Shown here: piece after piece, positions 1-64,000 of the stretch
How the letters are laid out: every line of letters begins with the position of its first letter
Position numbering within the stretch: the stretch's first letter is position 1
From: a virus
Direction: 5' to 3' (one strand)
Virus record (IMG/VR): IMGVR_UViG_3300045988_105372
Location: 51,462 to 115,461 of that record
Length of the DNA: 64,000 nucleotides
Program-made: the position numbers and the translations under genes
Notes under the pieces: model-generated
The model's database searches: none
What the model was told of the DNA's origin: nothing
The model's input: the letters and a program-made list of their open reading frames with translations, nothing else

Positions 1-380
1 ATACCTTTAGTTCCTACATTACTATTATCATCAATAGTAGCATTAGCAGTATTATCAGACTTTACAAAATTATGAATAAATTTAATATCCCTAGTAGCAT
101 GATTTCTAATATCTTCACGTTCTTTACGATATAGAATATATTTTTTAGCTACGTCATGATACCCTAAATCCATTAGGAGTTCCTCAATTTGGTCTTGAAT
201 ATCCTCAATAGATTGATCTTCAGTCTCTACTACAGAATTAGTTATCTCAGTAACTGCTCTGTAAATATCTTCGTCCATTGTTTTACTAGAATTTTGGGTA
301 ATTCCAAAAGCCTTTAGTACAGCATCTCTAATTTTGTTTCTGTTAAACTCTTCTTTAATTCCGTCTCTCTTTATTACCAT
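1..380 (-). CDS. ATP-cone domain protein, probable ribonucleotide reductase (NrdD-like) N-terminus; partial, continues past window start
   Basis: manual minus-strand translation from ATG at 378-380: MVIKRDGIKEEFNRNKIRDAVLKAF... matches ATP-cone consensus (KRDG..E.F...KI..A); open to window edge. Confidence 0.55.
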   Translation of the reverse strand, partial: MVIKRDGIKEEFNRNKIRDAVLKAFGITQNSSKTMDEDIYRAVTEITNSVVETEDQSIEDIQDQIEELLMDLGYHDVAKKYILYRKEREDIRNHATRDIKFIHNFVKSDNTANATIDDNSNVGTKG

Positions 381-469
381 AAATAACATTTATAAATTAA
401 CATTTTAAATCATCTACGAAATAAGCACTATAATACTAGTACTGAACTAATAATATAGTGCTTATATAG

Positions 470-1813
470 TTATTTCAAAATTAAATTTTTTGTTTCATCT
501 AAAAAAGAGAGTGTATCTATTATTTTAGAATTAGAATAATTATAAGGAATTTCTATCAATTCTAATTTTCCTGGATGTTTACTACATATTTTTCTTAATA
601 AATTATCTCTTCTAATTTGTTTTTGAAAATCTTCTTGACTATTATGAAAAAATGGGATAAATTCATAATGTTGCTTTCCATTATATTCTATTATATAAAT
701 ACAATCATTATGTTTCACTATGAAATCTACTATAATTTTATTAGAATTACGTGCTATTTCCTTAGTCTTTATCTCATATTGAAATTTATATTTACAATGA
801 TATTTGTTTAATAAACTTTTTATAAATAATTCTCCTTTACTAGGCTCTATTTGTTCTCTAGCACATTCAGGGCATTTACACCCCTTTAAATGATTGCCTG
901 GTAATTGCTCAAATTTACCATGCTTTGGGCAAATAATAGTAATTGGAGTTTTATAATTTATATAATTAACTTCGCTATAATCATATTTCCAACCATGAAC
1001 TTCTCTAGCTTTTCTTATAAAATCTTCTTTAGTTAAAGTATAAGATTCTATAGCACAATCTGGACAATATCCATGATGGTATATTAAAGTTGATGCTAAT
1101 ATATTAAAATCTCCATGTTTTGGACAAGTTAAAATTACTGAATTAGTTATTCCAGTATAAACAGTTTTATTTGTAGTATATTCGGGATGAATTTTCTCAC
1201 ATTCTTTAATAAATTCATCTTGAGTAAATCTGAAAGTATTAGTACATTTAGGACATCCATTTTTACAATTTAAATGCTGGTAAGGTAACTACCAAAATTC
1301 TCCATGTTCAGGGCATATAATACAAACTTTTTCTCTACTACCTTTAAAATCTACTTTTGAATAATCAAATTTATAATTATACTTTTCATTAGCAGCTTTT
1401 ACAAAATCCTCTTTGGATCTAATTACTTTAAAATCTTTACTTTTTCCTCGGCATTCCTTACAAGCACATTGTCCTTTTAAATGATTACTAACTGTTTGCC
1501 AAAATTCTCCATGTTCAGGGCATATGATACATACTTTGTTATTAGTGCCCGTATAGACTACTTTGGAATAATCATATTTATTATTCCAAATTTTATTTGC
1601 TTTTCGTATAAAGGTATCTAAATCAAATTTTTTACCTGAACAAATAGCACAACCTCGTCCCTATAAATGTGAATTTGCTTCTTGCACAAACACTCCATGA
1701 ATAGGACATATTATCTTAACTTTATCTTTTGATCTAGAAACTTCTACTAGGGAATAATCATACTTATTTCCATGAATTTCTTGAGCTTTTTTAATAAAAT
1801 ATTCTTTATTCAT
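470..1813 (-). CDS. multi zinc-ribbon protein (5 repeats of YDYSxV...K(V/I)xIICPxHGxFxQ...HLxGxxCxxC) with C-terminal PD-(D/E)xK-like (DUF559/Vsr-like, D...EYNGK) domain; two in-frame TAG codons at 1661-1663 and 1289-1291
   Basis: manual translation: open from ATG 1811-1813 to TAA 470-472 except 2 TAGs falling at conserved repeat positions (HL[TAG]G, EFW[TAG]); track only lists the 82-aa C-terminal fragment 470..718. Confidence 0.6.
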
Positions 1814-1873
1814 CTGTATTATGATTTAGTTAAGATGACTATATATAGATTTGTACAAGAAGCAAATAAATTT

Positions 1874-2668
1874 TTACAAATTTAAAATCTTTTTAAGTAA
1901 TACACATTTTTCAAATTTATTCATAATATCCTTATTATTATCATTTGAAATACCTTCTGTAAAACTATTATAAACATCAAACATTGAAGCTTCTCCATTA
2001 ATTCCTATATAATAATCAGATTTAGAATCTTCAAACATACGTTTATAAGAAGCTATAACTTCAGAAGTAGCTAACTTTATTTTACCAAAACCATTATCTT
2101 CAAATTCAGTTATAGCTTGTCTTACCCAATATCCTAAACTGATATTTATGTTAGATTCTGAGGTATTAAATTCAGTATTTTTCAAAGTTTTAAGGAAAAT
2201 TCCCAATGAATCAGTAGCTTCTACTAAAGTTTTTACAGGAGAATAATCCACAGGTTTATCAGGAGATAATTCAGAAACTCTTATATAACTAGGATTAAAT
2301 ACACACATATTTAAACATGCCATATTTAATCCTGTTCTAAAAAACTTTATTATAGGTTTTCTAGTATCTAATCCATATAACATATTTATAGTTTCTTTAT
2401 GATTATCTACTGAATATTCATTTGGTAATACTGCTTCTAACCATACTCTATTAAAAGTTAAATCAGCAGTATCTATATCACCATTTTTATTATAAGTGAT
2501 TTGATCAGGTAATTTTACATGTACTCTAATATCAGAAGTTAATTTTTGAACTCTTTCTAGAAAAGGCTCAATATATCCTCTAGTAGGAAGATAATCTTTA
2601 CCTTTAATACTAGTAGCTTTTCCTTTTAATACTTCTTCTAAAGTAAATTCAGTTGGCATTCTCTCCAT
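1874..2668 (-). CDS. hypothetical protein (264 aa)
   Basis: ORF track; member of tightly packed minus-strand array. Confidence 0.5.
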   Translation of the reverse strand: MERMPTEFTLEEVLKGKATSIKGKDYLPTRGYIEPFLERVQKLTSDIRVHVKLPDQITYNKNGDIDTADLTFNRVWLEAVLPNEYSVDNHKETINMLYGLDTRKPIIKFFRTGLNMACLNMCVFNPSYIRVSELSPDKPVDYSPVKTLVEATDSLGIFLKTLKNTEFNTSESNINISLGYWVRQAITEFEDNGFGKIKLATSEVIASYKRMFEDSKSDYYIGINGEASMFDVYNSFTEGISNDNNKDIMNKFEKCVLLKKILNL

Positions 2669-2885
2669 TGTATGTGAAAAACATTATGTTATCAATAATT
2701 TCTTTATCTAATAATTTTTGTACTAAATTATGCGGAGTATCTTCGGCATAATTAACTTTGTTTATATCTACACTAGTAATATATATCCACTTACTCCCGT
2801 TGTATAATATTTGCCCACAGGGATATGAATTTTTATAGCAGATAAGTAGTGTCTTGTTATCTTTAGTAATTTCATTAGTTACCAT
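2649..2885 (-). CDS. hypothetical protein (78 aa), overlaps downstream gene by 20 nt
   Basis: ORF track. Confidence 0.35.
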   Translation of the reverse strand: MVTNEITKDNKTLLICYKNSYPCGQILYNGSKWIYITSVDINKVNYAEDTPHNLVQKLLDKEIIDNIMFFTYNGENAN

Positions 2886-3499
2886 CTTAATGTAGTGAGA
2901 AACTCTTCATCAGATACTTCTTCAAAGTCTCCGTCTCCGTAAATAACATCTGAGATATTATATTCTACTATTTTAAACTCTGGTTTGCCATGACTATGCC
3001 AATATTCTGTAACATATTTTGCATTACAATTGGGACTAGGACCTAATGCAATACTACAAGAAAATTTATTAGTTTCATAGCAATGTCCTTTATAAAAGTT
3101 TTGACATTTCTTTATATAGTCAATAATAGTATTAACTTCTTCTGGGCAAGTAATAACTTCTTTTAGTGGGAGAACTTTTTTATAATCTCTATAAGCAGGT
3201 TTATCAGGAGTAGCTTCTTTATAATCATCTTCTATACCTCCTTCTAAGAGTTGCTTAATTAATATTTCAAAAGTATCATCCCAAGTATCCTTAATACCAT
3301 ATGCATACATATAAGTATCTCTTATATAATTAAAATTATCTTGAGATAAATAATGTCTAGCATATAAAGGATCTTTCTCACTATCTTTAAATCCATTCTT
3401 AATAAACTCATCCAAATCTATAGAAGGCTGAGCCCATCTATACATTTCTACAAAACACTTATGTAAAGCTTCCTGTAAAACATCTTCTCTATCAATCAT
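2879..3499 (-). CDS. hypothetical protein (206 aa)
   Basis: ORF track. Confidence 0.5.
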   Translation of the reverse strand: MIDREDVLQEALHKCFVEMYRWAQPSIDLDEFIKNGFKDSEKDPLYARHYLSQDNFNYIRDTYMYAYGIKDTWDDTFEILIKQLLEGGIEDDYKEATPDKPAYRDYKKVLPLKEVITCPEEVNTIIDYIKKCQNFYKGHCYETNKFSCSIALGPSPNCNAKYVTEYWHSHGKPEFKIVEYNISDVIYGDGDFEEVSDEEFLTTLRW

Positions 3500-3776
3500 C
3501 GTTGTTAGTATAAAATTCTAATAATTTAAAACTATCTGCTATATGTTTAATATCTATTAATTCATTGACTACTTCTAATAATGTATCTTTACATGTATCA
3601 AATTGAGCATTATCTATATTGTCATAAAAATACCACAACTCGGTATCTGAGCAATATGAAATTCTTCCTACAGCCATACCTTCTTTGTAAACAATAATTA
3701 TGCCTTTATAATCATCAGTAATAGCTGCTAAGTCTATAGTGTGTTCACTATTTTTAGGAATAGTAATATATTTCAT
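3492..3776 (-). CDS. hypothetical protein (94 aa), tandem paralog of 3780..4043
   Basis: ORF track; shared architecture IxL..T.D.SIDxSAI...GII.AYK...G.I.Y....EW.Y.D.I and C-terminal ADSFKLxxF. Confidence 0.5.
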   Translation of the reverse strand: MKYITIPKNSEHTIDLAAITDDYKGIIIVYKEGMAVGRISYCSDTELWYFYDNIDNAQFDTCKDTLLEVVNELIDIKHIADSFKLLEFYTNNDD

Positions 3777-3779
3777 TAT

Positions 3780-4043
3780 TTAAAAATCAACTAATTTAAA
3801 ACTATCGGCGTAATTACTAGCTATTACGTTTCTTAGTAAAGCTAATAAATTTTCGTTTCGTTTGTAACTACAGTTTATAGTAATATCATCTAAGTATACC
3901 CACTCATTATTATCATCGTCATATCCAATAAATCCTATTGGTTTATTACCTTTGTATGCTAAGATAATACCTTCAGTATTTGTATCTATAGCAGAGATGT
4001 CTATAGATTTATCGGATGTTTCTGGAAGTCTTATGTCCTTCAT
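3780..4043 (-). CDS. hypothetical protein (87 aa), tandem paralog of 3492..3776
   Basis: ORF track; paralogy visible by eye. Confidence 0.5.
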   Translation of the reverse strand: MKDIRLPETSDKSIDISAIDTNTEGIILAYKGNKPIGFIGYDDDNNEWVYLDDITINCSYKRNENLLALLRNVIASNYADSFKLVDF

Positions 4044-5569
4044 TAATTATTTCCTTTAATAGTTCCCATCAAAATATCTTTATCTTTTACAATAGTATAA
4101 TTAATACTCCATTTAGTATGTCCAAAATTAGCTGTAATATAATTACTACTACCATACATACTACCTACTGATATATAATCAAATCGTTTACCAGTAGTAT
4201 AAGCATAATTATGTAAATCACCTTTTACTACATAAATATGAGGACTACATATACCTTTTTCTGCTATATAATTAGCAAAGAATAATTCAGTCTGAGGATT
4301 TAAAGTAAGAGGAAATTGTCTAGTCTGAGAATTATTATCTTTACCATGAGCATATAGGAACTGATGATCTCCAATGATAAAGTTATCAATAGGATAGTTA
4401 CTAATATAACTCTTAATATTATATTTAGTTAAATATGCAGCTAAGAGTTTTTGATTTAACCATTCAAAATCCCCACCATGATTAGATTCTCCTATAGAGA
4501 GATAATTAAAATCTTCACTTTTTACTTTTACTGTAAGAGTAGCAAAAAACTCCATCATACACTCTATAAATGCTTCACTAATTTCTTTATTATCAAGAAT
4601 CTCAGGAAGCTCATGACCTCCTCTAGTAGTTTCTTTATTGAACCCATCAATAGAATCTCCAAGATTAACTACATATACAGAATGATATTCTTGTCCCACA
4701 AAAGATTCCACAATTCTAGATAATCTAGATTTAATTTCTGGAACATCATAAGAAGGTAACTGTACAAAACTACTATATTTAGCATTATAAGCTCCAATAT
4801 GTAAATCAGATAACCATATAATTAAATCAGGATATTTTGCTTCTTTATTATTAATATTTACTGGAAGCTCTTTATAATCCTTTACTGTATTTTTAATAGT
4901 ATCTTCTATAAGTTCCTTATTTAAAGACTTAGAGGTTTCCTTAGTTAACTTAGTAACTAAAGCTCTTAAATCCTTTACCTCATCTTTCTCTATTCTTTTT
5001 AAGAAATCATTCTCTTTTTCCCTAAGATGCATTTCTTTTAATTCATCCTCAGTATATTCTTCATACATATGAGGAGCAAATGGAGAGGATGCTTTAGTAA
5101 TATTAAAAGCTCGTAAAATTCTTTTAAAGTCAATAAGAGAATAATCTGGGAAATATCTGCTGACAATCTGCTGGGTTAAACCAGAACCGTAATAAGTATA
5201 CATTCTATATACACTATTCATTTCGTTTCTAGTAAAGACTCCTGTGATTGCGGGCTTATTTCTTCTGAAAATCTCAAACTTATATCCAGTAATTTTACCA
5301 GTCTCCTCGTCTCTTATTTCCCAAGTATTAGAAGCATCATCCGTATCTTTCTTTACTTCTTTTTTCTTAGTATCCTTTAGTCTATCATATAATTCCAATA
5401 TCTTCTTATCATCTTCATCTTTATTTTCTTTCTTTCTAAGATTTCTCATTGTAATATATACAGTATTTATATTTTTTCCTGATATAGTACACTGAGCTTT
5501 TAAAGAACGATTATTATTAATTGCATCATTAAAGAACTTAATATAAGAAGATTTTGTTGCTTGTTTCAT
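4043..5569 (-). CDS. calcineurin-like metallophosphoesterase domain protein (508 aa)
   Basis: motifs LSDLHIG (DxH), NLGDSIDG (GDxxD), ESNHGGD (GNH[DE]-like), YAHGK, GDLHNY in C-terminal half. Confidence 0.6.
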   Translation of the reverse strand: MKQATKSSYIKFFNDAINNNRSLKAQCTISGKNINTVYITMRNLRKKENKDEDDKKILELYDRLKDTKKKEVKKDTDDASNTWEIRDEETGKITGYKFEIFRRNKPAITGVFTRNEMNSVYRMYTYYGSGLTQQIVSRYFPDYSLIDFKRILRAFNITKASSPFAPHMYEEYTEDELKEMHLREKENDFLKRIEKDEVKDLRALVTKLTKETSKSLNKELIEDTIKNTVKDYKELPVNINNKEAKYPDLIIWLSDLHIGAYNAKYSSFVQLPSYDVPEIKSRLSRIVESFVGQEYHSVYVVNLGDSIDGFNKETTRGGHELPEILDNKEISEAFIECMMEFFATLTVKVKSEDFNYLSIGESNHGGDFEWLNQKLLAAYLTKYNIKSYISNYPIDNFIIGDHQFLYAHGKDNNSQTRQFPLTLNPQTELFFANYIAEKGICSPHIYVVKGDLHNYAYTTGKRFDYISVGSMYGSSNYITANFGHTKWSINYTIVKDKDILMGTIKGNN

Positions 5570-5640
5570 ACTTTTTTAAAAATTAGATAGCTGTTACGCC
5601 TTTATAAATAAAAGTATCTAGTAAAATAAAAGGTATCTAA

Positions 5641-5677
5641 ATTAAAAAAGGCAGATACTCTCGCGAGCACCTGCCTT
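5641..5677 (-). terminator. rho-independent terminator (stem AAGGCAG/CTGCCTT, then U-run on minus strand)
   Basis: hairpin 5648-5677 with A-run 5642-5648 on plus (U-run in minus sense), upstream of 5700..6380 start and downstream of 6473..6832... placed between genes. Confidence 0.5.
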
Positions 5678-5699
5678 ACTTTAAAAATTATGAATAAAA

Positions 5700-6380
5700 T
5701 TAAAATTCCAAACCAAAGAACATATAGCGACCATTCTTAGTACTCTTAGATGGAGTATAAGTTACAGTAGCTACTACTGGGTCAGAGCCAATAGACTCCT
5801 TACCCTGAACGATATCGATCTGACCCTTAAAGCCCTTCTTAATAAGTTCCTTAGCCATTTCCTTAGCTGCGGTCTTAGTAGGACGAATAACCTTTGTATC
5901 TGGTTCAACACGACCAGTATCGTTACCATCCTTATCAAGAATTGCTTCACCAGCCTTTTCGTTCTTTACACGCTCAGACTTCAAAGTCTTCAGTACTTCC
6001 TTTGTATCGTGGTCTACCAAATCAAACTTCTTCTGAGTATCACGCTTACCCTCAGTCTTAATATCAACAACCTTCCAAGGACGCTCACGTGTACTTACAA
6101 CAGCACTAGAAAGAGTTACAATGAAACCACTACCAGGAGCATTCTTAGTCTTTTTCTTCAAATACTCCAGCTTAAATTCCTTCTCATCATTAGAAGTTAC
6201 TTTAGCATTCTTCTCATGGAACTTCTTCCATGCCTGTGTTGCATCACCATTAATATGAAAATTCTCTTTCTCTACCTGTGCTACTGCTACTTCCTTTGTT
6301 TCTGCACTTACTTCAAAACTCTTAAAATTAAAAATTTCACTCATTTTCAAAAATATATTAACATTAATTCTTATTATCAA
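5700..6380 (-). CDS. hypothetical Lys/Glu-rich protein (226 aa); locally GC-richer than surroundings
   Basis: ORF track; composition. Confidence 0.5.
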   Translation of the reverse strand: MIIRINVNIFLKMSEIFNFKSFEVSAETKEVAVAQVEKENFHINGDATQAWKKFHEKNAKVTSNDEKEFKLEYLKKKTKNAPGSGFIVTLSSAVVSTRERPWKVVDIKTEGKRDTQKKFDLVDHDTKEVLKTLKSERVKNEKAGEAILDKDGNDTGRVEPDTKVIRPTKTAAKEMAKELIKKGFKGQIDIVQGKESIGSDPVVATVTYTPSKSTKNGRYMFFGLEF

Positions 6381-6472
6381 ATCATCTGCGATGTTTTTTC
6401 TTTATCTTTGTAAGGCTAATATAATCTATATTTTTTGCCTCCAAAAAGAAAATTATAAAAAAATTAATTTTT

Positions 6473-6832
6473 TTAGAATGGAAGAAATTTTCCCATTAAT
6501 TCTCTTATTTTTGTTGGCATATCTTTTGGTTGCACGCCAAATGTTGGAAAATCGGTACATCCATATGAAAAATCCTCAGTGATGATAGCAATAGCTTGTA
6601 TTGTATCTTCATCAAGACCTGTTTTTTCTGCTAATTTAGCAGTTACTTCATAATAAGTAACTCCAGGTTTTTTCTTCTTCATAGAATTTACCATATATCC
6701 AAGTAATGATATAAGTGCAAATTTTAAATTTATACTTTCCCCTAAAGACCCTAAACTAAAGTATTTACGATATAAATCGGAAAGTTTAGTATAATCAGGT
6801 CTCTTGAGTAATTCCGAATCCCTCATAACCAT
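6473..6832 (-). CDS. hypothetical protein (119 aa)
   Basis: ORF track. Confidence 0.45.
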   Translation of the reverse strand: MVMRDSELLKRPDYTKLSDLYRKYFSLGSLGESINLKFALISLLGYMVNSMKKKKPGVTYYEVTAKLAEKTGLDEDTIQAIAIITEDFSYGCTDFPTFGVQPKDMPTKIRELMGKFLPF

Positions 6833-7841
6833 GCATACAATAGAATGCTACTAATTTAAGAAGATGAGTAAACTCTTTAAATCCTTTATTAAAAAGTTCT
6901 CTAGTCATAGGAACTACTTTAGTATTAAAATTTGGAATAGTTTCTACTACTAAGAAATTACTTCTAATTTTAGGATTCTCAATGTTATAATTCTTCTTAG
7001 CAGCCATAGTTAATAACCAACTATATAAAGCCATCTCTCTATAATAGTGATATTTAATAAGAGCTCCTTTAGCAAAGTTATTTATTAAATCTCCTGTGGT
7101 TTTTAAATCATTTACAGTGATTATTCCTTCTTCTTTATCTATACTATAATTATCAAGTTTAGACTTAATTTTTAGTATAAAAGGTTTATGCTCTGGAGCC
7201 TCTACTAAAACATCTATAAGGAAAGCTATCTCATTACCAATAATTGGTTGTTCTAGTAATCCTTCAGGGTTTAGTAAAGATTGAATTTGCGTATCACTAT
7301 CTAGAGACTCTAGACAGACTTTCAGTTTAGCATGATTTTTAGGATCTGTAAATATTGGTGTTCTAGCATCATTATTTTCTTTTTCAAAAGCTTTTCTATC
7401 ATACCAGTATTGAGCACAGTCTGCTAACACTTTTTCTATTTTTTTATCTGACATTTTATCTTTATAATAATCGCATTTATCAGATGCTTCTAATATAATA
7501 TCATTAGTAACATTGATACCTTGTGTTTTCTTATAAATATAGTCTGCCATTGACCCCATTTTAGCAGTAGGTCTGCTAACATCTGTTAGAAAGAAGTCAT
7601 CAGGTTGTAAAACTAAAGTATGTAACCAACTACCAAATTCCAAACTAGTTGTATTTAACTTAGTCTTACCCCAATTATCAAAGAACTCTGTTGGAGAACC
7701 ATCTTGATCTGGATTTATCTTAGATAATCTAGAGTTTGAGATATAATTATTATACTTTTCTGAGAAATAAGTATTATCATCAATATCTTCAACTCTTAAA
7801 GTCTCTATCAGAGGTTTAATAGAAATTTGACTTAATTTCAC
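6795..7841 (-). CDS. hypothetical protein (348 aa)
   Basis: ORF track. Confidence 0.5.
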   Translation of the reverse strand: MKLSQISIKPLIETLRVEDIDDNTYFSEKYNNYISNSRLSKINPDQDGSPTEFFDNWGKTKLNTTSLEFGSWLHTLVLQPDDFFLTDVSRPTAKMGSMADYIYKKTQGINVTNDIILEASDKCDYYKDKMSDKKIEKVLADCAQYWYDRKAFEKENNDARTPIFTDPKNHAKLKVCLESLDSDTQIQSLLNPEGLLEQPIIGNEIAFLIDVLVEAPEHKPFILKIKSKLDNYSIDKEEGIITVNDLKTTGDLINNFAKGALIKYHYYREMALYSWLLTMAAKKNYNIENPKIRSNFLVVETIPNFNTKVVPMTRELFNKGFKEFTHLLKLVAFYCMHGYEGFGITQET

Positions 7842-8352
7842 GTAAGTAATTGTTAAAGTCTTCCGACTCTTTTATACATTCATACCCATATTCTATCTCT
7901 TCTTTATCTAAACTATAAATCTTACCATAAGGACCCCATTTTTCATTAGATTCAGAAGCTATTAATAAGCAAGGCAATCCTGCTAGATTCATCTGAATAA
8001 AATTACTAATAGAATCATCAATGAAAATATCAACTCTACCTTTTATATACCGAGCTTTATTAGCACGCTGGCACAAGACTTGATAAACAGGTTTACTAGG
8101 ATAACCATTATTCTTTAGCCATGTTTTACTATAGTCTTTATTGCATACTCTTTTAGTACAATATAATTCAGGTATAAAGTTTATTTTATTTTTTATTGGA
8201 AGATTTATCCACCATTCTCTGTCTTTTATTAAAACTTGTTGTACATTTTTTGTTATTTCTCCATCAGACTTAGGATATCCAAATCTTTTTAAATATGGAT
8301 TCATAAACTCATTTAATGTATCATCTAAATCTAAACCAATTCTTAATTTCAT
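7816..8352 (-). CDS. HAD-superfamily 5'(3')-deoxyribonucleotidase-like protein (178 aa)
   Basis: N-terminal MKLRIGLDLDDTLNEF = HAD motif I (DxDxT). Confidence 0.55.
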   Translation of the reverse strand: MKLRIGLDLDDTLNEFMNPYLKRFGYPKSDGEITKNVQQVLIKDREWWINLPIKNKINFIPELYCTKRVCNKDYSKTWLKNNGYPSKPVYQVLCQRANKARYIKGRVDIFIDDSISNFIQMNLAGLPCLLIASESNEKWGPYGKIYSLDKEEIEYGYECIKESEDFNNYLREIKSNFY

Positions 8353-8594
8353 AGATTAAATAATTCCTCAATATCTCTTATATATGTTACCCCAATACCT
8401 TTCTTAGCCAATTCAGCTCTGATATTTATCCAGCTATCATTGTTATCAAGAATAGCATATGTATCATCGTCTAAATTTAAGTACTTATCAACTTCTTCTT
8501 TAGCCTTTTCAACAGCTTCCTCATATGAAGATGCAGTTAACTTATGAAGTTTATTTTTATTACTCTGACAAATTGCAAAAATATAATTATTCAT
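8349..8594 (-). CDS. hypothetical protein (81 aa)
   Basis: ORF track. Confidence 0.4.
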   Translation of the reverse strand: MNNYIFAICQSNKNKLHKLTASSYEEAVEKAKEEVDKYLNLDDDTYAILDNNDSWINIRAELAKKGIGVTYIRDIEELFNL

Positions 8595-8779
8595 TTGGTA
8601 TTGTTATATATAATTATCATTATAATAATAAATAATATCATTATGGTAATTGGGAGTGATAAAAATATTACCACTGCTAATGTTATCCAACTCCATAACA
8701 ATATTCCAAAAATCTTAAGTAAAATTAATATTGTACTTATTATAAAATCTATTACTCCTAAGGCTAATAGTTCTCTCAT
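8591..8779 (-). CDS. small hydrophobic membrane protein (62 aa)
   Basis: ORF track; two hydrophobic helices. Confidence 0.35.
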   Translation of the reverse strand: MRELLALGVIDFIISTILILLKIFGILLWSWITLAVVIFLSLPITIMILFIIIMIIIYNNTK

Positions 8780-9285
8780 ATTAAATTATTACTTTTAGAA
8801 TAACATTCTAATAAAGTATAAAAGAAATCCATAGGAATCATTGCTATTGCTCCTGGACTAACACTACCTTCTGTTGGAGCCTTCTTCCAGCATAGCACAA
8901 ATGACTTGTCCTTATAAGGGCAAGAATTTTCTATCTTAAAATATGCTGGAGTATTAGCAGTATGTTTTGCTTGAATATTTATAGGTAATTTTCCAGACCT
9001 ATCAATTATATCAACTTTATTATTATCTGTAAACTTACTCTCTCCTCTAGCACTTACACACTCAGTATACCCCATATCTCTAAGATGATGAATTATATCT
9101 GCTTCCCATGCACTTCCTTTATTTCTAGATTTTTTAGCTTGATAACTCTTTTTAGTATGGCTATCTATCCATTCATATAAAGTGCCATCAGCCATTTTTC
9201 CAGATTTATTACATCTAATTTTAAGAGCTGCTTGACTTATTTTAGTTTTCTCAGAGCATTCCTCTATAGATGTATAATCGTGCAC
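8776..9285 (-). CDS. hypothetical protein (169 aa)
   Basis: ORF track. Confidence 0.45.
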   Translation of the reverse strand: MHDYTSIEECSEKTKISQAALKIRCNKSGKMADGTLYEWIDSHTKKSYQAKKSRNKGSAWEADIIHHLRDMGYTECVSARGESKFTDNNKVDIIDRSGKLPINIQAKHTANTPAYFKIENSCPYKDKSFVLCWKKAPTEGSVSPGAIAMIPMDFFYTLLECYSKSNNLI

Positions 9286-9331
9286 ATCGCCGTTTTTATA
9301 TGTTATTCTAATAGCAGTATTCAGATTCTAA

Positions 9332-10342
9332 TTACTTTTTGACATAGTTACTTAATTTTTTTATATAATACTTTATAAATTTTAAAGTATTCTGTCGACC
9401 ATATTTTTTATAAAAATCACTTATATCTTTTACTTTGAATTTATGAGGTATAAAGAAATAAAGTAATTCTGGATGATTTCTTCTTATCTTAGCCATATTA
9501 AACATTCCAGGTCTATCATTATCATAAAAAGTTACTATATAAGTAAATCTTTCTTTTAGATCATTTAACATATTTTCAGACAACCATTGTGTTTCACTAT
9601 TTGGAGCACAGGCTGTTACACCTAAACCTCTTAAACACATAGTATCCTTCATACTTTTAGTTATAACTAATAAAGTACCTTTTTTAGGTAACTGACTATA
9701 ACCCTGAACCTTTTTAGAGGGCCAATTTGTTAGAAATCTATATTCTTTACGTTTAGGATAATAAATTCTCCACAATTCTTTACCTTGCATTGTTCCTCCA
9801 TAATATCCGAAGATAAAGTTATCTTTGGTCTTTATAGTTTGAATATTACCATTTAAAAATACAGTACGACAAGAATATACTTTATATTTATTTAGTAATT
9901 CTAAAGAAACTCCTTGTTTACCCCACCATTTTAATTCATCTTCTGAGAAATCTTTTATTTCTACTCGTATATCTGCTGGCTCATTTGTTTTAACAAAAGA
10001 AGTGCTTGATTGTATTACAGAATGATAATTATTTTGTCCTTTTAATAAGCCAAAATCTTTAGCTATAATATCTAATGCTTGATGGTATTTACAAGCATAT
10101 TTAGTCATAACTACAGATATAAAGTTTCCATAAAAGCTCCCATTAAAATCATGGAATATAAGTTCTCCTTTAGAGTTACGAAAAAAGGAAGCCGTAGGAT
10201 TTTTATCTTTACGTAAAGGATTACAAATTAATTTTTTTGAAACTTTTACGCCAAGATAATACTCCATATAGGCTTCCTCTGTGTTATATTTAAGTAAGTA
10301 GTCCTTAGTAATATCTGGTTTATAAGAAAAATCTAATTCCAT
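9332..10342 (-). CDS. DNA primase (Toprim domain) (336 aa)
   Basis: LLVITKSMKDTMCL and FYDNDRPG resemble Toprim E and DxD motifs of DnaG-type primases. Confidence 0.55.
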   Translation of the reverse strand: MELDFSYKPDITKDYLLKYNTEEAYMEYYLGVKVSKKLICNPLRKDKNPTASFFRNSKGELIFHDFNGSFYGNFISVVMTKYACKYHQALDIIAKDFGLLKGQNNYHSVIQSSTSFVKTNEPADIRVEIKDFSEDELKWWGKQGVSLELLNKYKVYSCRTVFLNGNIQTIKTKDNFIFGYYGGTMQGKELWRIYYPKRKEYRFLTNWPSKKVQGYSQLPKKGTLLVITKSMKDTMCLRGLGVTACAPNSETQWLSENMLNDLKERFTYIVTFYDNDRPGMFNMAKIRRNHPELLYFFIPHKFKVKDISDFYKKYGRQNTLKFIKYYIKKLSNYVKK

Positions 10343-10365
10343 AAAAACTACTTACTTTATAATTA

Positions 10366-11136
10366 CTACATATCCGCCAGCATAGCATCGAAGTCTTCAT
10401 CTTGAGCCTCCTTGCCTTCAGTAGAGTCAATAGATTTAGCCTCTTCTGAATCAGCTGCTGGTACAGGAGTAGTAGGCTTACGCTTCTCCATATCCTCTTT
10501 CTGCTTAATCTCATAACTAGAGAATGACAATTTATCTTCCTCTAAGCTAGCAAAATTATCACGGATATAGAACTGTCCATCACTATTAATAGCTCCAATA
10601 TCAGGAATCTTAGCAAATACATTACCAGTTTCCTTTGAAATTCCCTTTTCATCCTTTTTCTTTTCCTTACGACCGCTAAGCTTTAAATAAAAGTTTTTAT
10701 TCATACAATGCTTAGTCAATACTGCCTGGAAAAGCTGCATGAATTGGTCAGTACTCTTACAAGCAGGAGCTTTAGTTATAAACAATTCTTTAGCTTTATC
10801 ACCACCTACTACTGTTATAATATGCAGCATAAAACCTTTAAGCTGTTCAAATGCTGAAGGAAGTACATATGGGAATTCTACGCCCTTAGAATCCTTTCTC
10901 TTACCCTCATATCTTTTAGCAGAACTTTCATTAGGATAAAACAATGATTCTTGATAAGTTCCTTGCTCTCCTTCAAAATGAAGTACCAGAGATTTCCAAG
11001 TTGTATTAGGGTCTTGCTTACCTTGACCCTCCTTAACTTCTATACTTTTTAACTGAACGAGATAAATTCCATAAGGACGAAGACCTTTCTTACTTGTAGG
11101 ATTAATATCACCAAGACCACCAAAATTTAAATTCAT
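10366..11136 (-). CDS. hypothetical protein (256 aa), acidic C-terminus (possible ssDNA-binding protein)
   Basis: ORF track; acidic tail DEDFDAMLADM typical of SSBs; weak. Confidence 0.45.
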   Translation of the reverse strand: MNLNFGGLGDINPTSKKGLRPYGIYLVQLKSIEVKEGQGKQDPNTTWKSLVLHFEGEQGTYQESLFYPNESSAKRYEGKRKDSKGVEFPYVLPSAFEQLKGFMLHIITVVGGDKAKELFITKAPACKSTDQFMQLFQAVLTKHCMNKNFYLKLSGRKEKKKDEKGISKETGNVFAKIPDIGAINSDGQFYIRDNFASLEEDKLSFSSYEIKQKEDMEKRKPTTPVPAADSEEAKSIDSTEGKEAQDEDFDAMLADM

Positions 11137-11148
11137 ATTGCTATATTA

Positions 11149-11754
11149 TTAAAGATTATCGAAATTAAAATCATTATCTGAGATTTCTGTATCATCTGCG
11201 TTGCCGTCAATAAGACTAGCCATTTCGTCATCTAATTCATCTTCTGATGCAATATCCTCTGCTTCAGGAACTACATCTTCTTTAATCTCAGGCTCTCGAT
11301 TACCTGTTAATATAAACAATCCATCAATTTTAGGATGTGGAGTGAAAGTAAACTCATTACCATGCTCAGCAAGGTTCTGGTTATTCTTTCCTCTATATGA
11401 AACTGCATTCTTCTGAGTTAATTTATTACCTGACTGCGTACCAAATGTTTCAGCAGCTCCGATAACTAAGCACTCCTTCTTATTAAGTTTCTGCTGTTTA
11501 ATGTCTACCTTATCTCCTGGTTCTACACCAAGAGCCTCAACAGCAGCCTTATTAAGAATATACTTATTCTCCTCAAGAATTAATAGTGGATTAGGATTTG
11601 TATCATCTACTTCTGAATCTTTCTTTTTAGAAGAAGACTTACGAGTAGACGGCTTCTTTACAGAATCATCTTTCAATTCACGTGTATCAGTAAAAATTTC
11701 TCCAGTTTCTTCATTAAGCCACTCGGACTTAATTGTCATTTTAATTAGCTTCAT
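11149..11754 (-). CDS. hypothetical protein (201 aa), acidic termini
   Basis: ORF track. Confidence 0.45.
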   Translation of the reverse strand: MKLIKMTIKSEWLNEETGEIFTDTRELKDDSVKKPSTRKSSSKKKDSEVDDTNPNPLLILEENKYILNKAAVEALGVEPGDKVDIKQQKLNKKECLVIGAAETFGTQSGNKLTQKNAVSYRGKNNQNLAEHGNEFTFTPHPKIDGLFILTGNREPEIKEDVVPEAEDIASEDELDDEMASLIDGNADDTEISDNDFNFDNL

Positions 11755-12496
11755 TTAAAATATTGTCATCATTATTGGTTTCATTATGGTCATCTGCGAT
11801 TTCTTCTTCTTCCTCACCATATTCAAAGTTATGGATAGTATCTAAAACCTTCTGCATATTAGGTTCAATCAGTTTATCTTTAAAACATCCATCAACACTA
11901 CGACAAGTATCATTACCATTGGTTTTGGTTCTAAAGAAATAACTAATATTGCCCTCATCATCAACCTGACGTTCAGTATATAAAATATAAGAAAATAAAC
12001 CATCAATATTTACAGTTCTATCCAACATTTTACCACTAGAATATAACTGCCAATGTTCATCGAGGTCAGTACCAGCATTAATAATATGACTAATGAATAC
12101 TACATTAAGATCTTCACGCAGTTCACTAGCTTCCATGATTAAATCATAGTAATTTTTAGCAAACACAACGTGCTTATCCCAACCTTTTTCAAGGGCAGAA
12201 TCCATTATATTATTTGAAAGACAATAGTTAGCATCATCTACGACTACTGTCTTAATATCAGAACGTAATTTATCAATAATCTTTAACCACTTACCAATAG
12301 TAGTATAATCATTAGACACAAGCCAATTTCCAACTGGCTTCTTATTTACAACTTCAGCTTTCTTGTACTTACGTCTAAATCCAGGAATTTGAAGTTGCTT
12401 GTTAGTACAACTAATGATAAATGTTGATTTATAATCTAAATAACGCAAAGAAGTGCTTTTTCCGGTACCACTCAAACCTGCTAAACCAATAATCAT
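11741..12496 (-). CDS. P-loop NTPase (251 aa), Walker A GLAGLSGTGKST at N-terminus
   Basis: Walker A at residues 4-15; kinase-like or RecA-like. Confidence 0.5.
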   Translation of the reverse strand: MIIGLAGLSGTGKSTSLRYLDYKSTFIISCTNKQLQIPGFRRKYKKAEVVNKKPVGNWLVSNDYTTIGKWLKIIDKLRSDIKTVVVDDANYCLSNNIMDSALEKGWDKHVVFAKNYYDLIMEASELREDLNVVFISHIINAGTDLDEHWQLYSSGKMLDRTVNIDGLFSYILYTERQVDDEGNISYFFRTKTNGNDTCRSVDGCFKDKLIEPNMQKVLDTIHNFEYGEEEEEIADDHNETNNDDNILNEAN

Positions 12497-13575
12497 AAAC
12501 TATAGTCTAATTTATTTTTCACTTTTTCATCTTTATCTTCATTCTTTATTGTATTATCTGTTGAACTGTTATTTGTAGCTCGATATCTAGAATAATCAAA
12601 GATTTCTTCTGGCTTAGGCATTTCCATCCACTTATTTACTGCTCCGTCAAAGAAACAGCAATCAGCTACTTGGTTTTCTCCATATCTTGACTTTAGTACA
12701 AGAATACTTCGAAACCTATAACCCATTTCTTTAACTTGGTAACCTCTATAAGTTGTTCTTTTATCAACTTGAGGATTATATACAGCTAAAATAATTTCAG
12801 AATTCTCTGAAACAGTGGATGTTTCCTTAATATCCTCCACCATTGGCTCCATGAAAGCTTCATTCTTTTTTCTTTCCATGTTAGCCACTGCTCTATTGGA
12901 TTGCATAACAATAATTGGAGATAATCCTGTTTTATTTCTAATGATAACTAATTTATTAGTATAATCATCAATTTCTCCTTTTCTGTTTCTTCCATTGGAT
13001 GGTTGGATCAATCCAACATGGTCAGTTACTGAAAGTATTACTTTTTCAGGGTCTTTCGGAATATATTTATTCTCTGTAAATTCTCCTTCTTTTTTAAGCT
13101 CTTCCATTGTAACTTTTATGAGCCTATCAGAATTAAAAGAGCCTTCGTATATAGTTAGTACTTTATATACTTTTTCTAGCCAATCATATCCTAGTTGTAC
13201 ATACTCATATAAATCATCAGGTAAAATATAATCTTTACCTATAGATAATATTTGTTTAGCAGTTACAACAATATGATAGGTATCATATAAATAGGTACTT
13301 AATAATTTAGCTATAATAAAGTCTTCTTTCATTTCAAGAGCAAAGAAAATAATTTTTAATTTATTATCTTCTAAATGTTCTTTTAAAGGAGCATATATGT
13401 AAGAATATAATACACATGAACTTTTACCTTGTCCTGAACTCGCAAATAAAAGAGTCATGGTACTTTTAGTAATACCTCCTATTAATTCTTCCAATTTAGG
13501 AAGACCCATACTAAATCCTTGATTAAATCCTTGTCTACCAAGCTCTATCGAACGTTTAAAACTTTCTAAACTCAC
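12493..13575 (-). CDS. DnaB-like replicative helicase C-terminal (RecA-fold) domain protein (360 aa)
   Basis: Walker A LLFASSGQGKSS, Walker B-like ILSVTDHVGLI. Confidence 0.5.
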   Translation of the reverse strand: MSLESFKRSIELGRQGFNQGFSMGLPKLEELIGGITKSTMTLLFASSGQGKSSCVLYSYIYAPLKEHLEDNKLKIIFFALEMKEDFIIAKLLSTYLYDTYHIVVTAKQILSIGKDYILPDDLYEYVQLGYDWLEKVYKVLTIYEGSFNSDRLIKVTMEELKKEGEFTENKYIPKDPEKVILSVTDHVGLIQPSNGRNRKGEIDDYTNKLVIIRNKTGLSPIIVMQSNRAVANMERKKNEAFMEPMVEDIKETSTVSENSEIILAVYNPQVDKRTTYRGYQVKEMGYRFRSILVLKSRYGENQVADCCFFDGAVNKWMEMPKPEEIFDYSRYRATNNSSTDNTIKNEDKDEKVKNKLDYSL

Positions 13576-14183
13576 AGAGTGGTGATTGAATTATAATTCA
13601 TACCTGAATCTCCATTCTTTAAAGCTTCAAGGTCTTCCCATTTTTCATCTACAATAAATGTAGCTAAGCTATAATTAATAATACCATTATCAGTATTAGC
13701 TTCCCAATCTAGTAAATCAATAATCTTTTTATGAAGTTCTTCATTCCAATGGATTTTCTTTCCATAAGTTCTATAAGCATCTTCAAGACTATTAAACTTT
13801 TTAGAAACACCTAGCATACTAGTTAAGCATCCATTAATATTTCTAAATCTAGGATAATGTTCTCTAAGTTCTTTTCCCATTTCAAAGGAACTCTTAGCTA
13901 AACATTTTAGGAAGTTTTTATTAAATGGTATCTCTTCAGGAACTAGTTTCATTCCTGGAATAATTTTATAACTTTTAAGGATAAGACCTTTATCTTGTAA
14001 AGATTTAAGTATATCTATAAAACTTCCTACATACTTTTTATCAATAGCCAAATACCTACGAAGATAATCTTCTGAATAATCTTCTATATAAGCATTAATA
14101 GCTTTAATAACAAATAATTCAGTAGGAGTAATATTATATTTTTCTAAAATTGTTATTTCTTCATCAATGTTTAAATCAAACAT
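13572..14183 (-). CDS. hypothetical protein (203 aa)
   Basis: ORF track. Confidence 0.45.
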   Translation of the reverse strand: MFDLNIDEEITILEKYNITPTELFVIKAINAYIEDYSEDYLRRYLAIDKKYVGSFIDILKSLQDKGLILKSYKIIPGMKLVPEEIPFNKNFLKCLAKSSFEMGKELREHYPRFRNINGCLTSMLGVSKKFNSLEDAYRTYGKKIHWNEELHKKIIDLLDWEANTDNGIINYSLATFIVDEKWEDLEALKNGDSGMNYNSITTL

Positions 14184-14261
14184 ACAGTAATTCGGATAAT
14201 TAAAAGTCTTCCATACTGTAATTAAGTTAATCTCTTCTCAGAGCGATATTAATACATAGAT

Positions 14262-15392
14262 TCAGAATCTAAAATCAAATTTAGGAACTATCTTTTCACC
14301 TGGGGTAAAGTCTTTACCTTGTAATACTTTATCCAATTCTGATTCGTCTATAGTTATAAAAGAATCTCCCTTATGAGAATCATAAAACCACTTGGTCTCT
14401 TGAGTCCTATTTAATACTATATTGAATATCTCTGCTGTCTTACCTTTTTCAAAGCGGATTGATCTTCCTCTCCGTTGACAAGCTCTAGTAGTTGAACTAT
14501 CTAATCCAAATATAATAGCTACAGAAAGACCTTTTACATCAAGTCCTTCATCAGCTTTTTTTACTGTAGATAATAGAGTCACCTTTCCAGAGTTAAAATC
14601 TTCAATAGCTGTAGCACTTCTTTTCTTAGAAGTTCTACTAGAATATACAGTAGCATTAGGAATTTTTTCTGCCATTTTAATATTATTAGCAAAAGTTATT
14701 ATTTTTTTATCCTTTCTAGCTTCTATAATTTTCTTTACTATTTCAATTTTCTTTGAATGATTATTTATGAAAGCTTTTTTCTCATGCATAGTAGACCAAA
14801 ATCTGATAGCATGATAATTTATATTTTGCAATACTTCAGATTTTTTGTTAGGATCACTACACATAGAATCTCTTAGGAGTAGTTTATTTCGCCAACCCAT
14901 AGGACCGGCTAATTTATTAACTAACTCCCAAGAGAATCCGAAGAATTCAAAATGAGAAATGAATTCTTTATTTATTTTTTCATATTCTTCTAAATCATCA
15001 ACATTTACTAAGACTAGATATTCTTTATATGGGCTAACCCAACCATTTGCAAGACAAGTATTAATATCAATAGTATCAATTACTGGACAGTATTTTGCTA
15101 ATATTTTATCTCTACCATCAAGACGCTCAAAAGTAGCTGTAAGACCTAAGATAAATTGGTATTTTACTACTTCAAATAATCTTACAAAAGTCTCAGCTGC
15201 ATATCTATGCGCTTCATCCAGTACTAAAAGATCATATTTGGCAGGATGTTTTATTACAGTGTTTATTATTTGTACATCACAACTTAATCCTAGCCCATTA
15301 GAATCTATATGACCACACCATTGTTTTTGTAAAGTTTCTGTTGGCACAATTATTAGTACTCGATATTGTGGAAAGTGTTTTAACACTGTTTT
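14262..15392 (-). CDS. SF2 (DEAH-box/SNF2-like) helicase, C-terminal exon/segment carrying KT of motif I, motifs Ia (LIIVPTETL), II (LDEAH), III (TATFER), V, VI (QRRGRSIR)
   Basis: ORF track 14262..15386 begins with GTG; in-frame extension AAA ACA (K T) gives ...KTVLKHFPQYRVLIIVPTE; motif I N-terminal part lies 350 nt upstream. Confidence 0.6.
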   Translation of the reverse strand, partial: KTVLKHFPQYRVLIIVPTETLQKQWCGHIDSNGLGLSCDVQIINTVIKHPAKYDLLVLDEAHRYAAETFVRLFEVVKYQFILGLTATFERLDGRDKILAKYCPVIDTIDINTCLANGWVSPYKEYLVLVNVDDLEEYEKINKEFISHFEFFGFSWELVNKLAGPMGWRNKLLLRDSMCSDPNKKSEVLQNINYHAIRFWSTMHEKKAFINNHSKKIEIVKKIIEARKDKKIITFANNIKMAEKIPNATVYSSRTSKKRSATAIEDFNSGKVTLLSTVKKADEGLDVKGLSVAIIFGLDSSTTRACQRRGRSIRFEKGKTAEIFNIVLNRTQETKWFYDSHKGDSFITIDESELDKVLQGKDFTPGEKIVPKFDFRF

Positions 15393-15741
15393 AATACAGT
15401 TTAGTCCTACTCTGGATTTCGATTTTGTTATCGTATAGTTTTTTATCTATACTTCTTACTATTACTAGCAAGTCCCGCATAAATTTTTACCCACTTATTT
15501 CAGTTGGGGTATCGAACACTCGTGGAGAAATTATATTCTAATGAAAATAGTCTAGCTATTAACTAGATTATTTATTAGTTTCATTCTCTATGCTGTACGG
15601 TGTAGAAGATTCTTTAATTTCTTCTATTACCTCGGTATTACCCTCTATAGGGCTTTCACCGATTTTGCTCGATGATAATTCCGAAGATTCCTCTATCGGA
15701 ACGGCATCGTAATTAACAGGTATATGACCCGCTTTTACAGT
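15393..15741 (-). other. ~349-bp intervening element inside helicase Walker A (between GFG and KT codons); candidate intron or other insertion
   Basis: upstream ORF ends ...GTIVASTGFG then loses helicase similarity; downstream resumes KTVLKHF; flanked by ACTGTAAAA / ACTGTATTAAAA direct repeats; contains R/S-like CCAGAGTAGGACTAAAC. Confidence 0.35.
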
Positions 15742-15873
15742 ACCAAATCCAGTAGATGCGACTATTGTCCCTACACAACGATTTTTTATCCATTTTCTAC
15801 GACACTCTTCTTGTCGTTCATCTCTAGTGATTTTATGAAATAGTTCTCCTTCAATCAGAGAGTTTGTAGCCAT
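15568..15873 (-). CDS. helicase N-terminal segment (Q-motif region + first half of Walker A ...VGTIVASTGFG) followed by out-of-context 57-aa tail
   Basis: ORF track; ASTGFG matches AxTGxG of SF2 motif I. Confidence 0.5.
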   Translation of the reverse strand: MATNSLIEGELFHKITRDERQEECRRKWIKNRCVGTIVASTGFGTVKAGHIPVNYDAVPIEESSELSSSKIGESPIEGNTEVIEEIKESSTPYSIENETNK

Positions 15874-16837
15874 TGTAATCAGCTACTGCTTTGATTTGTT
15901 TAATACGCTTCTCCCACTCTGAAGCTTGCCATCTAACCTTATTTTCGAGATGCAGTAAAACTTTATCTCTTAAGGTTTCCAATTGTACTTTAGTCAGATC
16001 ATTATAACGCTTATCATATTTATCCTTACGGAAGGTAAGCATTGCGCTAAACTCTTTTAGAGTTAAGCCTTTTCTATCATCAATTTTTAAAACAAGACCT
16101 TTTCTGTCTTCAGGATTCTTAGGGTCTCTCAATTTAATATTTAGAAGTTCAGCAACTTGCTTAATTCTATCTATTAAACGACCATTCTCGTCTTTCTTAT
16201 TTAATTCTAATAACTCAGAACGTGTAAACCACAATCCAAGCTCAGTAATAAATGTAAGAGTAATGTGTTTACGGACACATTTACCTAAAGCAGATAAACA
16301 AGCTTCTCTAACGATATACAATGGTAATGAAGCAAACATGGTAAATGAATCTTCATCACTATTCATAATATCATTAAGGGTCCACTCTTTAAAGAGAGTC
16401 TCTGCAATAGCACTAACATTTGTCTCGCCCTCACCACTTTCTGCATTCTCTTTAGCAAACTGTTCTGCCTGAGCAGTAATCTGCTGATTGAGCATATTAA
16501 AGAAACTAGTTCTTACAATACCTTGTCTAGTACTACCTTCACCTGGGTACAATAGCCAAATTAAGAACAACTCAGCATTACAGCGAGTTCTTTGATCTTC
16601 AATCTGTTCCAACAAAACTCGTCGTCCAGGATTTTCATAGTTGTCACTATAAAGCATTGATTCACAATGTTTATATGCTTTACGTAATTCTTCTTCAGTC
16701 ATATCTACCATTTTCATAGAAGACTGAATGCGTTCACCATCTACAATTTTTCTGGAACCTTTCCAGAGAAATGTTTCTACATCATTATTCTTAGCTTCAA
16801 AAGCTTGATTGAGTTTATCACCTAAAACTGTTGTCAT
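15851..16837 (-). CDS. hypothetical protein (328 aa)
   Basis: ORF track. Confidence 0.5.
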   Translation of the reverse strand: MTTVLGDKLNQAFEAKNNDVETFLWKGSRKIVDGERIQSSMKMVDMTEEELRKAYKHCESMLYSDNYENPGRRVLLEQIEDQRTRCNAELFLIWLLYPGEGSTRQGIVRTSFFNMLNQQITAQAEQFAKENAESGEGETNVSAIAETLFKEWTLNDIMNSDEDSFTMFASLPLYIVREACLSALGKCVRKHITLTFITELGLWFTRSELLELNKKDENGRLIDRIKQVAELLNIKLRDPKNPEDRKGLVLKIDDRKGLTLKEFSAMLTFRKDKYDKRYNDLTKVQLETLRDKVLLHLENKVRWQASEWEKRIKQIKAVADYNGYKLSD

Positions 16838-16853
16838 AAATCTTAAAGATTAT

Positions 16854-17192
16854 TTATTGTATTATTATATCATCTACGTTTTTAGGTCTCTGAGGGACAA
16901 ACTTAATAAACCAGACATTATTATATCTGTATTTCTGTTGTGTGTCTCCATCGTACCATTCATCTATCCCTGCTATTACAGGCTTCACTTCGAGATAACC
17001 AATATCCCCATAATTTATAGTAGCAGCGCTCCAATTAGGAGGTTGAGTACACATAAGGTATTTAGTCTTTTCTCTAAGCTTATCCTCATTATCTAACAAT
17101 TCGAATACATATATCACATAGCCTAAGCTATCATTAAATTTCTCAAGTAATTTACTATAAACAACCATTAATTGATAAATAAATTTCCGCAA
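16854..17192 (-). CDS. hypothetical protein (112 aa)
   Basis: ORF track. Confidence 0.45.
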   Translation of the reverse strand: MRKFIYQLMVVYSKLLEKFNDSLGYVIYVFELLDNEDKLREKTKYLMCTQPPNWSAATINYGDIGYLEVKPVIAGIDEWYDGDTQQKYRYNNVWFIKFVPQRPKNVDDIIIQ

Positions 17193-17400
17193 TAATATGG
17201 TAATCCTTTTTCAAGGCGTAAATATTATTTATCAATTTTTAGTAATTTTAGTTATCTAGGATTATAATTTCTGCATCCATACTTAGCAAAATTACATTTA
17301 AGCATGCCCATATTTACTAAGCATTTATATCTTTTACAATTCTTACAATCTCTATCTGGAAATTTAAATTTCTTACCGTCAGTATCCTTTATGTAAGTAT

Positions 17401-17766
17401 CTAATGTATTAGAGCACATATTATAGATAATATACTTATACCTCCAAATAAATAATTCAATTTTGATAATTTTTTATTTTGTATATACAATTCATTATTT
17501 TTATCAGATTGAATCTTTATTTGATAATTTTTATATGTTAGCGTACTATCCAGCGTATTTACTAAAGATTTGTAGTTATTTATTTGAATTTTTTGTAGAC
17601 TATCATTTACTAGTAAATATTTATGCTCATTAAAAATAAGATTAGTTATTTTTAATTGATACGGTGTCAATAAGAAGTTTTCTCCCGACTTCTTGAATGT
17701 AGTTTGTGAAAAACTGCATGTCGCTATCAGGAGACTGCTTAATAATATTGTCCTTCTCTTTAACAT
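17401..17766 (-). CDS. putative secreted/lipoprotein (start trimmed to MLKRRTILLSSLLIATCSF signal peptide)
   Basis: ORF track 17401..17814; signal-peptide-like N-terminus from internal Met. Confidence 0.4.
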   Translation of the reverse strand: MLKRRTILLSSLLIATCSFSQTTFKKSGENFLLTPYQLKITNLIFNEHKYLLVNDSLQKIQINNYKSLVNTLDSTLTYKNYQIKIQSDKNNELYIQNKKLSKLNYLFGGISILSIICALIH

Positions 17767-17974
17767 AGATAGTTTTATTATAGTAGATAGCAGTATCACA
17801 CTTATCGATATCAACTTTAATAGAATTTTTCTTACTATTTAATGAGTCTATTTTTCTTTCTAAGGTATCTGTAGGCATTACAGTAGTAGATTTAAACCCT
17901 TTATATAAAAAGATAGTAGCTCCTATAATAGTAATAAAAATTAATATTAAAATTAATCTATCTAAAAGTTTCAT
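17642..17974 (-). CDS. membrane-anchored hypothetical protein (110 aa)
   Basis: ORF track; N-terminal TM helix; 3' end overlaps next gene by ~125 nt in another frame. Confidence 0.4.
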   Translation of the reverse strand: MKLLDRLILILIFITIIGATIFLYKGFKSTTVMPTDTLERKIDSLNSKKNSIKVDIDKCDTAIYYNKTIYVKEKDNIIKQSPDSDMQFFTNYIQEVGRKLLIDTVSIKNN

Positions 17975-18408
17975 TAATCTGCTACTGCCTTATTATATAA
18001 AGCTGCTTTTTGAGCTAAAGCTTTAGTTTTTTCTTTAGCTTTTTCATATTTATCTTTAGCTTTAGCATATGCCACACTATACTGCTCAGGATATTGTTTT
18101 ACGTGATTAACTTCATTATCAAGTATATATTTTACAGTCTCAATATTAAGAAGTCCTGCTCTACCTAATAGTACGTTGGTATTTCTATCACTAATACTTT
18201 TACCATAAGCAATTTTCTTACCAAGTTCGTTGTTGTGTTTATCTACCGGATTACAGAAAGATACTCCAAAACTAAGAACTCTAGTAGGATTTTCAAATAC
18301 AGCACTTTCTCTAAGAACAGCGCATACTACAAAGTAATGATCTTTACCTTCAAAGTCTACAAAACTACCTTCTCTGTAATCTACAAGTTTCTGCTTAGTG
18401 TTTGTCAT
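17974..18408 (-). CDS. hypothetical protein (144 aa)
   Basis: ORF track. Confidence 0.45.
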   Translation of the reverse strand: MTNTKQKLVDYREGSFVDFEGKDHYFVVCAVLRESAVFENPTRVLSFGVSFCNPVDKHNNELGKKIAYGKSISDRNTNVLLGRAGLLNIETVKYILDNEVNHVKQYPEQYSVAYAKAKDKYEKAKEKTKALAQKAALYNKAVAD

Positions 18409-18674
18409 AATTTTTTAAATTTGGAATTATTAATAATATAATCTAGAGGAGCTGATACTAAGTCAATGGATTTTATAATTCTGTATCCAATTTTTTTAGT
18501 AACTTGTATCCTCTCTTTAAGAGGTTTACTTGAAGATATAAACTTGCTACCTAGCAATTCCTCTCTATCTTTATAGTGAGCATATGCTGTAAGTTCATAG
18601 ACGAACATCTTAGAAACTGTAATGTCTCTATGATGTTCGTCTCTCCAAGTAGTTATAGGAATGGACTTAATCAT
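18405..18674 (-). CDS. hypothetical protein (89 aa)
   Basis: ORF track. Confidence 0.4.
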   Translation of the reverse strand: MIKSIPITTWRDEHHRDITVSKMFVYELTAYAHYKDREELLGSKFISSSKPLKERIQVTKKIGYRIIKSIDLVSAPLDYIINNSKFKKL

Positions 18675-18988
18675 TCCTCCATCAAAGTAGTATTGTTAGG
18701 AGTTTCCCCCACAATATCATATAATCTATGAAGTTCTTTTGTATAGGAATCTAAATATTGTTGCATAGTAAAAGCCTTTTCAGAATTAGCTTTAGCTACT
18801 CTATATCTAGCAATTGATGCCATAGCTCCAGATAAGGTTAATCCATATCCTGCTAAAGTAAGTTCCTCTCTAGCCTCTCTAGTTTTAGATTTGGCATTAA
18901 TGGTCTTCATAATATATAAATCCCAATGAGGACAACTTTCATCATTTGTTGAAGATCTTAATTCAAAATCAGACTCTTTAATTATCAT
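18671..18988 (-). CDS. hypothetical protein (105 aa)
   Basis: ORF track. Confidence 0.4.
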   Translation of the reverse strand: MIIKESDFELRSSTNDESCPHWDLYIMKTINAKSKTREAREELTLAGYGLTLSGAMASIARYRVAKANSEKAFTMQQYLDSYTKELHRLYDIVGETPNNTTLMEE

Positions 18989-19247
18989 AGATTACTTTGA
19001 TCCAATACCACCAGGTCTTGTTGTTGCATTCTTTACTGTTTGAGGGAGCTTATCCCACCATACCTGCTTCTGACGAAGTCTTTCAAGCTTTGCCTTATAC
19101 TTCATTTTAACTAGAATTGAAAATTAAAAGAAAATTAATCATCTGTGTAATATTAAAATTATCTAGGTAAAATACCATAATTTAGTCATAGACACATCTA
19201 GAATAGCCTACAAACTTCTAAATTTAGAATCATGAACAATTTATCAC

Positions 19248-19286
19248 TCTAGAAATGAAAATGTCTTAGAGAGACTCTGAGACATT
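19248..19286 (-). terminator. rho-independent terminator (AATGTCT...AGACATT then UUUCAUUU)
   Basis: hairpin 19260-19286 directly after stop of small ORF 19266..19445. Confidence 0.4.
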
Positions 19287-19445
19287 ACCTTCAAAGTGCT
19301 CATCAGCATACTTACGAGCATCTTTGATATCATCGAAATATCTACTTGGTTTTAATCGGTCACTACGTTTTACCGCAATTTTACCACCAGTAGTACGATA
19401 AATAGTAATAGTGTCCACTGTTGCTTTTACAATTTCTTTAGCCAT
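19266..19445 (-). CDS. small hypothetical protein (59 aa), below ORF-track cutoff
   Basis: manual translation MAKEIVKATVDTITIYRTTGGKIAVKR...; start 2 nt after stop of upstream gene. Confidence 0.35.
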   Translation of the reverse strand: MAKEIVKATVDTITIYRTTGGKIAVKRSDRLKPSRYFDDIKDARKYADEHFEGNVSESL

Positions 19446-19447
19446 AA

Positions 19448-19663
19448 TTAATTATTTTTAAAAATTTTACTTAAAGTTTCTGTTAATTCAGGGTACAGGT
19501 AATACAGTGCTAATAACGTATTTATAATTGGACATACTAATATTAATATTGTTATTATATTAGTAGGAACATTAATTTCAGTCCATCTGTCTATAACAGC
19601 AAATGCAGATCCAATATAAATAGTTATACCTGCAACAATTATTATTGATATAACTAAATACAT
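19448..19663 (-). CDS. small membrane protein (71 aa)
   Basis: ORF track; two TM helices. Confidence 0.4.
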   Translation of the reverse strand: MYLVISIIIVAGITIYIGSAFAVIDRWTEINVPTNIITILILVCPIINTLLALYYLYPELTETLSKIFKNN

Positions 19664-20076
19664 TATTCTAATAATTCTAAACTAGCATTACTAGCTAATT
19701 CATCCGCTAGATTATTACCAAAACAATCTTGATGTCCCCTAACATGGGTAAATTTAATATTTTTTATTAAAGATTTAACTCTTTCATATTCTTTATCTAA
19801 AATATTCCAGAGCTCTACATTCTTTTTTTTCTTCCATCCTTTAGTAAGACATCCTAATACATATTGACTGTCACTTATAAATTCTACTTCATCTATTGGA
19901 GTTTTAATGGATTTAAAAGCACATAGCATAGCAATTAATTCCATTTTATTATTAGTAGTATGTTTAAAGCCTTTAGAGTATTTTTTAAATACTTTATCAT
20001 CCTTCATCCATACTATTCCAATACCTCCCTGGTCAATAGAAGATTTATAAGCACCATCAGTATAAATCTGTAACAT
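19663..20076 (-). CDS. rnhA: ribonuclease HI (137 aa)
   Basis: IYTDGA...E...D...HVRGHQD...NNLADELA catalytic DEDD(H) pattern of RNase H fold. Confidence 0.7.
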   Translation of the reverse strand: MLQIYTDGAYKSSIDQGGIGIVWMKDDKVFKKYSKGFKHTTNNKMELIAMLCAFKSIKTPIDEVEFISDSQYVLGCLTKGWKKKKNVELWNILDKEYERVKSLIKNIKFTHVRGHQDCFGNNLADELASNASLELLE

Positions 20077-20078
20077 AG

Positions 20079-20405
20079 TTATAAAGATATGTAATCTGCA
20101 TATTCAAATACTATTCCGTTCTTTTCAGGATCAAAATACGTTGTAGACATACAAAAAGTATCAAAACTATGAGCTTTTCTATAACCATTTAATAAATCTC
20201 TGACGTATTCTTCAGTATCACTTATTGTGGAAATATAACAGTGTCCCTCACCTTTAATAACAATTCGTATATCTGAAGCATCATCTAAATCTCCAGTACT
20301 AGAACTAATTTCCCAAGTTCTATTATCTGTAAATAATGCTTCTAACTCTAAATTAATGTCATGAATTAAGTCAGGGTCTAATTCATTTTTATTTATAATG
20401 ATCAT
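20079..20405 (-). CDS. hypothetical protein (108 aa)
   Basis: ORF track. Confidence 0.4.
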   Translation of the reverse strand: MIIINKNELDPDLIHDINLELEALFTDNRTWEISSSTGDLDDASDIRIVIKGEGHCYISTISDTEEYVRDLLNGYRKAHSFDTFCMSTTYFDPEKNGIVFEYADYISL

Positions 20406-20546
20406 TTTTATTCCAAAGTATTAAATAACAACGTTCTCCTTCTAAATTTGAATACCACAATATACATTGGTTATCTGTAATATCTAATCTTGGATCAATT
20501 ATAATTATTACCAAAATAATAGTTATAATAAGTCCCAAAATATACA

Positions 20547-21356
20547 TTAGATAACCTTAAACATTGTAACATTCTCAGGAAGATTGTCCCAGTCTTTATA
20601 AGAATTAGTAAACCATACGTGATTAAAATTTTCTGACAGATTCTTTATACCCTTAGGATTTACCATATGAGTAACTGCGATATTCAAACGTTCCTTAGGA
20701 ACACCTAAAGTATTAAATGCTTTAGCAATACCACAAAAAGTGCCTCCACCATCACATAAATCATCAAGAATTAATAATGGTTTATCACTAATTATTTCAG
20801 GATTGTCTATTTTAATCTCTAAGATTCTTCCAGTAGTTAAATCTCGAACTTTACTACAAGTAATTGCTGTACGATTATATCTGAATTCATTTCTCTTTTC
20901 AGCTCCAGCATCTGGGAAAACTAATTGAAATTCTTTCCAAGTATTATTAGATGGATTCTTTTCAGCGTAAAGAGGCATGAATTTAACTCCGAATCTAGGA
21001 TCATAATAAACATCAGAATGAGGTTCTAAAATTTCAATAGTCTCTGCATTACAATTTTTTAATACATTTAAGACTATTTTTAAAGTGAATGGTCTATTGA
21101 AAACCATTACTCGATCCATTCTCATACTCATTAAGTAATAGATATTTATTTTATATAGAACTTCATGTCTATCAAGGATATCTAAAACTTGCATAAGTAT
21201 AAATAAGTCTTCAGCATTAGTAATTCTACATTGCACTAATACTTGCTCCTTATGGCTGAATTCTTCTAATGAAATTTGAACTTCCCCATCAGGGAATCTA
21301 GAGATAGAATACTTAATATCACTATCTTCTAAATGTACTAAATTTAATTGTTGCAT
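20547..21356 (-). CDS. ribose-phosphate pyrophosphokinase (Prs)-like phosphoribosyltransferase-fold protein; candidate ADP-ribose pyrophosphate synthetase (Adps) of NARP1
   Basis: PRPP/PRTase loop LLILDDLCDGGGTF; sits 2 genes from NAMPT-like gene. Confidence 0.55.
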   Translation of the reverse strand: MQQLNLVHLEDSDIKYSISRFPDGEVQISLEEFSHKEQVLVQCRITNAEDLFILMQVLDILDRHEVLYKINIYYLMSMRMDRVMVFNRPFTLKIVLNVLKNCNAETIEILEPHSDVYYDPRFGVKFMPLYAEKNPSNNTWKEFQLVFPDAGAEKRNEFRYNRTAITCSKVRDLTTGRILEIKIDNPEIISDKPLLILDDLCDGGGTFCGIAKAFNTLGVPKERLNIAVTHMVNPKGIKNLSENFNHVWFTNSYKDWDNLPENVTMFKVI

Positions 21357-21838
21357 AATTTATAAATATAAAGAGTTATTGTTGAATCATTAGCAAAAAG
21401 TTCTTGGAGCATAGGATAAACTACTCCGTCCCAATCTCCTCCTGCTAATCCACATCCTAATTTATAAGGAATGCCTATCTCTGTAATCTCGTTATCTTTA
21501 CAAAAGTCTTTTAAATCTAATAAAGCTTTTTTAAGAGCATCATAATCAGTATGCCTATTTTCAAAAGGAGCTACTGATTCAGTGAAAGAATATTCTCCAA
21601 ATAAATTAGCTACGAGATTAATAGGTTCATCTCCTGTTATACATACTTGACATTTCCCTAATAATTTTTTAGAATATTTAAAATATTTACAATAATTGGC
21701 ATATCGTGTATATACGCTATTCCATTTATTTTTAATAGCCTTAGCTATACCTGCCCCCATTACTCCTAAACAATTAGTTTGATGGGCTATAAGAGGTAAG
21801 TTTGATTGGAGTAAATCTCCATTAACAACTTCTATCAT
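21344..21838 (-). CDS. macro domain (ADP-ribose-binding/hydrolysing) protein (164 aa)
   Basis: IAHQTNCLGVMGAGIAKAI ... GIPYKLGCGLAGGDW macro-domain glycine-rich motifs. Confidence 0.6.
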   Translation of the reverse strand: MIEVVNGDLLQSNLPLIAHQTNCLGVMGAGIAKAIKNKWNSVYTRYANYCKYFKYSKKLLGKCQVCITGDEPINLVANLFGEYSFTESVAPFENRHTDYDALKKALLDLKDFCKDNEITEIGIPYKLGCGLAGGDWDGVVYPMLQELFANDSTITLYIYKLCNN

Positions 21839-23388
21839 ACTAATGTTGAATTTACACGTTCACGAATTTCAGAAAGAGAATATTCTCTTACTAATTCTCC
21901 ATCTACAAAGACTGTTTTAAGACAACCTTGCAGTTCTGCATCCTTGGTCTGCTGGTCATAAGCGACATACTTACCATCCTCTTTTTCAACTCTTATAAGA
22001 CCTTTGAGAGAGTTCTTTGTTCCATCATCAGTCTTTGGGTGCTTATAGATTTCTATAAGTTTACCATTAATGGTGCATGCGGTCGCTTTAACTGCGAAAC
22101 CCAAAGAATCTCTACTCTTAAACTGATAAGTATAAGATCCAATACCTAGAACAAGATTACAAGCTGCCATATGAGCGTTTTCCAATCTAGCATAGATATC
22201 ACGCTGACGCTCCAGAGTAATAGAATCTCCATAAAGCAATCCAACCTTGGTACTTGGATAACGATAGTCATTTACAGTAGTATTCCATCCAAAGATTTTT
22301 CCTAGCATATAATATGCTCCATAGTACTGACCTTCAGATACTTCTACATAATGATTTTCATCATCGTCCATAAATGGATTGAAATCACAGTAATACTTAC
22401 CTTCTTTCATAGCAGTATGATAGTGAGGATTTGTACGAAGACCACAAATAATGTCTACTGGATCACCACTATCAGGACGAATTACTACTCGACCAACACG
22501 TTTCATAATATCTGCCTTAAGCTTAGGCAAGAATTTCTCAACTACCTGCCAAAAATCCCAAGTATCAGATACTATTGAGATAATACCTGTTGGATATAAG
22601 TCATTAATAAGACGGCGGTATGTTTCAATCTCACCATCCTCACCTCCTGCGCACATTACTGAATGTTCCGAAGCCGGAACAGTTGCAGCTACAAGTTCTT
22701 CAGTAACATTTGCATTGTAATAATGTTCTACTGCTTCAATAGCAGGAATTGTTTCACTACCACAGAATGAAGTCATATGAGCCATACCGGAGATAATAGC
22801 AGCATCAAGTCCTGCCATACCTCTCATTGAGAAATCGTGACAAGAGAAACCTAGATTTACTTCCTCTGGGAATCCAGTCTTTCTAGCATGTTCCATAAGT
22901 CTCTTTTTATAGAGACGAGCACTTGTTGCAGAAGTACAAGGGAGCCATAGAGTACAACTAATTAAAGTTTCCAAGTAATTAGTCAACCAGAAGAAATCAG
23001 GAAGAGTGTTCTTAATAGTCATCATAGGTACTCTTATAGGACAGATAGAACCTTCAGGAAGAGCTTTAATTTCAATAGGAAGATACCCCAGATCATAAAG
23101 TTCTTCAATATGCTTTGTCCCAACCTGGTTAAGGTCTACAAAGTTACCTACACGATAAGCAAATTGCTTAATAGCTTCTTCCTTAGGAAGAGCAAACCAT
23201 TTGTTAAATTCCTCTATCAAATACTTCTTTACAAAGTACTGAATACCAAATACTACAGAACCTTCTGTAGCTTCTGGGAAGTAACGATTACTTCTAGGAG
23301 TCCAGTTACTATAGACCATTTGTGTACCCTCTGGGTACATACGATGATGACCAAGCTTGTAGCCATCAGTTGCATTAATAATTTCCAT
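21835..23388 (-). CDS. nadV: nicotinamide phosphoribosyltransferase (NAMPT/NadV) family protein; candidate nicotinamide ADPR transferase (Namat)
   Basis: 517 aa; N-terminal NATDGYKLGHH...YSNWTPRS and overall length typical of NAMPT family. Confidence 0.65.
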   Translation of the reverse strand: MEIINATDGYKLGHHRMYPEGTQMVYSNWTPRSNRYFPEATEGSVVFGIQYFVKKYLIEEFNKWFALPKEEAIKQFAYRVGNFVDLNQVGTKHIEELYDLGYLPIEIKALPEGSICPIRVPMMTIKNTLPDFFWLTNYLETLISCTLWLPCTSATSARLYKKRLMEHARKTGFPEEVNLGFSCHDFSMRGMAGLDAAIISGMAHMTSFCGSETIPAIEAVEHYYNANVTEELVAATVPASEHSVMCAGGEDGEIETYRRLINDLYPTGIISIVSDTWDFWQVVEKFLPKLKADIMKRVGRVVIRPDSGDPVDIICGLRTNPHYHTAMKEGKYYCDFNPFMDDDENHYVEVSEGQYYGAYYMLGKIFGWNTTVNDYRYPSTKVGLLYGDSITLERQRDIYARLENAHMAACNLVLGIGSYTYQFKSRDSLGFAVKATACTINGKLIEIYKHPKTDDGTKNSLKGLIRVEKEDGKYVAYDQQTKDAELQGCLKTVFVDGELVREYSLSEIRERVNSTLV

Positions 23389-23878
23389 TAATTGATTCTT
23401 TTAATGTTAAACCTATACTATATTTATAAAACACTTCAGTTATATAACTCTTAGTTTTTTTGTGGATTTTCATATGAGGCTGTTGTTTAAGCCACCATGT
23501 ATATTCTCTTCTAGGGTCAGCTCCATATGTTTTAGCTGCTGCTAAATAATCACATATAAGTTCTAGAACATATTTTTTAGGCATTTTAGCAGGAATTCCT
23601 CCATTATCTAAGGAATGTATCCAATATTCATAATGATGAGGATTTCTTCCTCTATGGTGAAGGAATGTTTGACTATATCCTAATATTCTACACTCATTCG
23701 CTAAAGAGCTCATTTTATCATCCCAATACTTAATAGCTCTTGAAAATTCTGTAAAACTAAATTTAGACAAATCATGAGTAATACCTTGCCAATATAATCC
23801 TATTTGAAAGCAATATTTAGCAACATAATACTTATGAGTTAAGATTCGCTTTATTAATTTCAACCAAACTAAGTTCAT
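23375..23878 (-). CDS. hypothetical protein (167 aa), His-rich patch HHRGRNPHHYEYW
   Basis: ORF track. Confidence 0.45.
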   Translation of the reverse strand: MNLVWLKLIKRILTHKYYVAKYCFQIGLYWQGITHDLSKFSFTEFSRAIKYWDDKMSSLANECRILGYSQTFLHHRGRNPHHYEYWIHSLDNGGIPAKMPKKYVLELICDYLAAAKTYGADPRREYTWWLKQQPHMKIHKKTKSYITEVFYKYSIGLTLKESINGNY

Positions 23879-24102
23879 AATGCTGATAATTTATTTATAT
23901 AAATATCTGAATATTTCTTTCCAAGTTTTTGCATTATACTATAGAAACTTCTTCTAAAACTGCTATCTTTCATACACAATATCTTTATATTAGAAATTAA
24001 ATCTTCTGGTATATGTGCTTCAGAATATTCTTTAGACACTATTTCAGAAGATTTAATTAATTCTACTAATAAAGATACTTGATTAGCTTTTTGATAATTC
24101 AT
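23875..24102 (-). CDS. hypothetical protein (75 aa)
   Basis: ORF track. Confidence 0.35.
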   Translation of the reverse strand: MNYQKANQVSLLVELIKSSEIVSKEYSEAHIPEDLISNIKILCMKDSSFRRSFYSIMQKLGKKYSDIYINKLSAL

Positions 24103-24284
24103 AAGTGAGAATCCCTAATTGCTGTATAATATCCTAGAATAAAAAAGTCTTTACACTTTCCTAACTCTCTATTAAACATTAATAGATATATAGGAGACTC
24201 TGCAATTAATGTTTTCCAAGCTTTATTTACTTTTATTTCAAGAGTATCTGAATTCATAATCCTTCTTTTTCTAAGGAATTCCAA
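24099..24284 (-). CDS. hypothetical protein (61 aa)
   Basis: ORF track. Confidence 0.3.
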   Translation of the reverse strand: MEFLRKRRIMNSDTLEIKVNKAWKTLIAESPIYLLMFNRELGKCKDFFILGYYTAIRDSHL

Positions 24285-24320
24285 TAGTCTGCTTCTAGAT
24301 CATTCCAATAATCATCTAGA

Positions 24321-24548
24321 TCACTTATAATATCTGTTAGATCTTCCATCAGGTATACAATATAAAATTAGCAATATAATACAGAGTATAATTATAAGTC
24401 CTATTCCTATTAAGAATGGGCTAAAAACAACTAACCATGAAATATCTGAATGTAAAATAACTTTAGCAACTAATAAAATAATAAAAGTTACTGGAATAAC
24501 CCATCCTCCACATCCTAAATTTACATTTACTTTATCACTTGACAACAT
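24321..24548 (-). CDS. small membrane protein (75 aa)
   Basis: ORF track; hydrophobic. Confidence 0.35.
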   Translation of the reverse strand: MLSSDKVNVNLGCGGWVIPVTFIILLVAKVILHSDISWLVVFSPFLIGIGLIIILCIILLILYCIPDGRSNRYYK

Positions 24549-24717
24549 TTAATAAAGACTTTATATAATCAATAGATTCCTTCACAGATAAGCAGCCTCC
24601 ACTCTTTAACATAATGTAAGAGCTTTCACCAACTTCTTCTACTAAGGAAATATCATCTACGGCTATTAAATATCTTCTATTAATATTGTCATTGTCTAAT
24701 GTTAAATCAATAAACAC
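24535..24717 (-). CDS. hypothetical protein (60 aa)
   Basis: ORF track. Confidence 0.3.
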   Translation of the reverse strand: MFIDLTLDNDNINRRYLIAVDDISLVEEVGESSYIMLKSGGCLSVKESIDYIKSLLNVVK

Positions 24718-24782
24718 ATTTAATCATATTAATAATTTTCTATAATAATCATCTACGTTATGATAAGTAAGATAATATAATA

Positions 24783-24983
24783 CTATAAAGATTTAATTCT
24801 AGTACAGATCGTTTCTACAGCATTATTAAACTCTTGCTTATTACTATCTAAAATAGTTTCTCTTAAAAACCCTAAATATGAAGTACTACGACTAGTAATA
24901 GATGGTAATTTAAGATTTACTACAATACATTTATTACCATCTATTCTAATTCGTAATGCTCCACACTTTTTATACTTAACCAT
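24783..24983 (-). CDS. hypothetical protein (66 aa)
   Basis: ORF track. Confidence 0.3.
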   Translation of the reverse strand: MVKYKKCGALRIRIDGNKCIVVNLKLPSITSRSTSYLGFLRETILDSNKQEFNNAVETICTRIKSL

Positions 24984-25091
24984 TTAAATTAATAAATATT
25001 AGTAATGCTAATACAAAAATAGGGACTAATAAGATAAACTTACTAGTCCCTTTCTCCTTGCCATCAAAGGCTTCTACAATTTCTTTTAATG

Positions 25092-25514
25092 TCATCTGTT
25101 CATCATATAATTAAAAAATTTATTTTTTGGAAGAGTTCTTAATAATTTTAAAGTATCACTTGCGTAGAAATATCCATCAGTATAATAGTGACTTCCTTCA
25201 GGAATTATAAATAAACCTATAGTATCAATAGATTCATCAATATCAAAACTATTATGTGTATCTCCACGACATTCATATCTTCCAGCATAAGGACTTACTA
25301 TCTTTATATTATATCCAAAAGAATGTAGTCCTATATCTACAGATACACTATTCTTATTTCTGTCTAAGTATGATGTATAAGTTTCTCCTATATTATATCT
25401 ATAATTAAATATTGGTGAATAATAACCTAACCTACCATAATTTATTAGAGCTTTCCATACACATATGTTAGAAGTAGCTACACATTCTTCTTTATATCGC
25501 AAATATAAACACAT
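25092..25514 (-). CDS. member of 4-copy paralog family (MC[WL]... VYK, GYHS(Y/F), FIIP(K/E)G motifs) (140 aa)
   Basis: shared motifs with 43463..43858, 44324..44761, 44765..45208. Confidence 0.45.
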   Translation of the reverse strand: MCLYLRYKEECVATSNICVWKALINYGRLGYYSPIFNYRYNIGETYTSYLDRNKNSVSVDIGLHSFGYNIKIVSPYAGRYECRGDTHNSFDIDESIDTIGLFIIPEGSHYYTDGYFYASDTLKLLRTLPKNKFFNYMMNR

Positions 25515-25897
25515 TATTTAAGAATTTTAACTTTTACATGTTTGATACTGATTCGTTTAGAATTTTTGGGGTGTATTAATATATCAATACGATGTTTATG
25601 TCTTTTATTCATAACATCCCTAACTTCATATATCCCAAATCCTTCTATAAATACTTTTTTAGGTTTATTCTTTGGAAATAAATAAAGTAAATCACGAGAT
25701 ATAGCACACCACTTAATTTTATTATGTTTTAAATGGTGTAAATTTATTTTAGAACCATCAGCTGTAACTAATGGTTTACTGTCACATTGACTCTTTACTG
25801 GCTGATAACAAGTAAGAGTTACATGAGTTATTGTTTGAGCAATACTTTTAGTGCATAAGAAACATAATAATATTAATATAAATTTAAATCTTCTCAT
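25514..25897 (-). CDS. secreted protein with signal peptide (127 aa)
   Basis: MRRFKFILILLCFLCTKSIAQ signal peptide. Confidence 0.45.
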   Translation of the reverse strand: MRRFKFILILLCFLCTKSIAQTITHVTLTCYQPVKSQCDSKPLVTADGSKINLHHLKHNKIKWCAISRDLLYLFPKNKPKKVFIEGFGIYEVRDVMNKRHKHRIDILIHPKNSKRISIKHVKVKILK

Positions 25898-25912
25898 TAT
25901 AAATAATCTTTA

Positions 25913-26314
25913 TTAGTTATGGTATATATTACCACTCATAGTACTAACATTTCCACCAACATTACCACAAGTAACATCACCACTCATTGTTAATACTCCA
26001 CCTTTAACGTCTTTACAAGTTACATCACCACTAGCCGTATTAATAGTTGTAACATCTCCTGTAACTGAAACATTACCACTACCAGTATGTACACTAGCTA
26101 CATTACCTTCTATTTTCACTTCTATAGATGGACTTTTAAGATCTTCTCTTAATTTTCCATTTACATAAATTTTACCATTATTAATACTAATGGTTTGTGC
26201 TCCTTCTATTTTAACATTGTTAATCCAAGTAGTACCATTAATATCATTTAATGTTGTTTCAATTGTATTAATTATTTCCATAATATATAAAATTTTTAAA
26301 ATGTATACAAACAA
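25913..26314 (-). CDS. bactofilin-like beta-helix repeat protein (133 aa)
   Basis: repeats of G(N/D)V(S/T)V/TGDVT...: VKIEGNVASVHTGSGNVSVTGDVTTINTASGDVTCKDVKGGVLTMSGDVTCGNVGGNVSTMSGNIY. Confidence 0.45.
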   Translation of the reverse strand: MFVYILKILYIMEIINTIETTLNDINGTTWINNVKIEGAQTISINNGKIYVNGKLREDLKSPSIEVKIEGNVASVHTGSGNVSVTGDVTTINTASGDVTCKDVKGGVLTMSGDVTCGNVGGNVSTMSGNIYHN

Positions 26315-26370
26315 AAAAAGTCGAGCTTATTGCCCGACTCAACATCAGTAAGTACCCCTTTGGTACTTAC
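26307..26370 (-). terminator. tandem-hairpin rho-independent terminator ending the upstream tRNA array transcript
   Basis: hairpins AGTCG...CGACT (26319-26339) and GTAAGTACC-CCTTT-GGTACTTAC (26348-26370); A-run 26307-26319 on plus = U-run on minus. Confidence 0.5.
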
Positions 26371-26740
26371 AAATTAAATAATAAGATTAAATAATTGGAG
26401 GCATGTATAATCTACAATACTGATTAGCATACCAAGTCCAACCCTTCTTAAATGCTTTTAAAGTTCTTTTTAAAATTTTCATCATAATAAATCAAATTTA
26501 AAGTTTAACTTATAAAATATCTAGGAGGAGAGTTTAAAAAATTAAGAATCCCAGGTAAATCACCCCTGTTAGAGACATGGTCTCTATTTTTATTATTTAG
26601 GATTCTATAGGAATGCAAAAAACCATCGAATCATTCCAGTTCGTAGGTTCTACGACACCTAATAGGCGAGTATGCATCGTTGAGAGGCACCCTATAAGTT
26701 ACGTTGCTCCTGTAACTAGTATTCTAGAGCTTTATCATAG

Positions 26741-26818
26741 TGTGAGATGTGGGAATCAAACCCACGCAAGCCTTCACATTGGAAGTGTGATGTGCGCCTT
26801 CAACTACACTAATCTCAC
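26741..26818 (-). tRNA. tRNA-Gly(UCC)
   Basis: manual cloverleaf: acceptor GTGAGAT/ATCTCAC, anticodon arm TCACA-CTTCCAA-TGTGA, T-arm GTGGG-TTTGATT-CCCAC. Confidence 0.6.
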
Positions 26819-26830
26819 ATTGTTTAATAG

Positions 26831-26904
26831 TGGAGCGTAGGAGATTCGAACTCCTAAGAATGCCTGCGTGCAAAGCAGGTGCTGACCATTTGAGCCGACG
26901 CCCC
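26831..26904 (-). tRNA. tRNA-Ala(UGC)
   Basis: acceptor GGGGCGT/ACGCTCC (G3:U70 present), anticodon arm CCTGC-TTTGCAC-GCAGG, T-arm TAGGAG-TTCGAAT-CTCCTA. Confidence 0.7.
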
Positions 26905-26914
26905 AAATTGGAGA

Positions 26915-27391
26915 TTACTCTCCAGTTAATTGTTTTATTTTAAGTTTAGCTTGTGTTAATTTATATATTAAATCAGATATAGTATTTTTATTATCTTTAA
27001 GCTGCTTTCTAAGACCTTTAATAGCTAATTTCATGCTATTAAAGTCTTTCAAATTATTTGCCATAGATTCTAATTCTCTAAAAGACTTAGTATCATCAAA
27101 TAAAGATATATTAACTTTAGCTCTTAACTCTCTAATTTTAAGATTCTGTTTCTCAATCTCATTTTCTAAAGACTGAATCTTATTATTTAAAGATTCTATA
27201 CCAAGTCCATTTTCTAATTCATCTATATAGGATTCTAATTCTCCGATTTTTTGTTCTAATCCAGCATAATGCTTTTTTCTTTCAGCATCATACTCTTTAA
27301 ACCTATTTATTTTGCTTTTTAAAACAGCTATAATAAAATCCTTTTTATCATAAAAGTTTGCGTCAGATTGATAATTAAAAGTTTTTTTCAT
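26915..27391 (-). CDS. coiled-coil protein (158 aa)
   Basis: ORF track; heptad-rich LE/IE sequence. Confidence 0.45.
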   Translation of the reverse strand: MKKTFNYQSDANFYDKKDFIIAVLKSKINRFKEYDAERKKHYAGLEQKIGELESYIDELENGLGIESLNNKIQSLENEIEKQNLKIRELRAKVNISLFDDTKSFRELESMANNLKDFNSMKLAIKGLRKQLKDNKNTISDLIYKLTQAKLKIKQLTGE

Positions 27392-27413
27392 ATTATTTAT
27401 TTTTTTTAATTAG

Positions 27414-27485
27414 TTGTGGGTATTGGACTCGAACCAATGACCGTTTGCTTATGAGACAAACAAGCTACCACTGCTACAACCCACG
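27414..27485 (-). tRNA. tRNA-Met(CAU) (C1:A72 mismatch)
   Basis: anticodon arm TTTGT-CTCATAA-GCAAA, T-arm ATTGG-TTCGAGT-CCAAT. Confidence 0.6.
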
Positions 27486-27494
27486 ATATTAAAG

Positions 27495-27566
27495 AGCTTC
27501 AAGTAGGATTTGAACCTACGACCCGCACTTTACAAGAATGCTGCACTACCACTGTGCTATTGAAGC
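27495..27566 (-). tRNA. tRNA-Thr(UGU)
   Basis: acceptor GCTTCAA/TTGAAGC, anticodon loop CTTGTAA, T-arm GTAGG-TTCAAAT-CCTAC. Confidence 0.65.
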
Positions 27567-27712
27567 TTAAATAAAGGCGAATATGGCATTAGACGGGCGA
27601 ACTATCGTGACCATATTCTAATAATACATTGAGCTATCAGGCATACTCGTGGATCGCCACCGCTACCTCTAACAACCGCCTAGTTAAATGCTAGGTCCTC
27701 TCCATTATTTGC

Positions 27713-27788
27713 GGAATATAAGGGACTCGAACCCTTAGTTTTACTAGAGTGACAGTCTAGTTCCCTTACCAACAGGGCTTAATACTCC
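27713..27788 (-). tRNA. tRNA-Asp(GUC)
   Basis: anticodon arm CTAGA-CTGTCAC-TCTAG, T-arm AAGGG-TTCGAGT-CCCTT, acceptor GGAGTAT/ATATTCC. Confidence 0.65.
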
Positions 27789-27799
27789 ATGTGTCTTTG

Positions 27800-27880
27800 C
27801 GCCTAGACTAGGATTCGAACCTAGGAACCTTTCGGGGCAAGTTAACAGCTTGCTGCCGTTGACCACTTGGCTATCTAGAC
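27800..27880 (-). tRNA. tRNA-Asn(GUU) with unusually long (11-nt, CCCGAAAGG mini-hairpin) variable region
   Basis: anticodon arm GCAAG-CTGTTAA-CTTGC, T-arm CTAGG-TTCGAAT-CCTAG, acceptor GTCTAGA/TCTAGGC. Confidence 0.5.
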
Positions 27881-27891
27881 GAAAGTCCTGA

Positions 27892-28047
27892 TTAATCAGG
27901 ACATACAGTTGAATCAATAGCAGTAGTATCAACTACTGTAGTATCAACATTAATAGAATCATTTGAAGTTGAATTTACTGAATTATTTGAACCAGTAGAA
28001 CAACTCAAGAGTGTAAATAACACACTAAATACAAGTAATTTCTTCAT
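27892..28047 (-). CDS. small lipoprotein (51 aa; MKKLLVFSVLFTLLSCSTG lipobox)
   Basis: manual translation; signal peptide + LSC lipobox; stop inside palindrome CCTGATTAATCAGG. Confidence 0.4.
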   Translation of the reverse strand: MKKLLVFSVLFTLLSCSTGSNNSVNSTSNDSINVDTTVVDTTAIDSTVCPD

Positions 28048-28116
28048 TTTTTATTCTTTTTTATCGTATTGACTATTATAAATCTAAATTTTATTATTCA
28101 AAATATAATTTTAATA

Positions 28117-28156
28117 AAATTTAAAAATGAACCGAGAACTTCCCAATTCTCGGTTC
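28117..28156 (-). terminator. rho-independent terminator (10-bp stem GAACCGAGAA/TTCTCGGTTC + U-run)
   Basis: hairpin 28129-28156, A-run 28117-28128 on plus. Confidence 0.5.
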
Positions 28157-28327
28157 TGTGTACTAAGGTAAGTACGACCCTTCCAATTTCATGTTGAAAT
28201 CTTCAAAAAAGTCAGTATATTTATAGATATATACATCTGGGAATCAGGTTAATCGTAAAATTCGTAACTATAACAGTCCTAACCCGTTTGTGATATAAAT
28301 ATAATTTAACTATAAAAATTATAAAAG

Positions 28328-28549
28328 TTAATTTTTGTTTACTTTATTATTTTTAATTAAATTATTTATTTCTGTCTCTGTGAGTTCTATCTTGTAATCC
28401 CCATAACTTAAAGAATAATTAAAATCAAATAAATAGACAAATTTATTATCTATATATTGAGCACATTGTGGAATTACACTAATATTAATAACTGTAAATT
28501 TAATATTGTCTAAGACAATACTTTCATACAATTTAAATTTGCTAGTCAT
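28328..28549 (-). CDS. hypothetical protein (73 aa)
   Basis: ORF track. Confidence 0.35.
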   Translation of the reverse strand: MTSKFKLYESIVLDNIKFTVINISVIPQCAQYIDNKFVYLFDFNYSLSYGDYKIELTETEINNLIKNNKVNKN

Positions 28550-28587
28550 AATAAACCAAAAGAGGGAACTCTAAATAGAGTCCCCTC
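28549..28587 (-). terminator. rho-independent terminator (GAGGGAACTCT...AGAGTCCCCTC)
   Basis: ~11-bp imperfect stem followed by UUUUGGUUUAUU in minus sense. Confidence 0.45.
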
Positions 28588-28714
28588 AAAAGATTGAGTT
28601 TCCTTTTAATTATCACGACTATAATTCACGTTTCACAACGTTCAATAAGTATTCCTTATTACTGATGCTATTATAGTTGTGAATTTTTTTTCTAAAAATA
28701 AAATCTTAAAAATT

Positions 28715-29083
28715 TTAATTCTGAATCATAGCACGAAGCTCTTCAATAGATTTATTCTCAAGAGCTTCGTCCTCTTTCTTTGCGATAAGCTCAGCAATAC
28801 GTTTGTTACGAGCATCAATCTGTGCTCTATTAATATTGTCTTTACGAGCCTTTAATTTAATATTAATTACATCTTTTACGATGCTGAAACGAAGTTCATC
28901 ATCATTTTCTTCAGCTGGAAGCTCTTCAATGAAAGACTTCTTAGGAGCCTCACTAATTTTCTTATCCAGCATAATAGCTAAAGTGTTAAGATTCTGCAGA
29001 GATAAGTCGAACAAATCTTCTGTAGTAATCATACCCTTGTTTGTCTTAAAACGTAATTTCTTTTGTAATGCTTCTTTGTACAT
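28715..29083 (-). CDS. hypothetical protein (122 aa)
   Basis: ORF track. Confidence 0.45.
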   Translation of the reverse strand: MYKEALQKKLRFKTNKGMITTEDLFDLSLQNLNTLAIMLDKKISEAPKKSFIEELPAEENDDELRFSIVKDVINIKLKARKDNINRAQIDARNKRIAELIAKKEDEALENKSIEELRAMIQN

Positions 29084-29095
29084 TGTTGTTAATTA

Positions 29096-30160
29096 TTAAA
29101 TGTTTACTTTATAAATTTTACCTGAATCTACTCTAACCATAAGTGAATTACGAGAAGTAGCTATAAATCCTAAACCACTCATCTGATTATTATCATAAGG
29201 AGTTAAAGCTTTAGATGCTAATACTTCAAATACTCTCTTATGATTCTTAGTGAGTTCGTCTTTAAGATACTCATTAAAATATCCACGAACAGCATCTGGA
29301 TTCTTACAATCCTTCAACATAAAGAAATAGTGCTTAGCACCTACCTTATTATTTCCCCAGTAATTTGGAGATAAACATATAGCAGACACTTCAACAAAGT
29401 TCTGAGTCTTTACTCCCCAAATTTCTTTAGATGCTGTAGTACTACTTAAATGTTCTTTAGTAAAGATAACTTCACGTCCATTAGAAGTAAAGTCTAATAC
29501 TGGAACATCGCTCTTATGAGGGACGTCTTTATCATACACATAAGTATGAACAACTCCATTGAGTTCTACTTCTACTTCAAATCCTAAATCAATATTTTCA
29601 ACTTTAGCAAAGTTGTTAATAAATACTTTATAAGTACCTGCTTTAGGAATTCCTGAGAAAATGATATTTTCTACAGCATTGCGAGAGAATTTCTTAGGAT
29701 TATTACGTTCTTCAAAAGCACTACCTCCACAGGCATTCATATCTACATCAAGAAGGTCTGCTTTATTACCATAATAAATGTGTCCATAAGGACTATCCAT
29801 ATGTAAATCTAAATCATCGTAATTATACCAATGAAGAGAGATTCTCATATAGCCATCTACCTTACCTCCTACTTCTTTAACACGTTGTTTAATAGCATCA
29901 GAGATATTACCATTATATGCCCAAGCAAACCCATTATTCCATTTAAACATAGAAGGAGCTTCTTTATTAACTGGGGCAGTAAGAGTTACTAAATTATTAT
30001 TTAACTTATTGTCAAAGAATAATTCAAGCTTACTAGCCTTAGAAACAATATTATTAAGGAACTCTTCCATAGTTGTTGGAATCGCAGTCTTCTCAAAGTC
30101 TGTAGCAGTTTTGCTAGTATTAGAAGTTTCATTCATAAGAGAATCAAATCCTCCTAACAT
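29096..30160 (-). CDS. C-terminal part (354 aa) of a ~680-aa protein split by a 13-bp tandem duplication
   Basis: removing one copy of ACTCAGGTAGAAA (30286-30311) fuses 30270..31142 in-frame to this ORF. Confidence 0.5.
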   Translation of the reverse strand: MLGGFDSLMNETSNTSKTATDFEKTAIPTTMEEFLNNIVSKASKLELFFDNKLNNNLVTLTAPVNKEAPSMFKWNNGFAWAYNGNISDAIKQRVKEVGGKVDGYMRISLHWYNYDDLDLHMDSPYGHIYYGNKADLLDVDMNACGGSAFEERNNPKKFSRNAVENIIFSGIPKAGTYKVFINNFAKVENIDLGFEVEVELNGVVHTYVYDKDVPHKSDVPVLDFTSNGREVIFTKEHLSSTTASKEIWGVKTQNFVEVSAICLSPNYWGNNKVGAKHYFFMLKDCKNPDAVRGYFNEYLKDELTKNHKRVFEVLASKALTPYDNNQMSGLGFIATSRNSLMVRVDSGKIYKVNI

Positions 30161-30269
30161 TCTCTTACGAGTTTCTCTATTTACAAAGATAACATCTTCA
30201 ATAGATATATCTTCTACTTTAGCATGACGACGCTCTAAAGCATCTTCATAGCCAAGTTCTACTACAGTT

Positions 30270-31142
30270 TTATAAGCATTTTCTACCTGAGTTTTCTACC
30301 TGAGTTTTAGTGATAATACCCTTAGGTCTCTTATAATTATAAGGAGCAACCATAGCTTCAAACTTCTTAACTGAACTTTCAACATTGTTAGTATCAGTTA
30401 TGTCTTTAAGAAGCTGACCTATAGCACTATTAAGTATATGTGTTACAGCATCAGGAAGTACACAAGAAGATATCCAAGCATAATTATCTAACTCAAAACC
30501 TTCCAAGTGCTTATTCTCTATTGTATCAAGAGCAGTCTTTAAAGCACTCACTTGACGTAGATAAGTGTCACCTCTATAGAGGTTATCATCTGCAATTAAG
30601 TCTAATACTGTTTGTACAGAATTATAGTTAATTTCAGATAAAGTTCTTATCCATACATCATGTGAAGATTTAGCACCTGCACGGAATGTTGGAGTCTGAG
30701 ACTTATCCATAATTAAATTACTTGTAGGAGTAGCATAAAAATGGTTCCAAGTAATTATTTCTTTAGAAGGTAGTATTTGCTGATTACATTTACAACCCAT
30801 TGTAGTCTCTTCCGTAACAAATGCATTCCTAATTTTAGTATTTTTAAGCACTTGTAACATATTGTCTACAACTTTAGCAAACATTCCTTCAGCATGAACA
30901 TCCTCCCAGTAAGAATGTATTTTATAATTCTCATCTACAGAGACTAATGCTCCATAGCGAGTAATGAAATGTTTACAATTTACACAGTTAAATTCTTGAC
31001 GTACGGCTCCTTCAGGGAAAGATTCCATATAAGCCATCCATAAAAATTCTTTTTGAGTGTCAAGAATAAAGAGATGCTTGTTCTCTTTAATCATCTTATT
31101 ACATGCTTCTGTAACAAGATTTCTAAAATCTAAGTATTCCAT
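30270..31142 (-). CDS. N-terminal part (290 aa) of split ~680-aa protein; frame terminated 9 codons after the 13-bp duplication
   Basis: ORF track; see 30286-30311 repeat. Confidence 0.5.
   Translation of the reverse strand: MEYLDFRNLVTEACNKMIKENKHLFILDTQKEFLWMAYMESFPEGAVRQEFNCVNCKHFITRYGALVSVDENYKIHSYWEDVHAEGMFAKVVDNMLQVLKNTKIRNAFVTEETTMGCKCNQQILPSKEIITWNHFYATPTSNLIMDKSQTPTFRAGAKSSHDVWIRTLSEINYNSVQTVLDLIADDNLYRGDTYLRQVSALKTALDTIENKHLEGFELDNYAWISSCVLPDAVTHILNSAIGQLLKDITDTNNVESSVKKFEAMVAPYNYKRPKGIITKTQVENSGRKCL
30286..30311. repeat. perfect 13-bp tandem duplication ACTCAGGTAGAAA x2 (minus sense) causing a +13 frameshift
   Basis: plus strand TTTCTACCTGAGT TTTCTACCTGAGT. Confidence 0.8.
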
Positions 31143-31190
31143 AAAATTTTTAAAAGTTAGAAAAAGAGGGAGAGATTATTCCCTCCCTCT
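31143..31190 (-). terminator. rho-independent terminator (AGAGGGAG...CTCCCTCT + U-run)
   Basis: GC-rich 8-bp stem 31165-31190, A-rich 31143-31164 on plus. Confidence 0.5.
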
Positions 31191-31204
31191 GTGATACTTA
31201 ATGT

Positions 31205-32758
31205 TTATACATTTACATTGGTGTTTTCTACATCGCCATTAACGTTAACATTCTTATTAACCTTAGCATCAATGGTGTTAGCCTTCATAATGTCTGCCAT
31301 ATCTACACCTGTGGCATCTTTTACAATGTCACGAGTCTGCTTAATAATAGCAGGTACATTACCAGAAATACCAGAAGCCTCAGAACCATTAGTTCCATAA
31401 ACTGTCATATTGCTAATCTTACTCATAGGTTCAGCAATATACTTAGCCATATCAGGAAGAACTTTCTCATTAAGTTTAGAAAGCATGTCAATTACAGCAA
31501 TAGAGCCATACTTACTGTATGCTTCAGCCTTCTTCTGCATAGCCTCAGCTTCTGCAAGACCCTTAGCCTTCACACCTTCAGCTTCTGCCAAAAGTTTAGC
31601 TTTAGTACCTTCAGCTTCTGCAGTCAAGGTCTGTTGAGTAGCATATGCTTCAGCTTCACCCTTAGCACGAATACCTGCTGCCTCCTGCTCCTGAGAATAA
31701 CGATTAGCTTCAGCCTTAGCTTTTACAGCCTTAGCAGTTTGCTCTGCTTTATAAGCTTCAGCCTCAGCCTCACGCTTCTGCTTCTCCAAAGCAGCCTGAG
31801 CATCAATTTCTGTCTGATACTTGTCAGCATCAGCCTTAGCATTTACATCTGCAAGATACTCATTCTGCTTAATCTTAATCTTCTCCTCAGACAAGGTCTG
31901 TTCTTTACGAGTCTTCTCAATATCAGCATCTACAGTCTTGATATTAATAGTTTTCTGCTGCTCTTGCTGCTGAATTTCATATGCGGCATCAGATTCAGCC
32001 TTCTTAATATCAGATAATCTCTTCAGTTCGGCTCTCTTAATAGCTAATTCATTATTACGTTCAGCAATAATGGTGTCAGCCTTTACTCGTGCTTCATTAG
32101 CCTCATTGTCAGCCTCAGCCTGAGCCTTAGCTACATCTCTATCAGCATTAGCACGGGTAATCTTAGCATTCTTCTGAATAGCTGCTGTATTATCAGCTCC
32201 CAAATCACGGATCAAGCCTTTCTCATCAGTAATATTCTGAATATTGCAAGACAAAATCTCAAGACCTAACTTAGTCATATCAGGAGCTGCCTTCTTCTGA
32301 ATTTCATCAGAGAATGCATCTCTATCAGTGTTAATCTTAATCAAGTCAAGAGAACCTACTACTTCACGCATATTACCCTCCAAAGAATCTTTCACTTGAG
32401 CTGCAATCTGCACAGAATTCATATTCAAGAAGTTCTTAGCTGCAAGTCTAGTGCCTTCTGTATCAGGTTTTACCCTAACTTTACATACGGCATCTACCAT
32501 TACATCCAAGAAATCATGAGTAGGAACTGGTTGTGAAGTCTTAACATCAACTGTTACTTGACCAAGATATACTTTATCTAATCGTTCAAGTACAGGAATT
32601 TTTACTCCACCACCACCGATAAGTACTCGTGGCTCCTTACGAAAACCTGAAAGAATGTACGCCATCGAAGGAGGAGCTTTAACATACATTGTAGCAATAA
32701 TAACAAGCAGTACAATAATAACGACTGCGATAACACCAATAAGAACTAAATGTTCCAT
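31205..32758 (-). CDS. flotillin-like SPFH/band-7 domain protein with N-terminal TM helix and long Ala/Glu-rich coiled coil (517 aa)
   Basis: TM helix LVLIGVIAVVIIVLLVIIA, SPFH-like region, EAEA/KAKA coiled-coil repeats. Confidence 0.55.
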   Translation of the reverse strand: MEHLVLIGVIAVVIIVLLVIIATMYVKAPPSMAYILSGFRKEPRVLIGGGGVKIPVLERLDKVYLGQVTVDVKTSQPVPTHDFLDVMVDAVCKVRVKPDTEGTRLAAKNFLNMNSVQIAAQVKDSLEGNMREVVGSLDLIKINTDRDAFSDEIQKKAAPDMTKLGLEILSCNIQNITDEKGLIRDLGADNTAAIQKNAKITRANADRDVAKAQAEADNEANEARVKADTIIAERNNELAIKRAELKRLSDIKKAESDAAYEIQQQEQQKTINIKTVDADIEKTRKEQTLSEEKIKIKQNEYLADVNAKADADKYQTEIDAQAALEKQKREAEAEAYKAEQTAKAVKAKAEANRYSQEQEAAGIRAKGEAEAYATQQTLTAEAEGTKAKLLAEAEGVKAKGLAEAEAMQKKAEAYSKYGSIAVIDMLSKLNEKVLPDMAKYIAEPMSKISNMTVYGTNGSEASGISGNVPAIIKQTRDIVKDATGVDMADIMKANTIDAKVNKNVNVNGDVENTNVNV

Positions 32759-32836
32759 AAATTTGTAAATGTTTAAATAATAAAAATTAAATATCTAAGA
32801 ACTAACTGATGTTAATTCCAAGGGGGCATTTATTTT

Positions 32837-33991
32837 TTATAATTCGTAATTTACAAGACCTGTAGCTTTACTTGTAGAATAGCAACTATTAATTATATAT
32901 ATTCTAATATTCCCATAATCAGTCATAGTTACTACATATTTTTCTTTAATACTTACCATCAATATACGATCATCCTCAAAATAATCTCCAGGTTCCAGAT
33001 ATTTTAACTCTTTATCCTCAGTAGTGGAACCATAATCCTCATTGAACTTAGTAGACCATTCATTATAGAATTTTCTTTCTTCACTAGTATATTTCTCCCA
33101 ATCTTTCTTTTTAATTTCTTTAAACTTATAAAAAGCTTTTAATATATTCTTTATATTTTCAGGAGTAAATTTCAAGTCACAATGTCTGATTTGTACTTCT
33201 CTATACAAATAAGTAAATCTAGAGAATTCAATATTAAAAGTTTCTTTAATATTAGGAAGAGCTTTCACTCCATGAATATTAATTTCAGTTGCTATAGCTT
33301 TAATTAAGTCTATAGTAATAATATTCATAGAATGAGTTAACTCTATAACCTTCTCTATAGCAGTTTTATCTTCCAAGATATCATTAAGAATCTCTCTAGT
33401 AACTTCCTCAGAAAGATTACTGAAAGACTTTTTATATCTTATTCTAGAAGGTCTACCAAGAAGATTTGGGTCTACATTTAACTCATTAGTAGTAAGTAAA
33501 AATACCTTACGATAAATAGAGTTATAAGTACCATCCATGAAAGAAAGAACATCAGAAGAATTTTTAAATTCTTTCTCATATTCATCAAAGAAGAAGATAC
33601 AGTCAAAATCAATAGATGTAGATAAATATTTTATTAATTTACTATTAGTATCAACCCCCATTGATTGCACTAAGATTACAGGAAGCTGTAAACGATTACA
33701 AAGTTCCTTTGCAACGACCGTCTTACCAGTTCCTTTGATTCCATCTAGCAGAACACCTAAATTTCCTGTAGTGTTCTCATATGTCTTTAAGACATAATCA
33801 ATAAATTTTTGGTTTAGACCATACAGTTTGTAATCAAACGTAAAAGACTCAGCGATTTTACTTAAGTAAAATCCAGTCATTGAGACTTTTACTTCATAAA
33901 TACCTTTCGGTAATCCTTCAGGATGAGATACTGTTGTTGCACTACCCTGACTAAAAACGTTGCCATCTTGCAACCAAATTTGTTTACCCAT
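32837..33991 (-). CDS. AAA+ ATPase (384 aa)
   Basis: Walker A GIKGTGKT, Walker B IFFFDEYEK. Confidence 0.6.
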   Translation of the reverse strand: MGKQIWLQDGNVFSQGSATTVSHPEGLPKGIYEVKVSMTGFYLSKIAESFTFDYKLYGLNQKFIDYVLKTYENTTGNLGVLLDGIKGTGKTVVAKELCNRLQLPVILVQSMGVDTNSKLIKYLSTSIDFDCIFFFDEYEKEFKNSSDVLSFMDGTYNSIYRKVFLLTTNELNVDPNLLGRPSRIRYKKSFSNLSEEVTREILNDILEDKTAIEKVIELTHSMNIITIDLIKAIATEINIHGVKALPNIKETFNIEFSRFTYLYREVQIRHCDLKFTPENIKNILKAFYKFKEIKKKDWEKYTSEERKFYNEWSTKFNEDYGSTTEDKELKYLEPGDYFEDDRILMVSIKEKYVVTMTDYGNIRIYIINSCYSTSKATGLVNYEL

Positions 33992-34105
33992 TTTGATAAA
34001 TGTTTAATAATTACTTTAATAAATTTATAAGAATATCTATGTTATATAACATATTATCAATTATTTTAATAGAGTTATTAATATGTTCTTCCATAATTAA
34101 CAGTT

Positions 34106-34150
34106 AAAATTAAACAAAAATCCCTGAACTATAATAATAGCCCAGGGATT
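34106..34150 (-). terminator. rho-independent terminator (AATCCCTG...CAGGGATT + UUUUUG)
   Basis: 8-bp stem, 16-nt loop, U-run in minus sense. Confidence 0.4.
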
Positions 34151-34182
34151 AAAAACAAATAATAAAAACAGTTCTATGAACT

Positions 34183-34300
34183 AGTGGAGCATTGGAGAGT
34201 CGAACTCCAGTCTTGCATATTTGCATCAAAACGTTCTTACAGCATAGGTTTTAAAGACTATCCTTGTCTGTTAGGGTTGACAAGATTAGCATTGCCAACT
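34183..34300 (-). ncRNA. tRNA-like element: perfect T-arm TGGAG-TTCGACT-CTCCA and 3' acceptor-like ATGCTCCA but no canonical D/anticodon arms
   Basis: manual inspection; lies in 650-nt non-coding region. Confidence 0.25.
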
Positions 34301-34646
34301 TCCACCACTCTGTTCCTAAAGTATACAGAGAACTAATAAAGAAATAAAAGAATAATGCACCTTTCCGTTCCCAAGCAAGTGCTGCTCGGTTTCTTAGGCT
34401 GCAATAGCGTAAGAAACAGGAGTCATATTGATAACTCTAGCGATTATTGTTTTGTTGTCTCTCCAACTGTCTTGCTGTGTTTCTTATCTCCTATACAATC
34501 AAAACCACGAATGCCCCAATTTAAAAGAGTCCTAAGTTAGAACTCTTTTATAAATTAGTGTCTACCACGTAAATAATTGTAATTATTATACCAATCATCT
34601 GGATCTATTCTATCTTCATTATCCATAATTTAAAACTTAATTAATG

Positions 34647-34976
34647 TTAAAAACTAAATTGAATATCTCTATTGACATCTAATAATCCTCCTTGCCAATT
34701 AGATTGAATATCCATACTAAACCATGTACCATATTTAGTTCTTGCAAACCAAATAAGATGATCGTCGTACTCAGGAATATAACAACCTATAAAATAGTCA
34801 GTATCTCCATTCCATATCCAACTACAGTTAAGAGCACTATTAACTAAATGTATCTTTAGATGTATATCAGCTTTATTAAAAGGAATTACTTTCTTTATAT
34901 AAGCTTTATATAACCTACTTGGTGAACATTTACCATCATCAAAGAAATTATAAATCTGTCTCTTTTTCGGAATCAT
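34647..34976 (-). CDS. hypothetical protein (109 aa)
   Basis: ORF track. Confidence 0.45.
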   Translation of the reverse strand: MIPKKRQIYNFFDDGKCSPSRLYKAYIKKVIPFNKADIHLKIHLVNSALNCSWIWNGDTDYFIGCYIPEYDDHLIWFARTKYGTWFSMDIQSNWQGGLLDVNRDIQFSF

Positions 34977-35574
34977 TAATCATACATTGTCTTAATATAG
35001 CTTCATTAACTATATTATCATTTGCTCTTGCGAGTTTATCTAGTAATTCCAGATTAAATTCTTCTTTTTGAAACTTGAATTGAATCCAATTAGGTTCAAA
35101 TTCTCTGTAATCTAGATGAGACAGAGGTTCATCTGTATTTAATACATATTTAACTAGTCTAGTTAAACGTTCTCCAGCTAGTTTAGATACTACAAAACCA
35201 GATAAATCATAACCTACACCTCTACTTCTCCAATATTCACCAACTTCAGGTTTAGAATCCGGAGCAACATAGAACATTTTATAATAATCTGAAGACTCTA
35301 AAGTTACATAAGTACCTAACTGACTACTACAACATATACCTAAACCAATATTAGAATACAAATTTCCATCACGCTCTAATGTAAGAAATACTGGAACTTT
35401 ATCAGGGTCTAAATTATTAATCTCACAATTACGTAGTGCAGTGTGAACATACTCAAGTAATTTAGATACTGATATAGTACTTAGTTTAGTATCTTCTTCA
35501 CTTTTGTTCTCTTTAATGGCAGCATCAGAACATCTAGTGTGCCAATTTTTCCATTTATCTCCTTCTAAATACAT
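34948..35574 (-). CDS. hypothetical protein (208 aa)
   Basis: ORF track. Confidence 0.45.
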   Translation of the reverse strand: MYLEGDKWKNWHTRCSDAAIKENKSEEDTKLSTISVSKLLEYVHTALRNCEINNLDPDKVPVFLTLERDGNLYSNIGLGICCSSQLGTYVTLESSDYYKMFYVAPDSKPEVGEYWRSRGVGYDLSGFVVSKLAGERLTRLVKYVLNTDEPLSHLDYREFEPNWIQFKFQKEEFNLELLDKLARANDNIVNEAILRQCMINDSEKETDL

Positions 35575-35683
35575 AGCAATTAACTTATATAATACAATAA
35601 AAAAGTCATAGAAACAATTAATATTCCTATCATAATAAAGAATAGAATTATAAATTGAATATCTGCATTCATATTATAAATAC

Positions 35684-35893
35684 TTAATCACCTCCAGGCA
35701 GGCTATCTAAATACTGTGGAATAGTTACTTCAGTATTATTCTTCTCTTTTTCAAGTTGCTGAATAGCATTTGACTGTCTATCTACAATTATTTGCAATTC
35801 CAGAATTTTTGCTTTCTGATAATAGTAGCTAGGAACTGACCAAGCTAAAACAATTATAAAACAAATTGTTGGTAATATCCAAAGTTTATTCAT
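35684..35893 (-). CDS. small membrane-anchored protein (69 aa)
   Basis: ORF track; N-terminal TM. Confidence 0.35.
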   Translation of the reverse strand: MNKLWILPTICFIIVLAWSVPSYYYQKAKILELQIIVDRQSNAIQQLEKEKNNTEVTIPQYLDSLPGGD

Positions 35894-35912
35894 ATTTTTT
35901 ATTTTTTTATTT

Positions 35913-36152
35913 TTAACACCAAATTACATAAACTCCATGGTTCCCCTTATAACGAAGACTAATCTCAAATCCTAACTCTTTAAGGTAATTATAATATTTG
36001 TCAACATTAGTTGGCGGAAGTATAGAACCAATCCAAGCTGCATAATTACCTTTACTAGCTTCTTTAATTATAGCAAAGTTTATTTGATCTAATATATGTG
36101 GGTCTAATACAGCAGACCTAGATATAGTCTTTGCTTCTGTTGCTTTAGTCAT
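35913..36152 (-). CDS. hypothetical protein (79 aa)
   Basis: ORF track. Confidence 0.35.
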   Translation of the reverse strand: MTKATEAKTISRSAVLDPHILDQINFAIIKEASKGNYAAWIGSILPPTNVDKYYNYLKELGFEISLRYKGNHGVYVIWC

Positions 36153-36553
36153 AACTTTTTAATTTTTAAACTAGCATCTTTAAACCATATATTAAGTCTA
36201 TCTATGGCACTTTCCCATTCAGATTGAGAGCAGATTTTATAATATTTTAAAAAGTTAGTATTATCTGCATTAAATTGGTATATACCTATACATTTACCAC
36301 CAGGAGTGATTTTAGTTACAGTATATCCAGTACCATCATTGATAACTACTTTTAGATAAGATGTGTTATCTTTATAGTAAGGATGTTCTCTAAGAGCGTG
36401 ATTACTAACTTGCAGTTTTTTAGCTCTTATATTATTTATTATTTCTCCTATAATATTCTCTATATTATCTCTTTGACTTAGAAACTTTATTTTAAGTTTT
36501 TCCAAGTCCTCAATAGACATTTCCGAATAGTTATTTATATTTTCTGTTTCCAT
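36149..36553 (-). CDS. hypothetical protein (134 aa)
   Basis: ORF track. Confidence 0.45.
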   Translation of the reverse strand: METENINNYSEMSIEDLEKLKIKFLSQRDNIENIIGEIINNIRAKKLQVSNHALREHPYYKDNTSYLKVVINDGTGYTVTKITPGGKCIGIYQFNADNTNFLKYYKICSQSEWESAIDRLNIWFKDASLKIKKL

Positions 36554-36555
36554 AA

Positions 36556-36855
36556 CTATAATTTTTTTAATATTTTTACATTCTTAATTAATGGCTCACC
36601 ATCAGTACCAGTTTCATCTAACAAATCACCGGTTACTAGATATTTATTGCCAGTAAAGTATTTTACATTATATATAAAATCATTAAATGCCATCTCATTT
36701 GTTAGAGATGGAAGAACAGGAGAGTATATTCCATTTATGTTTTTATGAGCTTCATAAACAGACACACCCTTTTCTTTACCTATTACTTCATTATTATTGT
36801 TCCATATAGATGAACATTCATCATCTGGAATTTCACCAAATCTATAGAATATCAT
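36556..36855 (-). CDS. hypothetical protein (99 aa)
   Basis: ORF track. Confidence 0.4.
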   Translation of the reverse strand: MIFYRFGEIPDDECSSIWNNNNEVIGKEKGVSVYEAHKNINGIYSPVLPSLTNEMAFNDFIYNVKYFTGNKYLVTGDLLDETGTDGEPLIKNVKILKKL

Positions 36856-37001
36856 TTATTTTTTTAAGTTCTATACTACTAAATGCCAAAAATATCCATC
36901 TACTAGTTGAGATATATCTGGTTCTAAACTTTTTAGGTCTTTGAGAATGGAGTATGTAAATTCTTCTAAGATCTCTAAGTCATTGTCACTGTTATTCATG
37001 T

Positions 37002-37352
37002 TCAGTTCTCTTTAATACCTAGAATATCGTTGATTTTCCTTTCAATAAACTCATCAGAAGTATTTTCTTTTATTAGAGCATCAATGTCAGGCAACTCTAC
37101 ATCAACTTTATCTTCTTGTACTTTTGAAGTGAGCATACCAATTACTAATTTCGCCCAAGGACTATTAGCCATATTTGTTAATGAATCCTTTTGGATTTCA
37201 TAAGCTTTCTTTAATTCTCCATTATCACGGAAATATCTGAGAACATCTGTTAGTGCAGCAACAAAGTTTTTATCAGACATTGAATTATTTTTAGCCTCTT
37301 CCAGTTTAATCATTAGAAAAAGCAATGATGAATGTAAATCTGTTTTGCTCAT
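37002..37352 (-). CDS. hypothetical protein (116 aa)
   Basis: ORF track. Confidence 0.4.
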   Translation of the reverse strand: MSKTDLHSSLLFLMIKLEEAKNNSMSDKNFVAALTDVLRYFRDNGELKKAYEIQKDSLTNMANSPWAKLVIGMLTSKVQEDKVDVELPDIDALIKENTSDEFIERKINDILGIKEN

Positions 37353-37354
37353 AA

Positions 37355-37732
37355 CTATTCTTCTCTTATACCAAATGGAGTTCCATCTGCAAATGTATAT
37401 TCTTTAATAGCATCTGAATAATTAATAGTATCATCAACATCTGTTATAAGACTATACTCGATTTCTCCTATTAGTTTAGTCCATCCAAATGGTTGATGCT
37501 TTTGCATTTCTGCCCAACACTCTTCTGCATTCTTGAATGGACGATACTTTGGTTCTGGCTTGATGCGATATTCTGTATTATTCCAAAACTCAATCTCTTT
37601 CATTTCCGTCCAATCATTCATATCTTGCCAACTTTTGCTTAATGCACTCGGCTTTGTCCTACACTCAATTGCCTCTCCTTCTGCAAAAGCTTGCAGAATA
37701 GGATAAAATTTTTTAGCTTGATTTCTGTTCAT
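37355..37732 (-). CDS. hypothetical protein (125 aa)
   Basis: ORF track. Confidence 0.4.
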   Translation of the reverse strand: MNRNQAKKFYPILQAFAEGEAIECRTKPSALSKSWQDMNDWTEMKEIEFWNNTEYRIKPEPKYRPFKNAEECWAEMQKHQPFGWTKLIGEIEYSLITDVDDTINYSDAIKEYTFADGTPFGIREE

Positions 37733-37737
37733 ATTAA

Positions 37738-38082
37738 TTATAATTTGATTGGAAAACCATGAACATAAACTTCACGATTGTCATAAGTACCATCTTTTTT
37801 CTCCATATGGAAGAAAAGGGTCAAACTCAATGTCGCACACATAAACCTTTCCGATGGTGAACGATATGGAACTATTCTGGAAAGCTGACCTACACGTCCA
37901 TCCTCATCCATAATCTTATCTCCAATTTTAACAGGCAAGGCTTTAATATAGTCTTCTTGAAATTGTTTCATTTCTTGAAGTAGCTCATCGCGTCTTACAT
38001 TTAATTTGTCCCTTTTATCTATAAAAGATCTAATAATTTCTAGCCATCTTTCTGCATTCCTTTCTACTTCTTCTTTAGTCAT
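37738..38082 (-). CDS. hypothetical protein (114 aa)
   Basis: ORF track. Confidence 0.4.
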   Translation of the reverse strand: MTKEEVERNAERWLEIIRSFIDKRDKLNVRRDELLQEMKQFQEDYIKALPVKIGDKIMDEDGRVGQLSRIVPYRSPSERFMCATLSLTLFFHMEKKDGTYDNREVYVHGFPIKL

Positions 38083-38513
38083 ATTCTATTTACTTCTTTT
38101 ATAGTAATATTAACACGGAATGAGAATCCATTACCTATTTTATACACTCTATGACCAACATAGACAGTTTTAATTTCGTAGGAGTGCTTCAATTCTTTAG
38201 TTTTAGATTGATTTTTGTAAAACTCTGGAACTCTATTTACTTCCCACCAAGAACCTCCTTCATCGCCACGAGATTCTATCCATACAGGTTCTTTAGTATC
38301 TTTATCTTGACAATAAACCATACCACGAACTTTATCATACATAAAGATTGATTCTACCTCAAAATCTACGTCTTCTAGAGTGGCATAAAATTTACAATAT
38401 TCATCAAATTTAACAAAAGATTCTTCATCATTGTATAAGTCTATTTTGAGTATTTCTAGATTATTCTTTTCGACAATTTCTAGAATTGACTTTTTAACAT
38501 TTATTTTACCCAT
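38079..38513 (-). CDS. hypothetical protein (144 aa)
   Basis: ORF track. Confidence 0.45.
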   Translation of the reverse strand: MGKINVKKSILEIVEKNNLEILKIDLYNDEESFVKFDEYCKFYATLEDVDFEVESIFMYDKVRGMVYCQDKDTKEPVWIESRGDEGGSWWEVNRVPEFYKNQSKTKELKHSYEIKTVYVGHRVYKIGNGFSFRVNITIKEVNRI

Positions 38514-38817
38514 TATTCATCCTCTAATTCTTTAAGTGCATCCTCAATATTGCCCATAGCCTTCCAAAGAAGATTATGCTGAGTAGCACCGCCTTTATTG
38601 TATTCATCAAGCTGACTGAATGCTTGACTTAATAATTCCTTAATTTTGCTCATTACTTTCTCTCCTTTGTATTACATGTTGCTTGGTCTCCTTCATAGTA
38701 AGGAGCACCAACTTTAGGTAATACTTGAGTATCCATATTACAGGAACATTGCATCACCCAAGGTGCGTTTACCTTTCCACATCTAGGGCATATCCATCCT
38801 TCTTGTGCCATATTATT

Positions 38818-39072
38818 TTATTTTTTAAAAACTACCGCAGAATCTACTGGTGTATTTCCTTCATACGTGATACGTAATTCAGTTTTACCTTTATATACAT
38901 CGATTGCTCGTGGTCTACTATTTATGTATCCAATAATAAGTAATAAACCAGTTATAAATCCTACATAAGATATTATAACACCTATTTTTTCATCAGATTC
39001 ATGTATGATTGCTATTTCTAAACAAATAGTAAGAATCACAAGAAGGATTCCTAATATTAACCAAATTAACAT
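38818..39072 (-). CDS. small membrane protein (84 aa)
   Basis: ORF track; two TM helices. Confidence 0.35.
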   Translation of the reverse strand: MLIWLILGILLVILTICLEIAIIHESDEKIGVIISYVGFITGLLLIIGYINSRPRAIDVYKGKTELRITYEGNTPVDSAVVFKK

Positions 39073-39116
39073 TTCTTTTATTTTATCTTCTCCCTTTTAT
39101 AGGAAAGAGTGATTAA

Positions 39117-39380
39117 TTACTCAACTATAACTTTCCAATCTTCTGCTAAGATATCACACTGAGTTGGAGTATAGAATCCAACATCACCATCTTTGCAGCG
39201 AATAGCAATGTATTCCTTATACAGAACTTTTCCATCTTTATCAGCAATAGAGTTTTCTATACCTGTCCTAGCTGGATAGTTTGCCGATGGAACATAATAA
39301 AGAAATTTATCTCCACTCCAACATTCACGTCTTACTTTCTTGCCATTTTTAATGGCTTCAATCATTTCTTGTATTTTCAT
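39117..39380 (-). CDS. hypothetical protein (87 aa)
   Basis: ORF track. Confidence 0.4.
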   Translation of the reverse strand: MKIQEMIEAIKNGKKVRRECWSGDKFLYYVPSANYPARTGIENSIADKDGKVLYKEYIAIRCKDGDVGFYTPTQCDILAEDWKVIVE

Positions 39381-39569
39381 ATTATTTATATATTACTCTG
39401 TTACTTTCTCATAAGTCTTATCAAAAATATCAGGCTTATAAGGATAGAACTCTCCGTTTATACCTTTGATGATGTAATCACCAATATTAGCTTTCATATT
39501 ACCTTCTAATGTGGGAATATAAAACCCATTTTTATCTTTAACATCATCAATGGTTATTACTATTTATGT

Positions 39570-39712
39570 ATGAGAGTATTAAACATTTATTTGATTTGGA
39601 CACTCTTCTGTTTCATCAGGAACAGAAATTTCGTCCCACATATCACACTTACCTTCATCATTGTAGATACACGGTCTGTGACAGATTCCTCTAATATCTT
39701 CTCTTAGCATAT
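39570..39712 (-). CDS. small Cys-rich protein (~47 aa, MLREDIRGICHRPCIYNDEGKCDMWDE...)
   Basis: manual translation; below track cutoff; coordinates approximate. Confidence 0.3.
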
Positions 39713-39717
39713 GTACA

Positions 39718-39897
39718 TTATACTTTTTTATTATTCATTATATAAGCCAGATCGTGTACTTTGTGGTACATTTGACAAACATCTTCAAGACTTCTTGTGT
39801 CCAAATCATAGTACATCCTTCCGTAACTTTCAGTTATTACTACAACCTGTCTGTCACGGAGGATTCGCCATATCATTCTCAATTTATGTTTCATATG
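39718..39897 (-). CDS. small hypothetical protein (~59 aa, MKHKLRMIWRILRDRQVVVITESYGRMYYDLDTRS...)
   Basis: manual translation; coordinates approximate. Confidence 0.3.
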   Translation of the reverse strand, partial: HMKHKLRMIWRILRDRQVVVITESYGRMYYDLDTRSLEDVCQMYHKVHDLAYIMNNKKV

Positions 39898-39899
39898 CT

Positions 39900-40130
39900 T
39901 TACTTTTTATGATGATTATACTTTTTGATAGCATCCTTCTTAGAAGCTGCCATGATTTTAATTCCCTTAATAGTAAACTCATGTTGCTCCTTTGGCTGAC
40001 ACTTTTGTTTATTAGAAGAAATGTTGCCTTTAGGAATAGCTAATGGTGTATTTCCAAAGCATGCAGGGAAATCGCCTATCAGATAGTCCAATTCAGCTTG
40101 CATGCCAATCATTGATAATAATCCACTCAT
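39900..40130 (-). CDS. hypothetical protein (76 aa)
   Basis: ORF track. Confidence 0.35.
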   Translation of the reverse strand: MSGLLSMIGMQAELDYLIGDFPACFGNTPLAIPKGNISSNKQKCQPKEQHEFTIKGIKIMAASKKDAIKKYNHHKK

Positions 40131-40365
40131 ATTTTTACTCCTTAATTTCTTTAAAGATTATATTCTTTTGGTCTGAACGTTCCTTAGTACTACAAGAATA
40201 GTGTTTCTTCATTCTTTACAGCCATTTACGATGTTTCTTTTCCCATTCATCTAAAGAAAGAGCTTCATCTATCTTGCCTAATAATCTCATGTGTTGATAG
40301 TAACTATTATAAGAATCAATTTTTGCTTTATATATATCTCCAATTTTTCTTCTCATTACCATACG

Positions 40366-40788
40366 CTATTTCTTTTTATCAAATCTATTATTAATAATAT
40401 CTTTTGGTAGTATGTCAGATAAATAAGCCCACTTAATGATTTGGCATCTACTAATTGAATGTCTCCAAGATTCTTTATTCCAAAGAATGGATTCTTTAAA
40501 TTGTAGATAAGTATTGTTATCAAAACCAAGGGTAATAATATCGCTCTTACTCTTATCTGGTTCTTCTGTATTTGGATGCCACAAGTCCTTCAAGAATTCA
40601 TTAATAGCCCACTTAGCACCCTCCATAAAAGCATCTTTATAACAAGCTTGAAAATAATCCGAAATATATGATTCTTCTGAATGTTGCTTAGCAGCATCTT
40701 CTATTTTCTTATCGTCCATCATATTTTTAAGTTTTATAGTGACCTCCACGACCAGTATTGTTCTGGGGCTAAGAAGGTATATGGGCAT
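40366..40788 (-). CDS. hypothetical protein (140 aa)
   Basis: ORF track. Confidence 0.45.
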   Translation of the reverse strand: MPIYLLSPRTILVVEVTIKLKNMMDDKKIEDAAKQHSEESYISDYFQACYKDAFMEGAKWAINEFLKDLWHPNTEEPDKSKSDIITLGFDNNTYLQFKESILWNKESWRHSISRCQIIKWAYLSDILPKDIINNRFDKKK

Positions 40789-40833
40789 AAAGCCTTAACT
40801 TACTTTCGCTCATTCTGTGTCGTGGAGGTTGTA

Positions 40834-41544
40834 CTATTCAGGATTATTTCTTGTGCCTAGAAGATGTTCATTACCTTCGTAAGGAATACAATATTTACGA
40901 CTAAATCCGATACACCGAAAAGGATATTGTGATTCTTCTCTATAATGAGAAAAGAGGTCAGCTTCCCATACATCATCTTTCTCATTTCGTCCCAATACTT
41001 TATCGAATGTCTTAAACTCACACTTAGGCTTTTCAATCTCCAAAGTTTCAAGATTGAGCTTGCCATCCAAACGCTTCTCTATGGTGTTAATGTAGGTCTG
41101 AGCAATATCCTTATCTTCAAGGGAATATCTTTCAGTTGTGCATAAGAATTCTTCGTAATATACGATTTTATTCTTATCTTCACTGTTAAGGTAATGCTTA
41201 CAATAAAAACTTGTATAAGTATCATCGTACCATTTGTCAAAGATAACCTCTGTGCCACCATCATTACTTATCAGTACATCACCTTTTTCCCATTGGAACT
41301 TAGACCAATCACGCATTTCCTTAGATGGGAAGATAATACATTCTCCGCCATCATACATATTACCAAATTTAATTAAGGTACATTCTCCAGATTGTGTTAA
41401 ACCAAATTTTGAAGTACAGAAGTTTATTTTAAAAATTTCATCTGTTACTGCTTCAGAACTACATTTACCGTGAATCATAGAATACAATTTAGTACCCCTT
41501 GGTTTATTCTTCAAGATTTCTGCTATATTAAGTTTCTGTTCCAT
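40834..41544 (-). CDS. hypothetical protein (236 aa)
   Basis: ORF track. Confidence 0.5.
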   Translation of the reverse strand: MEQKLNIAEILKNKPRGTKLYSMIHGKCSSEAVTDEIFKINFCTSKFGLTQSGECTLIKFGNMYDGGECIIFPSKEMRDWSKFQWEKGDVLISNDGGTEVIFDKWYDDTYTSFYCKHYLNSEDKNKIVYYEEFLCTTERYSLEDKDIAQTYINTIEKRLDGKLNLETLEIEKPKCEFKTFDKVLGRNEKDDVWEADLFSHYREESQYPFRCIGFSRKYCIPYEGNEHLLGTRNNPE

Positions 41545-41703
41545 AATCTACTTAATTTTAATAAAACATATTGTATATTATATCTTCATATTTAAGTTTA
41601 TCTATTACTTTATTCAAGTAATCGATAGCCACTTTACAATCAGGTCTAAATTTTTTTATCTCAGAAACTAGTTGCTCTAAATCTGATAATCTAGTATTCA
41701 TAA

Positions 41704-42102
41704 TTAACTATTAACACTAGTTACAATAGAGTTTAAAACTTTATTCCAATTAGATTCTGGTCTTTCTTCAAAATCTAGATCTTGAAAATCCTTCATTACA
41801 GCAAGATAAGCATCTTTAAATTGGTGAGGAGTAATCTTTTCCCAATCTTCAATATCATATATATAAGAATAGTCTCTAGTGATACAATCCTTATCTAAAC
41901 ATATATAATATATGTAATTATCTTTTATCGAAACAATTTTTATTAAATCATTCCATTTTGTATTTAAGTAACAATCACCAACAGTAAACTTAGAAATTGC
42001 ATTTCTCTTTTCTAGTGCTTTAATTTTACTATAAAGATTATTACTTTCTTCTTGTAATTTCTTATATGTATTTTTTAGTTCTTCTAATGTTTCCATAATC
42101 AA
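41704..42102 (-). CDS. hypothetical protein (132 aa)
   Basis: ORF track. Confidence 0.45.
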   Translation of the reverse strand: MIMETLEELKNTYKKLQEESNNLYSKIKALEKRNAISKFTVGDCYLNTKWNDLIKIVSIKDNYIYYICLDKDCITRDYSYIYDIEDWEKITPHQFKDAYLAVMKDFQDLDFEERPESNWNKVLNSIVTSVNS

Positions 42103-42716
42103 TTTTTATAAATGGCATCAAGAATATCTCTAAAATTAGGATTATCTATTACTGCTTGAGCATCTTTTTTATTTTTAAAATAGATGTTATTAGAAATAGT
42201 CGCCCAATAATAATCTACTTTATAGATATCGCCCTTATATATAATAAAATATTTATATTCATTTTTATCACTCCAGTTTGGCTTCCAATCCCCATTATAA
42301 TATTTAGCAATATTCATTAGTCTACTTAAAGCAACTAACTTAGAGGCATTGCTTTCATTGATAATTATACTCTTACAATTCTTGCCTAGCTTTAAGGTAT
42401 CTTCAACATCTTCATAAGTAATAGTACTCTGCTTAAATCTAACTATACCTTTAGCTAAATCACTATTTTCTAAATCTATCTTCATTCCTTCAGGAATATC
42501 AATAGTTAATTGATTATTCTTTATTTCCATATTATTTATTTCTTTAAATATTATACCAGTTTTATCAGTTCTGCTAACATCAGTACAAAGACCTAAAGAT
42601 TCCCTAATTGAGAAACAATGATCATGCAAAATACAACAATCATCACATGTAATACCCTTTACTACTTGATAGGTTTTACCATCACAAGTAAATATTTCAC
42701 CTAATTTTCTTTCCAT
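42099..42716 (-). CDS. hypothetical Cys-rich protein (205 aa)
   Basis: ORF track. Confidence 0.45.
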   Translation of the reverse strand: MERKLGEIFTCDGKTYQVVKGITCDDCCILHDHCFSIRESLGLCTDVSRTDKTGIIFKEINNMEIKNNQLTIDIPEGMKIDLENSDLAKGIVRFKQSTITYEDVEDTLKLGKNCKSIIINESNASKLVALSRLMNIAKYYNGDWKPNWSDKNEYKYFIIYKGDIYKVDYYWATISNNIYFKNKKDAQAVIDNPNFRDILDAIYKN

Positions 42717-42736
42717 AATTCTTTTGTATTATATGC

Positions 42737-43084
42737 TTAACTTTTAAAATGTTTAACTATATAATCTAGAGCTTTGTCATACTCTTCTCTAGTGCACTCT
42801 CTACAATATGCATTACTGAAGGCTCTATAATAAGGATAAACTTCCATGGTAGCATACAGCTCAGATGTATTAACTTCATACACAAATATAACATCTTCTT
42901 TAATATCATAGACTTTACAGTATAAACCATTATTATCAGTATAATAGCCCTTCTTGATATTCTTTAATACTATTTTATCTCTTAGCTCATTAATCTTATT
43001 TACTAAAGCTGTATCTTGCGCACTTAATAGAGTTCGTTGCTTTTGCAATTCTCTAATTTGATTAAAAATTTCTTGATTGTCCAT
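42737..43084 (-). CDS. hypothetical protein (115 aa)
   Basis: ORF track. Confidence 0.45.
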   Translation of the reverse strand: MDNQEIFNQIRELQKQRTLLSAQDTALVNKINELRDKIVLKNIKKGYYTDNNGLYCKVYDIKEDVIFVYEVNTSELYATMEVYPYYRAFSNAYCRECTREEYDKALDYIVKHFKS

Positions 43085-43104
43085 AATTTATTTGTTAATG
43101 TATT

Positions 43105-43147
43105 AAATATAAAAAGGAGTATACTAACTAAAAGTTAATATACTCCT
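43105..43147 (-). terminator. rho-independent terminator (9-bp stem AGGAGTATA/TATACTCCT + UUUUUAUAUUU)
   Basis: hairpin 43115-43147; A-run on plus 43105-43115. Confidence 0.5.
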
Positions 43148-43462
43148 ATGAAACCTGGCATTTCAGTCTATCAAAGACTTTGGAGAAGTAATACGAATCG
43201 AACGTACTTCGACTACTTAGATAATAATCATGTTTCGCCTTATCACCTGTCCTACATACTCCGGATTATGTAGGTAACTTCTCTTTTCCCTAATTAGGTA
43301 CAACGATTGAAACTTCGCAGTGGGGGGATTTACGAATCTAACGTACTTTGAAACTTTCGTTTACAAATTCCTGGGGGTTACTAGAATTACCCATTCATTG
43401 TTTCCGTTTCTTATCAATCTGCCCTATAATATTCGCGACTATATAGGTATCCCCCAAATTGG

Positions 43463-43858
43463 TTATTCTTCTAATAATCCTAAATATTTAATATCAGTAC
43501 TAACTACTTCTCTATATGCATAGTTGATATATACAGTAGCACCTACTGGAATTTCAAATATTCCTATTTCAGCACAATACATTCTACCCTTAGCCATTTC
43601 TTCAGTTAAGTATGAATGATAACCTTCATGTATATAAAAACGATCATAATTCCAAAGTTCTCCCACACATCCCATAACAGATCTACACCTTTCAAATTTA
43701 GGTCCTATCTTTACTGTAGGCATAGTCTGAGATTTATAGTATCTAAAATTTTGATATAAACTTATAAAGATACCTAAAGTTTTTGCCGTGCCTACTTTAT
43801 AAACTTTCAAAGGCTTCTTCAATACAATTGGAGTTGCCATATAATTTGACCAACACAT
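43463..43858 (-). CDS. MCW-family paralog (131 aa)
   Basis: N-terminal MCW, VYKVG, GYHSY motifs shared with 3 other genes. Confidence 0.5.
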   Translation of the reverse strand: MCWSNYMATPIVLKKPLKVYKVGTAKTLGIFISLYQNFRYYKSQTMPTVKIGPKFERCRSVMGCVGELWNYDRFYIHEGYHSYLTEEMAKGRMYCAEIGIFEIPVGATVYINYAYREVVSTDIKYLGLLEE

Positions 43859-43884
43859 AATTTAATTATTAAATTGTTTTACTA

Positions 43885-44103
43885 TTATTTAAATAATTCT
43901 ATAATTCTCCAATAGATGATTGTATGATAAATACTATATTGTAATATCCAAAATAACAATAGAAGTGTACTATACGTCCCTATTCCAAAACTATAAAATA
44001 TTCGTTTATCTGAATAACTGGAACTAGTATACATTCCCATAAATATAGCAATATAAAGTATTATCATAAATATAGCCATTATTAATTGAATAAACCAAGG
44101 CAT
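43885..44103 (-). CDS. small membrane protein (72 aa)
   Basis: ORF track; hydrophobic. Confidence 0.35.
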   Translation of the reverse strand: MPWFIQLIMAIFMIILYIAIFMGMYTSSSYSDKRIFYSFGIGTYSTLLLLFWILQYSIYHTIIYWRIIELFK

Positions 44104-44105
44104 AA

Positions 44106-44327
44106 TTATTTATATGTATTGGCATCCAAATCAATAGCTGTCATTCCTTCTTTAAATTTAGAATAAATAACTATCTTATGAGGTTTCTTTTTAGAATCAT
44201 ACATTATTTCTAATGTTTTATTCTCATAAGCCCAGCTTCTCTTACCTGTCCACGTGTCAGGATAATTATAACTATTAACTAAAGTAACAATTAATAATAA
44301 TCCTATAATTAATAATGCTTTTTTCAT
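44106..44327 (-). CDS. small secreted protein (73 aa, signal peptide)
   Basis: MKKALLIIGLLLIVTLVNS signal peptide. Confidence 0.4.
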   Translation of the reverse strand: MKKALLIIGLLLIVTLVNSYNYPDTWTGKRSWAYENKTLEIMYDSKKKPHKIVIYSKFKEGMTAIDLDANTYK

Positions 44328-44761
44328 AATTTTATATATTTACCTGTGTAAATAATGTTAGAAGAAACTAATTCTTCACCACAATTTTCATAATATGTAG
44401 AACCTTTAGGTATAATAAAAGTTGCCACGTAATACCTATTACGCATATTTATACATCCTCTAGTATTACCCAATAAAATTGTCCTAGAAGCAATCCCTAT
44501 CTCATTAAAAGGTAAAGATATACTTTTATAAGAATGATAACCTGAGTAAATTATTCCTAAATTAGAAGGTAATAATTGGGGTAATTTTACCCCATCTACT
44601 ATAGGAACTAACGTAGTTACTCTATTTAATCCTTTTGGACAATACATATAACTTTGGTATAAACTTAAAAACTCTTTAGTAGTTTCAATTATATATCCAA
44701 GTTTATATACTACAATATCTCTTTCTGCTATTCTAGCAGGACCTGTACCTGTCCAACACAT
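44324..44761 (-). CDS. MCW-family paralog (145 aa)
   Basis: MCW..VYKLG..GYHSY..FIIPKGSTYY. Confidence 0.5.
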   Translation of the reverse strand: MCWTGTGPARIAERDIVVYKLGYIIETTKEFLSLYQSYMYCPKGLNRVTTLVPIVDGVKLPQLLPSNLGIIYSGYHSYKSISLPFNEIGIASRTILLGNTRGCINMRNRYYVATFIIPKGSTYYENCGEELVSSNIIYTGKYIKL

Positions 44762-44764
44762 AAT

Positions 44765-45208
44765 TTATAATTTTAAATATTTACCAGTATAAATGATTTT
44801 ATCAGACACAATTTCCCCACAATTATTAATAGTATAGACAGCACCTTTAGGAATTATAAAAGTTGCTATATAACTATCATTTTCAAAAGGTATAAACATT
44901 CTTCTATTTCCAAATATCATACGTTTGCATCTATATACTCCCTTGACTTTGTGAAAAGCAGAATTACATACAAATTGTACTCCAGTATAACTATGATAAG
45001 CTTTTTCTATCTTAATCGTCCCATATCTTCTAGCTATCTCATTACATTCAAGGGTTGGTATTTTATATAATATATTTGCAGTATAATTAAAGTTTTTAAC
45101 GATAGATACACATGATTGCTTATTAGCCAATGTAACTAGTTTATAAACTTCAATATCTTTATCTGCAACTTGATATTTTACATTTCTTAAAATTTCTATC
45201 CAACACAT
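44765..45208 (-). CDS. MCW-family paralog (147 aa)
   Basis: MCW..VYKLV..AYHSY..FIIPKGAVYT. Confidence 0.5.
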   Translation of the reverse strand: MCWIEILRNVKYQVADKDIEVYKLVTLANKQSCVSIVKNFNYTANILYKIPTLECNEIARRYGTIKIEKAYHSYTGVQFVCNSAFHKVKGVYRCKRMIFGNRRMFIPFENDSYIATFIIPKGAVYTINNCGEIVSDKIIYTGKYLKL

Positions 45209-45210
45209 AA

Positions 45211-45420
45211 TTATTTAATTAATTTATAATCACCAACTTCAAATCCTTCTTCAATAGAACTTAAAGTCCAATCCTCATCCCAGTTATCTACATCATAAGG
45301 ACATATTAATTCAATTTTAGCATAATTAGATGCTCTATCTAATTCCAAAATTTTATAATATAAATAACTCACTTTAGTGAAATTAAATACATCACCCACT
45401 TTTAACTTTATTTTTTCCAT
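45211..45420 (-). CDS. hypothetical protein (69 aa)
   Basis: ORF track. Confidence 0.35.
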   Translation of the reverse strand: MEKIKLKVGDVFNFTKVSYLYYKILELDRASNYAKIELICPYDVDNWDEDWTLSSIEEGFEVGDYKLIK

Positions 45421-45441
45421 ATGTTAATGTGTTATTTAATT

Positions 45442-45483
45442 AAACAAAAAAAGAGCCTAACTAGATTAACTAATTAGACTCTT
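45442..45483 (-). terminator. rho-independent terminator closing the tRNA array (AAGAGCCTAA...TTAGACTCTT + U7)
   Basis: 10-bp stem (1 mismatch), A-run 45442-45451 on plus. Confidence 0.45.
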
Positions 45484-45513
45484 TAAAATAGAATAATATA
45501 ATAAAAGAAATAG

Positions 45514-45589
45514 TGCTCAGAGTGGGGCTTGAACCCACATGTGACCATTACCGTTTCTACTGTGTATAAGACAGAGCGGATATCCGAGC
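45514..45589 (-). tRNA. non-canonical tRNA-like gene (76 nt): good acceptor GCTCGGA/TCTGAGC and T-arm GTGGG-TTCAAGC-CCCAC, but no normal D-arm; internal hairpin CTGT-CTTATAC-ACAG (possible UAU anticodon)
   Basis: manual folding. Confidence 0.3.
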
Positions 45590-45598
45590 ATTTAAAAG

Positions 45599-45668
45599 AT
45601 GTGTCTGAGGGTCGTTAATCCTCTCCTTTCTCAGTCAAGAGAACGTTGCAACTTGCCACTAAGACACA
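45599..45668 (-). tRNA. non-canonical tRNA-like element adjacent to previous (acceptor TGTGTCT/AGACACA, 6-nt anticodon-like loop, atypical T-loop)
   Basis: manual folding; weak. Confidence 0.2.
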
Positions 45669-45797
45669 CTGTTTTTGAGTTTTTGTAAGTCCTCCGACTT
45701 ATTAAAGTTTTCGCACAATTTTGATAAGAGCTCTACTTTCACAAGCAAAACTCTTTTATTTTTAACAACTTATAAATTAAAATAATGATAGAAAAAG

Positions 45798-45869
45798 GAA
45801 ATGCGGACAGATTTGAACTGCCAATCTTCTACTCTACGATAGACGCTCTAGCTATTGAGCTACGCATTT
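45798..45869 (-). tRNA. tRNA-like gene with 4-bp anticodon stem and 8-nt loop UCGUAGAG (canonical acceptor AAATGCG/CGCATTT, D-arm GCTC/GAGC, T-arm GGCAG-TTCAAAT-CTGTC)
   Basis: manual folding. Confidence 0.4.
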
Positions 45870-45896
45870 CTATATATACTAGTATTGCTATATAGC

Positions 45897-45937
45897 CTTA
45901 TTTAAAAACTCATACTACTTTCGCAAGCAGTATGAGT
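45897..45937 (-). terminator. hairpin (9-bp stem ACTCATACT/AGTATGAGT, loop ACTTTCGCAAGC) followed by U-run in minus sense
   Basis: perfect 9-bp inverted repeat; loop shares TACTTTCRCAAGCA with hairpin at 45740-45770. Confidence 0.4.
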
Positions 45938-46013
45938 TAATGTGTAAGTCATTTTATTGACTTATCAACTCAACTACAAGAAATTCATCAATTTTCACAA
46001 ATTAATAATTAAT

Positions 46014-46093
46014 ATGTCGCTTAGACGGGATTCGAACCCGTAAGACCATTCCTGGTCAAGGGATTTTCCTACTACACTTGCTTTTATACAAGC
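46014..46093 (-). tRNA. tRNA-like gene with canonical T-arm ACGGG-TTCGAAT-CCCGT but aberrant D/anticodon region (loop TTGACCA)
   Basis: manual folding. Confidence 0.3.
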
Positions 46094-46096
46094 TAA

Positions 46097-46201
46097 CTTA
46101 AATAAAGGGATTCGAACCCTTAATCCTCAAGAGATATTTAATGACGACTTTAGAGGCGCTTCCGTCAATCTGCTGCCGTATACCAATTCCGCCATATTTA
46201 A
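46097..46201 (-). tRNA. 105-nt tRNA-like gene (acceptor TTAAATA/TATTTAA, T-arm AAGGG-TTCGAAT-CCCTT) with ~30 extra nt in the body (contains CUCUAAAG)
   Basis: manual folding. Confidence 0.3.
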
Positions 46202-46694
46202 GTTATTGTAGTCTGGACTATTTTATTACCTTATCAATTAACTTCGAAGTAAGGAATTAGGTTTTACCTCTCTCAATGAGCGTCTCCTTTTTTACATAAT
46301 GCATTATTATTATAACCTTATTACTAAGGATGAAGTCTAAACCATTCCTTTTAATTAACTTAGGTATCTCCTCTATAGTCTCTACACATTTATGCTGTAA
46401 CACTCCAATTTACATTTAAGATAGATTAGCGTTCTATCACAATTTAGCTCGTCACCACCAAAACCTATGTTACCATAAGTGAGGCTTCTGTCGCAAGTTA
46501 ATTAGATTTCTGAATACTGCTTCTATAATCATTACTCTGCTTCTTACACAGATGCTAACCTTTTTACAATTAGTAATTAACTTGTTTAATTAGGGAGATT
46601 CTACTTCTATTATTTCTAATAGAGCACTCAAATTCACCATTACTGGTGTTCCAAAAGTCCCTCGTGTATCCCAGTTTCACCACTAAGCGATAAA

Positions 46695-46726
46695 GCAACT
46701 AATTATCTGCTAGTTGCCAACAATAT
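46695..46726 (-). repeat. 32-nt repeat GCAACTAATTATCTGCTAGTTGCCAACAATAT (hairpin GCAACTA/TAGTTGC); second copy at 49157-49188
   Basis: identical by eye in both copies; precedes tRNA-Arg at 49 kb and a degenerate tRNA-Gln-like remnant here. Confidence 0.7.
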
Positions 46727-46757
46727 TTATTTTATAAATCCTATAACTATTATGGTA

Positions 46758-47117
46758 TTACAGTTGTTTTAACATATTTGTAGCTACATATAATGAAATA
46801 TCCACAGTTGTATGAATATCATCATTTAATTTTAAGATATATGTATTATTTTCATCATTCTTTCTAGTTATCTCAGATATGTATTTATGATTTATTAAAA
46901 ATCCTTGTGTTGCAAGAATAAAATTAATACATAAAACACGTGAAATATTTTTTAATGAACAACACACAATAATACTATTGCCATGAACATCTATTATAGT
47001 ACTATATTTACCAGATGTTTTTATACATACAATGTCATTTATGTTTATTTGTCTGTACTCTCGTCCCTTAAACACTAAAAATGTATCAGAGTCAATCTGT
47101 ATTGTTTTTATTTCCAT
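46758..47117 (-). CDS. hypothetical protein (119 aa)
   Basis: ORF track. Confidence 0.45.
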   Translation of the reverse strand: MEIKTIQIDSDTFLVFKGREYRQININDIVCIKTSGKYSTIIDVHGNSIIVCCSLKNISRVLCINFILATQGFLINHKYISEITRKNDENNTYILKLNDDIHTTVDISLYVATNMLKQL

Positions 47118-47122
47118 ATCTC

Positions 47123-47512
47123 TTAACCCATAATAAAACGAGCATCTACAATATTTTCAGGATGATGAATAGTTTTAGTTAATCCTATCATCGCCCATTT
47201 CACAATATCAGAATGTTTAACTCCACTTTTAAGTTCATGGTAAAACATTAAATCATAAGCTTCTCCACTTTTAAAAGTTACTTTGATTTTAAATGTAGGC
47301 TTTTCATCATTTCTAATAAGTTCGTCCATTTCTTCATCAGTTACCATGTAACTGAACAGAGGATTAGAAAGATGTTCTTTTTTGTACCTCTTTTCAAGTT
47401 CAGCTAAATTTAACTTTGCACACTTGAGTACATGTTTACAACCAAATTTCTTAGCACTTTCTATTTGTGCTATTAAATTGGTTTTACTAATAAAATAATC
47501 TTGTCTTGTCAT
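47123..47512 (-). CDS. hypothetical protein (129 aa)
   Basis: ORF track. Confidence 0.45.
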   Translation of the reverse strand: MTRQDYFISKTNLIAQIESAKKFGCKHVLKCAKLNLAELEKRYKKEHLSNPLFSYMVTDEEMDELIRNDEKPTFKIKVTFKSGEAYDLMFYHELKSGVKHSDIVKWAMIGLTKTIHHPENIVDARFIMG

Positions 47513-47703
47513 AATTTATCTATAATTAATGTGTTAATAATCTATTTAAATAATAGGCGATTTTCACTGGTTATATTTAAACTATTCCATTGTCCTCAGC
47601 TATCTAACGTTCTTTCTCTTTTTAACCCAAATGATTAATTTTAAGGTAATTACGCTATTTAATAGAGTCGCTGAGAGTTGTTTAGTACCTATTTATTAAT
47701 TAG

Positions 47704-47776
47704 TAGAGGATGACAGAGTTGAACTGCCTATTAGGGAGTCAAAGTCCCTCGTGTGAAACCGTTACACTAATCCTCC
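47704..47776 (-). tRNA. tRNA-Gln(UUG)
   Basis: acceptor GGAGGAT/ATCCTCT, anticodon arm AGGGA-CTTTGAC-TCCCT, T-arm GGCAG-TTCAACT-CTGTC. Confidence 0.65.
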
Positions 47777-47826
47777 GAATAAAATACTATTCTCACGAAC
47801 CATATTTTATATTACAAGTATGAATA

Positions 47827-47917
47827 AAGCGGAGAAAGAAGGATTCGAACCTTCGAGCCATGTAATATGACTAACACCTTAGCAGGGTGCCACTTTCGAC
47901 CACTCAGTCATTTCTCC
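47827..47917 (-). tRNA. tRNA-Ser(GCU), type II with long variable arm
   Basis: acceptor GGAGAAA/TTTCTCC, anticodon arm GCACC-CTGCTAA-GGTGT, variable arm ~18 nt, T-arm GAAGG-TTCGAAT-CCTTC. Confidence 0.7.
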
Positions 47918-47922
47918 AATAA

Positions 47923-47950
47923 AGCTTCCTATCTTCACAGACAAGAAGCC
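47923..47950 (-). promoter_or_regulatory. hairpin with conserved loop CTATCTTCACAGAC (family 1) immediately 5' of tRNA-Ser
   Basis: stem GCTTC/GAAGC; loop identical to 48115-48128. Confidence 0.5.
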
Positions 47951-48029
47951 TAACAACTCTTTAACGTTATAAAGTCCGCTGACTTTATATTTTAAACATT
48001 AATCGTATTAGTTTTTTAAATATGGAAGA

Positions 48030-48103
48030 GTAGCACTAGCGATGCTCGAAATCGCCTTTGGATCTTGAAAGAATCCCGTCCTAACCAGCTAGACGATAGT
48101 GCC
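48030..48103 (-). tRNA. tRNA-Glu(UUC)
   Basis: anticodon arm GGATT-CTTTCAA-GATCC, T-arm GCGAT-TTCGAGC-ATCGC, acceptor GGCACTA/TAGTGCT. Confidence 0.65.
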
Positions 48104-48108
48104 AAGTA

Positions 48109-48136
48109 GATTCTCTATCTTCACAGACTGAGAATC
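48109..48136 (-). promoter_or_regulatory. hairpin with conserved loop CTATCTTCACAGAC (family 1) immediately 5' of tRNA-Glu; different stem (GATTCTC/GAGAATC)
   Basis: loop identical to 47929-47942; stems not homologous but complementary. Confidence 0.5.
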
Positions 48137-48178
48137 TCGTGTATTACAAATGAATACTTTTAATAAATTAAAAATTAA

Positions 48179-48252
48179 TGGTGCTCCCTGACAGTACTGA
48201 CCTGTCTTCCCGAAATTAAAAGTTTCGTGCTTCACCTTAAAGCTTAGAGAGC
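48179..48252 (-). tRNA. tRNA-Lys(UUU), CCA encoded, atypical T-loop GUCAGUA
   Basis: acceptor GCTCTCT/AGGGAGC-A-CCA, D-arm GCTT/AAGC, anticodon arm CGAAA-CTTTTAA-TTTCG. Confidence 0.55.
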
Positions 48253-48296
48253 TAATTTATAATCTTATTTTGCATAGAATTTTATTCTTGTATATA

Positions 48297-48371
48297 GTGG
48301 AGATACGTGGAATCGAACCACAATCTCGGGATTTTCAGTCCCGCGCTCTGACCTTCTGAGCTATATCTCCA
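48297..48371 (-). tRNA. tRNA-Phe(GAA)
   Basis: acceptor GGAGATA/TATCTCC, D-arm GCTC/GAGC, anticodon arm CGGGA-CTGAAAA-TCCCG, T-arm TGTGG-TTCGATT-CCACG. Confidence 0.75.
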
Positions 48372-48478
48372 TAGCCCACATTTCTATAAAGGAGAATAGT
48401 GGTAACACCTACCTATACTAATAAATTTATTAGTCAGGATTTATCCAAACACACTAACAATATATCAAATTAAATTTG

Positions 48479-48561
48479 TACGGTAGAAAGGATTCGAACC
48501 AATGACCTTCTCGAAATGACCTATTATAAAAGAGATGCTCTAACCACTGAGCTACTACCGT
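48479..48561 (-). tRNA. tRNA-like gene (83 nt) with canonical acceptor/D-arm but anticodon stem TCTC/GAGA enclosing 19 nt (contains direct repeat AGGTCATT x2)
   Basis: manual folding; T-arm region ATTGGTTCGAATCCTTT identical to 48992..49072. Confidence 0.4.
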
Positions 48562-48616
48562 AAGTACTAGTTTATATCGGAAAACTAGTAAAACGTTAAC
48601 ACATTATTATGGAAAC

Positions 48617-48967
48617 TTAAAAGCCAAATGAAAACATGGTATTTGCGGAAGTACTAAGAGTTACATAAGGAATTTTATTTCTTACTGTAATAAAGACAAT
48701 AAAGCGTCTTCCTGTATTAACCTCTCCACAATTATGGATTTCTACTCCATCTTTCATTTCAGAAGAGTATATTTTTAATACCATTTTACCAAACTTACTA
48801 TTATTAAAAGTAATAGTTTTTCTAGCTTCATTATATACTACTGAAGTTTTAATGTAAAATGGGTCACTCCATTCACCATCTTGATAAACAGTGATAGAAC
48901 CATAATTAAACGCATGAGCTATTGTAGTTAATACAATAAAACTCATTAATAAAATAATCTTTTTCAT
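48617..48967 (-). CDS. secreted protein with signal peptide (start trimmed to MKKIILLMSFIVLTTIAHA)
   Basis: ORF track 48617..49015; upstream 16 codons would overlap tRNA-like gene. Confidence 0.45.
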   Translation of the reverse strand: MKKIILLMSFIVLTTIAHAFNYGSITVYQDGEWSDPFYIKTSVVYNEARKTITFNNSKFGKMVLKIYSSEMKDGVEIHNCGEVNTGRRFIVFITVRNKIPYVTLSTSANTMFSFGF

Positions 48968-48991
48968 ATTACTCAATCTTTTTAATGTTAG

Positions 48992-49072
48992 TACGGAGTA
49001 AAGGATTCGAACCAATATAACCTCTCTATGAATTGTGGAAATGAGGTGCTCTAGCCATTAAGCTAACTCCGT
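48992..49072 (-). tRNA. tRNA-like gene (81 nt) with anticodon stem ACCTC/GAGGT enclosing 20 nt; paralog of 48479..48561
   Basis: manual folding. Confidence 0.4.
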
Positions 49073-49077
49073 ATATG

Positions 49078-49152
49078 TGGTCCTAATGCGGCTCGAACGC
49101 ATAACATCGAATTTAGAAGATTCGTACTCTAATCCAGTTGAGTTATAGGACC
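49078..49152 (-). tRNA. tRNA-Arg(UCU)
   Basis: acceptor GGTCCTA/TAGGACC, D-arm ACTC/GAGT, anticodon arm CGAAT-CTTCTAA-ATTCG, T-arm ATGCG-TTCGAGC-CGCAT. Confidence 0.75.
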
Positions 49153-49156
49153 AAGT

Positions 49157-49188
49157 GCAACTAATTATCTGCTAGTTGCCAACAATAT
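49157..49188 (-). repeat. second copy of 32-nt hairpin repeat GCAACTAATTATCTGCTAGTTGCCAACAATAT, 4 nt upstream of tRNA-Arg 5' end
   Basis: identical to 46695-46726. Confidence 0.7.
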
Positions 49189-49205
49189 ATATGAACTTTA
49201 CAGAA

Positions 49206-49469
49206 TTACTCTATTATTTCAGTTTCAGATATACACCATTTACCATTAATTTTAACGGCTTCTACCTGTTTATTATTTACTGTCTCAAGAGATACTTTAT
49301 TTTCTAAAGTTCTATTGAACGAAATAATGTATTTGTTAGCCTCTTCTTTAGAATTGACTACACGAGACTGAATGCTATTGTTAATAACATTATATATCTT
49401 TCTTAAAACTTTCATAATTATAATTTTTATAAAGTTAATAGTATATAGAGCATTGTTTCTCAACAACAC
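49206..49469 (-). CDS. hypothetical protein (87 aa)
   Basis: ORF track. Confidence 0.4.
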   Translation of the reverse strand: MLLRNNALYTINFIKIIIMKVLRKIYNVINNSIQSRVVNSKEEANKYIISFNRTLENKVSLETVNNKQVEAVKINGKWCISETEIIE

Positions 49470-49584
49470 TCTACTATAGTTTCAAATATCCATTGTAAAA
49501 GTAAAAATTTGTTAATTTCAAATTTTATAGTTTAAATCATCATATTTTGCAAATTTTAAACTTTAATACAATACAAAGACAATT

Positions 49585-50100
49585 TTATAGTATGTCTGCA
49601 ATATCCACATCATTATCTCCTGGATCTGGATAATCTTCAATATCACATGTTGTATCATCCTCATTATATTTTGAATGATAAGCAATGTGCTCTAACTTAT
49701 TAATAATATTGTTTACTTTAGCTAATCTATTATAAGTAGAATCCAAAGCCTGATTTAAAGCGTTTGCAATAACTTTACACATAGTATGCATAGCTTTATC
49801 TCTCACAATTCGATTAGCTACTACCTGGTCGTCCTCATCATTTTTACTTAAAGTAATTTTAGAAACGACTGTTACAGTAGAATTATCAACAGTAAGTCCC
49901 CAAGAAGCAAGGTTTTTAATGAAAATCTTTCTTTCTTTAGAAGTCGCAATTTTAAGGAATACAGAAGTATCAGCACTTGAAACTTTTATATTAGCTCCTT
50001 CTAAGTAATCCATTATGTACTCTAAATCACAAGACATAGTACAAAACGTACTGTTACCAACTCTCTCAATGCTGTACTTTACTTTCTTAATTGTCTGCAT
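49585..50100 (-). CDS. hypothetical protein (171 aa), acidic C-terminus
   Basis: ORF track. Confidence 0.45.
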   Translation of the reverse strand: MQTIKKVKYSIERVGNSTFCTMSCDLEYIMDYLEGANIKVSSADTSVFLKIATSKERKIFIKNLASWGLTVDNSTVTVVSKITLSKNDEDDQVVANRIVRDKAMHTMCKVIANALNQALDSTYNRLAKVNNIINKLEHIAYHSKYNEDDTTCDIEDYPDPGDNDVDIADIL

Positions 50101-50482
50101 TTTCTTTCGTTTTAGATTGTTTGAACAATTTAATGATGCCTTTTAAAGCATATTCTGGAACATTGCCACAAAGACATCCACCATTTACATACAGTTTAAT
50201 ATTACCATAAGTAAATTTAGTAATCTCAAGATTCCCTTCAGCGCCATTAGATTCATTCTCTAACCATACTGGAAAATCTTTCCATTCATCTACAGTTAAT
50301 GATTCATCAATAACTGAATGTTCTTCAATAGTCGGTTTCAGAGCTTTAAAATGCTTTAAGACTAAAGTCTTATGCACTGAATCAGCAAACTCTAGTTTCT
50401 TTGGTTTCTTGCTAAGAAAGAAGTAATCTTCACCAATCTTAGCCACAACATTTTTCTGTTTAACATTAAATAATAATTCCAT
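50087..50482 (-). CDS. hypothetical protein (131 aa)
   Basis: ORF track. Confidence 0.45.
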   Translation of the reverse strand: MELLFNVKQKNVVAKIGEDYFFLSKKPKKLEFADSVHKTLVLKHFKALKPTIEEHSVIDESLTVDEWKDFPVWLENESNGAEGNLEITKFTYGNIKLYVNGGCLCGNVPEYALKGIIKLFKQSKTKENADN

Positions 50483-50493
50483 AATTTTTAAAA

Positions 50494-50892
50494 TTAATAG
50501 TTATATCTACTTAGTTCAAGATCAACTTCAGAAATTAATCTAGATTTATATGTAGCTAATGCTGTTTTATAAGTTTCAGAGTCAGCTTCATAATGACCTT
50601 CGATATATTCTAAAGTTCCCTCTTTGAACATTACAGTTTTAGATGATAAGTTATCTGATAGAAATACTATTCCATCAGATGTCAAAGATTTACTTCTAGT
50701 AAATCCTTTATTATACATATTAATATGTATATACAAACAATCGTAGAGACTTAAAGCATTGTTTATATTGCTTCTTATATCTCTTAGCTGATTAAGTTTT
50801 ACTTGTTTTATTACTTTATTATGATTGGCAATAGCCCAAATCACACATAGAATAAAAGCAAGTATAACAATTCCTAGCAAACCTTTATCCAT
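50494..50892 (-). CDS. membrane-anchored protein (132 aa)
   Basis: ORF track; N-terminal TM helix. Confidence 0.45.
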   Translation of the reverse strand: MDKGLLGIVILAFILCVIWAIANHNKVIKQVKLNQLRDIRSNINNALSLYDCLYIHINMYNKGFTRSKSLTSDGIVFLSDNLSSKTVMFKEGTLEYIEGHYEADSETYKTALATYKSRLISEVDLELSRYNY

Positions 50893-51244
50893 ATATTCTT
50901 GGTTCTGTATTAATGTTTTTAGAACTCATATATTGGTAAAGCCATTTAACATTATTTACAACAAAAGTGTTACCTTTTATATCTGTAAATAATATTTTCT
51001 TGTACTTATCCATAATCAGTCCCGATAATACTAACAAAGGATTTCTAATATATGCTGCAAATGTTCCCCCCTTTATACTTTCTCCAGAAATAATTCTTAA
51101 TGTATTATTAAGATATTGATATTTCTTATTGAAAGCATTAGCATAGTTAGCATGTGTAGTCTTAGAAATATTGTACTCTGCATCAATCTGTGCTGAGAGC
51201 ATTATTACTAATTCTCCCAGAGTATTGTGATTCATTGTCACCAT
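50885..51244 (-). CDS. hypothetical protein (119 aa)
   Basis: ORF track. Confidence 0.45.
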   Translation of the reverse strand: MVTMNHNTLGELVIMLSAQIDAEYNISKTTHANYANAFNKKYQYLNNTLRIISGESIKGGTFAAYIRNPLLVLSGLIMDKYKKILFTDIKGNTFVVNNVKWLYQYMSSKNINTEPRIYG

Positions 51245-51408
51245 TGATAAATTCCTCCCAAAGATAATTGTGCTTGTAATGTTTCTAAGTCACTCTTGAT
51301 TGGAAGTTCTTTACCATGAATAGCTTTGTACTCCTTACTTACTTGTGCAATAGTTTTCTTTTTAGAAAAGACTAATGCTGTAATCTTAATAATGTCTTTT
51401 GTCTCCAT
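51238..51408 (-). CDS. small protein (56 aa, METKDIIKITALVFSKKKTIAQVSKEYKAIHGKELPIKSDLETLQAQLSLGGIYQW); stop overlaps start of next gene (ATGGTGA)
   Basis: manual translation; translational-coupling overlap. Confidence 0.4.
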   Translation of the reverse strand: METKDIIKITALVFSKKKTIAQVSKEYKAIHGKELPIKSDLETLQAQLSLGGIYQW

Positions 51409-51504
51409 TTTTTTAAACTATTTAATTATTAATAATGTGCCATCACCTTTCTCATTAAGAGTCTGCTACTTTGGATATGTAGGATGTAGGTTTACACTAG
51501 AGCT

Positions 51505-51525
51505 CTATCTATCACAGACCGAACT
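51505..51525 (-). promoter_or_regulatory. family-1 motif CTATCTATCACAGACCGAACT within small inverted repeat (TAGAG...CTCTA)
   Basis: 19/21 identity with 51589-51609; core shared with 47929/48115 copies. Confidence 0.45.
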
Positions 51526-51540
51526 CTAATATTTGTCTTT

Positions 51541-51574
51541 GTAATCTATTGTGCTTATGGACATAATAGATTAC
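51541..51574. repeat. 10-bp perfect inverted repeat GTAATCTATT...AATAGATTAC between the two family-1 motif copies
   Basis: seen directly. Confidence 0.6.
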
Positions 51575-51588
51575 TAAAGTAACTAGCC

Positions 51589-51609
51589 CTATCTGTCACA
51601 GACCGAACT
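51589..51609 (-). promoter_or_regulatory. family-1 motif CTATCTGTCACAGACCGAACT
   Basis: see 51505-51525. Confidence 0.45.
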
Positions 51610-51763
51610 AGCGAAAATGATCTAAACTGTATATTGTTGATAACTATTTTATTTTAAAAATACATAAGTCTTGTCTTATGATTAACTAATTTTCTTTCCA
51701 AGATGCCAACTATTTATTATACTCTATAGTACTAGAGTACAGAGATTATCTTCATTCTTTTAC

Positions 51764-52138
51764 TTAATAAACTTCACTTCTTAAAGATTCATAGCCTTCA
51801 TACATTGGAAATTCTGAGTTAAGAGTAATCTTAATAAAGACTCTGTCGTCGATAGTTACAAGTCCTACAGTTTTAATATTGCGATTACAATTATCAAAAC
51901 TAGTACAAATAACTGTATTAGAGGTAAAATCTGCTACGCCTTTAAAACCCATATCAACAAGAACTTTACACATTGGTGTCAAGTAATAAATTTTACCTTC
52001 TTTAATAACACAAGAAGAAAATGGAATTACTCTATCACTAATGTGATAAGTTCTAGCATCATGATCTATTATGAGAGCTTTACCGGCAAGACTCTCACAA
52101 CCTGATACAATTTTTTTATTTAATTTCTCTGTATTCAT
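51764..52138 (-). CDS. hypothetical protein (124 aa)
   Basis: ORF track. Confidence 0.45.
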   Translation of the reverse strand: MNTEKLNKKIVSGCESLAGKALIIDHDARTYHISDRVIPFSSCVIKEGKIYYLTPMCKVLVDMGFKGVADFTSNTVICTSFDNCNRNIKTVGLVTIDDRVFIKITLNSEFPMYEGYESLRSEVY

Positions 52139-52577
52139 CGATTACATCAATTAAGTCTTGGAATGTATATTTTCCAATATCTGATTTATCTTCAACCCAA
52201 TAAAGAGCTTTAGCAATCTGTTTGAGTTCAGACTTAGTTAATTCACCCAACTTATATTGCTGAATTTTTTTAACTAGTCTTTGCATAGTATCATAAGCAT
52301 TATAAGAAAAAGTATGTTCTCCACCAGATTTTCTAGTGTATGTAATATATTTACTATCACAATACTTTACATTATCTGAATGCTTAATAAGACCATTAGC
52401 ACAAGCATTCATTCGAGCTTCCAAAGCTTCTACTATAATATTAGTATAAGCCTCAAATACTTCTTCTGCAAACTTCTTGAAATCTCTTTTTGATGGAGTT
52501 TCAGAGAAATTTACTTTTTTAATAGGAATAGTCACAGAAATTGTATATTCCTTCTCATTTTGAAATACATTTATCAT
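52116..52577 (-). CDS. hypothetical protein (153 aa)
   Basis: ORF track. Confidence 0.45.
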   Translation of the reverse strand: MINVFQNEKEYTISVTIPIKKVNFSETPSKRDFKKFAEEVFEAYTNIIVEALEARMNACANGLIKHSDNVKYCDSKYITYTRKSGGEHTFSYNAYDTMQRLVKKIQQYKLGELTKSELKQIAKALYWVEDKSDIGKYTFQDLIDVIDEYREIK

Positions 52578-52659
52578 AAATTCATTTTTTTAAAATCATC
52601 GTATGCTATTTTACTCATTCCTATAAGTAGAATAATTAAAATAATATTTTGTAAAAATA

Positions 52660-53124
52660 TCATAACTTATAATTATTTTGTTGGTACTCTGCTACTAATA
52701 ACTTAGCATTATCTGCAAGTGCTATAATGTTAGATTTTAACAATCTTTTATACGCACATAAGACAATGTCATAGCATGTCTGTGTAGAATCATATGGTTC
52801 TTCTTTACGATCTTCCCATTGTGCAATGGTTAAAGTATTAAGACCATAGATTCCTCCAATATAAACCTCATTTATTGTCATAAGGTTTATATCTTTAGTT
52901 CTAAACATTCCATATTTATCTGGACCAAGGTTAGCATTACGAAACCCTTTACGCCAAATTCTTTTATGGAGTATCATACACTCAGATAGAGTATTGGCAT
53001 TACCAATTTTAGTAAGCCAACACTCATAACTATTAACAAGACCTTGTTGAAGTTTATAATCTGCAACATTCTTGTTTAATTCCCTTTTATGGAAAATTTT
53101 ATTCCAAATGTTGTATTTCTTCAT
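52660..53124 (-). CDS. hypothetical protein (154 aa)
   Basis: ORF track. Confidence 0.45.
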   Translation of the reverse strand: MKKYNIWNKIFHKRELNKNVADYKLQQGLVNSYECWLTKIGNANTLSECMILHKRIWRKGFRNANLGPDKYGMFRTKDINLMTINEVYIGGIYGLNTLTIAQWEDRKEEPYDSTQTCYDIVLCAYKRLLKSNIIALADNAKLLVAEYQQNNYKL

Positions 53125-53129
53125 TTTAT

Positions 53130-53429
53130 TTAAATAGCTAAATTATTTATAAGTTTAAATATCGCAGTATCAATAGATACATAATACATTTTTCGTTGTG
53201 TAAATTTCCCATTAATTATAAGATTCATCAACTTAGCTAATTCTACTGAATATGGAATATTAGTAGCTTTTACCAAGAGTTGGACTGCATAATTATGAGA
53301 TTTACGATTGGCTACAGCTATGTTATGTGTTTTAATAACTTGTTTACGCCAATGTAAGTGTTCTTTAGTTTTTATCTCTCGCAGATACAATTGATGTACC
53401 TGCAAGAGACTTGATCGACCTGTTAACAT
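53130..53429 (-). CDS. hypothetical protein (99 aa)
   Basis: ORF track. Confidence 0.4.
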   Translation of the reverse strand: MLTGRSSLLQVHQLYLREIKTKEHLHWRKQVIKTHNIAVANRKSHNYAVQLLVKATNIPYSVELAKLMNLIINGKFTQRKMYYVSIDTAIFKLINNLAI

Positions 53430-53440
53430 ATTATATGGAA

Positions 53441-53692
53441 TTATTTATTCATATTTACTTGGATTTTTGTATTACTTCTATCCAATGCTTTATACACAGG
53501 ATCATCAGCATACATACCTCTAGCTACAACATTGTTGTAGTATCTATCGACTTCGCTAATTTGATTAGCTTGGTTACGTACTACATTACGTAAGTCAGAG
53601 TTTTCTGACTGAAGAGTAGCTATTGTAAATAACAATGCTACAACTACTATCCCTAAAAGAATAGTAGAGATTACAAAGATATTCTTTTTCAT
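53441..53692 (-). CDS. membrane-anchored protein (83 aa)
   Basis: ORF track; N-terminal TM. Confidence 0.4.
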   Translation of the reverse strand: MKKNIFVISTILLGIVVVALLFTIATLQSENSDLRNVVRNQANQISEVDRYYNNVVARGMYADDPVYKALDRSNTKIQVNMNK

Positions 53693-53724
53693 TTCCGTAA
53701 AGTTTATTTGTTTAACTAAAAAGT

Positions 53725-53750
53725 GAGCAGTTTATAGTCTTACTCAGGAC
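53725..53750 (-). promoter_or_regulatory. family-3 promoter-like motif (GAGCAGTTTATA + hairpin GTC-TTACTCAG-GAC), 30-60 nt upstream of 53441..53692 start
   Basis: minus sense CCTGAGTAAGACTATAAACTGCTC; shared with 55237-55262 and 55733-55758. Confidence 0.45.
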
Positions 53751-53771
53751 TCGAACGGACTAAAACAATCA

Positions 53772-54206
53772 TCAAATGATATCCCACTCTCTGAGAGCTT
53801 CTAGTGGTGTAGCACCATTATTAAGCTCTCTTTGTACCTCTTCCTCAAGGTTAAATTTAGCTGCAATACGAAGTGCATCTTCAGCAGTTTTAACCATTGA
53901 AGATTTAGCAGTTTTTACAACCACTTCTGTTTTAGTAGTAACTTTAATTTGTTTAGCTACTACATATTTACTCGAAAGAATGAGTATAATCAACATCATA
54001 ACGCTCATTGCTTCCTCATTACTTTTTGGAGTAAGTTCATTGAGATACTTTACTGCGGAATTTCTTCTAGTGTTTCCGTAAACCACCGCACTCTCAGAGT
54101 CTGCTGCTATGAGCAACTCCTCTGATTTAAACAATACTTTTATCATTTTTTTATGTGTTAATGTGTTAAACAATAGAACTCCAGTCAGGTTATAACCCTG
54201 ATACAA
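53772..54206 (-). CDS. hypothetical protein (144 aa)
   Basis: ORF track. Confidence 0.45.
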   Translation of the reverse strand: MYQGYNLTGVLLFNTLTHKKMIKVLFKSEELLIAADSESAVVYGNTRRNSAVKYLNELTPKSNEEAMSVMMLIILILSSKYVVAKQIKVTTKTEVVVKTAKSSMVKTAEDALRIAAKFNLEEEVQRELNNGATPLEALREWDII

Positions 54207-54237
54207 TGCTTTTATTTACTGGAGTTATAATGAATAA

Positions 54238-54747
54238 TTATCTTACGAATCCTGGAACGGATACGATGAATCCGTCTTTTCTGATACAATCTGGATGACC
54301 TGTAGCCGGAGCTACTACATCTGTTCTGCCTTTCTCTTTTGCTGCTGCTAATACCATTGCTGACACAATATAAATTGTGCCTTCTTCTGGCTCAGGAAGA
54401 TTTTCAATCTCACCGTAGAACACTGTGGAAATACCACAGCAAAAGTTGCTAAATTGGTTCTCAACACGAGCAACTTTACCTGATGGATGGTACTCTGTAC
54501 CATTGTTCAAAGTTATAGTGTGAGGTGTTAAGTTAATAAACTTATTAGGAATAATCTCGAAATTTCTTCTTTGAAGATTATCAAGATCTCCTTCAGTACC
54601 ATCAAGTTCTTTATAGTGGCACTTATACATAAGTACACCGCTCATAGTTGACCAATGACCAGTGATAACACCAGTCACACTGGTATCCTCAGTGCCTAAT
54701 GCAAAGAGGATTACTTTAGTTCCATTTTTTACGATATTCTTTTCCAT
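54238..54747 (-). CDS. hypothetical protein (169 aa)
   Basis: ORF track. Confidence 0.45.
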   Translation of the reverse strand: MEKNIVKNGTKVILFALGTEDTSVTGVITGHWSTMSGVLMYKCHYKELDGTEGDLDNLQRRNFEIIPNKFINLTPHTITLNNGTEYHPSGKVARVENQFSNFCCGISTVFYGEIENLPEPEEGTIYIVSAMVLAAAKEKGRTDVVAPATGHPDCIRKDGFIVSVPGFVR

Positions 54748-55236
54748 ATTGTTAATGTGTTAAATTTATATTCATAGATACCTAATAACGTACAACTGTT
54801 ACTAGGTATTTCGTCCAGCCTCATCAGTATGAATTTTATAGTCTCCTGGTTGACTAAACAATTTCTCTTACTCCTTGTTTAAGGGAAGCCTCTCTTTTAG
54901 CACCGAGGTTATCGCTTTAATAAATAATGTAGAGTCCTTCAACACTTACTATCCCCTCCACTAATTGTCTTTACGCTTTCTTACTTCTAAAGTCTTTTTA
55001 ATACTTTACCAGTAATACTTTCAATGTGTTACGACGTGCTAAATACTGCCTGTACAAACCTATAAAAGGATAAACATCCGTTCTACTATTTAGCTATATA
55101 CTAGGATGATTTTTCAACTTAATTTAAAACATATTAGATAGGAACAGGTTTTACACAATACCCTGTATTACTTTCCGACTGTAGTACGGCAACCTATAGC
55201 TAGATATATCCTAGCCAGATTTTTTAGATTAAACAC

Positions 55237-55262
55237 AGCAGTTTATACACTTGCTCAGGTGT
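55237..55262 (-). promoter_or_regulatory. family-3 promoter-like motif (AGCAGTTTATACAC-TTGCTCAG-GTGT) with no ORF within 40 nt downstream; heads a 490-nt non-coding stretch
   Basis: minus sense CCTGAGCAAGTGTATAAACTGCT. Confidence 0.4.
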
Positions 55263-55278
55263 TTTGTTATATACACAT

Positions 55279-55467
55279 TTAATCAAAAATGTAATATACT
55301 AACACTTTGTTTGCAGCCTTTACATATGAAATGCAAGGTATGTTTAATGATTTGGTGAATTTGTCTGCTAAGTCATTATTATGAAATATTATTTCAATTC
55401 CACATTCTGATATAAAGCAGCTTTGAATACTATTATCTGCTTTTCCTTTTTCGATTATTGCTTTCAT
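55279..55467 (-). CDS. hypothetical protein (62 aa)
   Basis: ORF track. Confidence 0.3.
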   Translation of the reverse strand: MKAIIEKGKADNSIQSCFISECGIEIIFHNNDLADKFTKSLNIPCISYVKAANKVLVYYIFD

Positions 55468-55478
55468 ATTTAATGTTA

Positions 55479-55700
55479 TTATTGTTCATTACCAACAACA
55501 GTTATGGATTTAATATCTTTATATTCAAGAATAATATTATTCATGTATTCATTACTAAATACTATTCTATCAAGATACTCATATTTATTCATTCCATAAG
55601 CATTAGTTATAACACCACCATTAGTAATAATAACTCCATGTACTTTCTCAATATTTGCACATAAGATATTTACTATATCATTTAATACATTTCTATCCAT
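55479..55700 (-). CDS. hypothetical protein (73 aa)
   Basis: ORF track. Confidence 0.35.
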   Translation of the reverse strand: MDRNVLNDIVNILCANIEKVHGVIITNGGVITNAYGMNKYEYLDRIVFSNEYMNNIILEYKDIKSITVVGNEQ

Positions 55701-55732
55701 AATTTTAATGTTAAAGAGTTAATAATCTAGTT

Positions 55733-55758
55733 AAGAGCAGTTTATACACATGCTCAGG
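55733..55758 (-). promoter_or_regulatory. family-3 promoter-like motif (AGCAGTTTATACAC-ATGCTCAG-GTGT), ~40 nt upstream of 55479..55700 start
   Basis: minus sense CCTGAGCATGTGTATAAACTGCT. Confidence 0.45.
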
Positions 55759-55767
55759 TGTTTGTGG

Positions 55768-56070
55768 TTATCTACAAATATCAATATCCATATCAGCCCC
55801 TCGATTTGCTTCAAACGCGTCCCAATCAAAACCTTCTTTTGCAACTTTTAAACTATGCTCTACTTCAGTTGCATAAGATTTAAGTTGTTTATAGAATGTA
55901 ATTTTACCGGTGTGTGTTATAGACTGTCTGTATAGTTTATAGCTACGTTCAGGATGTTTTGTAGCCTCTCTTCTTCCCCATTTAGTTAGTTGATGAGGAT
56001 TGAGTCCTATTTTACACATTGTCAAATCATCACCAACAATTGTGTATACTACAATATAAAAATACTGCAT
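55768..56070 (-). CDS. T5orf172/GIY-YIG-related domain protein (100 aa)
   Basis: FYIVVYTIVGDDLTMCKIGLNPHQLTKWGRR resembles T5orf172 domain. Confidence 0.45.
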   Translation of the reverse strand: MQYFYIVVYTIVGDDLTMCKIGLNPHQLTKWGRREATKHPERSYKLYRQSITHTGKITFYKQLKSYATEVEHSLKVAKEGFDWDAFEANRGADMDIDICR

Positions 56071-56313
56071 AACTTTATACGATTTACCTTATACTATCGC
56101 GAGGTTTTTAAATGAATATTAAGCACTTTAGTTTTAAGACCTATAAACCACGTTGAGGTATGCTTTGCGTTATAGGATTTCGTCTAAAGTAAACTTTAGA
56201 CAGGGATTTCAACCTATGGAATAAAAACCTTTTTGTTTGTTTTATTTTATTTGTGTTTTGTTATTTTTAGTAAAACATCTTACAAAGAATAAAAATATTA
56301 TTGTATAAAATTC

Positions 56314-56515
56314 TTATAAATTGTTTGATGTGATGATGATTTTTGGAGTGATATATAAGTTGGTTTTAGTGAGAGAGATTGGGAAATTGAGGAAAGGTTT
56401 GTTTGATGGATGGGAGTTCGTGTGCACACAAACTCATACCAATCCATACAAACAACTAACCTTCCTCACCCAATCCCAACTTATCCCCCACCAATTCCAA
56501 CTATCTCTCCAAACA
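56314..56515. repeat. long imperfect inverted repeat: C-free arm (56314-56418) and G-free arm (56425-56515) around perfect palindrome GTGTGCACAC (56420-56429)
   Basis: base composition and reverse-complement similarity checked by eye (GGAGAGATAG...ATTGGGTGAGGAAGGTTAGTTGTTTGTATGGATTGG vs GGAGTGATAT...ATTGGGAAATTGAGGAAAGGTTTGTTTGATGGATGGG). Confidence 0.6.
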
Positions 56516-56689
56516 GCATATTTGACCACGATAACTTTATCATTTTCAATGAGCAACATAAAAATTCCAACAATTTGTGTCGGAAGTTGAACATTGTAGA
56601 ATTCCAAAGTTTCGAGATCAACAAGCTTATTTTTTCCATAAACTCCCTTTATAGTTCTGAACATATACAAAAATACAAAGAAATTTATA

Positions 56690-56727
56690 AAAAAAATTTT
56701 AAAGGAGAGAGATTACTCTCTCCCCTT
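56690..56727 (-). terminator. rho-independent terminator (AGGAGAGAG...CTCTCTCCCCT + U-run) after 56732..57145
   Basis: 9-bp GC-rich stem, A-run on plus 56690-56703. Confidence 0.55.
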
Positions 56728-56731
56728 TTCT

Positions 56732-57145
56732 TTACTTAGTACCAATTACGTTATTAAAACGTTTTGCTCCACCATAGTTTTCAAGAGTTTCAATATCAGC
56801 TGTGAAACCTTTGAAACCCTTCTCGTTGATGATTTTAACGGCGTCATCAACATCAGCCGCTCCAGGTGCCAACATAGCCAGCACTCGGTTACAATTAATA
56901 GTACGAACGCCATCTAATCCCTCTATAGTGACGTTAGCCATGGTGGCAACTACTGCCTTTGAGGCAGCAATTCCTCTCATAACATCACCTGGCATTGGTT
57001 GTTCACTAGCTGACACTGAAGTGTCATCAGTGAATGTAAATTTGATACCTGTGGCTTTGCCGTTCAATGCAGCCTGAATGGCTGCAGCACCCATGCTTAC
57101 TTGGCGGAGTGTCAAATTGCCACCGCCCTTAACTGAAATTTTCAT
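56732..57145 (-). CDS. hypothetical protein (137 aa), ~43% GC vs ~30% locally (possibly highly expressed or acquired)
   Basis: ORF track; composition. Confidence 0.5.
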   Translation of the reverse strand: MKISVKGGGNLTLRQVSMGAAAIQAALNGKATGIKFTFTDDTSVSASEQPMPGDVMRGIAASKAVVATMANVTIEGLDGVRTINCNRVLAMLAPGAADVDDAVKIINEKGFKGFTADIETLENYGGAKRFNNVIGTK

Positions 57146-57549
57146 AATCTTTAACTTTTTAAAATGTTTGTTAATTTTTTGTTTGGTTTTTACTCCAAAT
57201 ATGTGGGGGGCTCTAAGGGGCAGTGAACACCCGTGTAAATCACTAAATTTAATTAAAAATTAACTACTTCAATAAAAGCCATTAATGTAACAGTTCCTAA
57301 AAAATAACGGGGGGGAATATATAAAGTAACCTTAAAAATTTTAAAATTTTAAAAATGTAAAATATTTTTCACGTATAAGATAAGAAGAGTATTTTCATAA
57401 CTCCTTGATTATCAGACACTTACAAATTTTTTATGCACTCACAGATTTATTTTATTCATTGGAGGATTCACTTCATTCATTCCTACATTTGTTCTATTCA
57501 TAATTTTTGTGACATAATTTTTGTGAATTTATTTTGAATCATATAAAAA

Positions 57550-58029
57550 ATGAATAAATTAATTTTAATTAAAACAAATGTTAATATGAAACAAATAGAA
57601 TCAATTAAAGTTGGAGTGGGTGGAGAGATATTATCAGCTGAAGTTAAAACTATTAAAACTGTTAGTGCTGAACAATTCTGCCAGATATATTTAAGAGATA
57701 ATGAAGAATTTTATAAGTTATCTAAAGCAGAGTCTAATGTATTAGCTGTTTTATGGTATACTTCTAATTATTATGAAGATAAAGATAGGGCACTTCCAGG
57801 AAATAAGATTTCTTTAGATGAAGAACTTAGAGATACTATTAAAATTAAAACTAACTTAGCTGCTGGAACTATACGTAATACTATTACTTCTTTAGTAAAG
57901 AAAAAGATGTTATTAAAAGATTCTAGATATAAAGCTGTTTACTATTTAAATCCTGAATACTTTTTTAAAAGTAAAATATCTGATAGAACTCAAATTATAA
58001 AAAATATAATTGAGTATAAGTTTATTTAG
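57550..58029 (+). CDS. putative winged-helix DNA-binding / RepL-like replication-regulatory protein (159 aa)
   Basis: first gene of a short plus-strand block; weak resemblance to RepL-type proteins; tentative. Confidence 0.4.
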   Translation: MNKLILIKTNVNMKQIESIKVGVGGEILSAEVKTIKTVSAEQFCQIYLRDNEEFYKLSKAESNVLAVLWYTSNYYEDKDRALPGNKISLDEELRDTIKIKTNLAAGTIRNTITSLVKKKMLLKDSRYKAVYYLNPEYFFKSKISDRTQIIKNIIEYKFI

Positions 58030-58239
58030 TAATTGAATTTTTAAAATTTTAATTTTAATTTCTTAAAATATTAACTTTTACAAAAATTAACTTTTAATAT
58101 TCTCTACCTCGACTATATTACTCGTGTAATCAAAAAGAGATATTAAATGAATAAAGAACAACTAATACAAAGTATTAAAGACCTTCCTGATTAGTATAAT
58201 ATAAATTTATAGGTTATTGATAATGTAATTCATATAACC

Positions 58240-58449
58240 ATGACTAAAAAGGTAGATGAATTTGAAGAATATTGTAGTAAATTAGATGATGAAACATTTA
58301 ACAATGCTTGTCTAATATTTGGAATTATCTCAGATATATCTTTAGAAGATTTTTCTTCTAATTTAGATAATTCTAAATATAAAAAATATAAACAAGAATT
58401 TAAACACATAGTTGATTTTTTAAATGATAGAAACATTACAAAAAATTAA
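58240..58449 (+). CDS. hypothetical protein (69 aa)
   Basis: ORF track; plus-strand block. Confidence 0.35.
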   Translation: MTKKVDEFEEYCSKLDDETFNNACLIFGIISDISLEDFSSNLDNSKYKKYKQEFKHIVDFLNDRNITKN

Positions 58450-58636
58450 TAAGATAGTTCCTAATCTTACAGTATCTCAATTAATAGAACTAGTAAATAT
58501 TATTAATGGACCTAAATTAACTATAGACAATATGGTTTTAAAAGATATACCACATAATGGGTTTATTACAGTAGACACTAATAGTATTAAAACTACTTCT
58601 ACTGAAAATCCTTTTAGTGTTAGTAGTTATCTATAA
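58424..58636 (+). CDS. hypothetical protein (70 aa)
   Basis: ORF track. Confidence 0.35.
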   Translation: MIETLQKINKIVPNLTVSQLIELVNIINGPKLTIDNMVLKDIPHNGFITVDTNSIKTTSTENPFSVSSYL

Positions 58637-58940
58637 AGATAATATTCTCCTATGGTGTAATGGTTAGCACAGAAGACTCTTAATATAAGGAGCTTTATAT
58701 GGCGACATATATTGAAACTCTTCCCCTAATAAACCGAAACCTCGAATATAGTAATATATTCTTTGGCGAGGGCTTACTAAATTAACTTATAAAAGTTATA
58801 AATGGCGTAGAGACTATACAGGGAAGCATCTCTAGTAGATGAAGAAATAGTCCAGACTACAACATCCTAATAGGATGGCTTATGTAAAAGTAAGAGTAGT
58901 ATGAAATCTTTTAGTCAGGGTTCGAATCCTTGTGGGAGAA
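58636..58940 (+). tRNA. intron-containing amber suppressor tRNA, tRNA-Sup(CUA), Gln-like D-arm; exons 58636-58670 and 58904-58940
   Basis: exon1 TCTCCTA-TG-GTGT-AATGGTTA-GCAC-A-GAAGA-CUCU; exon2 AAA-TCTTT-TAGT-CAGGG-TTCGAAT-CCTTG-TGGGAGA-A; spliced anticodon loop CUCUAAA. Confidence 0.7.
58671..58903 (+). other. 233-nt group I intron in anticodon loop (between positions 35 and 36) of the suppressor tRNA
   Basis: 5' splice after U pairing to G of internal guide GGAG (P1 CUCU/GGAG), terminal G at 58903, core-like AGAGACTATAC ... AATAGTCCAGACTAC (P7 GACUA/UAGUC). Confidence 0.6.
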
Positions 58941-58941
58941 C

Positions 58942-59223
58942 ATGATAGCAGCAATTTATGAATTAAATGGTAAGATTTTAAAAACAACTAATCTTACTAA
59001 AAAATTAAAACGATTAAAATCAGAACCTAAGATTCTATTTCAATTAGAAAATGGAACAGAAGCTGATTTAGACCAATGGATTAAAGACAACCAAAATATA
59101 AATTCTAATTTAGAAGAAGATATAGAAATTAAAAAATATCATTATAGAAATCCAATTACAGGATATACAATGACTTCTATATATGATAATCTAGATGTTA
59201 ATGGTTATATAAAAATTGATTAA
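58942..59223 (+). CDS. hypothetical protein (start trimmed to MIAAIYELNGK so as not to overlap tRNA 3' exon)
   Basis: ORF track 58930..59223. Confidence 0.4.
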   Translation: MIAAIYELNGKILKTTNLTKKLKRLKSEPKILFQLENGTEADLDQWIKDNQNINSNLEEDIEIKKYHYRNPITGYTMTSIYDNLDVNGYIKID

Positions 59224-59412
59224 TGACTAACAAAGAATTAAAAGACTTAAAGTCTAAAATGAACAAAGTACTTAATGAAGTACAGTAGATTATTGATACT
59301 ATAGGAGATAATGATTTACAAGATAATCAATTAACTCTTGATTTTTGTGATAAGTTAAATGAATTATCTGTTACTTATTAATAAATATTTGGGGATGGAT
59401 ATTTATTAATTT

Positions 59413-59460
59413 AAAAAAATAGCCGAGGCTTCTCATTTGAGAAACTTCGGCTATTGTGGT
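59413..59460. terminator. bidirectional rho-independent terminator between convergent plus block and minus late block
   Basis: hairpin AGCCGAGG-CTTCTCA-TT-TGAGAAA-CTTCGGCT (59421-59453) flanked by A8 upstream and T-rich downstream. Confidence 0.55.
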
Positions 59461-59465
59461 TTTAA

Positions 59466-60602
59466 TTATTTTATATATAAAAAATTTCCTCCGCCCGTAT
59501 TTTGAGCATCATATTTTAGTAAGTCATCTCTAGTAAATATTTTATCAAAAGTTCTTAATCCTGAATGATAAGTACCATTATCTAAAGTATATAAATCTAC
59601 TGTTTTAACATTGTTTCTAGATTTCATAGCTTCTATCTCATCTCTAATATTATCTATACTTCCGGAAACTAAACGAACTTCTTTACCCGCCTATATAATT
59701 ATTCTTCCTCCAGCTATAGAACCATATTCATCAGTTCTATTATTATTAGCTAAAAAATTTAGTCTGTTATTTACAGATTTACCATTTACTATAGCATTTA
59801 ATATAGGACTTTTTCTAGAACCATTAGAATTACTTTCCATGAATAATACATTATCTTTAGAATCTGTTTTAAAACCAGTAACTGTATTTTTAAATGTTGG
59901 AGAAATCATACTTCCATTAGGAATATCTGAATATTTACCAAAAACAAATTTACCAATAGAATCTATACCTATATAATTCTAATTATTAGGAGATATGCTT
60001 TCTTTAGATTTGAAATTAGAAAAAGCAGTAATAGGAGCTGCTACACTATTTATAGGAGTATAATCACCTCTATTTCTATAACCAAAAGTATGCTTTGTTA
60101 AATTTATGGATTCTGGTATACGATATCTTCTAGAGTTTATTTTAGTAGTATCATTTATAGTATAACTATTTGGAGATATTTCTATTTCTAAATTTTCTCT
60201 CCTCTTATTTTTAGTTACTTTTTTATTAGAAATTTTAATTCTTTTACTAGTATGCTCAGGTTCTGAATCAAAAAATAACTATAGTTTTCTACTTAATCCA
60301 TTTCCTACTAAATTAATCAACTATTTACCACGTTCCCACATTGTTTCTTCTTTCTATTTAGAAGTAGATATTTTTTTAGCAGTGGGCATTTCTTTATATT
60401 TTGCAGGATGGTATACTAAGGTAGATGTTGGTTTAGTAGGATCTACTCCTTTAGCCTAAACCTATGGAAATATTATACTATTAGCTTTATCAGAATTAAT
60501 TTTAAAAGGGACTTTATTTGATTTTCTTCTACCATACAACTACCCATCTTCATACCAATAATCATATATTGAATCATTGTTAGTAATTACCTATACAGCC
60601 AT
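59466..60602 (-). CDS. late-region protein (378 aa) with 10 in-frame TAG codons; function unknown (virion-type gene block)
   Basis: manual translation: frame open for 379 codons with no TAA/TGA in ~72% AT DNA; ends ...NTGGGNFLYIK-TAA. Confidence 0.5.
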
Positions 60603-61723
60603 GGTGTTCTTACTATTACTGGAGTTCCTAACTTATCTAATATTTTTAATCCTAATACAGCTTTACTGTCTAAATCATATGAACTCCATTTCTACTTATA
60701 TTCATCAGGATTAAACTTCCAAATATCTTGTGCTCTATATACTTTCTTACCATTAGATGTTCCTTCCTAAACTAAATGTCCAGCAGCATCAACTCCATTA
60801 TCTCCAAAGTCTAGATTATTATTAGCACCTTTCCAAGGAGTTTTATTAGTTATATTAGAAGCTTTCTACATAGATTTCTTAGTAAAGAAATCTAAAGTTT
60901 CAGTATTTTCATATACAGGAATATCTTTATATGGATATATCTTTCTTATATAATTCTCATGTGGACCATAATCTACATTTATTTTCTTTACTCCATAAGA
61001 AGGATTTATAGTTTTATTATATAAATAAGCATCAATCATATCATTACCTTTAGCTGCTTTCTAAAATCCAGTATATGCTTCAGGAGCATAGGTATTGTAA
61101 CCTACACCAGTTGATATATAAGACAATACTCCAGCATGCTTTTTAGGACTTGCCTTATGCATATTATATACTATGTCTTCTATAGGATTCGCATTATTAG
61201 AAGTTCTCATAGCTACTTCTACTCCACGTTTTAAAGGAGCTTTTACAGCATATCCTATTGCAGGAAGCATTACTAAATAATTACTAGCTTTAGTTGGATT
61301 CTTAGATATATCTAAAGCACCTTTAGTATAATCATATACTGCCTAAGCGGCTGGAGCTAAAGCATAACCTATTCCTGAATTAACTAATGCTTTAATAGGA
61401 CTAGTATTATTATTCCAACTATCTACTTCTCTAGCATAAGCTCCTTTTATAGGATGGGTTCTATTCTTATTACTATAATTATATAATTTAGAATGAGTAT
61501 GTCCTACCTATTTTATAGTCCCTCTATTATCTACAAATACATCTTGTACCCCATTTAAAGTTCTAACGGGAATAACTCTCTACTAATATTTAGCACCAAG
61601 ATATGAAGATTTAAATCTAGGATGATTTAGTCTATTATAATATTCCATATCTATAGCCATCTATTTATTCCGAGTATTATTATTTACTCCTTTATTTTGT
61701 TTACTCTCATCTACTATTGGCAT
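60587..61723 (-). CDS. late-region protein (378 aa) with 9 in-frame TAG codons; contains VGHTHS patch
   Basis: manual translation from ATG 61721-61723 to TAA 60587-60589; track fragment 61061..61270 is an internal piece. Confidence 0.5.
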
Positions 61724-61937
61724 ATTTATACTTTATTTTTCCATATACTAGTTATACTATCAATTCCTAGTAATCCCATACAACAATATAAAACTGTATC
61801 TATCATATCAGGAGCTTGTATCTAACTAATAGAACAGTATATTAGAATAATTAAACTTACTATCCATCCTAATATTCCACACACTCTTTTACTACTTATT
61901 CCAGTATGTGCTGTTATTAATTTAATTAAAAACTATT

Positions 61938-63308
61938 TCATTTCTAAGAATTATTTAAGAACGGTAAACTCATACCTATAGGTGCTGCTATTCTGAGTGC
62001 ATTAGAATCTAACTCAGGAATAGTTAATCGAGAATCTCGTAATATATTTCCAGTTATTCCTTTAAGAGGTATTCTATTTCTTTTCATATTAAGTGGAATT
62101 AAAAAATCCTCATTTATTTCATACTCAATATTAGGATCATTACCTATTATATTAGAAGCTTTATACTAGTTAAGCTACGTTTTTGGTATATCTATATACT
62201 ATAATTCTATAGAATTGTCAACTCCTTCTTTTATAGCTTTTCTTCGAGTATTAGAAGCATATATTAATGTTTTTCTTGGGTTATCAGTAAACCACATTCC
62301 TGTATATTTAGCTGTTCCATCCGGAGATGGAGTAAATTTACCATTAGTACCAGAAGCTCTATATAATCTTACCATACCCTAATCTAATTTAGGTTTCTAA
62401 AATATTCCTACTTCAATAGGTTCTTTAGTTCCCTTCATAGTAAGTTGTCTAGTTCCATTCTAGATAAATCCAAAGTCTTTACCAAATCTATTTATACCAT
62501 GAATACCTCCTTTAGATATAGAACCCCAAGTAGAGAGATTAGCACCTTCAGGTACTTCATCTGCTACCTTAGCAAATAGCTACATTTTATTACCATAACT
62601 TAGACCATTTCTATCTGTTTTAAAATGAACTGAATAATTATTAGGTTCAATATCCTTTACTAGTTCAAATCTTTGATTAGGCTATTGTTTAAAGAAATAA
62701 GAAGTAGCTTCATTTCCTTCAGCTTTTCCAGTACTCCAAGCCTTTCTAGTAGGTTTATAATAAGATAACTGCATAATAGGATTATCTCCTGTTGTATATT
62801 CTTTAGCAGCTAAGTTATTAGTAATTCCTTGAGATACATTTTTAGTTAAATTTCCAGCAGTTTCATTAAGTAAACTATTTCTTGCCCAATGTGAAACGGC
62901 ATTCTAACCCATTTTAGAAAGAGCTATTTTGCCTAAACTCAATCCTAAATTTCCTGCAGCAGTTCCTACTATAAATTCTCCTACTGGATCAGCTCCTGAC
63001 ATAGCCCCTGCTTGAGGATTAGTACTAGTTTTAGTATTTCCCTACTAATCCTTTACTGTAACTACCTCACTATGAGGCACACTCCTCTTAGCTAAAGCTA
63101 TCCTCTCTTTAATTGGTAGATTATTATATTTAGCTTTTAAATTTTTAGCAACAGGCTATAATCTATTTTTTAAATTAGTAGGATTAAGAATTCCCGTAGA
63201 TTGAGCGTTTCTAGTTATTTCCTAATCCTACTTAGATTGTTGCCACGGTAATCCAGTGGTTTTAAAATTTAATTTACCTGCTTTCTAATATTTAGGTATC
63301 CATTTCAT
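61938..63308 (-). CDS. late-region protein (456 aa) with ~17 in-frame TAG codons
   Basis: manual translation from ATG 63306-63308 (MKWIPKY[TAG]KAGKLNFK...) to TGA 61938-61940. Confidence 0.5.
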
Positions 63309-64000
63309 ATCTCTTTAAATATTTATTCCATAACTATCGATCTCTTTCATCTACAAAATTTAGAAATTCTTGTAATTCATTCAATTGTATATTTATATCT
63401 TTCATTTCTTTAGATATATTTTATATTGATCATAAGGATTATCTATATATCTCTATGTAGGAGTCACTGTAATTTCAGGCAGTACAACTCCGCCTTTATA
63501 AATCATAGTAGTCTAACCATCCTAATTACCATCTGCAGTTCCAAATAATGTAAGATTTGGATTTTGCATTCCGAAATCAGTTAAATAAAATTTGATTCCT
63601 GATTTATTAAATTTGCCCCTAGAAGGGTGTGTAGGATGATTACTTAATTTTACATTATCAAGATAATGTTCTCTAGAATTAGGAGTTAACTAAGACAATA
63701 ACTTATTATTAACGTTATTATAATTTCCATTCCCATATTTTACCTAATTAGGAAATTCCCAAATTATATTAGCTAGAGCTCCTGTAGTAAAACTTCCACC
63801 CTACTATAACTACTATGGAGTAGGCAAAACTTTACCTTTTTGATATTTAGGAACTAATTTAAGCATTTCTAAATTTATTTATATATTTTGCAACATTAGT
63901 GCCATTAGCATCAGCGCCTCCTGCAATACCATACTTATAATAATTTTTAGTCCATTTTGGATTTAACCATGATGCTGCTATAGCTTCTCCAGTAGCTGCT
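63292..64000 (-). CDS. late-region protein, 3' end only (continues beyond window), TAG-containing; stop TAA overlaps next start
   Basis: manual translation ...LQEFLNFVDERDR[TAG]LWNKYLKRYEMDT-TAA. Confidence 0.4.

Follow-up and report, generated by a model that had tools for sequence, protein, structure and literature searches.

The 64,000-nucleotide window analysed here comes from a large (173 kb) crAss-like gut phage of about 30% GC that carries many tRNAs, introns and inteins. On the minus strand at one end of it, an endonuclease gene stands between an nrdD-like gene and the gene for a 264-aa protein (Table 1). Both in-frame stops of its 447-codon frame are TAG, with no TAA or TGA. A plus-strand reading of the same stretch was rejected as it yields no ORF. 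According to the original prediction, the gene has nrdD and replication genes next to it, in a region that otherwise fits the standard code, and the surroundings agree. No other long ORF between 1 and 59 kb has an internal TAG, and the 64 neighbouring early ORFs do not use TAG in any of their 296 Gln positions. Where early genes end in TAG, a TAA or TGA follows close behind. The ORFs of the late block at the far end of the window have 9-16 internal TAGs each, and TAG makes up 73% of their Gln codons. In terms of codon usage, this block shows that the genome decodes TAG as sense.

Table 1. Features of the endonuclease locus and of the TAG-decoding apparatus in the window.
Feature	Position	Strand	Remarks
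nrdD-like anaerobic ribonucleotide reductase, 5' end (ATP-cone)	1..389	-	phrog_487, E 2e-15; directly downstream of the endonuclease gene
Strong hairpin directly 3' of the endonuclease stop	421..462	-	-26.3 kcal/mol, z -5.6
Endonuclease CDS	470..1813	-	447 codons; ATG at 1813; TAA at 470-472; TAG, probably Gln, at codons 51 and 175
Predicted Vsr-like / PD-(D/E)xK nuclease domain, C-terminal	494..850	-	fold and invariant residues
Five tandem DUF723 (CapR-like) zinc-finger modules	857..1813	-	Pfam, five stretches
TAG2, codon 175	1289..1291	-	context EFW-TAG-LPYQ; within the 'EHGEFW-Q' motif of zinc finger 3
TAG1, codon 51	1661..1663	-	context SHL-TAG-GRGC; directly ahead of the CxxC knuckle of zinc finger 1
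Segment absent from 17 genomes	482..1872		1391 bp; gene plus 60-nt upstream spacer
3' part of the upstream 264-aa neighbour gene (1874-2668)	1873..2345	-	swapped or co-converted flank
Amber suppressor tRNA(CUA)	58646..58941	+	exons 58646-58680 and 58904-58941; read by hand
Heavily TAG-recoded block, four ORFs	59466..63878	-	43 TAG vs 16 CAA/CAG Gln codons

An intron-containing suppressor tRNA had been proposed for the same window, and it is indeed there. The tRNA(CUA) is split between anticodon positions U35 and A36 by a group-I-like intron of 223 nt (58681-58903). After in silico removal of the intron, ARAGORN returned a canonical 73-nt tRNA(cta). The Rfam group I match of the intron is weak (16.9 bits, E 0.1); in a hand-drawn structure, a P1 U.G pair lies at the inferred 5' splice site and the intron ends in a terminal G. 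An origin of tRNA(CUA) as a recent copy of the tRNA-Gln(UUG) of the window was rejected at 57% identity. As to transcription, no promoter was identified for the endonuclease gene. The Bacteroides-type TTTG-N17-22-TAnnTTTG motif shows no enrichment across the window (2 matches vs 1.7 expected), the motif TTGTAYAAA shows none either, and a sigma-70 and terminator scan was uninformative. Upstream of some endonuclease orthologs, TTTG-N17-22-TAnnTTTG can be seen.

The N-terminal part of the readthrough protein contains the five tandem zinc repeats that had been predicted from the sequence, at about residues 1-60, 62-123, 131-192, 195-255 and 259-319. They match Pfam DUF723 (PF05265) at 62.7 bits against a gathering cut-off of 20.9. 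Every repeat has a C-x2-H...C-x2-C signature, and the columns of C36/H39/C55/C58 recur among the 25-39 homologs compared; the Cys residues of the signature are invariant and the His of repeat 4 is nearly so, being G, C or R in a minority of homologs. In the predicted structure the repeats form five helix-hairpin-helix units. By analogy with other DUF723/CapR modules, for which a DNA-binding role is described (Barth et al. 2023, PMC10448857), the array probably binds DNA.

The C-terminal domain adopts a Vsr-like nuclease fold in the predicted model, and the closest solved fold to this model is the homing endonuclease I-Bth0305I (3r3p). Foldseek with the full-length model returned PD-(D/E)xK matches, which were weak. 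D363, E376, G379, Q381, H382 and D403 are invariant in the domain across 25-39 homologs, and D363/E376/H382/D403 may be equivalent to the E-D-x-H-D composite motif. The domain had been described as DUF559/Vsr-like. This description is correct for the Vsr/PD-(D/E)xK-like fold and fails for the Pfam families themselves (PF04480, PF03852), which gave no match even at E up to 10; the likeness is confined to the fold and the local motif 'VDF...IEYNGKQH...RRD'. The sole Pfam match, to DUF2726, scored 19.8 bits, under its cut-off of 24.7, and nothing meaningful came from PDB when it was searched with the single sequence, the family profile or the C-terminal domain alone. The family that combines zinc fingers with a Vsr-like nuclease has more than 8000 database matches. 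PHROGs labels the Vsr-like family of the endonuclease 'HNH endonuclease'.

The two TAGs were expected to lie at Q/K-type positions, and alignment of the sister repeats confirms this: TAG1 corresponds to K in repeats 2 and 5, and TAG2 to Q in repeats 1, 2 and 5. Orthologs were also compared, as the original prediction had suggested for a check. In the TAG1 column, L004 likewise has TAG and the six orthologs without TAG at this site all have Q; the TAG2 column holds T or C. Over the TAG columns of all orthologs, 40 of 142 cells (28%) are Q, an approximately ten-fold enrichment over the background of 2.9%, and in four TAG columns, Q is the residue of all orthologs that have no TAG at that position. 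By these measures, which are those of aligned sequences, the endonuclease TAGs are probably read as Gln.

It could be argued instead that the TAGs are true stops, and that a split gene or programmed truncation yields separate small products. Standard-code ORF calling does find two products in the frame, and only two, one of 50 aa (codons 1-50, 1661-1813) and one of 82 aa with a GTG start (codons 366-447, 470-718). However, the 123-codon segment between the TAGs has no ATG, GTG or TTG to open it and none occurs for 190 codons after TAG2, yet both stretches are under purifying selection. The 50-aa product would contain a zinc site that lacks its CxxC half, the 82-aa ORF begins past the catalytic D363, and TAGs occur at many other positions in the orthologs. 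Orthologs cut at the first TAG with a new start downstream would have spoken for a split gene; what we found was no restart, and orthologs that read through 6-10 TAGs. We regard a split gene as scarcely credible.

Selection on the readthrough frame was examined in the close relatives that carry the gene. L002 (98.4% identical) has retained both TAGs, as has L111, a contig of 173 kb with 97.6% identity within the gene, and TAG2 is also found in the partial contig L003; these contigs are independent assemblies. Measured against L002, the whole frame has a dN/dS of 0.11 (p 1.6e-6); the stretch from TAG1 to TAG2 gives 0.06 and the part beyond TAG2 gives 0.15. When the window, L002 and L003 are compared, third codon positions account for 28 of the 36 variable sites, and likewise for 26 of the 31 substitutions that separate the window from L111. 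Purifying selection thus spans both TAGs and continues past them. A search of IMG/VR with two patterns spanning the TAGs found no further copies of the gene, and in a metagenome collection the TAG1 pattern gave 0 further copies and the TAG2 pattern one, L111. The window has no paralog of the gene elsewhere.

Homing endonuclease genes often degenerate once fixed, and the gene could be a decaying, late-cycle member of this class with two nonsense mutations. The L003 copy contains a frameshifting 4-nt insertion, which may reflect decay of some copies or an assembly error, and a 1-nt indel in the window copy alters the last residues of the protein. Such decay is very unlikely in view of the low dN/dS and the strong third-position bias past both TAGs. 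The genes of the window, L002 and L111 have no TAA, TGA or frameshift, and the same TAGs recur in independent assemblies. Both stops are the one codon that is recoded, for which the probability under two random nonsense mutations is about 0.035-0.04. The orthologs with 6-10 TAGs are otherwise intact, and the protein cluster of the endonuclease at 90% identity has 382 member sequences.

The gene is polymorphic in presence. Exactly the segment 482-1872 is missing from MT835492 and from 16/16 IMG/VR relatives, which are 95-98% identical on either side, and it is present in L002, L003 and L111. The insertion point is between the stop codon of the neighbour gene and the hairpin at 421-462, which is found also in the genomes without the endonuclease gene. 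The adjacent 420-470 bp, in the 3' part of the 264-aa gene, are 97% identical among alleles that carry the endonuclease gene, but comparing these with the alleles that do not gives only about 67% nucleotide and 44% amino acid identity. No donor of this swapped part was found; it is roughly equidistant from all sampled lineages, with amino acid identities of 39-46%. The target site is likely located in this flank (1873-2345). Across lineages, the endonuclease is 56-61% identical in amino acids, against 35-52% for the flanking genes. Because of the presence/absence polymorphism and the swapped flank, the suggestion that the gene is homing-endonuclease-like is strongly supported, and we interpret it as a putative free-standing homing endonuclease gene.

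A different function would be that of a domesticated nuclease, serving the phage in exclusion, host-DNA degradation or recombination, with the TAGs tying it to the late programme. The order of 264-aa gene, endonuclease homolog and ribonucleotide reductase gene is the same in every sampled distant lineage, a constancy of slot that favors domestication, as does the strong purifying selection. The adjoining reductase has itself been swapped, alternating between nrdD and class II types across lineages, which also counts in its favor. On the other hand, the endonuclease is dispensable, because seventeen near-identical genomes are without the gene, and its conservation above that of the flanks fits lateral spread better than vertical domestication. 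A host-DNA target, which the original prediction had offered as an alternative, has no support. Domestication therefore appears improbable, and a mobile gene is the reading that we carry forward.

The contrast between the endonuclease gene and its neighbours extends to related phages. The syntenic endonuclease gene has 10 TAGs in L004, 8 in L005 and 6 in L107, whereas 0-2 TAGs in all are found across the 14-17 genes around it (Fisher p 1e-8 for L004 and 8e-7 for L005). In addition, a GIY-YIG intron endonuclease in the nrdD of L107 has a TAG at the conserved YVGQT motif. The pattern of a TAG-coded endonuclease amid near-TAG-free neighbours is hence found in no fewer than four related lineages, and a second endonuclease family shows it too. 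The syntenic orthologs of L086/087, L088, L105/106 and L109/110 have 0 TAG; for these phages the comparison covered roughly 17 kb around each gene.

These distributions bear on whether the TAGs regulate anything. Under neutral drift toward the late code, the gene would be functional and its TAGs decoded without regulatory effect; if the gene were used only when the suppressor is present, or were under weak selection, CAA/CAG-to-TAG changes would accumulate as they do in late genes. We consider this possible, though well short of an even chance. It agrees with the TAG positions, which differ among orthologs and fall mostly at variable columns, and with a TAG share of Gln codons that ranges widely, from 0% in the four lineages above through 13% in the window (2 of 15 codons) to 29-48% in L107, L005 and L004. 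The TAG majority in late genes also suggests a general pressure toward TAG where it is tolerated. Drift leaves the TAG-free state of the 64 early ORFs unexplained, however, unless the endonuclease is expressed later than they are, and if it truly is, the code still marks a different timing. Nor does it readily accommodate the second, unrelated endonuclease, of the GIY-YIG type, that bears a TAG in a similar block.

Translational dependence of the gene on TAG decoding, as originally claimed, is supported by the conserved TAGs, the selection past both of them, the lack of a restart and the cognate tRNA(CUA). We conclude that 470-1813 is quite probably a functional, mobile endonuclease gene that is decoded through its TAGs. 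In the mechanism that we propose, the gene is written in the 'late' code of the phage, and its two UAGs would be read as glutamine by the phage tRNA(CUA), which would be produced only once the group-I-like intron is spliced from its anticodon loop. Without suppression, the ribosome would halt at codon 51, with zinc site 1 incomplete and no nuclease made. The endonuclease, when produced, may cut the allele that has no such gene, at a site within or close to the 3' end of the 264-aa gene upstream; the endonuclease gene would then spread by break repair during co-infection. Because of the TAG dependence, the endonuclease is likely produced only in the phase that follows the code switch. Since only 2 of 15 Gln codons are TAG, compared with 73% in the late block, the translation block could be modest and possibly leaky. 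That the timing effect is adaptive, a deliberate delay as the original prediction had it, rather than neutral is a tentative proposition, to which we give slightly less than even weight.

The locus offers a natural test case for stop-codon reassignment as a post-transcriptional timer. A single dispensable gene is recoded there within 59 kb of standard-code sequence, and one phage population contains both alleles that have the gene and alleles that do not. Premature expression of the nuclease could plausibly be harmful, which, together with the recurrence of the pattern in related lineages, makes the timer idea testable. A more general statement would be that selfish nuclease genes in recoded crAss-like phages are systematically late-coded inside early blocks, the code switch acting as both timer and containment and being gated by intron self-splicing; this we consider doubtful at present. 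If it were true, endonuclease genes that cross between standard-code and recoded relatives would have to gain or purge TAGs, and codon reassignment would both hinder the flow of mobile elements and leave a record of it. Annotation is affected as well: such genes are shattered by block-wise code predictors and by standard-code gene callers, and standard tRNA finders miss the suppressor tRNA(CUA) because of its intron. The combination of a zinc-finger array with a small Vsr-like nuclease might serve as a programmable nuclease scaffold, from a family that is large and uncharacterised.

Among characterised enzymes, the nearest counterpart is the EDxHD/Vsr-like I-Bth0305I (3r3p), with which the protein shares the order of an N-terminal DNA-binding part and a C-terminal Vsr-like nuclease. 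The I-Bth0305I family occurs in introns and free-standing, and includes phage 'Hef'-type endonucleases (Taylor et al. 2011, PMC3239194). Both are phage-borne, and acidic and His residues are conserved here as well (D363, E376, H382, D403). They differ in the DNA-binding part, which is made of five DUF723/CapR zinc fingers with no NUMOD hit in the present protein and of NUMOD2/HTH motifs in I-Bth0305I. Sequence similarity to 3r3p, to Vsr or to the Pfam Vsr and DUF559 families is not detectable, and the endonuclease described here is known from its sequence and a model. F-CphI was dropped as a Vsr-like comparator, as the literature gives it an Endo VII motif.

Arrays of CapR/DUF723/DUF4397 zinc fingers are found in T5orf172 homing endonucleases (Barth et al. 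2023, PMC10448857), and genes for nucleases of this type sit at boundaries of phage genetic exchange (PMC10448857). The present gene shares the DUF723-type repeats, and it adjoins such a boundary, where identity passes from 96% to 67%. In contrast with the GIY-YIG-like T5orf172, its catalytic domain is Vsr-like and C-terminal, its array is longer, with 5 repeats, and the gene is recoded.

T4-like phages have free-standing seg and mob genes that undergo 'intronless homing' with localized marker exclusion. In common with 470-1813, these genes are intergenic beside nrd genes, are present or absent among close relatives, and have their flank replaced along with them. The T4 nuclease families are GIY-YIG and HNH, whereas that of 470-1813 is Vsr-like. 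To limit or delay its endonucleases, T4 relies on promoters and mRNA structure instead of codon reassignment.

Block-wise reassignment of TAG to Gln (code 15) has been described in crAss-like phages (Yutin et al. 2021, PMC7886860; Peters et al. 2022, PMC9523058) and in Zeta (PMC12386605), with peptide evidence for Gln at UAG in crAss-like phages as a precedent (PMC9523058). The present phage is like them in its size, its GC content, its tRNAs, introns and inteins, its late TAG sense codons, its standard-code replication block and its TAG stops backed by TAA or TGA. Those papers deal with blocks of code, whereas here a single exceptional gene lies inside a standard-code block, and the suppressor tRNA is split by a group-I-like intron.

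The logic of a delayed endonuclease has already been proposed by Borges et al. (2021, bioRxiv 10.1101/2021.08.26.457843), who described a TGA-recoded endonuclease, encoded by a group I intron within an early gene of 'Agate' phages, and proposed that in-frame stops block endonuclease production until late infection. The gene at 470-1813 is a clear new example of it. In both cases, an endonuclease gene in the early, standard-code region of a recoded gut phage makes preferential use of the recoded stop codon: TAG for Gln in the present case and TGA for Trp in Agate. The gene is free-standing and intergenic here and intron-encoded there, and the nuclease family and the phage lineage, which is crAss-like here, are different. 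Beyond the Agate case, the present locus adds the selection tests, the empty-site alleles and the pattern in four lineages.

The frame of the endonuclease gene, translated from the minus strand of the window, is interrupted by exactly two stops, both TAG (TAG1 and TAG2), and the plus strand across the same interval holds no ORF longer than 64 aa. The product contains DUF723 in five stretches (Pfam, E 3e-17, 62.7 bits against a cut-off of 20.9) and a weak DUF2726 match at its C-terminus. Its PHROGs matches are phrog_559 and phrog_681, annotated as endonucleases, and phrog_7140, annotated as 'intron encoded nuclease'. The AlphaFold model of P0001, a database protein 98% identical to the product, has a pLDDT of 90.5 and displays five modules, each built of a helix, a beta-hairpin and a short helix, and then an alpha/beta domain. 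Every module carries a C-x2-H...C-x2-C set, in which the Cys residues are invariant and the His of repeat 4 nearly so in the homolog alignment. In the nuclease domain, D363, E376, G379, Q381, H382 and D403 are invariant among homologs, and other PD-(D/E)xK enzymes appear as lower-ranked matches. A Vsr-like PD-(D/E)xK fold is thus supported for the modelled domain by the fold matches and the invariant residues. The original prediction had called this module DUF559/Vsr-like PD-(D/E)xK; the Vsr-like fold holds, whereas PDB sequence and Pfam searches did not support membership of Vsr, DUF559 or EDxHD at the sequence level. EDxHD enzymes have an N-terminal DNA binder and a C-terminal Vsr-like nuclease (Taylor et al. 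2011, PMC3239194), and DUF723/CapR-type zinc fingers are shuffled, repeated DNA-binding modules in phage homing endonucleases (Barth et al. 2023, PMC10448857). F-CphI was rejected as a Vsr-like comparator since the literature gives it an Endo VII motif. At 488-494 (about codons 441-443) the window copy carries a single additional A relative to L002, L003 and L111, three other contigs with the gene. The extra A turns the C-terminus '...ETKI*' into '...ETKNLILK*', and owing to it the frame ends in backbone sequence common to genomes without the gene.

Coordinates of the features discussed, in the window unless a related phage locus (L004, L005, L105, L107, L109) is named
Feature	Position	Strand	Details
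nrdD-like gene	1-389	-	ATP-cone start; downstream of the endonuclease gene
Endonuclease gene	470-1813	-	ATG at 1813, TAA at 470-472, 447 codons
TAG2	1289-1291	-	codon 175, context 'EHGEFW*LPYQ'
TAG1	1661-1663	-	codon 51, context 'ANSHL*GRGC'
264-aa gene		-	upstream of the endonuclease gene
508-aa exonuclease-like gene			upstream of the 264-aa gene; phrog_284
Helicase frame	14262-15455	-
TAG-terminated early genes	10363-11145, 17389-17838, 36535-36855, 37349-37771, 40810-41577	all -	TAA/TGA 1-7 codons beyond
tmRNA	34182-34517	-	phage-encoded; tag peptide ARVINMTPVSYAIAA
tRNA-like gene	45797-45869	-	6-nt anticodon loop (CGTAGA); no anticodon assigned by ARAGORN
tRNA-Leu(UAA)	46016-46689	-	type II
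Paralogous tRNA genes	48478-48561, 48991-49072	both -	Rfam tRNA model 54 and 47 bits
RAGATH-1 hammerhead ribozyme	54772-54856	-	75 bits (gathering score 56)
100-aa ORF	58147-58449	+	two in-frame TAGs; directly upstream of the suppressor tRNA
Suppressor tRNA(CUA)	58646-58941	+
Recoded block	59466-63878		four ORFs with 9, 9, 16 and 9 TAGs
Ribonucleotide reductase gene beside the endonuclease gene, L004	7393-10620
Same, L005	7326-9677
Same, L105	10218-13535
Same, L107	3461-6065
Same, L109	9727-13068

Among independent assemblies, both TAGs are kept in L002 (Logan, 98.4% identical) and L111 (ENA OPNW01000004, 97.6% identical within the gene), and TAG2 is kept in the partial contig L003. P0001, a 90%-identity cluster with 382 member sequences, has Q at both sites only because the gene caller decoded TAG as Q. 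The window differs from L002 by 14 synonymous and 7 non-synonymous changes, which gives a dN/dS of 0.11 (p 1.6e-6 against neutrality); the value is 0.06 for the stretch between the TAGs and 0.15 downstream of TAG2. Codon position 3 accounts for 28 of the 36 sites variable among the window, L002 and L003 (p 6e-8), for 20 of 25 after TAG2 in the same three sequences, and for 26 of the 31 differences between the window and L111. At the columns where any ortholog has TAG, the remaining orthologs hold Q in 40 of 142 cells as compared with a background of 2.9%, and all six orthologs that lack a TAG at the TAG1 column have Q there. As originally predicted, both TAGs fall at Q/K-type positions of the sister repeats, TAG1 matching K in repeats 2 and 5 and TAG2 matching Q in repeats 1, 2 and 5. 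The standard-code ORFs in the frame span only codons 1-50 and 366-447, so that no restart is possible. Kept TAGs, selection across them, the lack of a restart and the Q at TAG columns are four lines of evidence that the frame is translated through both TAGs, TAG behaving as Gln. These lines, together with a probability of about 0.04 that random nonsense mutations would both be TAG, reject a pseudogene as well as a split gene truncated at the first TAG with an independent downstream start. The 4-nt insertion in the gene of L003 may stem from faulty assembly or mark a copy in decay.

The window is about 30% GC with nearly all genes on the minus strand. Beyond the 508-aa gene, whose homologs are genes of about 505-520 aa in the equivalent slot of related loci, lie a DnaB-like helicase, a helicase C-terminal domain, a PDDEXK-like gene, NAMPT and an AAA ATPase. 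On the basis of this neighbourhood, the distant homologs of the DnaB-like protein in crAss-like phages of Bacteroides and Flavobacterium, and a gene-carrying contig of 173 kb, the source is a large crAss-like (Zeta-like) phage. Such phages recode TAG/TGA in blocks and carry suppressor tRNAs, introns and inteins (PMC12386605, PMC7886860). No other long ORF of window 1-59 kb has an internal TAG; this early block has 64 standard-code ORFs (>=100 aa) with 296 CAA/CAG codons. TAG terminates 5 of the 64, and the tandem back-up stops behind it, already described for Zeta crAss-like phages (PMC12386605), fit a phage in which amber suppression is active while it infects. TAG makes up 73% of the Gln codons of the recoded block (43 TAG, 15 CAA, 1 CAG), and the endonuclease gene uses 2 TAG, 12 CAA and 1 CAG. 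The helicase frame is open for 397 codons with no ATG before codon 185 and a Helicase_C match confined to its C-terminal half; an intron or another element may have split this gene. A tmRNA and a hammerhead ribozyme are also encoded.

The suppressor tRNA was missed by ARAGORN without intron search and mislabelled His(atg) with it. Read by hand, its anticodon stem GAAGA/TCTTT encloses CUCU, 223 nt and AAA. The U just before the 5' splice site takes part in a U.G pair of a P1 helix, and the intron has a terminal G and group I core motifs with a weak Rfam score (16.9 bits, E 0.1). With 58681-58903 removed in silico, what is left is a canonical 73-nt tRNA whose anticodon is CUA. Its identity to the window's tRNA-Gln(UUG) is only 57%; from the alignments and published code-15 proteomics (PMC9523058) we infer that it carries Gln. 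The 100-aa ORF before it sits in a short plus-strand island separating the standard-code from the recoded block. The tRNA-Leu(UAA) gene, labelled Phe(gaa) by ARAGORN and Leu(taa) once spliced in silico, has a 587-nt group-I-like intron between U34 and A35; this intron contains a tRNA-like T-arm and has the core 'AATAGTCCAGACTACAA' in common with the suppressor intron. The anticodon stems of the two paralogous tRNAs enclose loops of 19 and 18 nt instead of 7, and ARAGORN calls one Tyr(ata) and the other Stop(tta), assuming an 11-nt 'intron'. Short introns or expanded loops may account for both, and another suppressor is possibly among them. A further tRNA-like gene has a shortened anticodon loop.

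In the best-supported reading, the phage tRNA(CUA) would be required to translate a selfish zinc-finger/Vsr-like endonuclease. Lacking suppression, translation would stop at codon 51 with the first zinc site still incomplete, and the full-length nuclease would therefore appear only after the spliced suppressor becomes available. Gene calling with a TAG-sense code found 10 TAGs in the syntenic endonuclease gene of L004 and none in 14 neighbouring genes (Fisher p 1e-8), and 8 in that of L005 and 1 in 17 neighbours (p 8e-7). The gene of L107 has 6; among its 15 neighbours, one TAG lies in a GIY-YIG intron endonuclease, at the conserved YVGQT motif, and one in one other gene. The orthologs of four further lineages (L086/087, L088, L105/106 and L109/110) have no TAG. 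That the TAGs serve as an adaptive delay or dose limiter is a serious possibility, somewhat short of an even chance, against which the window copy has only two of them. The TAG positions differ among orthologs, which favours a neutral build-up of a late Gln codon in a gene needed only late, an explanation that we regard as only slightly less likely. Promoter scans gave no usable promoter information.

The suppressor-dependent endonuclease gene also appears to be mobile. The one close GenBank relative, MT835492, is 97% identical to window 1-481 and 96% to 2346-8000 and lacks 482-1872, that is, the gene and its 60-nt upstream spacer. The site is likewise empty in all 16 IMG/VR contigs (28-181 kb) retrieved by a 30-mer that ends at the left junction. 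Next to the site, over 420-470 bp that make up the 3' part of the 264-aa gene, empty-site genomes have only about 67% nucleotide and 44% amino acid identity to the window, and gene-carrying contigs are 97% identical to one another. The insertion point lies between the stop codon of the 264-aa gene and a hairpin, strong at -26.3 kcal/mol (z -5.6), that is common to filled and empty alleles. Distant lineages have a homolog in the equivalent slot with 56-61% amino acid identity, above that of the flanks (44-52% for the 264-aa gene, 35-38% for the 508-aa gene and 38% for the nrdD N-terminus). The adjoining ribonucleotide reductase is nrdD, nrdD with an intein, nrdD with a GIY-YIG intron, class II, or class II with a LAGLIDADG intron, which makes this locus a hotspot where mobile elements settle and genes are replaced. 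All these features are what marks a free-standing homing endonuclease gene that spreads with flank co-conversion, presumably by cleavage and homing. Upstream, a pair of small paralogous genes of 94 and 87 aa is missing from L111 (compared over window 3563-4041) and only 69-82% identical in MT835492 (compared over window 3492-4043); the pair is another variable cassette in an otherwise 96-98% identical backbone.

Our literature search found no published description of the present case or of the activity of its protein family. Selection tests, empty-site alleles and a pattern seen in four lineages document it here, and the gene offers a good experimental handle on the genetic-code-as-timer hypothesis. 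Borges et al. (bioRxiv 2021.08.26.457843) reported that a group I intron endonuclease lying in an early gene of TGA-recoded Agate phages favours TGA, and proposed that its in-frame stops hold the enzyme back until late infection. The logic has thus been proposed before, and the present gene is a further example rather than a surprise: whereas the Agate case is TGA-based and intron-encoded, the gene described here is its TAG-based, free-standing, Vsr-like counterpart in a crAss-like phage.

Follow-up and report, generated by a model that had tools for sequence, protein, structure and literature searches.

A putative group I intron at the Gly/Lys codon boundary of Walker A in a phage SF2 helicase gene, carrying the remnant of a LAGLIDADG endonuclease ORF

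The closest described counterparts of the element reported here are the phage group I introns of subgroup IA (T4 td, nrdB, and sunY and the introns of the Twort and SPO1 type). These introns have an exon U paired with a guide G in P1, a terminal G, a P3/P7 pseudoknot, a P4-P6 domain, and a P7 bulge adjoining a G-C pair; they interrupt DNA-metabolism genes at functionally critical codons, and intron-containing and intron-less alleles coexist, with the endonuclease open reading frame (ORF) being optional. Michel and Westhof (1990) reportedly treated an additional helix in the P7-P3' interval as a class IA feature. The element found in a phage helicase gene and its relatives share all of these features, including a P7.1 helix between P7 and P3', a position at which extra helices define class IA (PMC3984707). 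The new element differs in having P7.1 only, with or without an extension, rather than P7.1 plus P7.2 and in being missed by the Rfam model RF00028, which is a result of profile sensitivity and not a structural feature. The endonuclease of its family is of the LAGLIDADG type, whereas GIY-YIG or HNH enzymes are usual in phage introns, and the endonuclease ORF starts in the P1 loop and crosses core elements P2 to P7 instead of lying entirely in a peripheral loop.

A second comparison is provided by the Delta and Zeta crass-like phages of the human gut (∼145 to 192 kb), which passages of Yutin et al. (2021; PMC7886860) describe as dense in group I introns. The introns in those passages lie in core replication and structural genes, LAGLIDADG endonucleases are noted, and a crass-like phage, cr118_1, has a relative of the element described here. 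The contigs examined here are of a similar size (∼181 kb), and gene content and size suggest that our phage may belong to the Zeta group. In view of this density, a second intron in the same genome is less notable than the original prediction had supposed; introns of this sort are commonplace in this intron-rich phage group. The passages report detection via endonuclease protein domains, an approach that would miss the present copy, which has no such domain, and they do not describe the RNA structure, the exact junctions, or the helicase P-loop site.

The window analyzed is a stretch of 64,000 nucleotides (nt) (positions 51,462 to 115,461 of IMG/VR record IMGVR_UViG_3300045988_105372), and all of the features described below lie on its minus strand. 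As had been predicted, an ORF from 15873 to 15568 encodes ...RCVGTIVASTGFG before continuing through unrelated sequence to a TAA, and a second ORF (15386 to 14262) encodes the remainder of an SF2 helicase, including the DEAH motif, with Pfam matches to ResIII and Helicase_C. Exon 1 (15742..15873) extends from the ATG at 15873 through the GGT codon of Gly44 (15744..15742), and its product, MATNS...VASTGFG, is colinear with residues 1 to 44 of intact orthologs of 429 amino acids (aa). Exon 2 (14262..15419) starts with AAA UCC AGA (Lys45, Ser46, and Arg47) and ends with the TGA at 14264..14262. The frame of the second ORF can be followed upstream to 15446 without a stop and takes in the AAA TCC at 15419, with the annotated GTG start at 15386 being internal to exon 2. 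Joining of 15742 to 15419 would generate the junction ...GGAUUUGGU/AAAUCCAGAGUA and a protein of 429 aa reading ...ASTGFG/KSRVGLNCIKTVLKHF..., which matches uninterrupted orthologs at 98% identity and 100% coverage and is colinear with them without gaps. This spliced protein matched ResIII (9.9e-19) and Helicase_C (2.9e-15), and the GFGKS sequence, which conforms to SF2 helicase motif I (GxGK[ST]), and DEAH were both conserved in the ortholog alignment. The host gene is a phage SF2/SNF2-like helicase gene.

The intervening element was placed at 15420..15741 (322 nt), with GGU (U15742) closing exon 1; it begins with ACUGUAA and terminates with ...GAUAACAAAAUCG, the last base being a G (omega-G) at 15420. 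Alignment with intact orthologs, which had been proposed as a check, located the insertion point at Gly44/Lys45, as all 14 uninterrupted orthologs read ASTGFGK[ST]R[IV]GLNCIKTVLKHF without a gap. The intron is missing from three alleles (L064, L071, and L072), and the DNA of L064 matched the window up to T15742 and resumed at A15419, in the Lys codon. Homology of exon 1 with L064 and with MT835492, a 98%-identical phage that has the same intron including the endonuclease ORF, stopped exactly after T15742, and in a tblastn comparison of the spliced protein with MT835492 the match began at residue 45. A GGT at the end of the 5' exon and a G at the end of the intron were found for the window copy, both MT835492 introns, and the cr118_1 intron; the 3' G was at the default anchor in 20 of the 25 listed family members and within 2 nt of it in the remaining ones. 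On the basis of these boundaries and the structural model that follows, the 322-nt sequence is very probably a group I self-splicing intron that interrupts the Walker A motif at its Gly/Lys codon boundary (GFG/KS).

Evidence for the fold was obtained from a MAFFT alignment of 23 distinct relatives from phage contigs with explicit counting of pairs rather than a covariance model. For the full model, including the P3/P7 pseudoknot, 93.9% of cells were paired, compared to 72.3% in shuffles and 33 to 47% when partners were slid. Double (compensatory) changes were present in 40 of 55 pairs, and the observed values were reached by none of 500 shuffles. RNAalifold analysis of the 23 relatives found P3, P4, P5, P6, P7.1, and P9.1 independently, with 30 of 37 pairs compensated. 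The intron itself had a minimum free energy (MFE) of -84.9 kcal/mol (z = -5.57 versus shuffled sequence), and every core helix was intact in the window copy. A nhmmer profile of the family matched 15674..15420 (E = 1.8e-45) and gave no further match in the window; a blastn search with the element and a core-motif scan likewise detected no second copy there.

P1 (15702..15745) is formed by UGGU (15745..15742) and ACUGUAA (15741..15735) with UUACGAU (15712..15706) and the guide GCCG (15705..15702), with a wobble between U15742 and G15705 at the cleavage site and a small hairpin within the loop (15733..15715). An MFE fold of the isolated region recovered P1 exactly, including this wobble. The internal guide, GCC(G/A/C), preceded P2 at an equivalent position in each of the 19 aligned relatives, and wherever a family member's 5' splice site was located by reading or folding, the 5' exon ended with GGT; as the U·G pair of P1 is invariant, it contributes no covariation evidence. 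The P2 hairpin (15679..15701; UUCCGA/UCGGAA with loop UAGAGGAAUCU) was seen in the MFE fold, and among 19 relatives it was 84% paired, compared to 57.5% in shuffles, with double changes in six of its seven pairs. P3 (15512..15672) pairs UCGAGC (15672..15667) with GUUCGA (15517..15512) and encloses J3/4 (AAAA), the P4-P6 domain, the 5' strand of P7, and P7.1. Within it lie P4 (15662..15658 with 15636..15632), P5 (15652..15649 with 15644..15641), and P6 (15631..15629 and 15626..15620 with 15609..15603 and 15601..15599). Pairing in the 23 sequences reached 99.3% for P3, 98.3% for P4, and 98.7% for P6, with compensatory changes in most pairs.

P7 (15476..15595), which is pseudoknotted with P3, pairs C-[A]-GCAUA (15595..15589) with UAUGCG (15481..15476). 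The bulged A15594 adjoins the G15593-C15477 pair, and both the bulge and the pair were invariant in all 23 sequences; by analogy, they may form the guanosine-binding pocket, the G-C pair presumably corresponding to the G264-C311 guanosine-binding site of Tetrahymena. P7 was 100% paired, with two covarying pairs (GC in 14 and CG in 9 sequences; GC in 15, AU in 7, and GU in 1) and a consensus of C/G-[A]-G-C-R-U-A with U-A-Y-G-C-G/C. Two other pairings considered for P7, CUCCACG with GCGGGA and GAGU with ACUU, did not hold in the relatives, whereas CAGCAUA with UAUGCG covaries. The extra helix P7.1 (15525..15588; GAGAA at 15588..15584 with UUCUC at 15529..15525) was 100% paired, with three of five pairs covarying. 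A variable extension hairpin within P7.1, which compact relatives do not have, carries the TAA that closes the frame of the endonuclease remnant; no separate P7.2 helix was seen in the model. The 3' domain (15433..15508) consists of P8 (15508..15490), J8/7 (UAAAAAUU), the 3' strand of P7, P9 (15472..15455, with a GUAA tetraloop), and P9.1 (15452..15433). All six pairs of P9.1 covaried and the helix was 100% paired, as were the three MAFFT-aligned pairs of P9. P10 was weak. The low scores of P5 and P8 (about 65% paired; 64.6% for P8) are due to the MAFFT alignment, which was poor in these columns, and the P8 hairpin was found in every sequence read by eye.

The original prediction had named group I splicing as one option, and that option is supported by the structure, the covariation, and the intron-less alleles, although the particulars given for it were wrong or have now been settled. 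The Rfam check that had been suggested was negative: cmscan at E ≤ 10 detected no match to Intron_gpI (RF00028), group II, or any other family in window positions 15300..15850, and none in a compact relative (L041, 3480..3860). Group I membership consequently rests here on the structural model and not on a curated profile, and a negative RF00028 result taken as decisive would have led to the wrong rejection of a group I intron. At the gathering threshold, the Rfam matches in the whole window were confined to tRNAs, a tmRNA, and a hammerhead.

In the proposed mechanism, the pre-mRNA would adopt the group I core, and the guide GCCG in P1 would hold the exon end UGGU so as to present the U15742·G wobble. 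An exogenous guanosine in the P7 pocket (bulged A plus G-C pair) would attack after U15742. G15420 would then fill the pocket, and the free end of exon 1 would attack after G15420, joining 15742 to 15419. The ligated mRNA would encode the 429-aa helicase with its P-loop, ASTGFGKS, intact. We infer that splicing of this kind occurs in vivo.

The intron belongs to a mobile lineage with a LAGLIDADG homing endonuclease but has lost nearly the whole ORF. No full LAGLIDADG ORF was found in the window intron, and a C-terminal remnant (15568..15681), consisting of the last ∼37 codons (SELSSSKIGESPIEGNTEVIEEIKESSTPYSIENETNK) and a TAA, overlaps P2 through P7.1. An identical tail closes a 319-aa ORF of MT835492 (L003, 4118..5077), which starts inside the P1 loop and spans the core's 5' half. 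This ORF matched LAGLIDADG_3 (PF14528) with 33.5 bits (cutoff, 22.5), while the match to PF00961 was below its own cutoff. A segment of 924 nt in MT835492 corresponds to 33 nt in the window (15741..15709), a net deletion of 891 nt that puts the remnant in frame with exon 1 and so generates a spurious 101-aa ORF. The exon 1 frame is consequently open for 57 codons into the intron, from P1 to P7.1, before a TAA is reached, whereas in MT835492 a TAA occurs two codons past the splice site. A stop of this kind, early and in frame, is a feature of many group I introns of bacteria and phages and is believed to guard against ribosome run-through (PMC3984707); with the open frame of the window copy, ribosomes could traverse half of the core. 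Given the near-complete loss of the ORF, the window copy on its own can only be inherited vertically or mobilized in trans. Endonuclease-driven homing in this lineage would fit the exon codons at the insertion site, which read GGT/AAATCC in intron-containing alleles and have AAGAGC, AAGAGT, or AAAACG after the GGT in intron-less ones (GGTAAGAGC, GGTAAGAGT, and GGTAAAACG). This switch of Ser codon class points to co-conversion, as judged from sequence comparison.

Three alleles (one with no intron, one whose intron has the endonuclease, and one whose intron lacks it) are found in near-identical phages. MT835492 has a second, related intron in the P-loop of a DnaB-like helicase gene, the corresponding gene of the window being uninterrupted, and the cr118_1 relative lies in a DnaB-like helicase gene at GSG/KSS; the related introns thus occupy the same Gly/Lys junction of DnaB-like helicases. 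About 51 of 60 IMG/VR pattern matches carried the core, and 11 of 25 distinct copies split a Walker A motif between Gly and Lys, in genes for the SF2 helicase, the DnaB-like helicase, and other ATPases. We tentatively suggest, while holding the suggestion to be somewhat less probable than its converse, that the intron is part of a large, uncatalogued, Rfam-invisible group I lineage of gut and environmental phages, with a fixed GCC guide and, wherever the 5' splice site was located, a preceding GGU codon, that has repeatedly colonized the Walker A Gly/Lys junction in unrelated ATPases, carrying AAATCC with it and hopping from P-loop to P-loop between nonhomologous genes through ectopic homing or reverse splicing. 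Databases seeded from the standard Rfam model, which is blind to the lineage, would miss it.

The alternative that survives best, although it is improbable, is that the gene is dead or permanently split, with the element being a decayed, nonsplicing relic and the products being a 101-aa fragment and a 374-aa protein that starts at the GTG at 15386 and has no P-loop, or with the helicase being dispensed with altogether. Deletion of the endonuclease gene, the 57-codon extension of the exon 1 frame, which could hinder folding, and the annotation of two ORFs by gene callers are in keeping with such decay, but the window copy retains all of the core helices, and between alleles the intron differs by 1.6%, less than the 3.3 to 3.9% of the flanking exons, with changes in P9 that are compensatory and preserve pairing. 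Both exons are also free of other lesions, as is reflected in the 98% identity of the protein to intact orthologs, and, to our knowledge, a Walker A motif cannot be assembled from two polypeptides. Furthermore, the allele is widespread in independent metagenomes. The 101-aa read-through ORF, composed of exon 1 and the endonuclease remnant, is indexed in identical form in 178 blocks of an assembly collection; the six places shown came from six samples with the same gene layout, and in one of these, a contig of 181,461 bp, the gene was 100% identical. The element is not an artifact and is unlikely to be decaying.

Removal of a longer element of ∼349 nt (15741..15393) by a noncanonical route, with GFG being joined to AAA ACA, was the extent originally predicted, and its probability is negligible. 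The arithmetic works and the resulting ASTGFGKT resembles a textbook motif I, but all 14 aligned intact orthologs have K[ST]R[IV]GLNCI between GFG and KTV, the 27 nt concerned exist in intron-less DNA, and the last base of the element would be T instead of G. Such a join would lose nine conserved residues (KSRVGLNCI), including the invariant R47 and C52; the P-loop is GKS, and the downstream "KT" is coincidental. The orthologs and the intron-less DNA give 322 nt, with a canonical junction (5' exon U and intron 3' G), and the mechanism had appeared unresolved due to the choice of the wrong junction. A group I intron with this junction, 27 nt upstream of the GKT join, accounts for all of the boundary observations.

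Scarcely any likelihood attaches to a mobile element at the DNA level (MITE- or IS-like, with a target site duplication), an intein, or translational bypassing. The strings ACTGTAAAA (15741..15733) and ACTGTATTAAAA (15400..15389) are present near the two ends, and the stretch CCAGAGTAGGACTAAAC also occurs, but the interpretation of these as flanking repeats and a group I R/S-like element did not hold: both the second repeat and the supposed R/S-like stretch belong to the coding part of exon 2 and are found in intron-less alleles as well, and the repeats are not target site duplications. No terminal inverted repeats were seen, and no further copy was found in the window. Inteins often target P-loops, and those of DnaB and other helicases have a comparable target, namely, the ATPase codons under the strongest conservation, where a homing endonuclease recognizes an invariant site. 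In contrast to these inteins, the element would be lost from the RNA and not from the protein, does not keep the frame, has stop codons, and encodes no Hint domain; a length of 322 nt (3n + 1) and an in-frame TAA are incompatible with an intein or recoded read-through. We know of no ribosomal hop that spans so long a gap, and a covarying, pseudoknotted fold has no role in any of these three processes.

The predicted group I intron leaves the understanding of group I intron function unchanged. For an abundant gut phage, it indicates that the helicase should be annotated as one spliced protein of 429 aa instead of the 101-aa and 374-aa ORFs currently called in many metagenome assemblies, a situation paralleled by two "DNA helicase" coding sequences in cr118_1. 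Since neither the protein-domain approach nor Rfam detects the introns of crass-like phages that have no endonuclease gene, the intron load of these phages is probably undercounted. The three alleles, together with the copies in the P-loop of another helicase, constitute a compact natural series for the homing cycle and for ectopic spread.

Two open reading frames (ORFs) on the minus strand were found to encode the SF2 helicase. The first (15873..15568) specifies MATNS...RCVGTIVASTGFG and then 57 unrelated codons up to a TAA, and the rest of the helicase is encoded by 15386..14262. The joined protein matched Pfam ResIII and Helicase_C, so that these ORFs and domains bore out the original prediction of a helicase gene broken inside the Walker A motif.

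A megablast search with the helicase region retrieved a record from a 98%-identical phage, MT835492, whose homology to the window stopped exactly after T15742 and restarted within the element. In the same search, the crass-like phage cr118_1 (MT774379) matched the 3' half of the element over 124 nt (84%), in the gap between two coding sequences each annotated "DNA helicase". The cr118_1 junction was unambiguous, with ...GISGSG followed by an intron running to ...AAAATTG and then AAA TCC TCT (KSS). The homologous intron end in the window is G15420, and the next bases, AAA TCC AGA GTA..., are in frame with the downstream ORF. When the 429-amino-acid (aa) product of 15742 joined to 15419 was used as a protein query, 25 clusters of 429-aa uninterrupted proteins were detected at 85-98% identity and 100% coverage, and hundreds of others ranked below them at ~55%. 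The segment ASTGFGK[ST]R[IV]GLNCIKTVLKHF was gap-free in all 14 of the 14 uninterrupted orthologs aligned. DNA of an intron-less allele matched the window as far as GGT and again from the Lys codon, and the tblastn alignment of the spliced protein to MT835492 started at residue 45. As the ortholog, intron-less DNA, cr118_1 and tblastn junctions agreed, the predicted intron is 15741..15420 (minus strand), 322 nt in length, with a 5' exon ending in U and an intron ending in G.

An extent of ~349 nt and a junction of GFG with KT had been proposed previously. Alignment with uninterrupted orthologs and intron-less DNA gave 322 nt instead; that KT lies 27 nt past the true junction, within ...NCIKTV..., and the GFG-KT join was rejected as it would lose nine conserved residues. 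The intron was real but its 3' end had been misplaced, which is why the mechanism had seemed unresolved. The flanking repeats and "R/S-like" string quoted earlier do occur in the window sequence.

A group I topology was first suggested by comparison of four copies by eye. A 20-nt degenerate core motif detected 60 IMG/VR loci, 51 of which contained the whole core. Unguided RNAalifold analysis of 23 distinct sequences produced helices P3, P4, P5, P6, P7.1 and P9.1, with compensation at 30 of 37 pairs. In a full pair-count model, with P7 included as a pseudoknot with P3, 93.9% of cells were paired compared to 72.3% in shuffled controls (observed value reached in 0 of 500) and 33-47% when partners were slid by 1-3 columns; 40 of 55 pairs had changed on both sides. 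Pairing was 99.3% in P3, 98.3% in P4, 98.7% in P6 and 100% in P7, P7.1 and P9.1, while the low scores of P5 and P8 arose only because variable-length hairpins were misaligned by MAFFT. P2 likewise covaried among relatives. In P7, an invariant bulged A adjoins an invariant G-C pair, which by analogy is the layout of the canonical guanosine pocket, and two further pairs covary. For P1, the minimum free energy fold of the window copy paired exon UGGU with the guide GCCG, placing U15742 in a U·G wobble, and whole-intron folding was more stable than that of shuffled sequence, with a z of -5.57. Rfam, group I model included, returned no match at an E value of ≤10 for either the window element or one compact relative; group I membership therefore rests on the structural features tested and not on a curated profile. 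Overall, the modeled fold indicated that the element is a group I intron, which would be spliced from the helicase RNA, and one additional helix, lying between P7 and P3', suggests class IA as the putative subgroup.

MT835492 has 924 nt in place of 33 nt of the window (15741..15709). The extra DNA contains a 319-aa ORF with LAGLIDADG motifs, scoring above the cut-off of Pfam PF14528, which starts in the P1 loop and reaches as far as the P7.1 loop, covering the guide, P2 and core on the way. The exon 1 frame of the window runs into the last ~37 codons of this ORF, and hence the 101-aa ORF is a fusion artefact of a deletion. In the window allele, this frame does not close until half of the ribozyme core has been read; the MT835492 allele has a TAA two codons past the splice site. 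Such early stops in the reading frame are believed to shield intron folding from ribosomes (PMC3984707), and splicing of the window allele may be less efficient because it lacks such a stop.

Across the assembly collection, 178 indexed blocks contained the exact endonuclease-less arrangement, and a 181,461-bp contig had 100% identity over the helicase gene. Intron-containing helicase alleles have GGT before the intron and AAATCC after it (window 15419..15414), six bases identical to the cr118_1 site, whereas exon 2 of three intron-less alleles starts with AAGAGC, AAGAGT or AAAACG; the Ser codon class thus differs between the two groups. These sequence differences would fit either co-conversion at intron arrival or endonuclease-resistant empty sites. 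Divergence between alleles was lower in the intron (1.6%) than in the exons (3.3-3.9%), and P9 substitutions preserved pairing. The contig size of ~181 kb, the replication gene block and a distant match of the helicase in Cellulophaga phage phi14:2, an SNF2-family helicase, suggested that the window phage is a Zeta-type crass-like phage.

The DnaB-like helicase of MT835492 contains a related group I intron (74.5% identity) between GIG and KSS, with a LAGLIDADG ORF remnant (7222..7601 of the retrieved locus). The window ortholog (12493..13575, minus strand) is uninterrupted at Walker A (GQGKSS), such that 404 nt in MT835492 replace 23 nt (13410..13432). Among 25 distinct members inspected of the family sharing this core, 11 were located at a Gly/Lys-Ser/Thr junction and GGT ended every 5' exon that could be located. 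In cr118_1, QOR58385 and QOR58384, both "DNA helicase" (2582..3905 of its locus), are exons of one gene split between GSG and KSS by a ~330-nt family intron; GenBank annotates no intron. Family members were also present at GFG/K of more distant SF2 helicase orthologs in contigs L015 (3282..3700) and L025 (4226..4479). The L015 intron has an ORF within the P7.1 loop and not the P1 loop, and hence ORF position inside the intron has shifted. Two other IMG/VR phage contigs each carry two family introns ~1 kb apart (L010, 3630..3835 and 4715..4973; L020, 327..532 and 641..882), one of which splits a DnaE-like motif between LRKAVG and KKDAAKL.

Other RNAs were detected in the window. A full-length RAGATH-1 hammerhead ribozyme (54772..54856, minus strand) scored 75 bits in Rfam against a gathering score of 56.3. 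A phage tmRNA gene (34182..34517, minus strand) scored 48.9 bits with RF00023, just over the gathering score of 47, and was also called by ARAGORN, with the tag peptide ARVINMTPVSYAIAA. Two tRNA clusters (26740..27880 and 45797..49152, minus strand) comprise ~13-14 genes, including an ARAGORN "tRNA-???" with a two-base anticodon (45797..45869), a tRNA-Tyr with anticodon ATA (48478..48561) and a tRNA detected by Rfam but missed by ARAGORN (48992..49072). Neither Rfam, ARAGORN nor the intron-family profile reported a group I intron in any window tRNA, and the tRNA intron mentioned in the original prediction was not seen.

Phage genes for DNA metabolism are classical hosts of group I introns. An unusual abundance of such introns, detected via endonuclease domains, has already been described for crass-like phages of 145-192 kb (PMC7886860; also PMC12386605). 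The endonuclease-less window copy escaped Rfam and would also be missed by domain searches. The repeated use of P-loop Gly/Lys sites in unrelated helicases and the clean three-allele series in near-identical phages are, like this copy, modest additions.

Follow-up and report, generated by a model that had tools for sequence, protein, structure and literature searches.

In an uncultured human-gut phage we identify what is very probably a NARP1-AP operon (NAD+ reconstitution pathway 1 with associated phosphatase); the copy is a divergent new member of an already published pathway. The window, by which we mean the whole 64,000-nucleotide stretch of DNA analysed, carries at 20547-23388 on its minus strand three full-length ORFs, contiguous and co-oriented, in the order Namat-Adpp-Adps; the first-pass annotation had described the same run of NAMPT-like, macro-domain and Prs-like genes. 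Operon membership rests on sequence, motif, phylogenetic, fold and gene-context evidence, and every enzymatic step and the anti-defence role we infer from published work on homologues. The three genes, with a possible fourth and accessory member, are as follows.

21835..23388, minus strand: Namat, predicted nicotinamide ADP-ribose transferase; 517 aa, with PF04095 and PF18127
21344..21838, minus strand: Adpp, predicted macro-domain ADP-ribose-1''-phosphate phosphatase; 164 aa, with PF01661 and phrog_335
20547..21356, minus strand: Adps, predicted ADP-ribose pyrophosphate synthetase of Prs fold; 269 aa, assigned by tree and profile scores
23375..23878, minus strand: DUF5662 protein; 167 aa, the possible accessory member

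At the Namat/macro junction the stop and start codons overlap as ATGA (4 nt), at the macro/Adps junction the stop and start ends overlap by 13 nt, and the upstream DUF5662 gene runs 14 nt into the start of Namat. The codon overlaps within the Namat-Adpp-Adps run suggest joint synthesis of its three proteins from a single transcript; a scan for sigma-70 promoters gave 47 matches, compared to 52 expected by chance, i.e. no excess. The three-gene block was found again, at 85-100% protein identity, on over 15 IMG/VR contigs (94-181 kb), and is not a chance arrangement of ORFs. Adps is adjacent (within 4 kb) at nearly all sampled Namat loci (78 of 80), and in the window only the 164-aa macro gene separates the two.

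Pfam, PHROGs and NCBIfam fail to discriminate Adps from Prs or Namat from Nampt, as E. coli Prs matches phrog_619 and T4-like NadV matches both phrog_448 and NF006629; motif, tree and pairwise-score tests were used instead. The NAMPT-like protein matches PF04095 (NAPRTase, E 1.6e-34) and PF18127 (NAMPT_N). Its best solved-structure matches are 9w5x/9w5w, the SPbetaL1 Namat, at 474 bits, as compared to ~205 bits for human NAMPT. In pairwise comparison the protein scores 474 bits with SPbetaL1 and FADO Namat, 358 with Gary Namat and 162-199 with T4-like NadV, at identities of 48-49%, 41-43% and 30-31%, respectively. The following motifs were located in this protein.

22108..22140, minus strand: selectivity-clamp helix motif GSYTYQFKSRD (aa 417-427), read against the published signature
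23260..23301, minus strand: selectivity-clamp loop TPRSNRYFPEATEG, with Arg35 aligned to SPbetaL1 Arg40
22654..22668, minus strand: catalytic EHSVM motif (His242), invariant in all aligned Namat and Nampt
22459-22482, minus strand: IRPDSGDP (Arg304/Asp306), equivalent to SPbetaL1 Arg306/Asp308
22744..22761, minus strand: GSETIP, with Glu212 for the nicotinamide-binding Asp, aligned to SPbetaL1 Asp215

The clamp-helix signature published for Namat is GS-X-phi1-X-phi2-X-phi3-TRD with aromatic X (Lan et al. 2026, PMC12774641). The window helix fits this signature, its three X residues being Y, Y and F, with T at phi1 and Q at phi2, and shows two conservative departures, K at phi3 and SRD for TRD. 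Both variants are common among 80 sampled Namat relatives, and the exact GSYTYQFKSRD recurs at 7 of those 80 loci; T4-like NadV reads GGGLLQEVTRD in the same columns. Namat further has an extended beta1-beta2 clamp loop whose basic residue (SPbetaL1 Arg40) stacks on the adenine (PMC12774641), and in our alignment the window loop exceeds that of T4-like NadV (ESRGGKF) in length. Of the Nampt-like core, Phe186 (matching SPbetaL1 Phe189), His242, Arg304 and Asp306 are kept, and Asp215 is conservatively replaced by Glu212; an R306 mutant of SPbetaL1 Namat is inactive (PMC12774641; bioRxiv 10.1101/2024.02.11.579819), and its D215A mutant loses activity about 8-fold (PMC12774641). We considered and dropped the Asp-to-Glu change at this last position as an oddity of the window protein: Glu is present in 40 of the 61 sampled relatives in which the motif was read, and so is a trait of the clade. 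By these motifs, the NAMPT-like protein carries a predicted adenine clamp of the Namat type, not the Nampt sequence.

The Prs-like protein shows weak matches to Pribosyltran and Pribosyltran_N, and matches phrog_619 at E 3e-60. In a neighbour-joining tree (ten Adps-like and four Prs sequences, thus small, and distance-based) it groups with the Adps of SPbetaL1, FADO and Gary, the three phages in which Adps has been validated experimentally, apart from the four Prs in 200 of 200 bootstraps. A phage Adps clade separate from cellular Prs has been described (Osterman et al. 2024, bioRxiv 10.1101/2024.02.11.579819), 97% of whose members have a Namat gene in the immediate vicinity (same source). With phmmer, the validated Adps score 59-78 bits against the window protein, as compared to 27-39 for the top solved Prs and 22-27 for other solved Prs. 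The window protein reaches only 63.6 bits with the Prs family model TIGR01251 (cut-off 113; E. coli Prs 423) and falls far under every cut-off of the Prs equivalog models, for which E. coli Prs scores 423-533; the validated Adps are likewise under the Prs family cut-off. Identity is 26-29% to validated Adps and 23% to E. coli Prs, and because this gap is small the placement rests on the tree and the profile scores. Two segments of the protein probably bear on its chemistry.

20823..20855, minus strand: catalytic flexible loop SKVRDLTTGRI, with Lys169 aligned to SPbetaL1 Lys162
20736..20777, minus strand: ribose-phosphate loop LLILDDLCDGGGTF (aa 194-207), placed by alignment

Lys169, in SKVRD, faces K162 of SPbetaL1, in HKQRN, and the K162A change abolishes NAD+ synthesis by SPbetaL1 Adps (bioRxiv 10.1101/2024.02.11.579819). 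The second segment is the loop that the first-pass annotation had quoted. In the alignment the Prs form of this loop is DD-x-x-D-T-[AG]-G-T, and its first Thr is absent from the window protein (Gly) and from all validated Adps (Gly in Gary, Phe in SPbetaL1, Tyr in FADO). No solved Adps structure was found in the PDB. By tree and profile scores, we assign the Prs-like protein to the Adps clade and not to Prs.

These results bear on a classical salvage reading of NARP2-like or NadV type, in which the Prs-like protein would make PRPP out of ribose-5-phosphate, the NAMPT-like protein would join PRPP with nicotinamide into NMN, and a host or phage NMN adenylyltransferase would complete NAD+, with the macro gene unrelated. 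Such a pair could produce the same profile matches, as phrog_619, phrog_448 and NF006629 match Prs/Adps and Nampt/Namat alike, and a characterised Namat does keep about half of the PRPP activity of Nampt in vitro (PMC12774641). Yet the clamp motif is Namat-type and not Nampt-type, the Prs-like protein lies inside the Adps clade and scores 64 bits where E. coli Prs scores 423 (TIGR01251), and SPbetaL1 Adps gave no product in a ribose-5-phosphate/PRPP assay (bioRxiv 10.1101/2024.02.11.579819). Setting the module aside, the 20 largest ORFs of the 64-kb window, which covers part of a phage of roughly 170 kb, include neither an NMN adenylyltransferase nor a Nudix protein. We consider classical salvage highly unlikely. 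Retention of Prs- and Nampt-specific residues, named in the first-pass annotation as the mark of a salvage pair, is not what the alignments reveal; both proteins are closer to the validated NARP1 enzymes than to Prs or Nampt. The NARP1-type pair proposed in that annotation is supported by the Namat clamp, the Adps clade and the homology of the macro protein to Gary Adpp, which all agree.

The macro protein matches PF01661 (Macro, E 6e-9) and phrog_335 ("phosphatase", E 1e-38), the PHROG that also holds Gary Adpp (KNV71_gp137), with which it shares 38% identity across 98% of its length (E 2e-28). Its predicted structure (pLDDT 85) matches the DarG, Poa1p and TARG1 macrodomains at TM 0.74-0.81, including 0.78-0.79 to Poa1p (PDB 6LFQ) and 0.79-0.81 to DarG, and a profile of the Adpp family matches Poa1p at E 3e-9 to 8e-9. 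His19 and Asn22 of the macro protein take the places of Poa1p His23 and Asn26, and the G-x-G-I-A loop is kept; S30 and F152, named in Poa1p mutant structures, are conserved neither here nor in Gary Adpp. Columns invariant across Gary Adpp, its jumbo-phage homologues and the window protein are H19, N22, G28, G30-I-A, G128, G130, G133 and W136. By sequence and fold, the protein is equally close to the DarG, TARG1 and BT1257 macrodomains and to Poa1p.

This closeness would also suit a DarG- or TARG1-like hydrolase acting on DNA, RNA or protein, whose position in NARP1 is coincidental or serves only to recycle ADPR: DarG and TARG1 are among the best solved-structure matches by both sequence and fold, and DarG is the top NCBIfam match (63.6 bits). 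That match is, however, far under the 250-bit cut-off, and Gary Adpp is an equally weak DarG match. In the alignment, PTKKHW of M. tuberculosis DarG, which we take to be the site of the DarG/TARG1 catalytic Lys, stands opposite FTESV in the macro protein, with no Lys there, and the 164-aa protein does not have the C-terminal (DarT-binding) domain of DarG. Macro homologues are also found within or next to the Adps/Namat pair in two jumbo phages and in four lineages that are distant and independent, so that the association recurs in several unrelated lineages. Finally, the validated homologue, Gary Adpp, dephosphorylates ADPR-1''-phosphate in vitro and is needed specifically against aRES (Osterman et al., bioRxiv 10.64898/2026.01.28.702374). 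The hydrolase reading is in our view distinctly unlikely, if somewhat less so than classical salvage.

We favor the phosphatase assignment. NARP1-AP is defined operationally by a PF01661, PF14519 or PF20016 protein within two genes of Adps/Namat (bioRxiv 10.64898/2026.01.28.702374), and the macro protein is a PF01661 protein encoded between Namat and Adps. Its presence had been taken in the first-pass annotation for an unusual third component; it is instead the published third enzyme of the pathway, found in 15% of NARP1 operons and phages and giving "NARP1-AP" its name, where it feeds ADPR into NARP1 and so defeats the RES-domain defence aRES (bioRxiv 10.64898/2026.01.28.702374). Of the roles that had been offered for it, feeding the pathway agrees with the conversion of ADPR-1''-phosphate to ADPR shown in the homologue, while proof-reading and reversal of ADP-ribosylation are not the role shown.

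By analogy with these homologues, the window module would act once a host defence enzyme has cleaved NAD+ during infection. From the products, ADP-ribose and nicotinamide, Adps (20547-21356) would transfer a pyrophosphate from ATP to the 1'' position of ADPR, making ADPR-PP, and Namat (21835-23388) would let nicotinamide displace the pyrophosphate, yielding NAD+ directly; the adenine-binding clamp would confer the preference for ADPR-PP over PRPP. Where the defence enzyme is a RES-domain protein (aRES), its product would be ADPR-1''-phosphate, which Adps could not use, and Adpp (21344-21838) would strip the phosphate first to give ADPR. The pathway chemistry and anti-defence phenotypes are those of bioRxiv 10.1101/2024.02.11.579819, bioRxiv 10.64898/2026.01.28.702374 and PMC12774641.

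Relatives of the window phage vary in two respects. Sister phages have a small gene of ~140 aa for an undescribed HAD-type phosphatase in the slot of the macro gene. Of the 80 NARP1 loci sampled, 29 have a HAD gene in this middle slot, with examples of both gene orders, and none of the 80 has HAD and macro genes together. Namat itself is also unstable: a 1.96-kb deletion in MT835492 has joined DUF5662 to the tail of Namat, L039 has another deletion, and inserted HNH endonucleases interrupt Namat in several relatives. We rejected group I or II introns as the interrupting elements, as Rfam at its gathering threshold found only tRNAs; reading the sequence revealed instead that the gene is split and that the HNH endonuclease has a free-standing ORF of its own. 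Loss or splitting of Namat in close relatives shows that the module is not always required. Such losses might invite the reading that the window copy is itself a decaying or non-functional remnant, but none of its three ORFs is truncated, the catalytic and clamp motifs are all intact, and eight IMG/VR relatives have the identical intact arrangement at 91-100% Namat identity. We regard decay in the window phage as extremely improbable, and a complete NARP1-AP module as the better account.

If so, NARP1-AP extends to an abundant, uncultured lineage of human-gut phages whose genomes measure some 100-180 kb. It would follow that their gut host, which we guess to be one of the Bacteroidota, depletes NAD+ as a defence, with RES-type cleavage to ADPR-1''-phosphate among the means. 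On its own the module is a small addition, and the comparative picture is worth more: the alternating macro/HAD slot and the repeated loss or splitting of Namat (homing endonucleases) provide leads on how NAD+ rebuilding is tailored to defence chemistries. A tentative and rather doubtful extension is that the window lineage has a four-gene NARP1 whose accessory positions serve as an exchangeable adaptor, with DUF5662 as an HD-like, metal-dependent phosphohydrolase turning a further dead-end ADPR derivative into ADPR that the pathway can use; its substrate might be, for example, ADPR-cyclic phosphate or a cyclic-ADPR signal. Were this true, hosts would destroy NAD+ by several chemistries, each matched by its own phage feed-in enzyme.

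Among known systems, the NARP2/NadV-type Nampt (T4-like, KVP40 family; we compared the NadV of Matisse and D479) shares the NAPRTase/NAMPT fold and the catalytic His/Arg/Asp with window Namat, but is 30-31% identical, has the clamp helix GGGLLQ(E/Q)(V/L)(T/D)RD, a short loop and no adjacent Adps, and belongs to a route via PRPP and NMN. The macrodomain subclass of window Adpp is shared with Poa1p and the DarG/TARG1 clade, whereas the window protein stands alone within an NAD+ operon. RyDEP, an RyR-domain cADPR glycosidase inserted in mycobacteriophage NARP1 operons (bioRxiv 10.64898/2026.05.28.727677), is likewise an accessory enzyme within NARP1 that turns an unusable ADPR derivative into linear ADPR; its fold and substrate are different, and no RyR-domain gene was seen in the window operon. 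NARP1 of the Bacillus phages SPbetaL1 and FADO has the Namat closest to that of the window in this comparison (48-49% identity, with the clamp residues and the catalytic His, Arg and Asp shared); unlike the window module, NARP1 in these phages and in coliphage Bas63 is a two-gene operon that lacks a phosphatase (Osterman et al. 2024; Lan et al. 2026), and two-gene NARP1 is blocked by aRES (bioRxiv 10.64898/2026.01.28.702374).

The counterpart of the whole module is Gary NARP1-AP (Osterman et al., bioRxiv 10.64898/2026.01.28.702374), which has been characterised experimentally, whereas the window copy is known from its sequence. Gary is a Vibrio demerecvirus and the window phage an uncultured human-gut phage of about 30% GC; the gene order is Adps-Adpp-Namat in Gary and reversed, Namat-Adpp-Adps, in the window, where Namat moreover has Glu for the nicotinamide-binding Asp and is overlapped by the upstream DUF5662 gene. 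Over their full lengths the Adps proteins are 29% identical, the Adpp proteins 38% and the Namat proteins 41%. Both Namat proteins have an insert after IRPDSGDP, and in both phages the same three families form a tight operon around a central macro gene.

Three contiguous minus-strand ORFs occupy 20547-23388, exactly as the first-pass annotation described, and we regard the module as a well-supported, genuine NARP1-AP operon:

23388..21835, minus strand: Namat, NAPRTase/NAMPT family, 517 aa (PF04095, E 1.6e-34; PF18127)
21838..21344, minus strand: Adpp, macro domain, 164 aa (PF01661, E 6e-9)
21356..20547, minus strand: Adps, Prs fold, 269 aa (phrog_619, E 3e-60; Pfam Pribosyltran sub-threshold only)

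The loop LLILDDLCDGGGTF named in that annotation corresponds to residues 194-207 of the Prs-fold protein. NARP1, defined by Osterman et al., comprises the Prs homologue Adps, which pyrophosphorylates ADP-ribose, and the Nampt homologue Namat, which converts ADPR-PP and nicotinamide to NAD+; together they defeat Thoeris, DSR1/2, SIR2-HerA, and SEFIR (bioRxiv 10.1101/2024.02.11.579819). Another preprint reports that some NARP1 operons encode a glycosidase with a RyR domain, which converts cADPR signals to ADPR (bioRxiv 10.64898/2026.05.28.727677).

Start and stop codons overlap at all junctions of the module (ATGA for Namat/macro, 13 nt for macro/Adps), which suggests that the three genes are co-translated from one transcript; the Namat start is itself overlapped, by 14 nt, by the upstream DUF5662 gene. 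Upstream of the gene block lies a strong terminator-like hairpin (25051-25021, minus strand; 13-bp stem and T run). It is the sole convincing one on the minus strand between 27000 and 18500, with just one weak minus-strand hairpin inside the block, so the NARP1-AP genes may be part of a >5 kb transcript starting just downstream of it. A promoter scan was uninformative.

The window looks like part of a large phage genome that carries replication or early genes; GC is ∼30% throughout, and the gene content includes a DnaB-like helicase, an SF2 helicase, RNase H, a PDDEXK protein, 13 tRNAs, and a tmRNA. The closest public record is a 121-kb unannotated “Bacteriophage sp.” contig from human faeces, and the same block recurs in >15 IMG/VR contigs of 94-181 kb at protein identities of 85-100%. 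The best match of the Prs-like protein outside this lineage is in a Prevotella Lak megaphage. The host may belong to the Bacteroidota. The tRNA genes form two clusters (26740-27880 and 45797-49152), and the phage tmRNA (34184-34517, minus strand) carries the tag ARVINMTPVSYAIAA. One tRNA (45797-45869) has an unreadable anticodon, and one tRNA-Tyr was called with anticodon ATA; together with an in-frame TAG in the HNH gene of a relative, these tRNAs might hint at stop-codon reassignment. The early region also encodes a 517-aa protein with SPFH/Band 7 and flotillin domains (31205-32758, minus strand), whose gene is adjoined by that of an AAA ATPase (32837-33991).

The NARP1-type Adps/Namat pair proposed in the first-pass annotation is borne out by the Namat clamp, the Adps clade, and pairwise scores. 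The clamp motif and the tree speak against the alternative of a classical Prs/NadV salvage pair, as does the lack of any NMN adenylyltransferase among the 20 largest other window ORFs; the Prs- and Nampt-specific features whose retention was to count for salvage were checked and are not retained. Lan et al. solved the structure of Namat from Bacillus phage SPbetaL1 and described an adenine “selectivity clamp” consisting of the beta1-beta2 loop with Arg40 and the helix GS-X-phi-X-phi-X-phi-TRD (PMC12774641). That enzyme (9w5x/9w5w) is the top solved relative of the window Namat (474 bits, E 4e-141, as compared to ∼205 bits for human NAMPT). The window protein shares 48-49% identity with the Namats of SPbetaL1 and FADO, 41-43% with that of Gary, and 30-31% with T4-like NadV. 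The clamp helix reads GSYTYQFKSRD in the window, GSFTYQY(N/V)TRD in validated Namats, and GGGLLQ(E/Q)(V/L)(T/D)RD in T4-like NadV; Arg35 aligns with SPbetaL1 Arg40, and His242, Arg304, Asp306, and Phe186 are retained. At 22753-22755 (minus strand), Glu212 replaces the nicotinamide-binding Asp215 of Namat/Nampt. Glu occupies this position in 40 of the 61 readable cases among 80 sampled IMG/VR Namat loci, and the Glu form is therefore a clade trait; it could bear on whether nicotinamide or nicotinate is used. Relative to the Bacillus enzymes, aa 317-356 are a 40-aa insert, and Gary Namat has a comparable one.

Family libraries cannot separate Adps from Prs, as phrog_619 is matched by E. coli Prs too. 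On the curated Prs model TIGR01251 (cut-off 113 bits), the window protein scores 63.6 bits, validated Adps 96-106, and E. coli Prs 423. By phmmer, the window Adps scores 59-78 bits to the SPbetaL1, FADO, and Gary Adps, 27-39 to the top solved Prs, and 22-27 to the remaining solved ones. A neighbour-joining tree was computed from 10 Adps-like sequences plus the Prs of four organisms (E. coli, B. subtilis, B. pseudomallei, and S. solfataricus). In 200/200 bootstraps the Adps-like sequences, among them the window Adps and the validated SPbetaL1, FADO, and Gary enzymes, group as a single clade. Lys162, essential in SPbetaL1 Adps, is matched in the alignment by window Lys169. The ribose-phosphate loop, DTxGT in Prs, lacks its first Thr in the window protein and in every validated Adps, which may make space for the ADP moiety.

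The first-pass annotation treated the macro gene as an unusual third component; it is instead the published Adpp. A macro-domain gene lies within the operon in 15% of NARP1 phages, Adpp of Vibrio phage Gary dephosphorylates ADPR-1''-phosphate, which the RES-domain defence aRES generates, and aRES is overcome only with all three genes, the pathway being named NARP1-AP (Osterman et al., bioRxiv 10.64898/2026.01.28.702374). The window protein shares 38% identity with Gary Adpp across 98% of its length (E 2e-28), and both proteins fall in one PHROG. Among the roles initially offered (feeding or proofreading the pathway, or reversing ADP-ribosylation), feeding has experimental support in a homologue. 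The macro-family profile matches BT1257, TARG1, DarG, SCO6735, and Poa1p, and an AlphaFold structure of the protein (pLDDT 85) fits onto both DarG and Poa1p with TM 0.78-0.81. De-ADP-ribosylation of the DarG/TARG1 type is possible as a side activity, yet the protein lacks the defining features of that type. Its FTESV stands opposite the M. tuberculosis DarG segment PTKKHW, the site of the catalytic Lys in DarG and TARG1, so it has no Lys there, and its small size also argues against a DarG-type role. The protein keeps Poa1p His23, Asn26, and the G-x-G-I-A loop; Poa1p S30 and F152 are conserved neither here nor in Gary Adpp. Macro homologues within or beside Adps/Namat pairs occur in four distant IMG/VR lineages and two jumbo phages. 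Judged from sequence, fold, and gene context, the functional assignment of the predicted module as NARP1-AP is highly probable.

In sister phages, the slot of the macro gene is occupied by a putative HAD-type phosphatase of ∼140 aa (coordinates local to each IMG/VR locus):

L022:8569-9000; L024:8398-8835; L132:1723-2127; L136:2604-3023; L140:3567-3986; and others: HAD-type gene

All four of its motifs (D.DNT, T, K, and LLDDRAGL) are invariant; it matches phrog_1238 and no Pfam family. Of 80 NARP1 loci sampled, 29 have this gene, placed between the two core genes Namat and Adps whichever of these comes first; none of the loci combines it with a macro gene. The NARP1-AP preprint (bioRxiv 10.64898/2026.01.28.702374) uses neither the word HAD nor haloacid in its main text.

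Decay of the module is seen in relatives, but for the window it is excluded, as ORFs and motifs are intact. In MT835492 (L002:7819-8004), a ∼95% identical relative, 1.96 kb are missing in frame between two copies of GCAAGGT, so that residues 1-32 of DUF5662 run straight into the C-terminal 29 aa of Namat and Adpp and Adps are left without Namat; a different deletion in L039 (6001-6495) joins residues 1-63 of DUF5662 to residues 150-269 of Adps. Both could be natural module losses or assembly artefacts. In five relatives, an HNH endonuclease gene or remnant splits Namat directly after the catalytic EHSV motif:

L010:7222-7998; also L015, L020: HNH homing-endonuclease ORF in Namat (internal TAG)
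L019/L029:7222-7478: deleted HNH remnant in Namat

The downstream half begins anew with its own ATG, and Rfam found no group I/II intron at the split. A second insertion site lies directly after the clamp helix (L029:7994-9210, L030:7691-7884). MT836666 (L004:5380-7365) carries a ∼205-aa AAA-ATPase-like sequence in frame with Namat, whose ORF diverges from the window protein past aa 434, with ∼55 residues absent before the conserved C-terminal tail; its Namat-Adps interval has no macro gene.

NAD islands of two IMG/VR jumbo phages (L060:316-6680, 345-kb contig; L062:1672-6730, 412-kb contig) encode a radical SAM protein, Adps, a divergent Namat-like protein, Adpp, a 135-aa ORF, and NadE, that of L060 additionally a PncA-like isochorismatase and a 180-aa ORF. 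The Namat-like protein has a 9-aa clamp-helix insert and lacks the nicotinamide-binding Asp. Jumbo Adpp is 52-55% identical to the window protein, much closer than jumbo Adps and Namat (26-31%).

The operon itself surprises little; its value for follow-up is moderate and comes from the comparison with relatives. The module adds a new, divergent example to a pathway that has already been published, differing from Gary NARP1-AP in gene order, lineage, and the Glu212 variant.

Follow-up and report, generated by a model that had tools for sequence, protein, structure and literature searches.

Does the segment at 29096-31142 of the window (the whole 64,000-nt stretch of viral DNA analysed here) hold two genes and a spacer, or a single gene broken by a mutation, and if the latter, is the break carried by phage molecules or was it introduced during sequencing and assembly? 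Two open reading frames lie there on the minus strand, 30270..31142 (ORF1, 290 aa) and 29096..30160 (ORF2, 354 aa), exactly as a first-pass annotation of this DNA had described them. It had also proposed that a short tandem repeat near the end of ORF1 splits a gene of ~680 codons, and had offered a recent slipped-strand frameshift, on/off phase variation, a programmed frameshift and an assembly error as possible explanations. The features discussed below are as follows.

29096..31142, minus strand: whole interrupted gene of the DUF8224 / phrog_1735 family, 677 aa after removal of one repeat copy
30270..31142, minus strand: ORF1, 290 aa, comprising native residues 1-284 and 6 out-of-frame residues (SGRKCL); N-terminal domain (confident in the model) that contains the invariant residues C53 and C56
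30293..30305, minus strand: first copy of the 13-bp unit ACTCAGGTAGAAA, its register arbitrary within the tract 30279-30308
30280..30292, minus strand: second (extra) copy of the 13-bp unit; frame +1, with the stop 6 codons on (TAA, 30270-30272); absent from L001-L017 and L080
30161..30269, minus strand: apparent intergenic gap; coding in the +1 frame for most of residues 285-323, the first few codons of which lie in the ORF1 tail
29096..30160, minus strand: ORF2, 354 aa, residues 324-677; TerD-like beta-sandwich and C-terminal part
28715..29083, minus strand: 122-aa gene (phrog_2018) directly downstream of the DUF8224 gene, its partner in 59 of 62 distant phage loci

A perfect 13-bp tandem duplication near the end of ORF1

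On the minus strand, the 64-kb window contains two and only two copies of the 13-mer ACTCAGGTAGAAA, which adjoin head to tail (30293-30305 and 30280-30292) with GTAGAAAACTCAGG as the copy-to-copy junction. The copies are 100% identical, and the length of the unit is not a multiple of three. The minus strand at the site reads ...ATC ACT AAA ACT CAG GTA GAA AAC TCA GGT AGA AAA TGC TTA TAA.... A perfect 13-bp duplication in two copies, as claimed in the first-pass annotation, was thus confirmed at 30280-30305, with three corrections: the coordinates given for it (30286-30311) were ~6 bases off, the first copy starts 11 and not nine codons before the stop of ORF 30270..31142, and the gap between the reading frames measures 109 nt (30161-30269) and not 110. 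Tandem Repeats Finder reports a periodic tract at 30279-30308 (period 13, 2.3 copies, 100% matches), which extends over 30 nt instead of 26 because a 4-nt direct repeat, AAAA, flanks the duplicated 13-mer.

To assess how often such repeats arise, the window was simulated 40 times with a first-order Markov model. Perfect tandem duplications with periods of 10-30 appeared at a mean of 0.15 per simulated window, as compared with 2 in the real one, and none of the simulated duplications had a period of 13 or more. Because the simulations gave none in this class, a chance origin can be dismissed; the 13-bp tandem repeat is not a chance match.

The second perfect tandem duplication of the window is a 14-mer, CATAATTTTTGTGA, present twice at 57499-57526 in an intergenic position just upstream of a plus-strand ORF that starts at 57550. 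It may be a regulatory repeat. The same 14-mer repeat is found in an otherwise identical contig from ENA (L091) and is therefore not specific to this assembly.

The two reading frames match a single DUF8224 gene

ORF2 sits in the +1 frame of ORF1. Removal of one repeat copy reproduced the in-frame fusion that the first-pass annotation had predicted, a stop-free ORF of 677 aa that joins 30270..31142 to 29096..30160 across the junction ...KTQVENAYKTVVELGY.... Residues 1-675 of the 677 in this repaired protein align with positions 2-671 of 673 in the phrog_1735 profile (E 2.8e-200). More than 2170 homologues were found in a large protein collection, and the best 120 are almost all 665-677 aa long and carry PF26675; identities to more than 2000 homologues range from 34 to 99%. 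The PF26675 (DUF8224) assignment comes from the precomputed annotation of these homologues, as the Pfam set that was searched with the repaired ORF, and gave no match, was without the PF26675 model.

We also compared the window with 80 related loci, consisting of GenBank MT835492.1, 78 IMG/VR contigs and one ENA contig. In a tblastn-based check, 78 of the 80 gave a single stop-free full-length match, and the 2 exceptions have unrelated lesions. Judged by these matches, window positions 29096-31142 are one gene, which would encode a 677-aa DUF8224 / phrog_1735 protein. The proposal that a gene of ~680 codons has been split is borne out by the end-to-end phrog_1735 match and by the intact gene of an otherwise identical genome, and the gap between the ORFs has turned out to be ordinary coding sequence, as was suggested at the outset.

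The phage of the window is a human-gut phage with a genome of roughly 160-180 kb and 30% GC. In 59 of 62 distant phages (34-39% identity) a homologue of the 122-aa phrog_2018 gene directly follows the DUF8224 gene, so that the local order in the window, DUF8224 followed by phrog_2018, is by this comparison the usual one for the family. The repaired protein is accordingly a full-length DUF8224 (PF26675) / phrog_1735 member with its usual downstream neighbour. The phage is common in human gut assemblies: its 90% protein cluster has 2849 member sequences, on contigs of up to 173-181 kb.

Relatives carry one copy of the unit

When the close relatives (L001-L017) were aligned to the window, all 17 showed a 13-bp gap exactly at the duplication, and each has one copy of the unit. 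MT835492.1, which is 97% identical, likewise has one copy and an intact 677-aa ORF. The closest comparison is provided by two contigs from ENA assemblies. The alignment of ERZ1314614 NODE_75 (95 kb, coverage 120) with window 19096-41142 extends over 22,034 bp without a mismatch, and its sole gap is the 13 bases. ERZ919630 k127_40273 (181 kb, human gut, run ERR414441, PRJEB5224) is 100.000% identical to window 1-15569 and 39585-60100; its coordinates shift against those of the window by exactly 13 over the gene-bearing interval, where it is a net 13 bp shorter. Over ~56.6 kb, the 13-bp duplication is thus the only difference between the window and these two contigs, with 0 mismatches.

A protein identical to the repaired one (P0121) is encoded on 2 ENA contigs; the exact ORF1 and ORF2 products are recorded from one JGI/IMG contig only (159,495 bp; presumably the window's own). 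A 30-mer spanning the duplication junction had no match in IMG/VR or JGI metagenomes. The 13-bp repeat tract is absent from all 80 related loci, each of which has one copy or a diverged equivalent. By these alignments the duplication is private to the window sequence and very recent. The first-pass annotation had proposed a search of related genomes for a single-copy version, and this is present in 17 of 17 close relatives, including the otherwise identical genome; relatives that share the duplication and keep the halves as separate genes, which would have spoken for two genes, number none among the 80 loci. The core of that first reading, one gene with a recent 13-bp tandem duplication, is supported by the comparison.

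Predicted consequence for the protein

The 13 extra bases would shift translation to the +1 frame after codon 284 and bring it to a stop 6 codons on, so that the product would be the domain of residues 1-284 alone. The TerD-like and C-terminal part (324-677) could be produced only through inefficient internal initiation, and residues 285-323 would be lost either way. These 39 residues are encoded by neither ORF1 nor ORF2, and they include 12 invariant positions (L292, G293, L298, R300, H302, A303, D307, V313, F315, V316, N317 and R318). The duplication breaks the most conserved stretch of the family, MAPxNYKRPxALITKKQIExAQKTVEELGLxDALPRRHAxVEDISVNDVLFVNRDTRKRM, as defined in an alignment of 30 homologues. 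Comparisons with close relatives gave dN/dS values of 0.09-0.30 in both halves of the gene, which argues that it is under purifying selection in this lineage.

ORF2 begins with an internal methionine, Met324, which does not serve as a start in relatives. It is preceded by ordinary coding sequence, whereas other window genes have A/T-rich leaders, and efficient independent translation of ORF2 would therefore not be expected. Among the start regions inspected (20 minus-strand genes, e.g. 31143-31167 and 32759-32783), none has a Shine-Dalgarno-like motif upstream; the leaders are A/T-rich in DNA of 30% GC. A pattern of this kind is typical for phages of Bacteroidota hosts.

An AlphaFold model of the protein (mean pLDDT 71) is confident for the N-terminal domain (residues 1-265) and of low confidence for residues 293-343, which are followed by a beta-rich C-terminal part. 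On grounds of conservation, the two-copy allele is most likely null or severely crippled. It is possible that a two-piece protein retains function, DUF8224 being without an assigned function and the model being of low confidence over 293-343.

Probable origin by polymerase slippage

The single-copy (ancestral) sequence is ACT-AAAA-CTCAGGTAG-AAAA-TGC, in which a 4-nt direct repeat bounds the 13-mer that was duplicated. Runs of at least 4 matching bases at lag 13 account for only 2.2% of window positions. The AAAA microhomology at this lag points to polymerase slippage, of which a tandem duplication bounded by microhomology is the textbook signature. In a Streisinger-type event, the polymerase would have moved back from one AAAA microhomology to the other and so synthesised AAAACTCAGGTAG a further time. 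Slippage could also remove one copy, which would constitute simple reversion and no regulated switch; any tandem duplication can in principle revert, and reversibility is no evidence of regulation.

Short tandem-duplication frameshifts have reportedly been described as classical cases among phage T4 rII and lysozyme mutants. The window allele resembles such Streisinger-type frameshifts in its short perfect head-to-tail copy, its ancestral direct repeat, a length that is not a multiple of three, an early stop and revertibility in principle. Nothing essential differs; the window allele was not selected in the laboratory and comes from a metagenome-assembled gut phage. A recent slipped-strand frameshift, among the options of the first-pass annotation, is the best explanation for a private duplication flanked by AAAA microhomology. 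We consider it fairly probable that this very recent, private 13-bp tandem duplication arose by slippage and is a real null allele in phage molecules.

That the two-copy sequence exists in molecules of a real phage population, as opposed to being an artefact, we infer with moderate confidence. An artefact of assembly, scaffolding, consensus calling or library PCR, in a phage that is truly single-copy with an intact 677-aa gene, is the less probable reading, although it has to be taken seriously. Two independent ENA assemblies, with MEGAHIT-style and SPAdes-style naming, of a genome with 0 mismatches over ~56.6 kb are single-copy, and their complete identity to the window suggests the same sample or individual; the two-copy version is recorded from one contig only, and its junction was found nowhere else in IMG/VR or JGI metagenomes. 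An assembler, scaffolder or library error, or a minority variant taken up by one assembler, would look alike. On the other hand, the window is without N and the other assemblies add no mismatch or indel over 56.6 kb, so that the assembly is otherwise clean. The AAAA microhomology points to a polymerase event and not to a concatenation error, although polymerases acting in vitro could leave the same mark. To our knowledge, every k-mer in a de Bruijn graph assembly stems from the reads, and assemblers normally use a k far larger than a repeat of 13 bp. Different lesions of the same gene in relatives, described below, indicate that natural loss-of-function alleles of the DUF8224 gene evidently occur. 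A 13-bp target-site duplication left behind by an excised insertion element would also give two copies, and this phage group does carry mobile elements (a LAGLIDADG-type ORF in the AAA gene of 6 of 17 relatives, and HNH, GIY-YIG and DUF723 genes that are variably present). Such a footprint was rejected as unlikely, and we regard it as exceedingly improbable: none of the 17 close relatives has an element inserted at the duplication site, and the AAAA microhomology fits slippage. Bacterial insertion sequences do not typically leave clean two-copy footprints on excision, and homing endonuclease or intron mobility leaves, as far as we know, no target-site duplication.

Other lesions in the gene and the question of regulated expression

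Four relatives have lesions of their own in the DUF8224 gene. L014 (6001-8031) carries E299* (GAG>TAG), only 15 codons from the duplication in the window; L017 (5543-7571) has two 1-nt deletions; in L003 (6001-6003) the start codon is changed from ATG to ATT; and L093 (2743-4770), a Logan contig that is 89% identical, has W79* and Q574*. Reassignment of stop codons was considered for the in-frame stops of relatives and dismissed because different stops replace different residues (TAG at a Glu in L014, TAG at an invariant Trp and TAA at a Gln in L093). With the window left out, the DUF8224 gene has 3 lesions in ~12,200 codons, as compared with 1 in ~31,000 for conserved neighbours, a difference that is not significant (p ~0.07). 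This is suggestive, at a level short of significance, of conditional dispensability of the gene. Sporadic lesions are also seen in neighbouring genes of metagenome-assembled genomes, as in L008 (3176-4303), where Trp6 of the AAA ATPase gene is replaced by a stop.

A reversible on/off switch would have the one- and two-copy forms interconvert by slippage while selection maintains the mix, for example by turning DUF8224 off to evade a host defence that detects it. Otherwise identical genomes do differ at the duplication site only, tandem duplications are intrinsically revertible, and the independent lesions in L014, L017, L003 and L093 correspond to a per-codon rate ~7x that of conserved neighbours (p ~0.07). 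We nevertheless think a switch of this kind very unlikely. The other lesions are nonsense, start-loss and frameshift changes that are not readily switched back, their enrichment is not significant, and neighbouring genes are sporadically hit as well (W6* in the AAA gene of L008). No repeat tract is present in any of the 80 related loci, which speaks against an evolved contingency locus, and classical phase variation, as raised in the first-pass annotation, is unsupported because no relative carries the tract. At contingency loci such as those of Haemophilus, Neisseria and Campylobacter, a change in repeat copy number toggles the reading frame, as it would here, but their tracts consist of many copies of 1-7 nt units that are present in all strains in variable number, whereas the window has two copies of a 13-nt unit in one sequence only and its relatives have one. 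A related proposal is that a single gut phage population contains both the one-copy and the two-copy allele, slippage turning DUF8224 off and on reversibly, and that selection time and again favours loss of this conserved but conditionally dispensable gene, for instance where a host defence detects the protein. This would explain the different knock-outs of the same gene in 4 relatives, one of them at a distance of only 15 codons, and we hold it to be quite improbable.

The duplicated layout could alternatively be functional in itself, with both ORFs expressed and either fused by a programmed +1 ribosomal frameshift or used as two subunits. ORF2 does lie in the +1 frame, 26 nt separating the upstream TAG in its frame from the TAA of ORF1, and the N-terminal domain, whose predicted fold is confident, lies ahead of the break; PHROGs also includes partial-length families, of which phrog_23228 matches residues 222-668 and phrog_25920 matches residues 17-144. 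Two overlapping frames that jointly encode a longer product are likewise the arrangement of known programmed frameshifts (the G/GT tail assembly chaperone, dnaX and the prfB-type +1 shift). However, a programmed site recurs from relative to relative and includes a defined slippery sequence, whereas the layout in the window is absent from all 80 relatives, including genomes that are 97-100% identical. The overlap, GAA AAC TCA GGT AGA AAA TGC TTA TAA, contains none of the +1 shifty sites known to us and no A/T run long enough for transcriptional slippage, and a -1 shift would enter the wrong frame. Programmed +1 frameshifting, an option in the first-pass annotation, and transcriptional slippage were both rejected for want of a slippery motif and of conservation across the 80 loci. 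A conserved gene split into two cistrons was rejected too: no relative is split at this point, the ORF1 and ORF2 products occur on no other contig, the 39 conserved residues 285-323 would be discarded, and ORF2 is without a start context like that of other genes. Taken together, we give a programmed or split arrangement almost no credence.

Annotation and possible use of the allele

The broken frame of this conserved phage gene reflects either an ordinary tandem duplication, private to the window, or an error; it represents no new kind of element. Slipped-strand tandem-duplication frameshifts are a known kind of event, and current understanding is unchallenged by this one. For annotation, the proper entry for 29096-31142 is a single disrupted DUF8224 gene, marked as a frameshifted pseudogene or as sequence in need of correction, in place of two hypothetical proteins and a spacer. 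If the allele is real, it is a natural knock-out of a widespread, uncharacterised gene of large phages, with a sibling that is intact and otherwise identical over ~56.6 kb. Such a matched intact and duplicated pair could be used to probe the role of DUF8224 and its phrog_2018 partner.

Variable elements in neighbouring genes

Several other genes of the window vary among relatives. The flotillin-like (SPFH) gene at 31205..32758 contains an in-frame 33-bp tandem repeat at 31545-31622 (2.4 copies, 77% matches) in its Ala/Glu/Lys-rich coiled-coil part, and L004 has one more 33-bp unit, which indicates in-frame copy-number variation. The helicase ORF at 14262..15386 (374 aa; region 14262-15903) matches only the end of the ResIII domain and Helicase_C. 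In relatives the helicase is either intact at 429 aa (L082) or a 212-aa form with Helicase_C only (L081, L083 and L084), which suggests a variable intervening element or a split in this gene. Genes of the homing-endonuclease type (HNH, GIY-YIG and DUF723) are variably present among collinear relatives that are 97-99% identical (L081-L092 compared with window 1-64000). The AAA ATPase gene of the window (32837..33991) is uninterrupted, with an empty site at 33712-33723. In 6 of 17 close relatives an insert of ~1.1-1.2 kb, exemplified by L001 2447-3630, splits this gene directly behind the Walker A motif (GIKGTGK). Within the insert is an ORF of 220 aa that has LAGLIDADG-like motifs (FADGYIS and FDGDGCL), and the insert is therefore probably a mobile intron.
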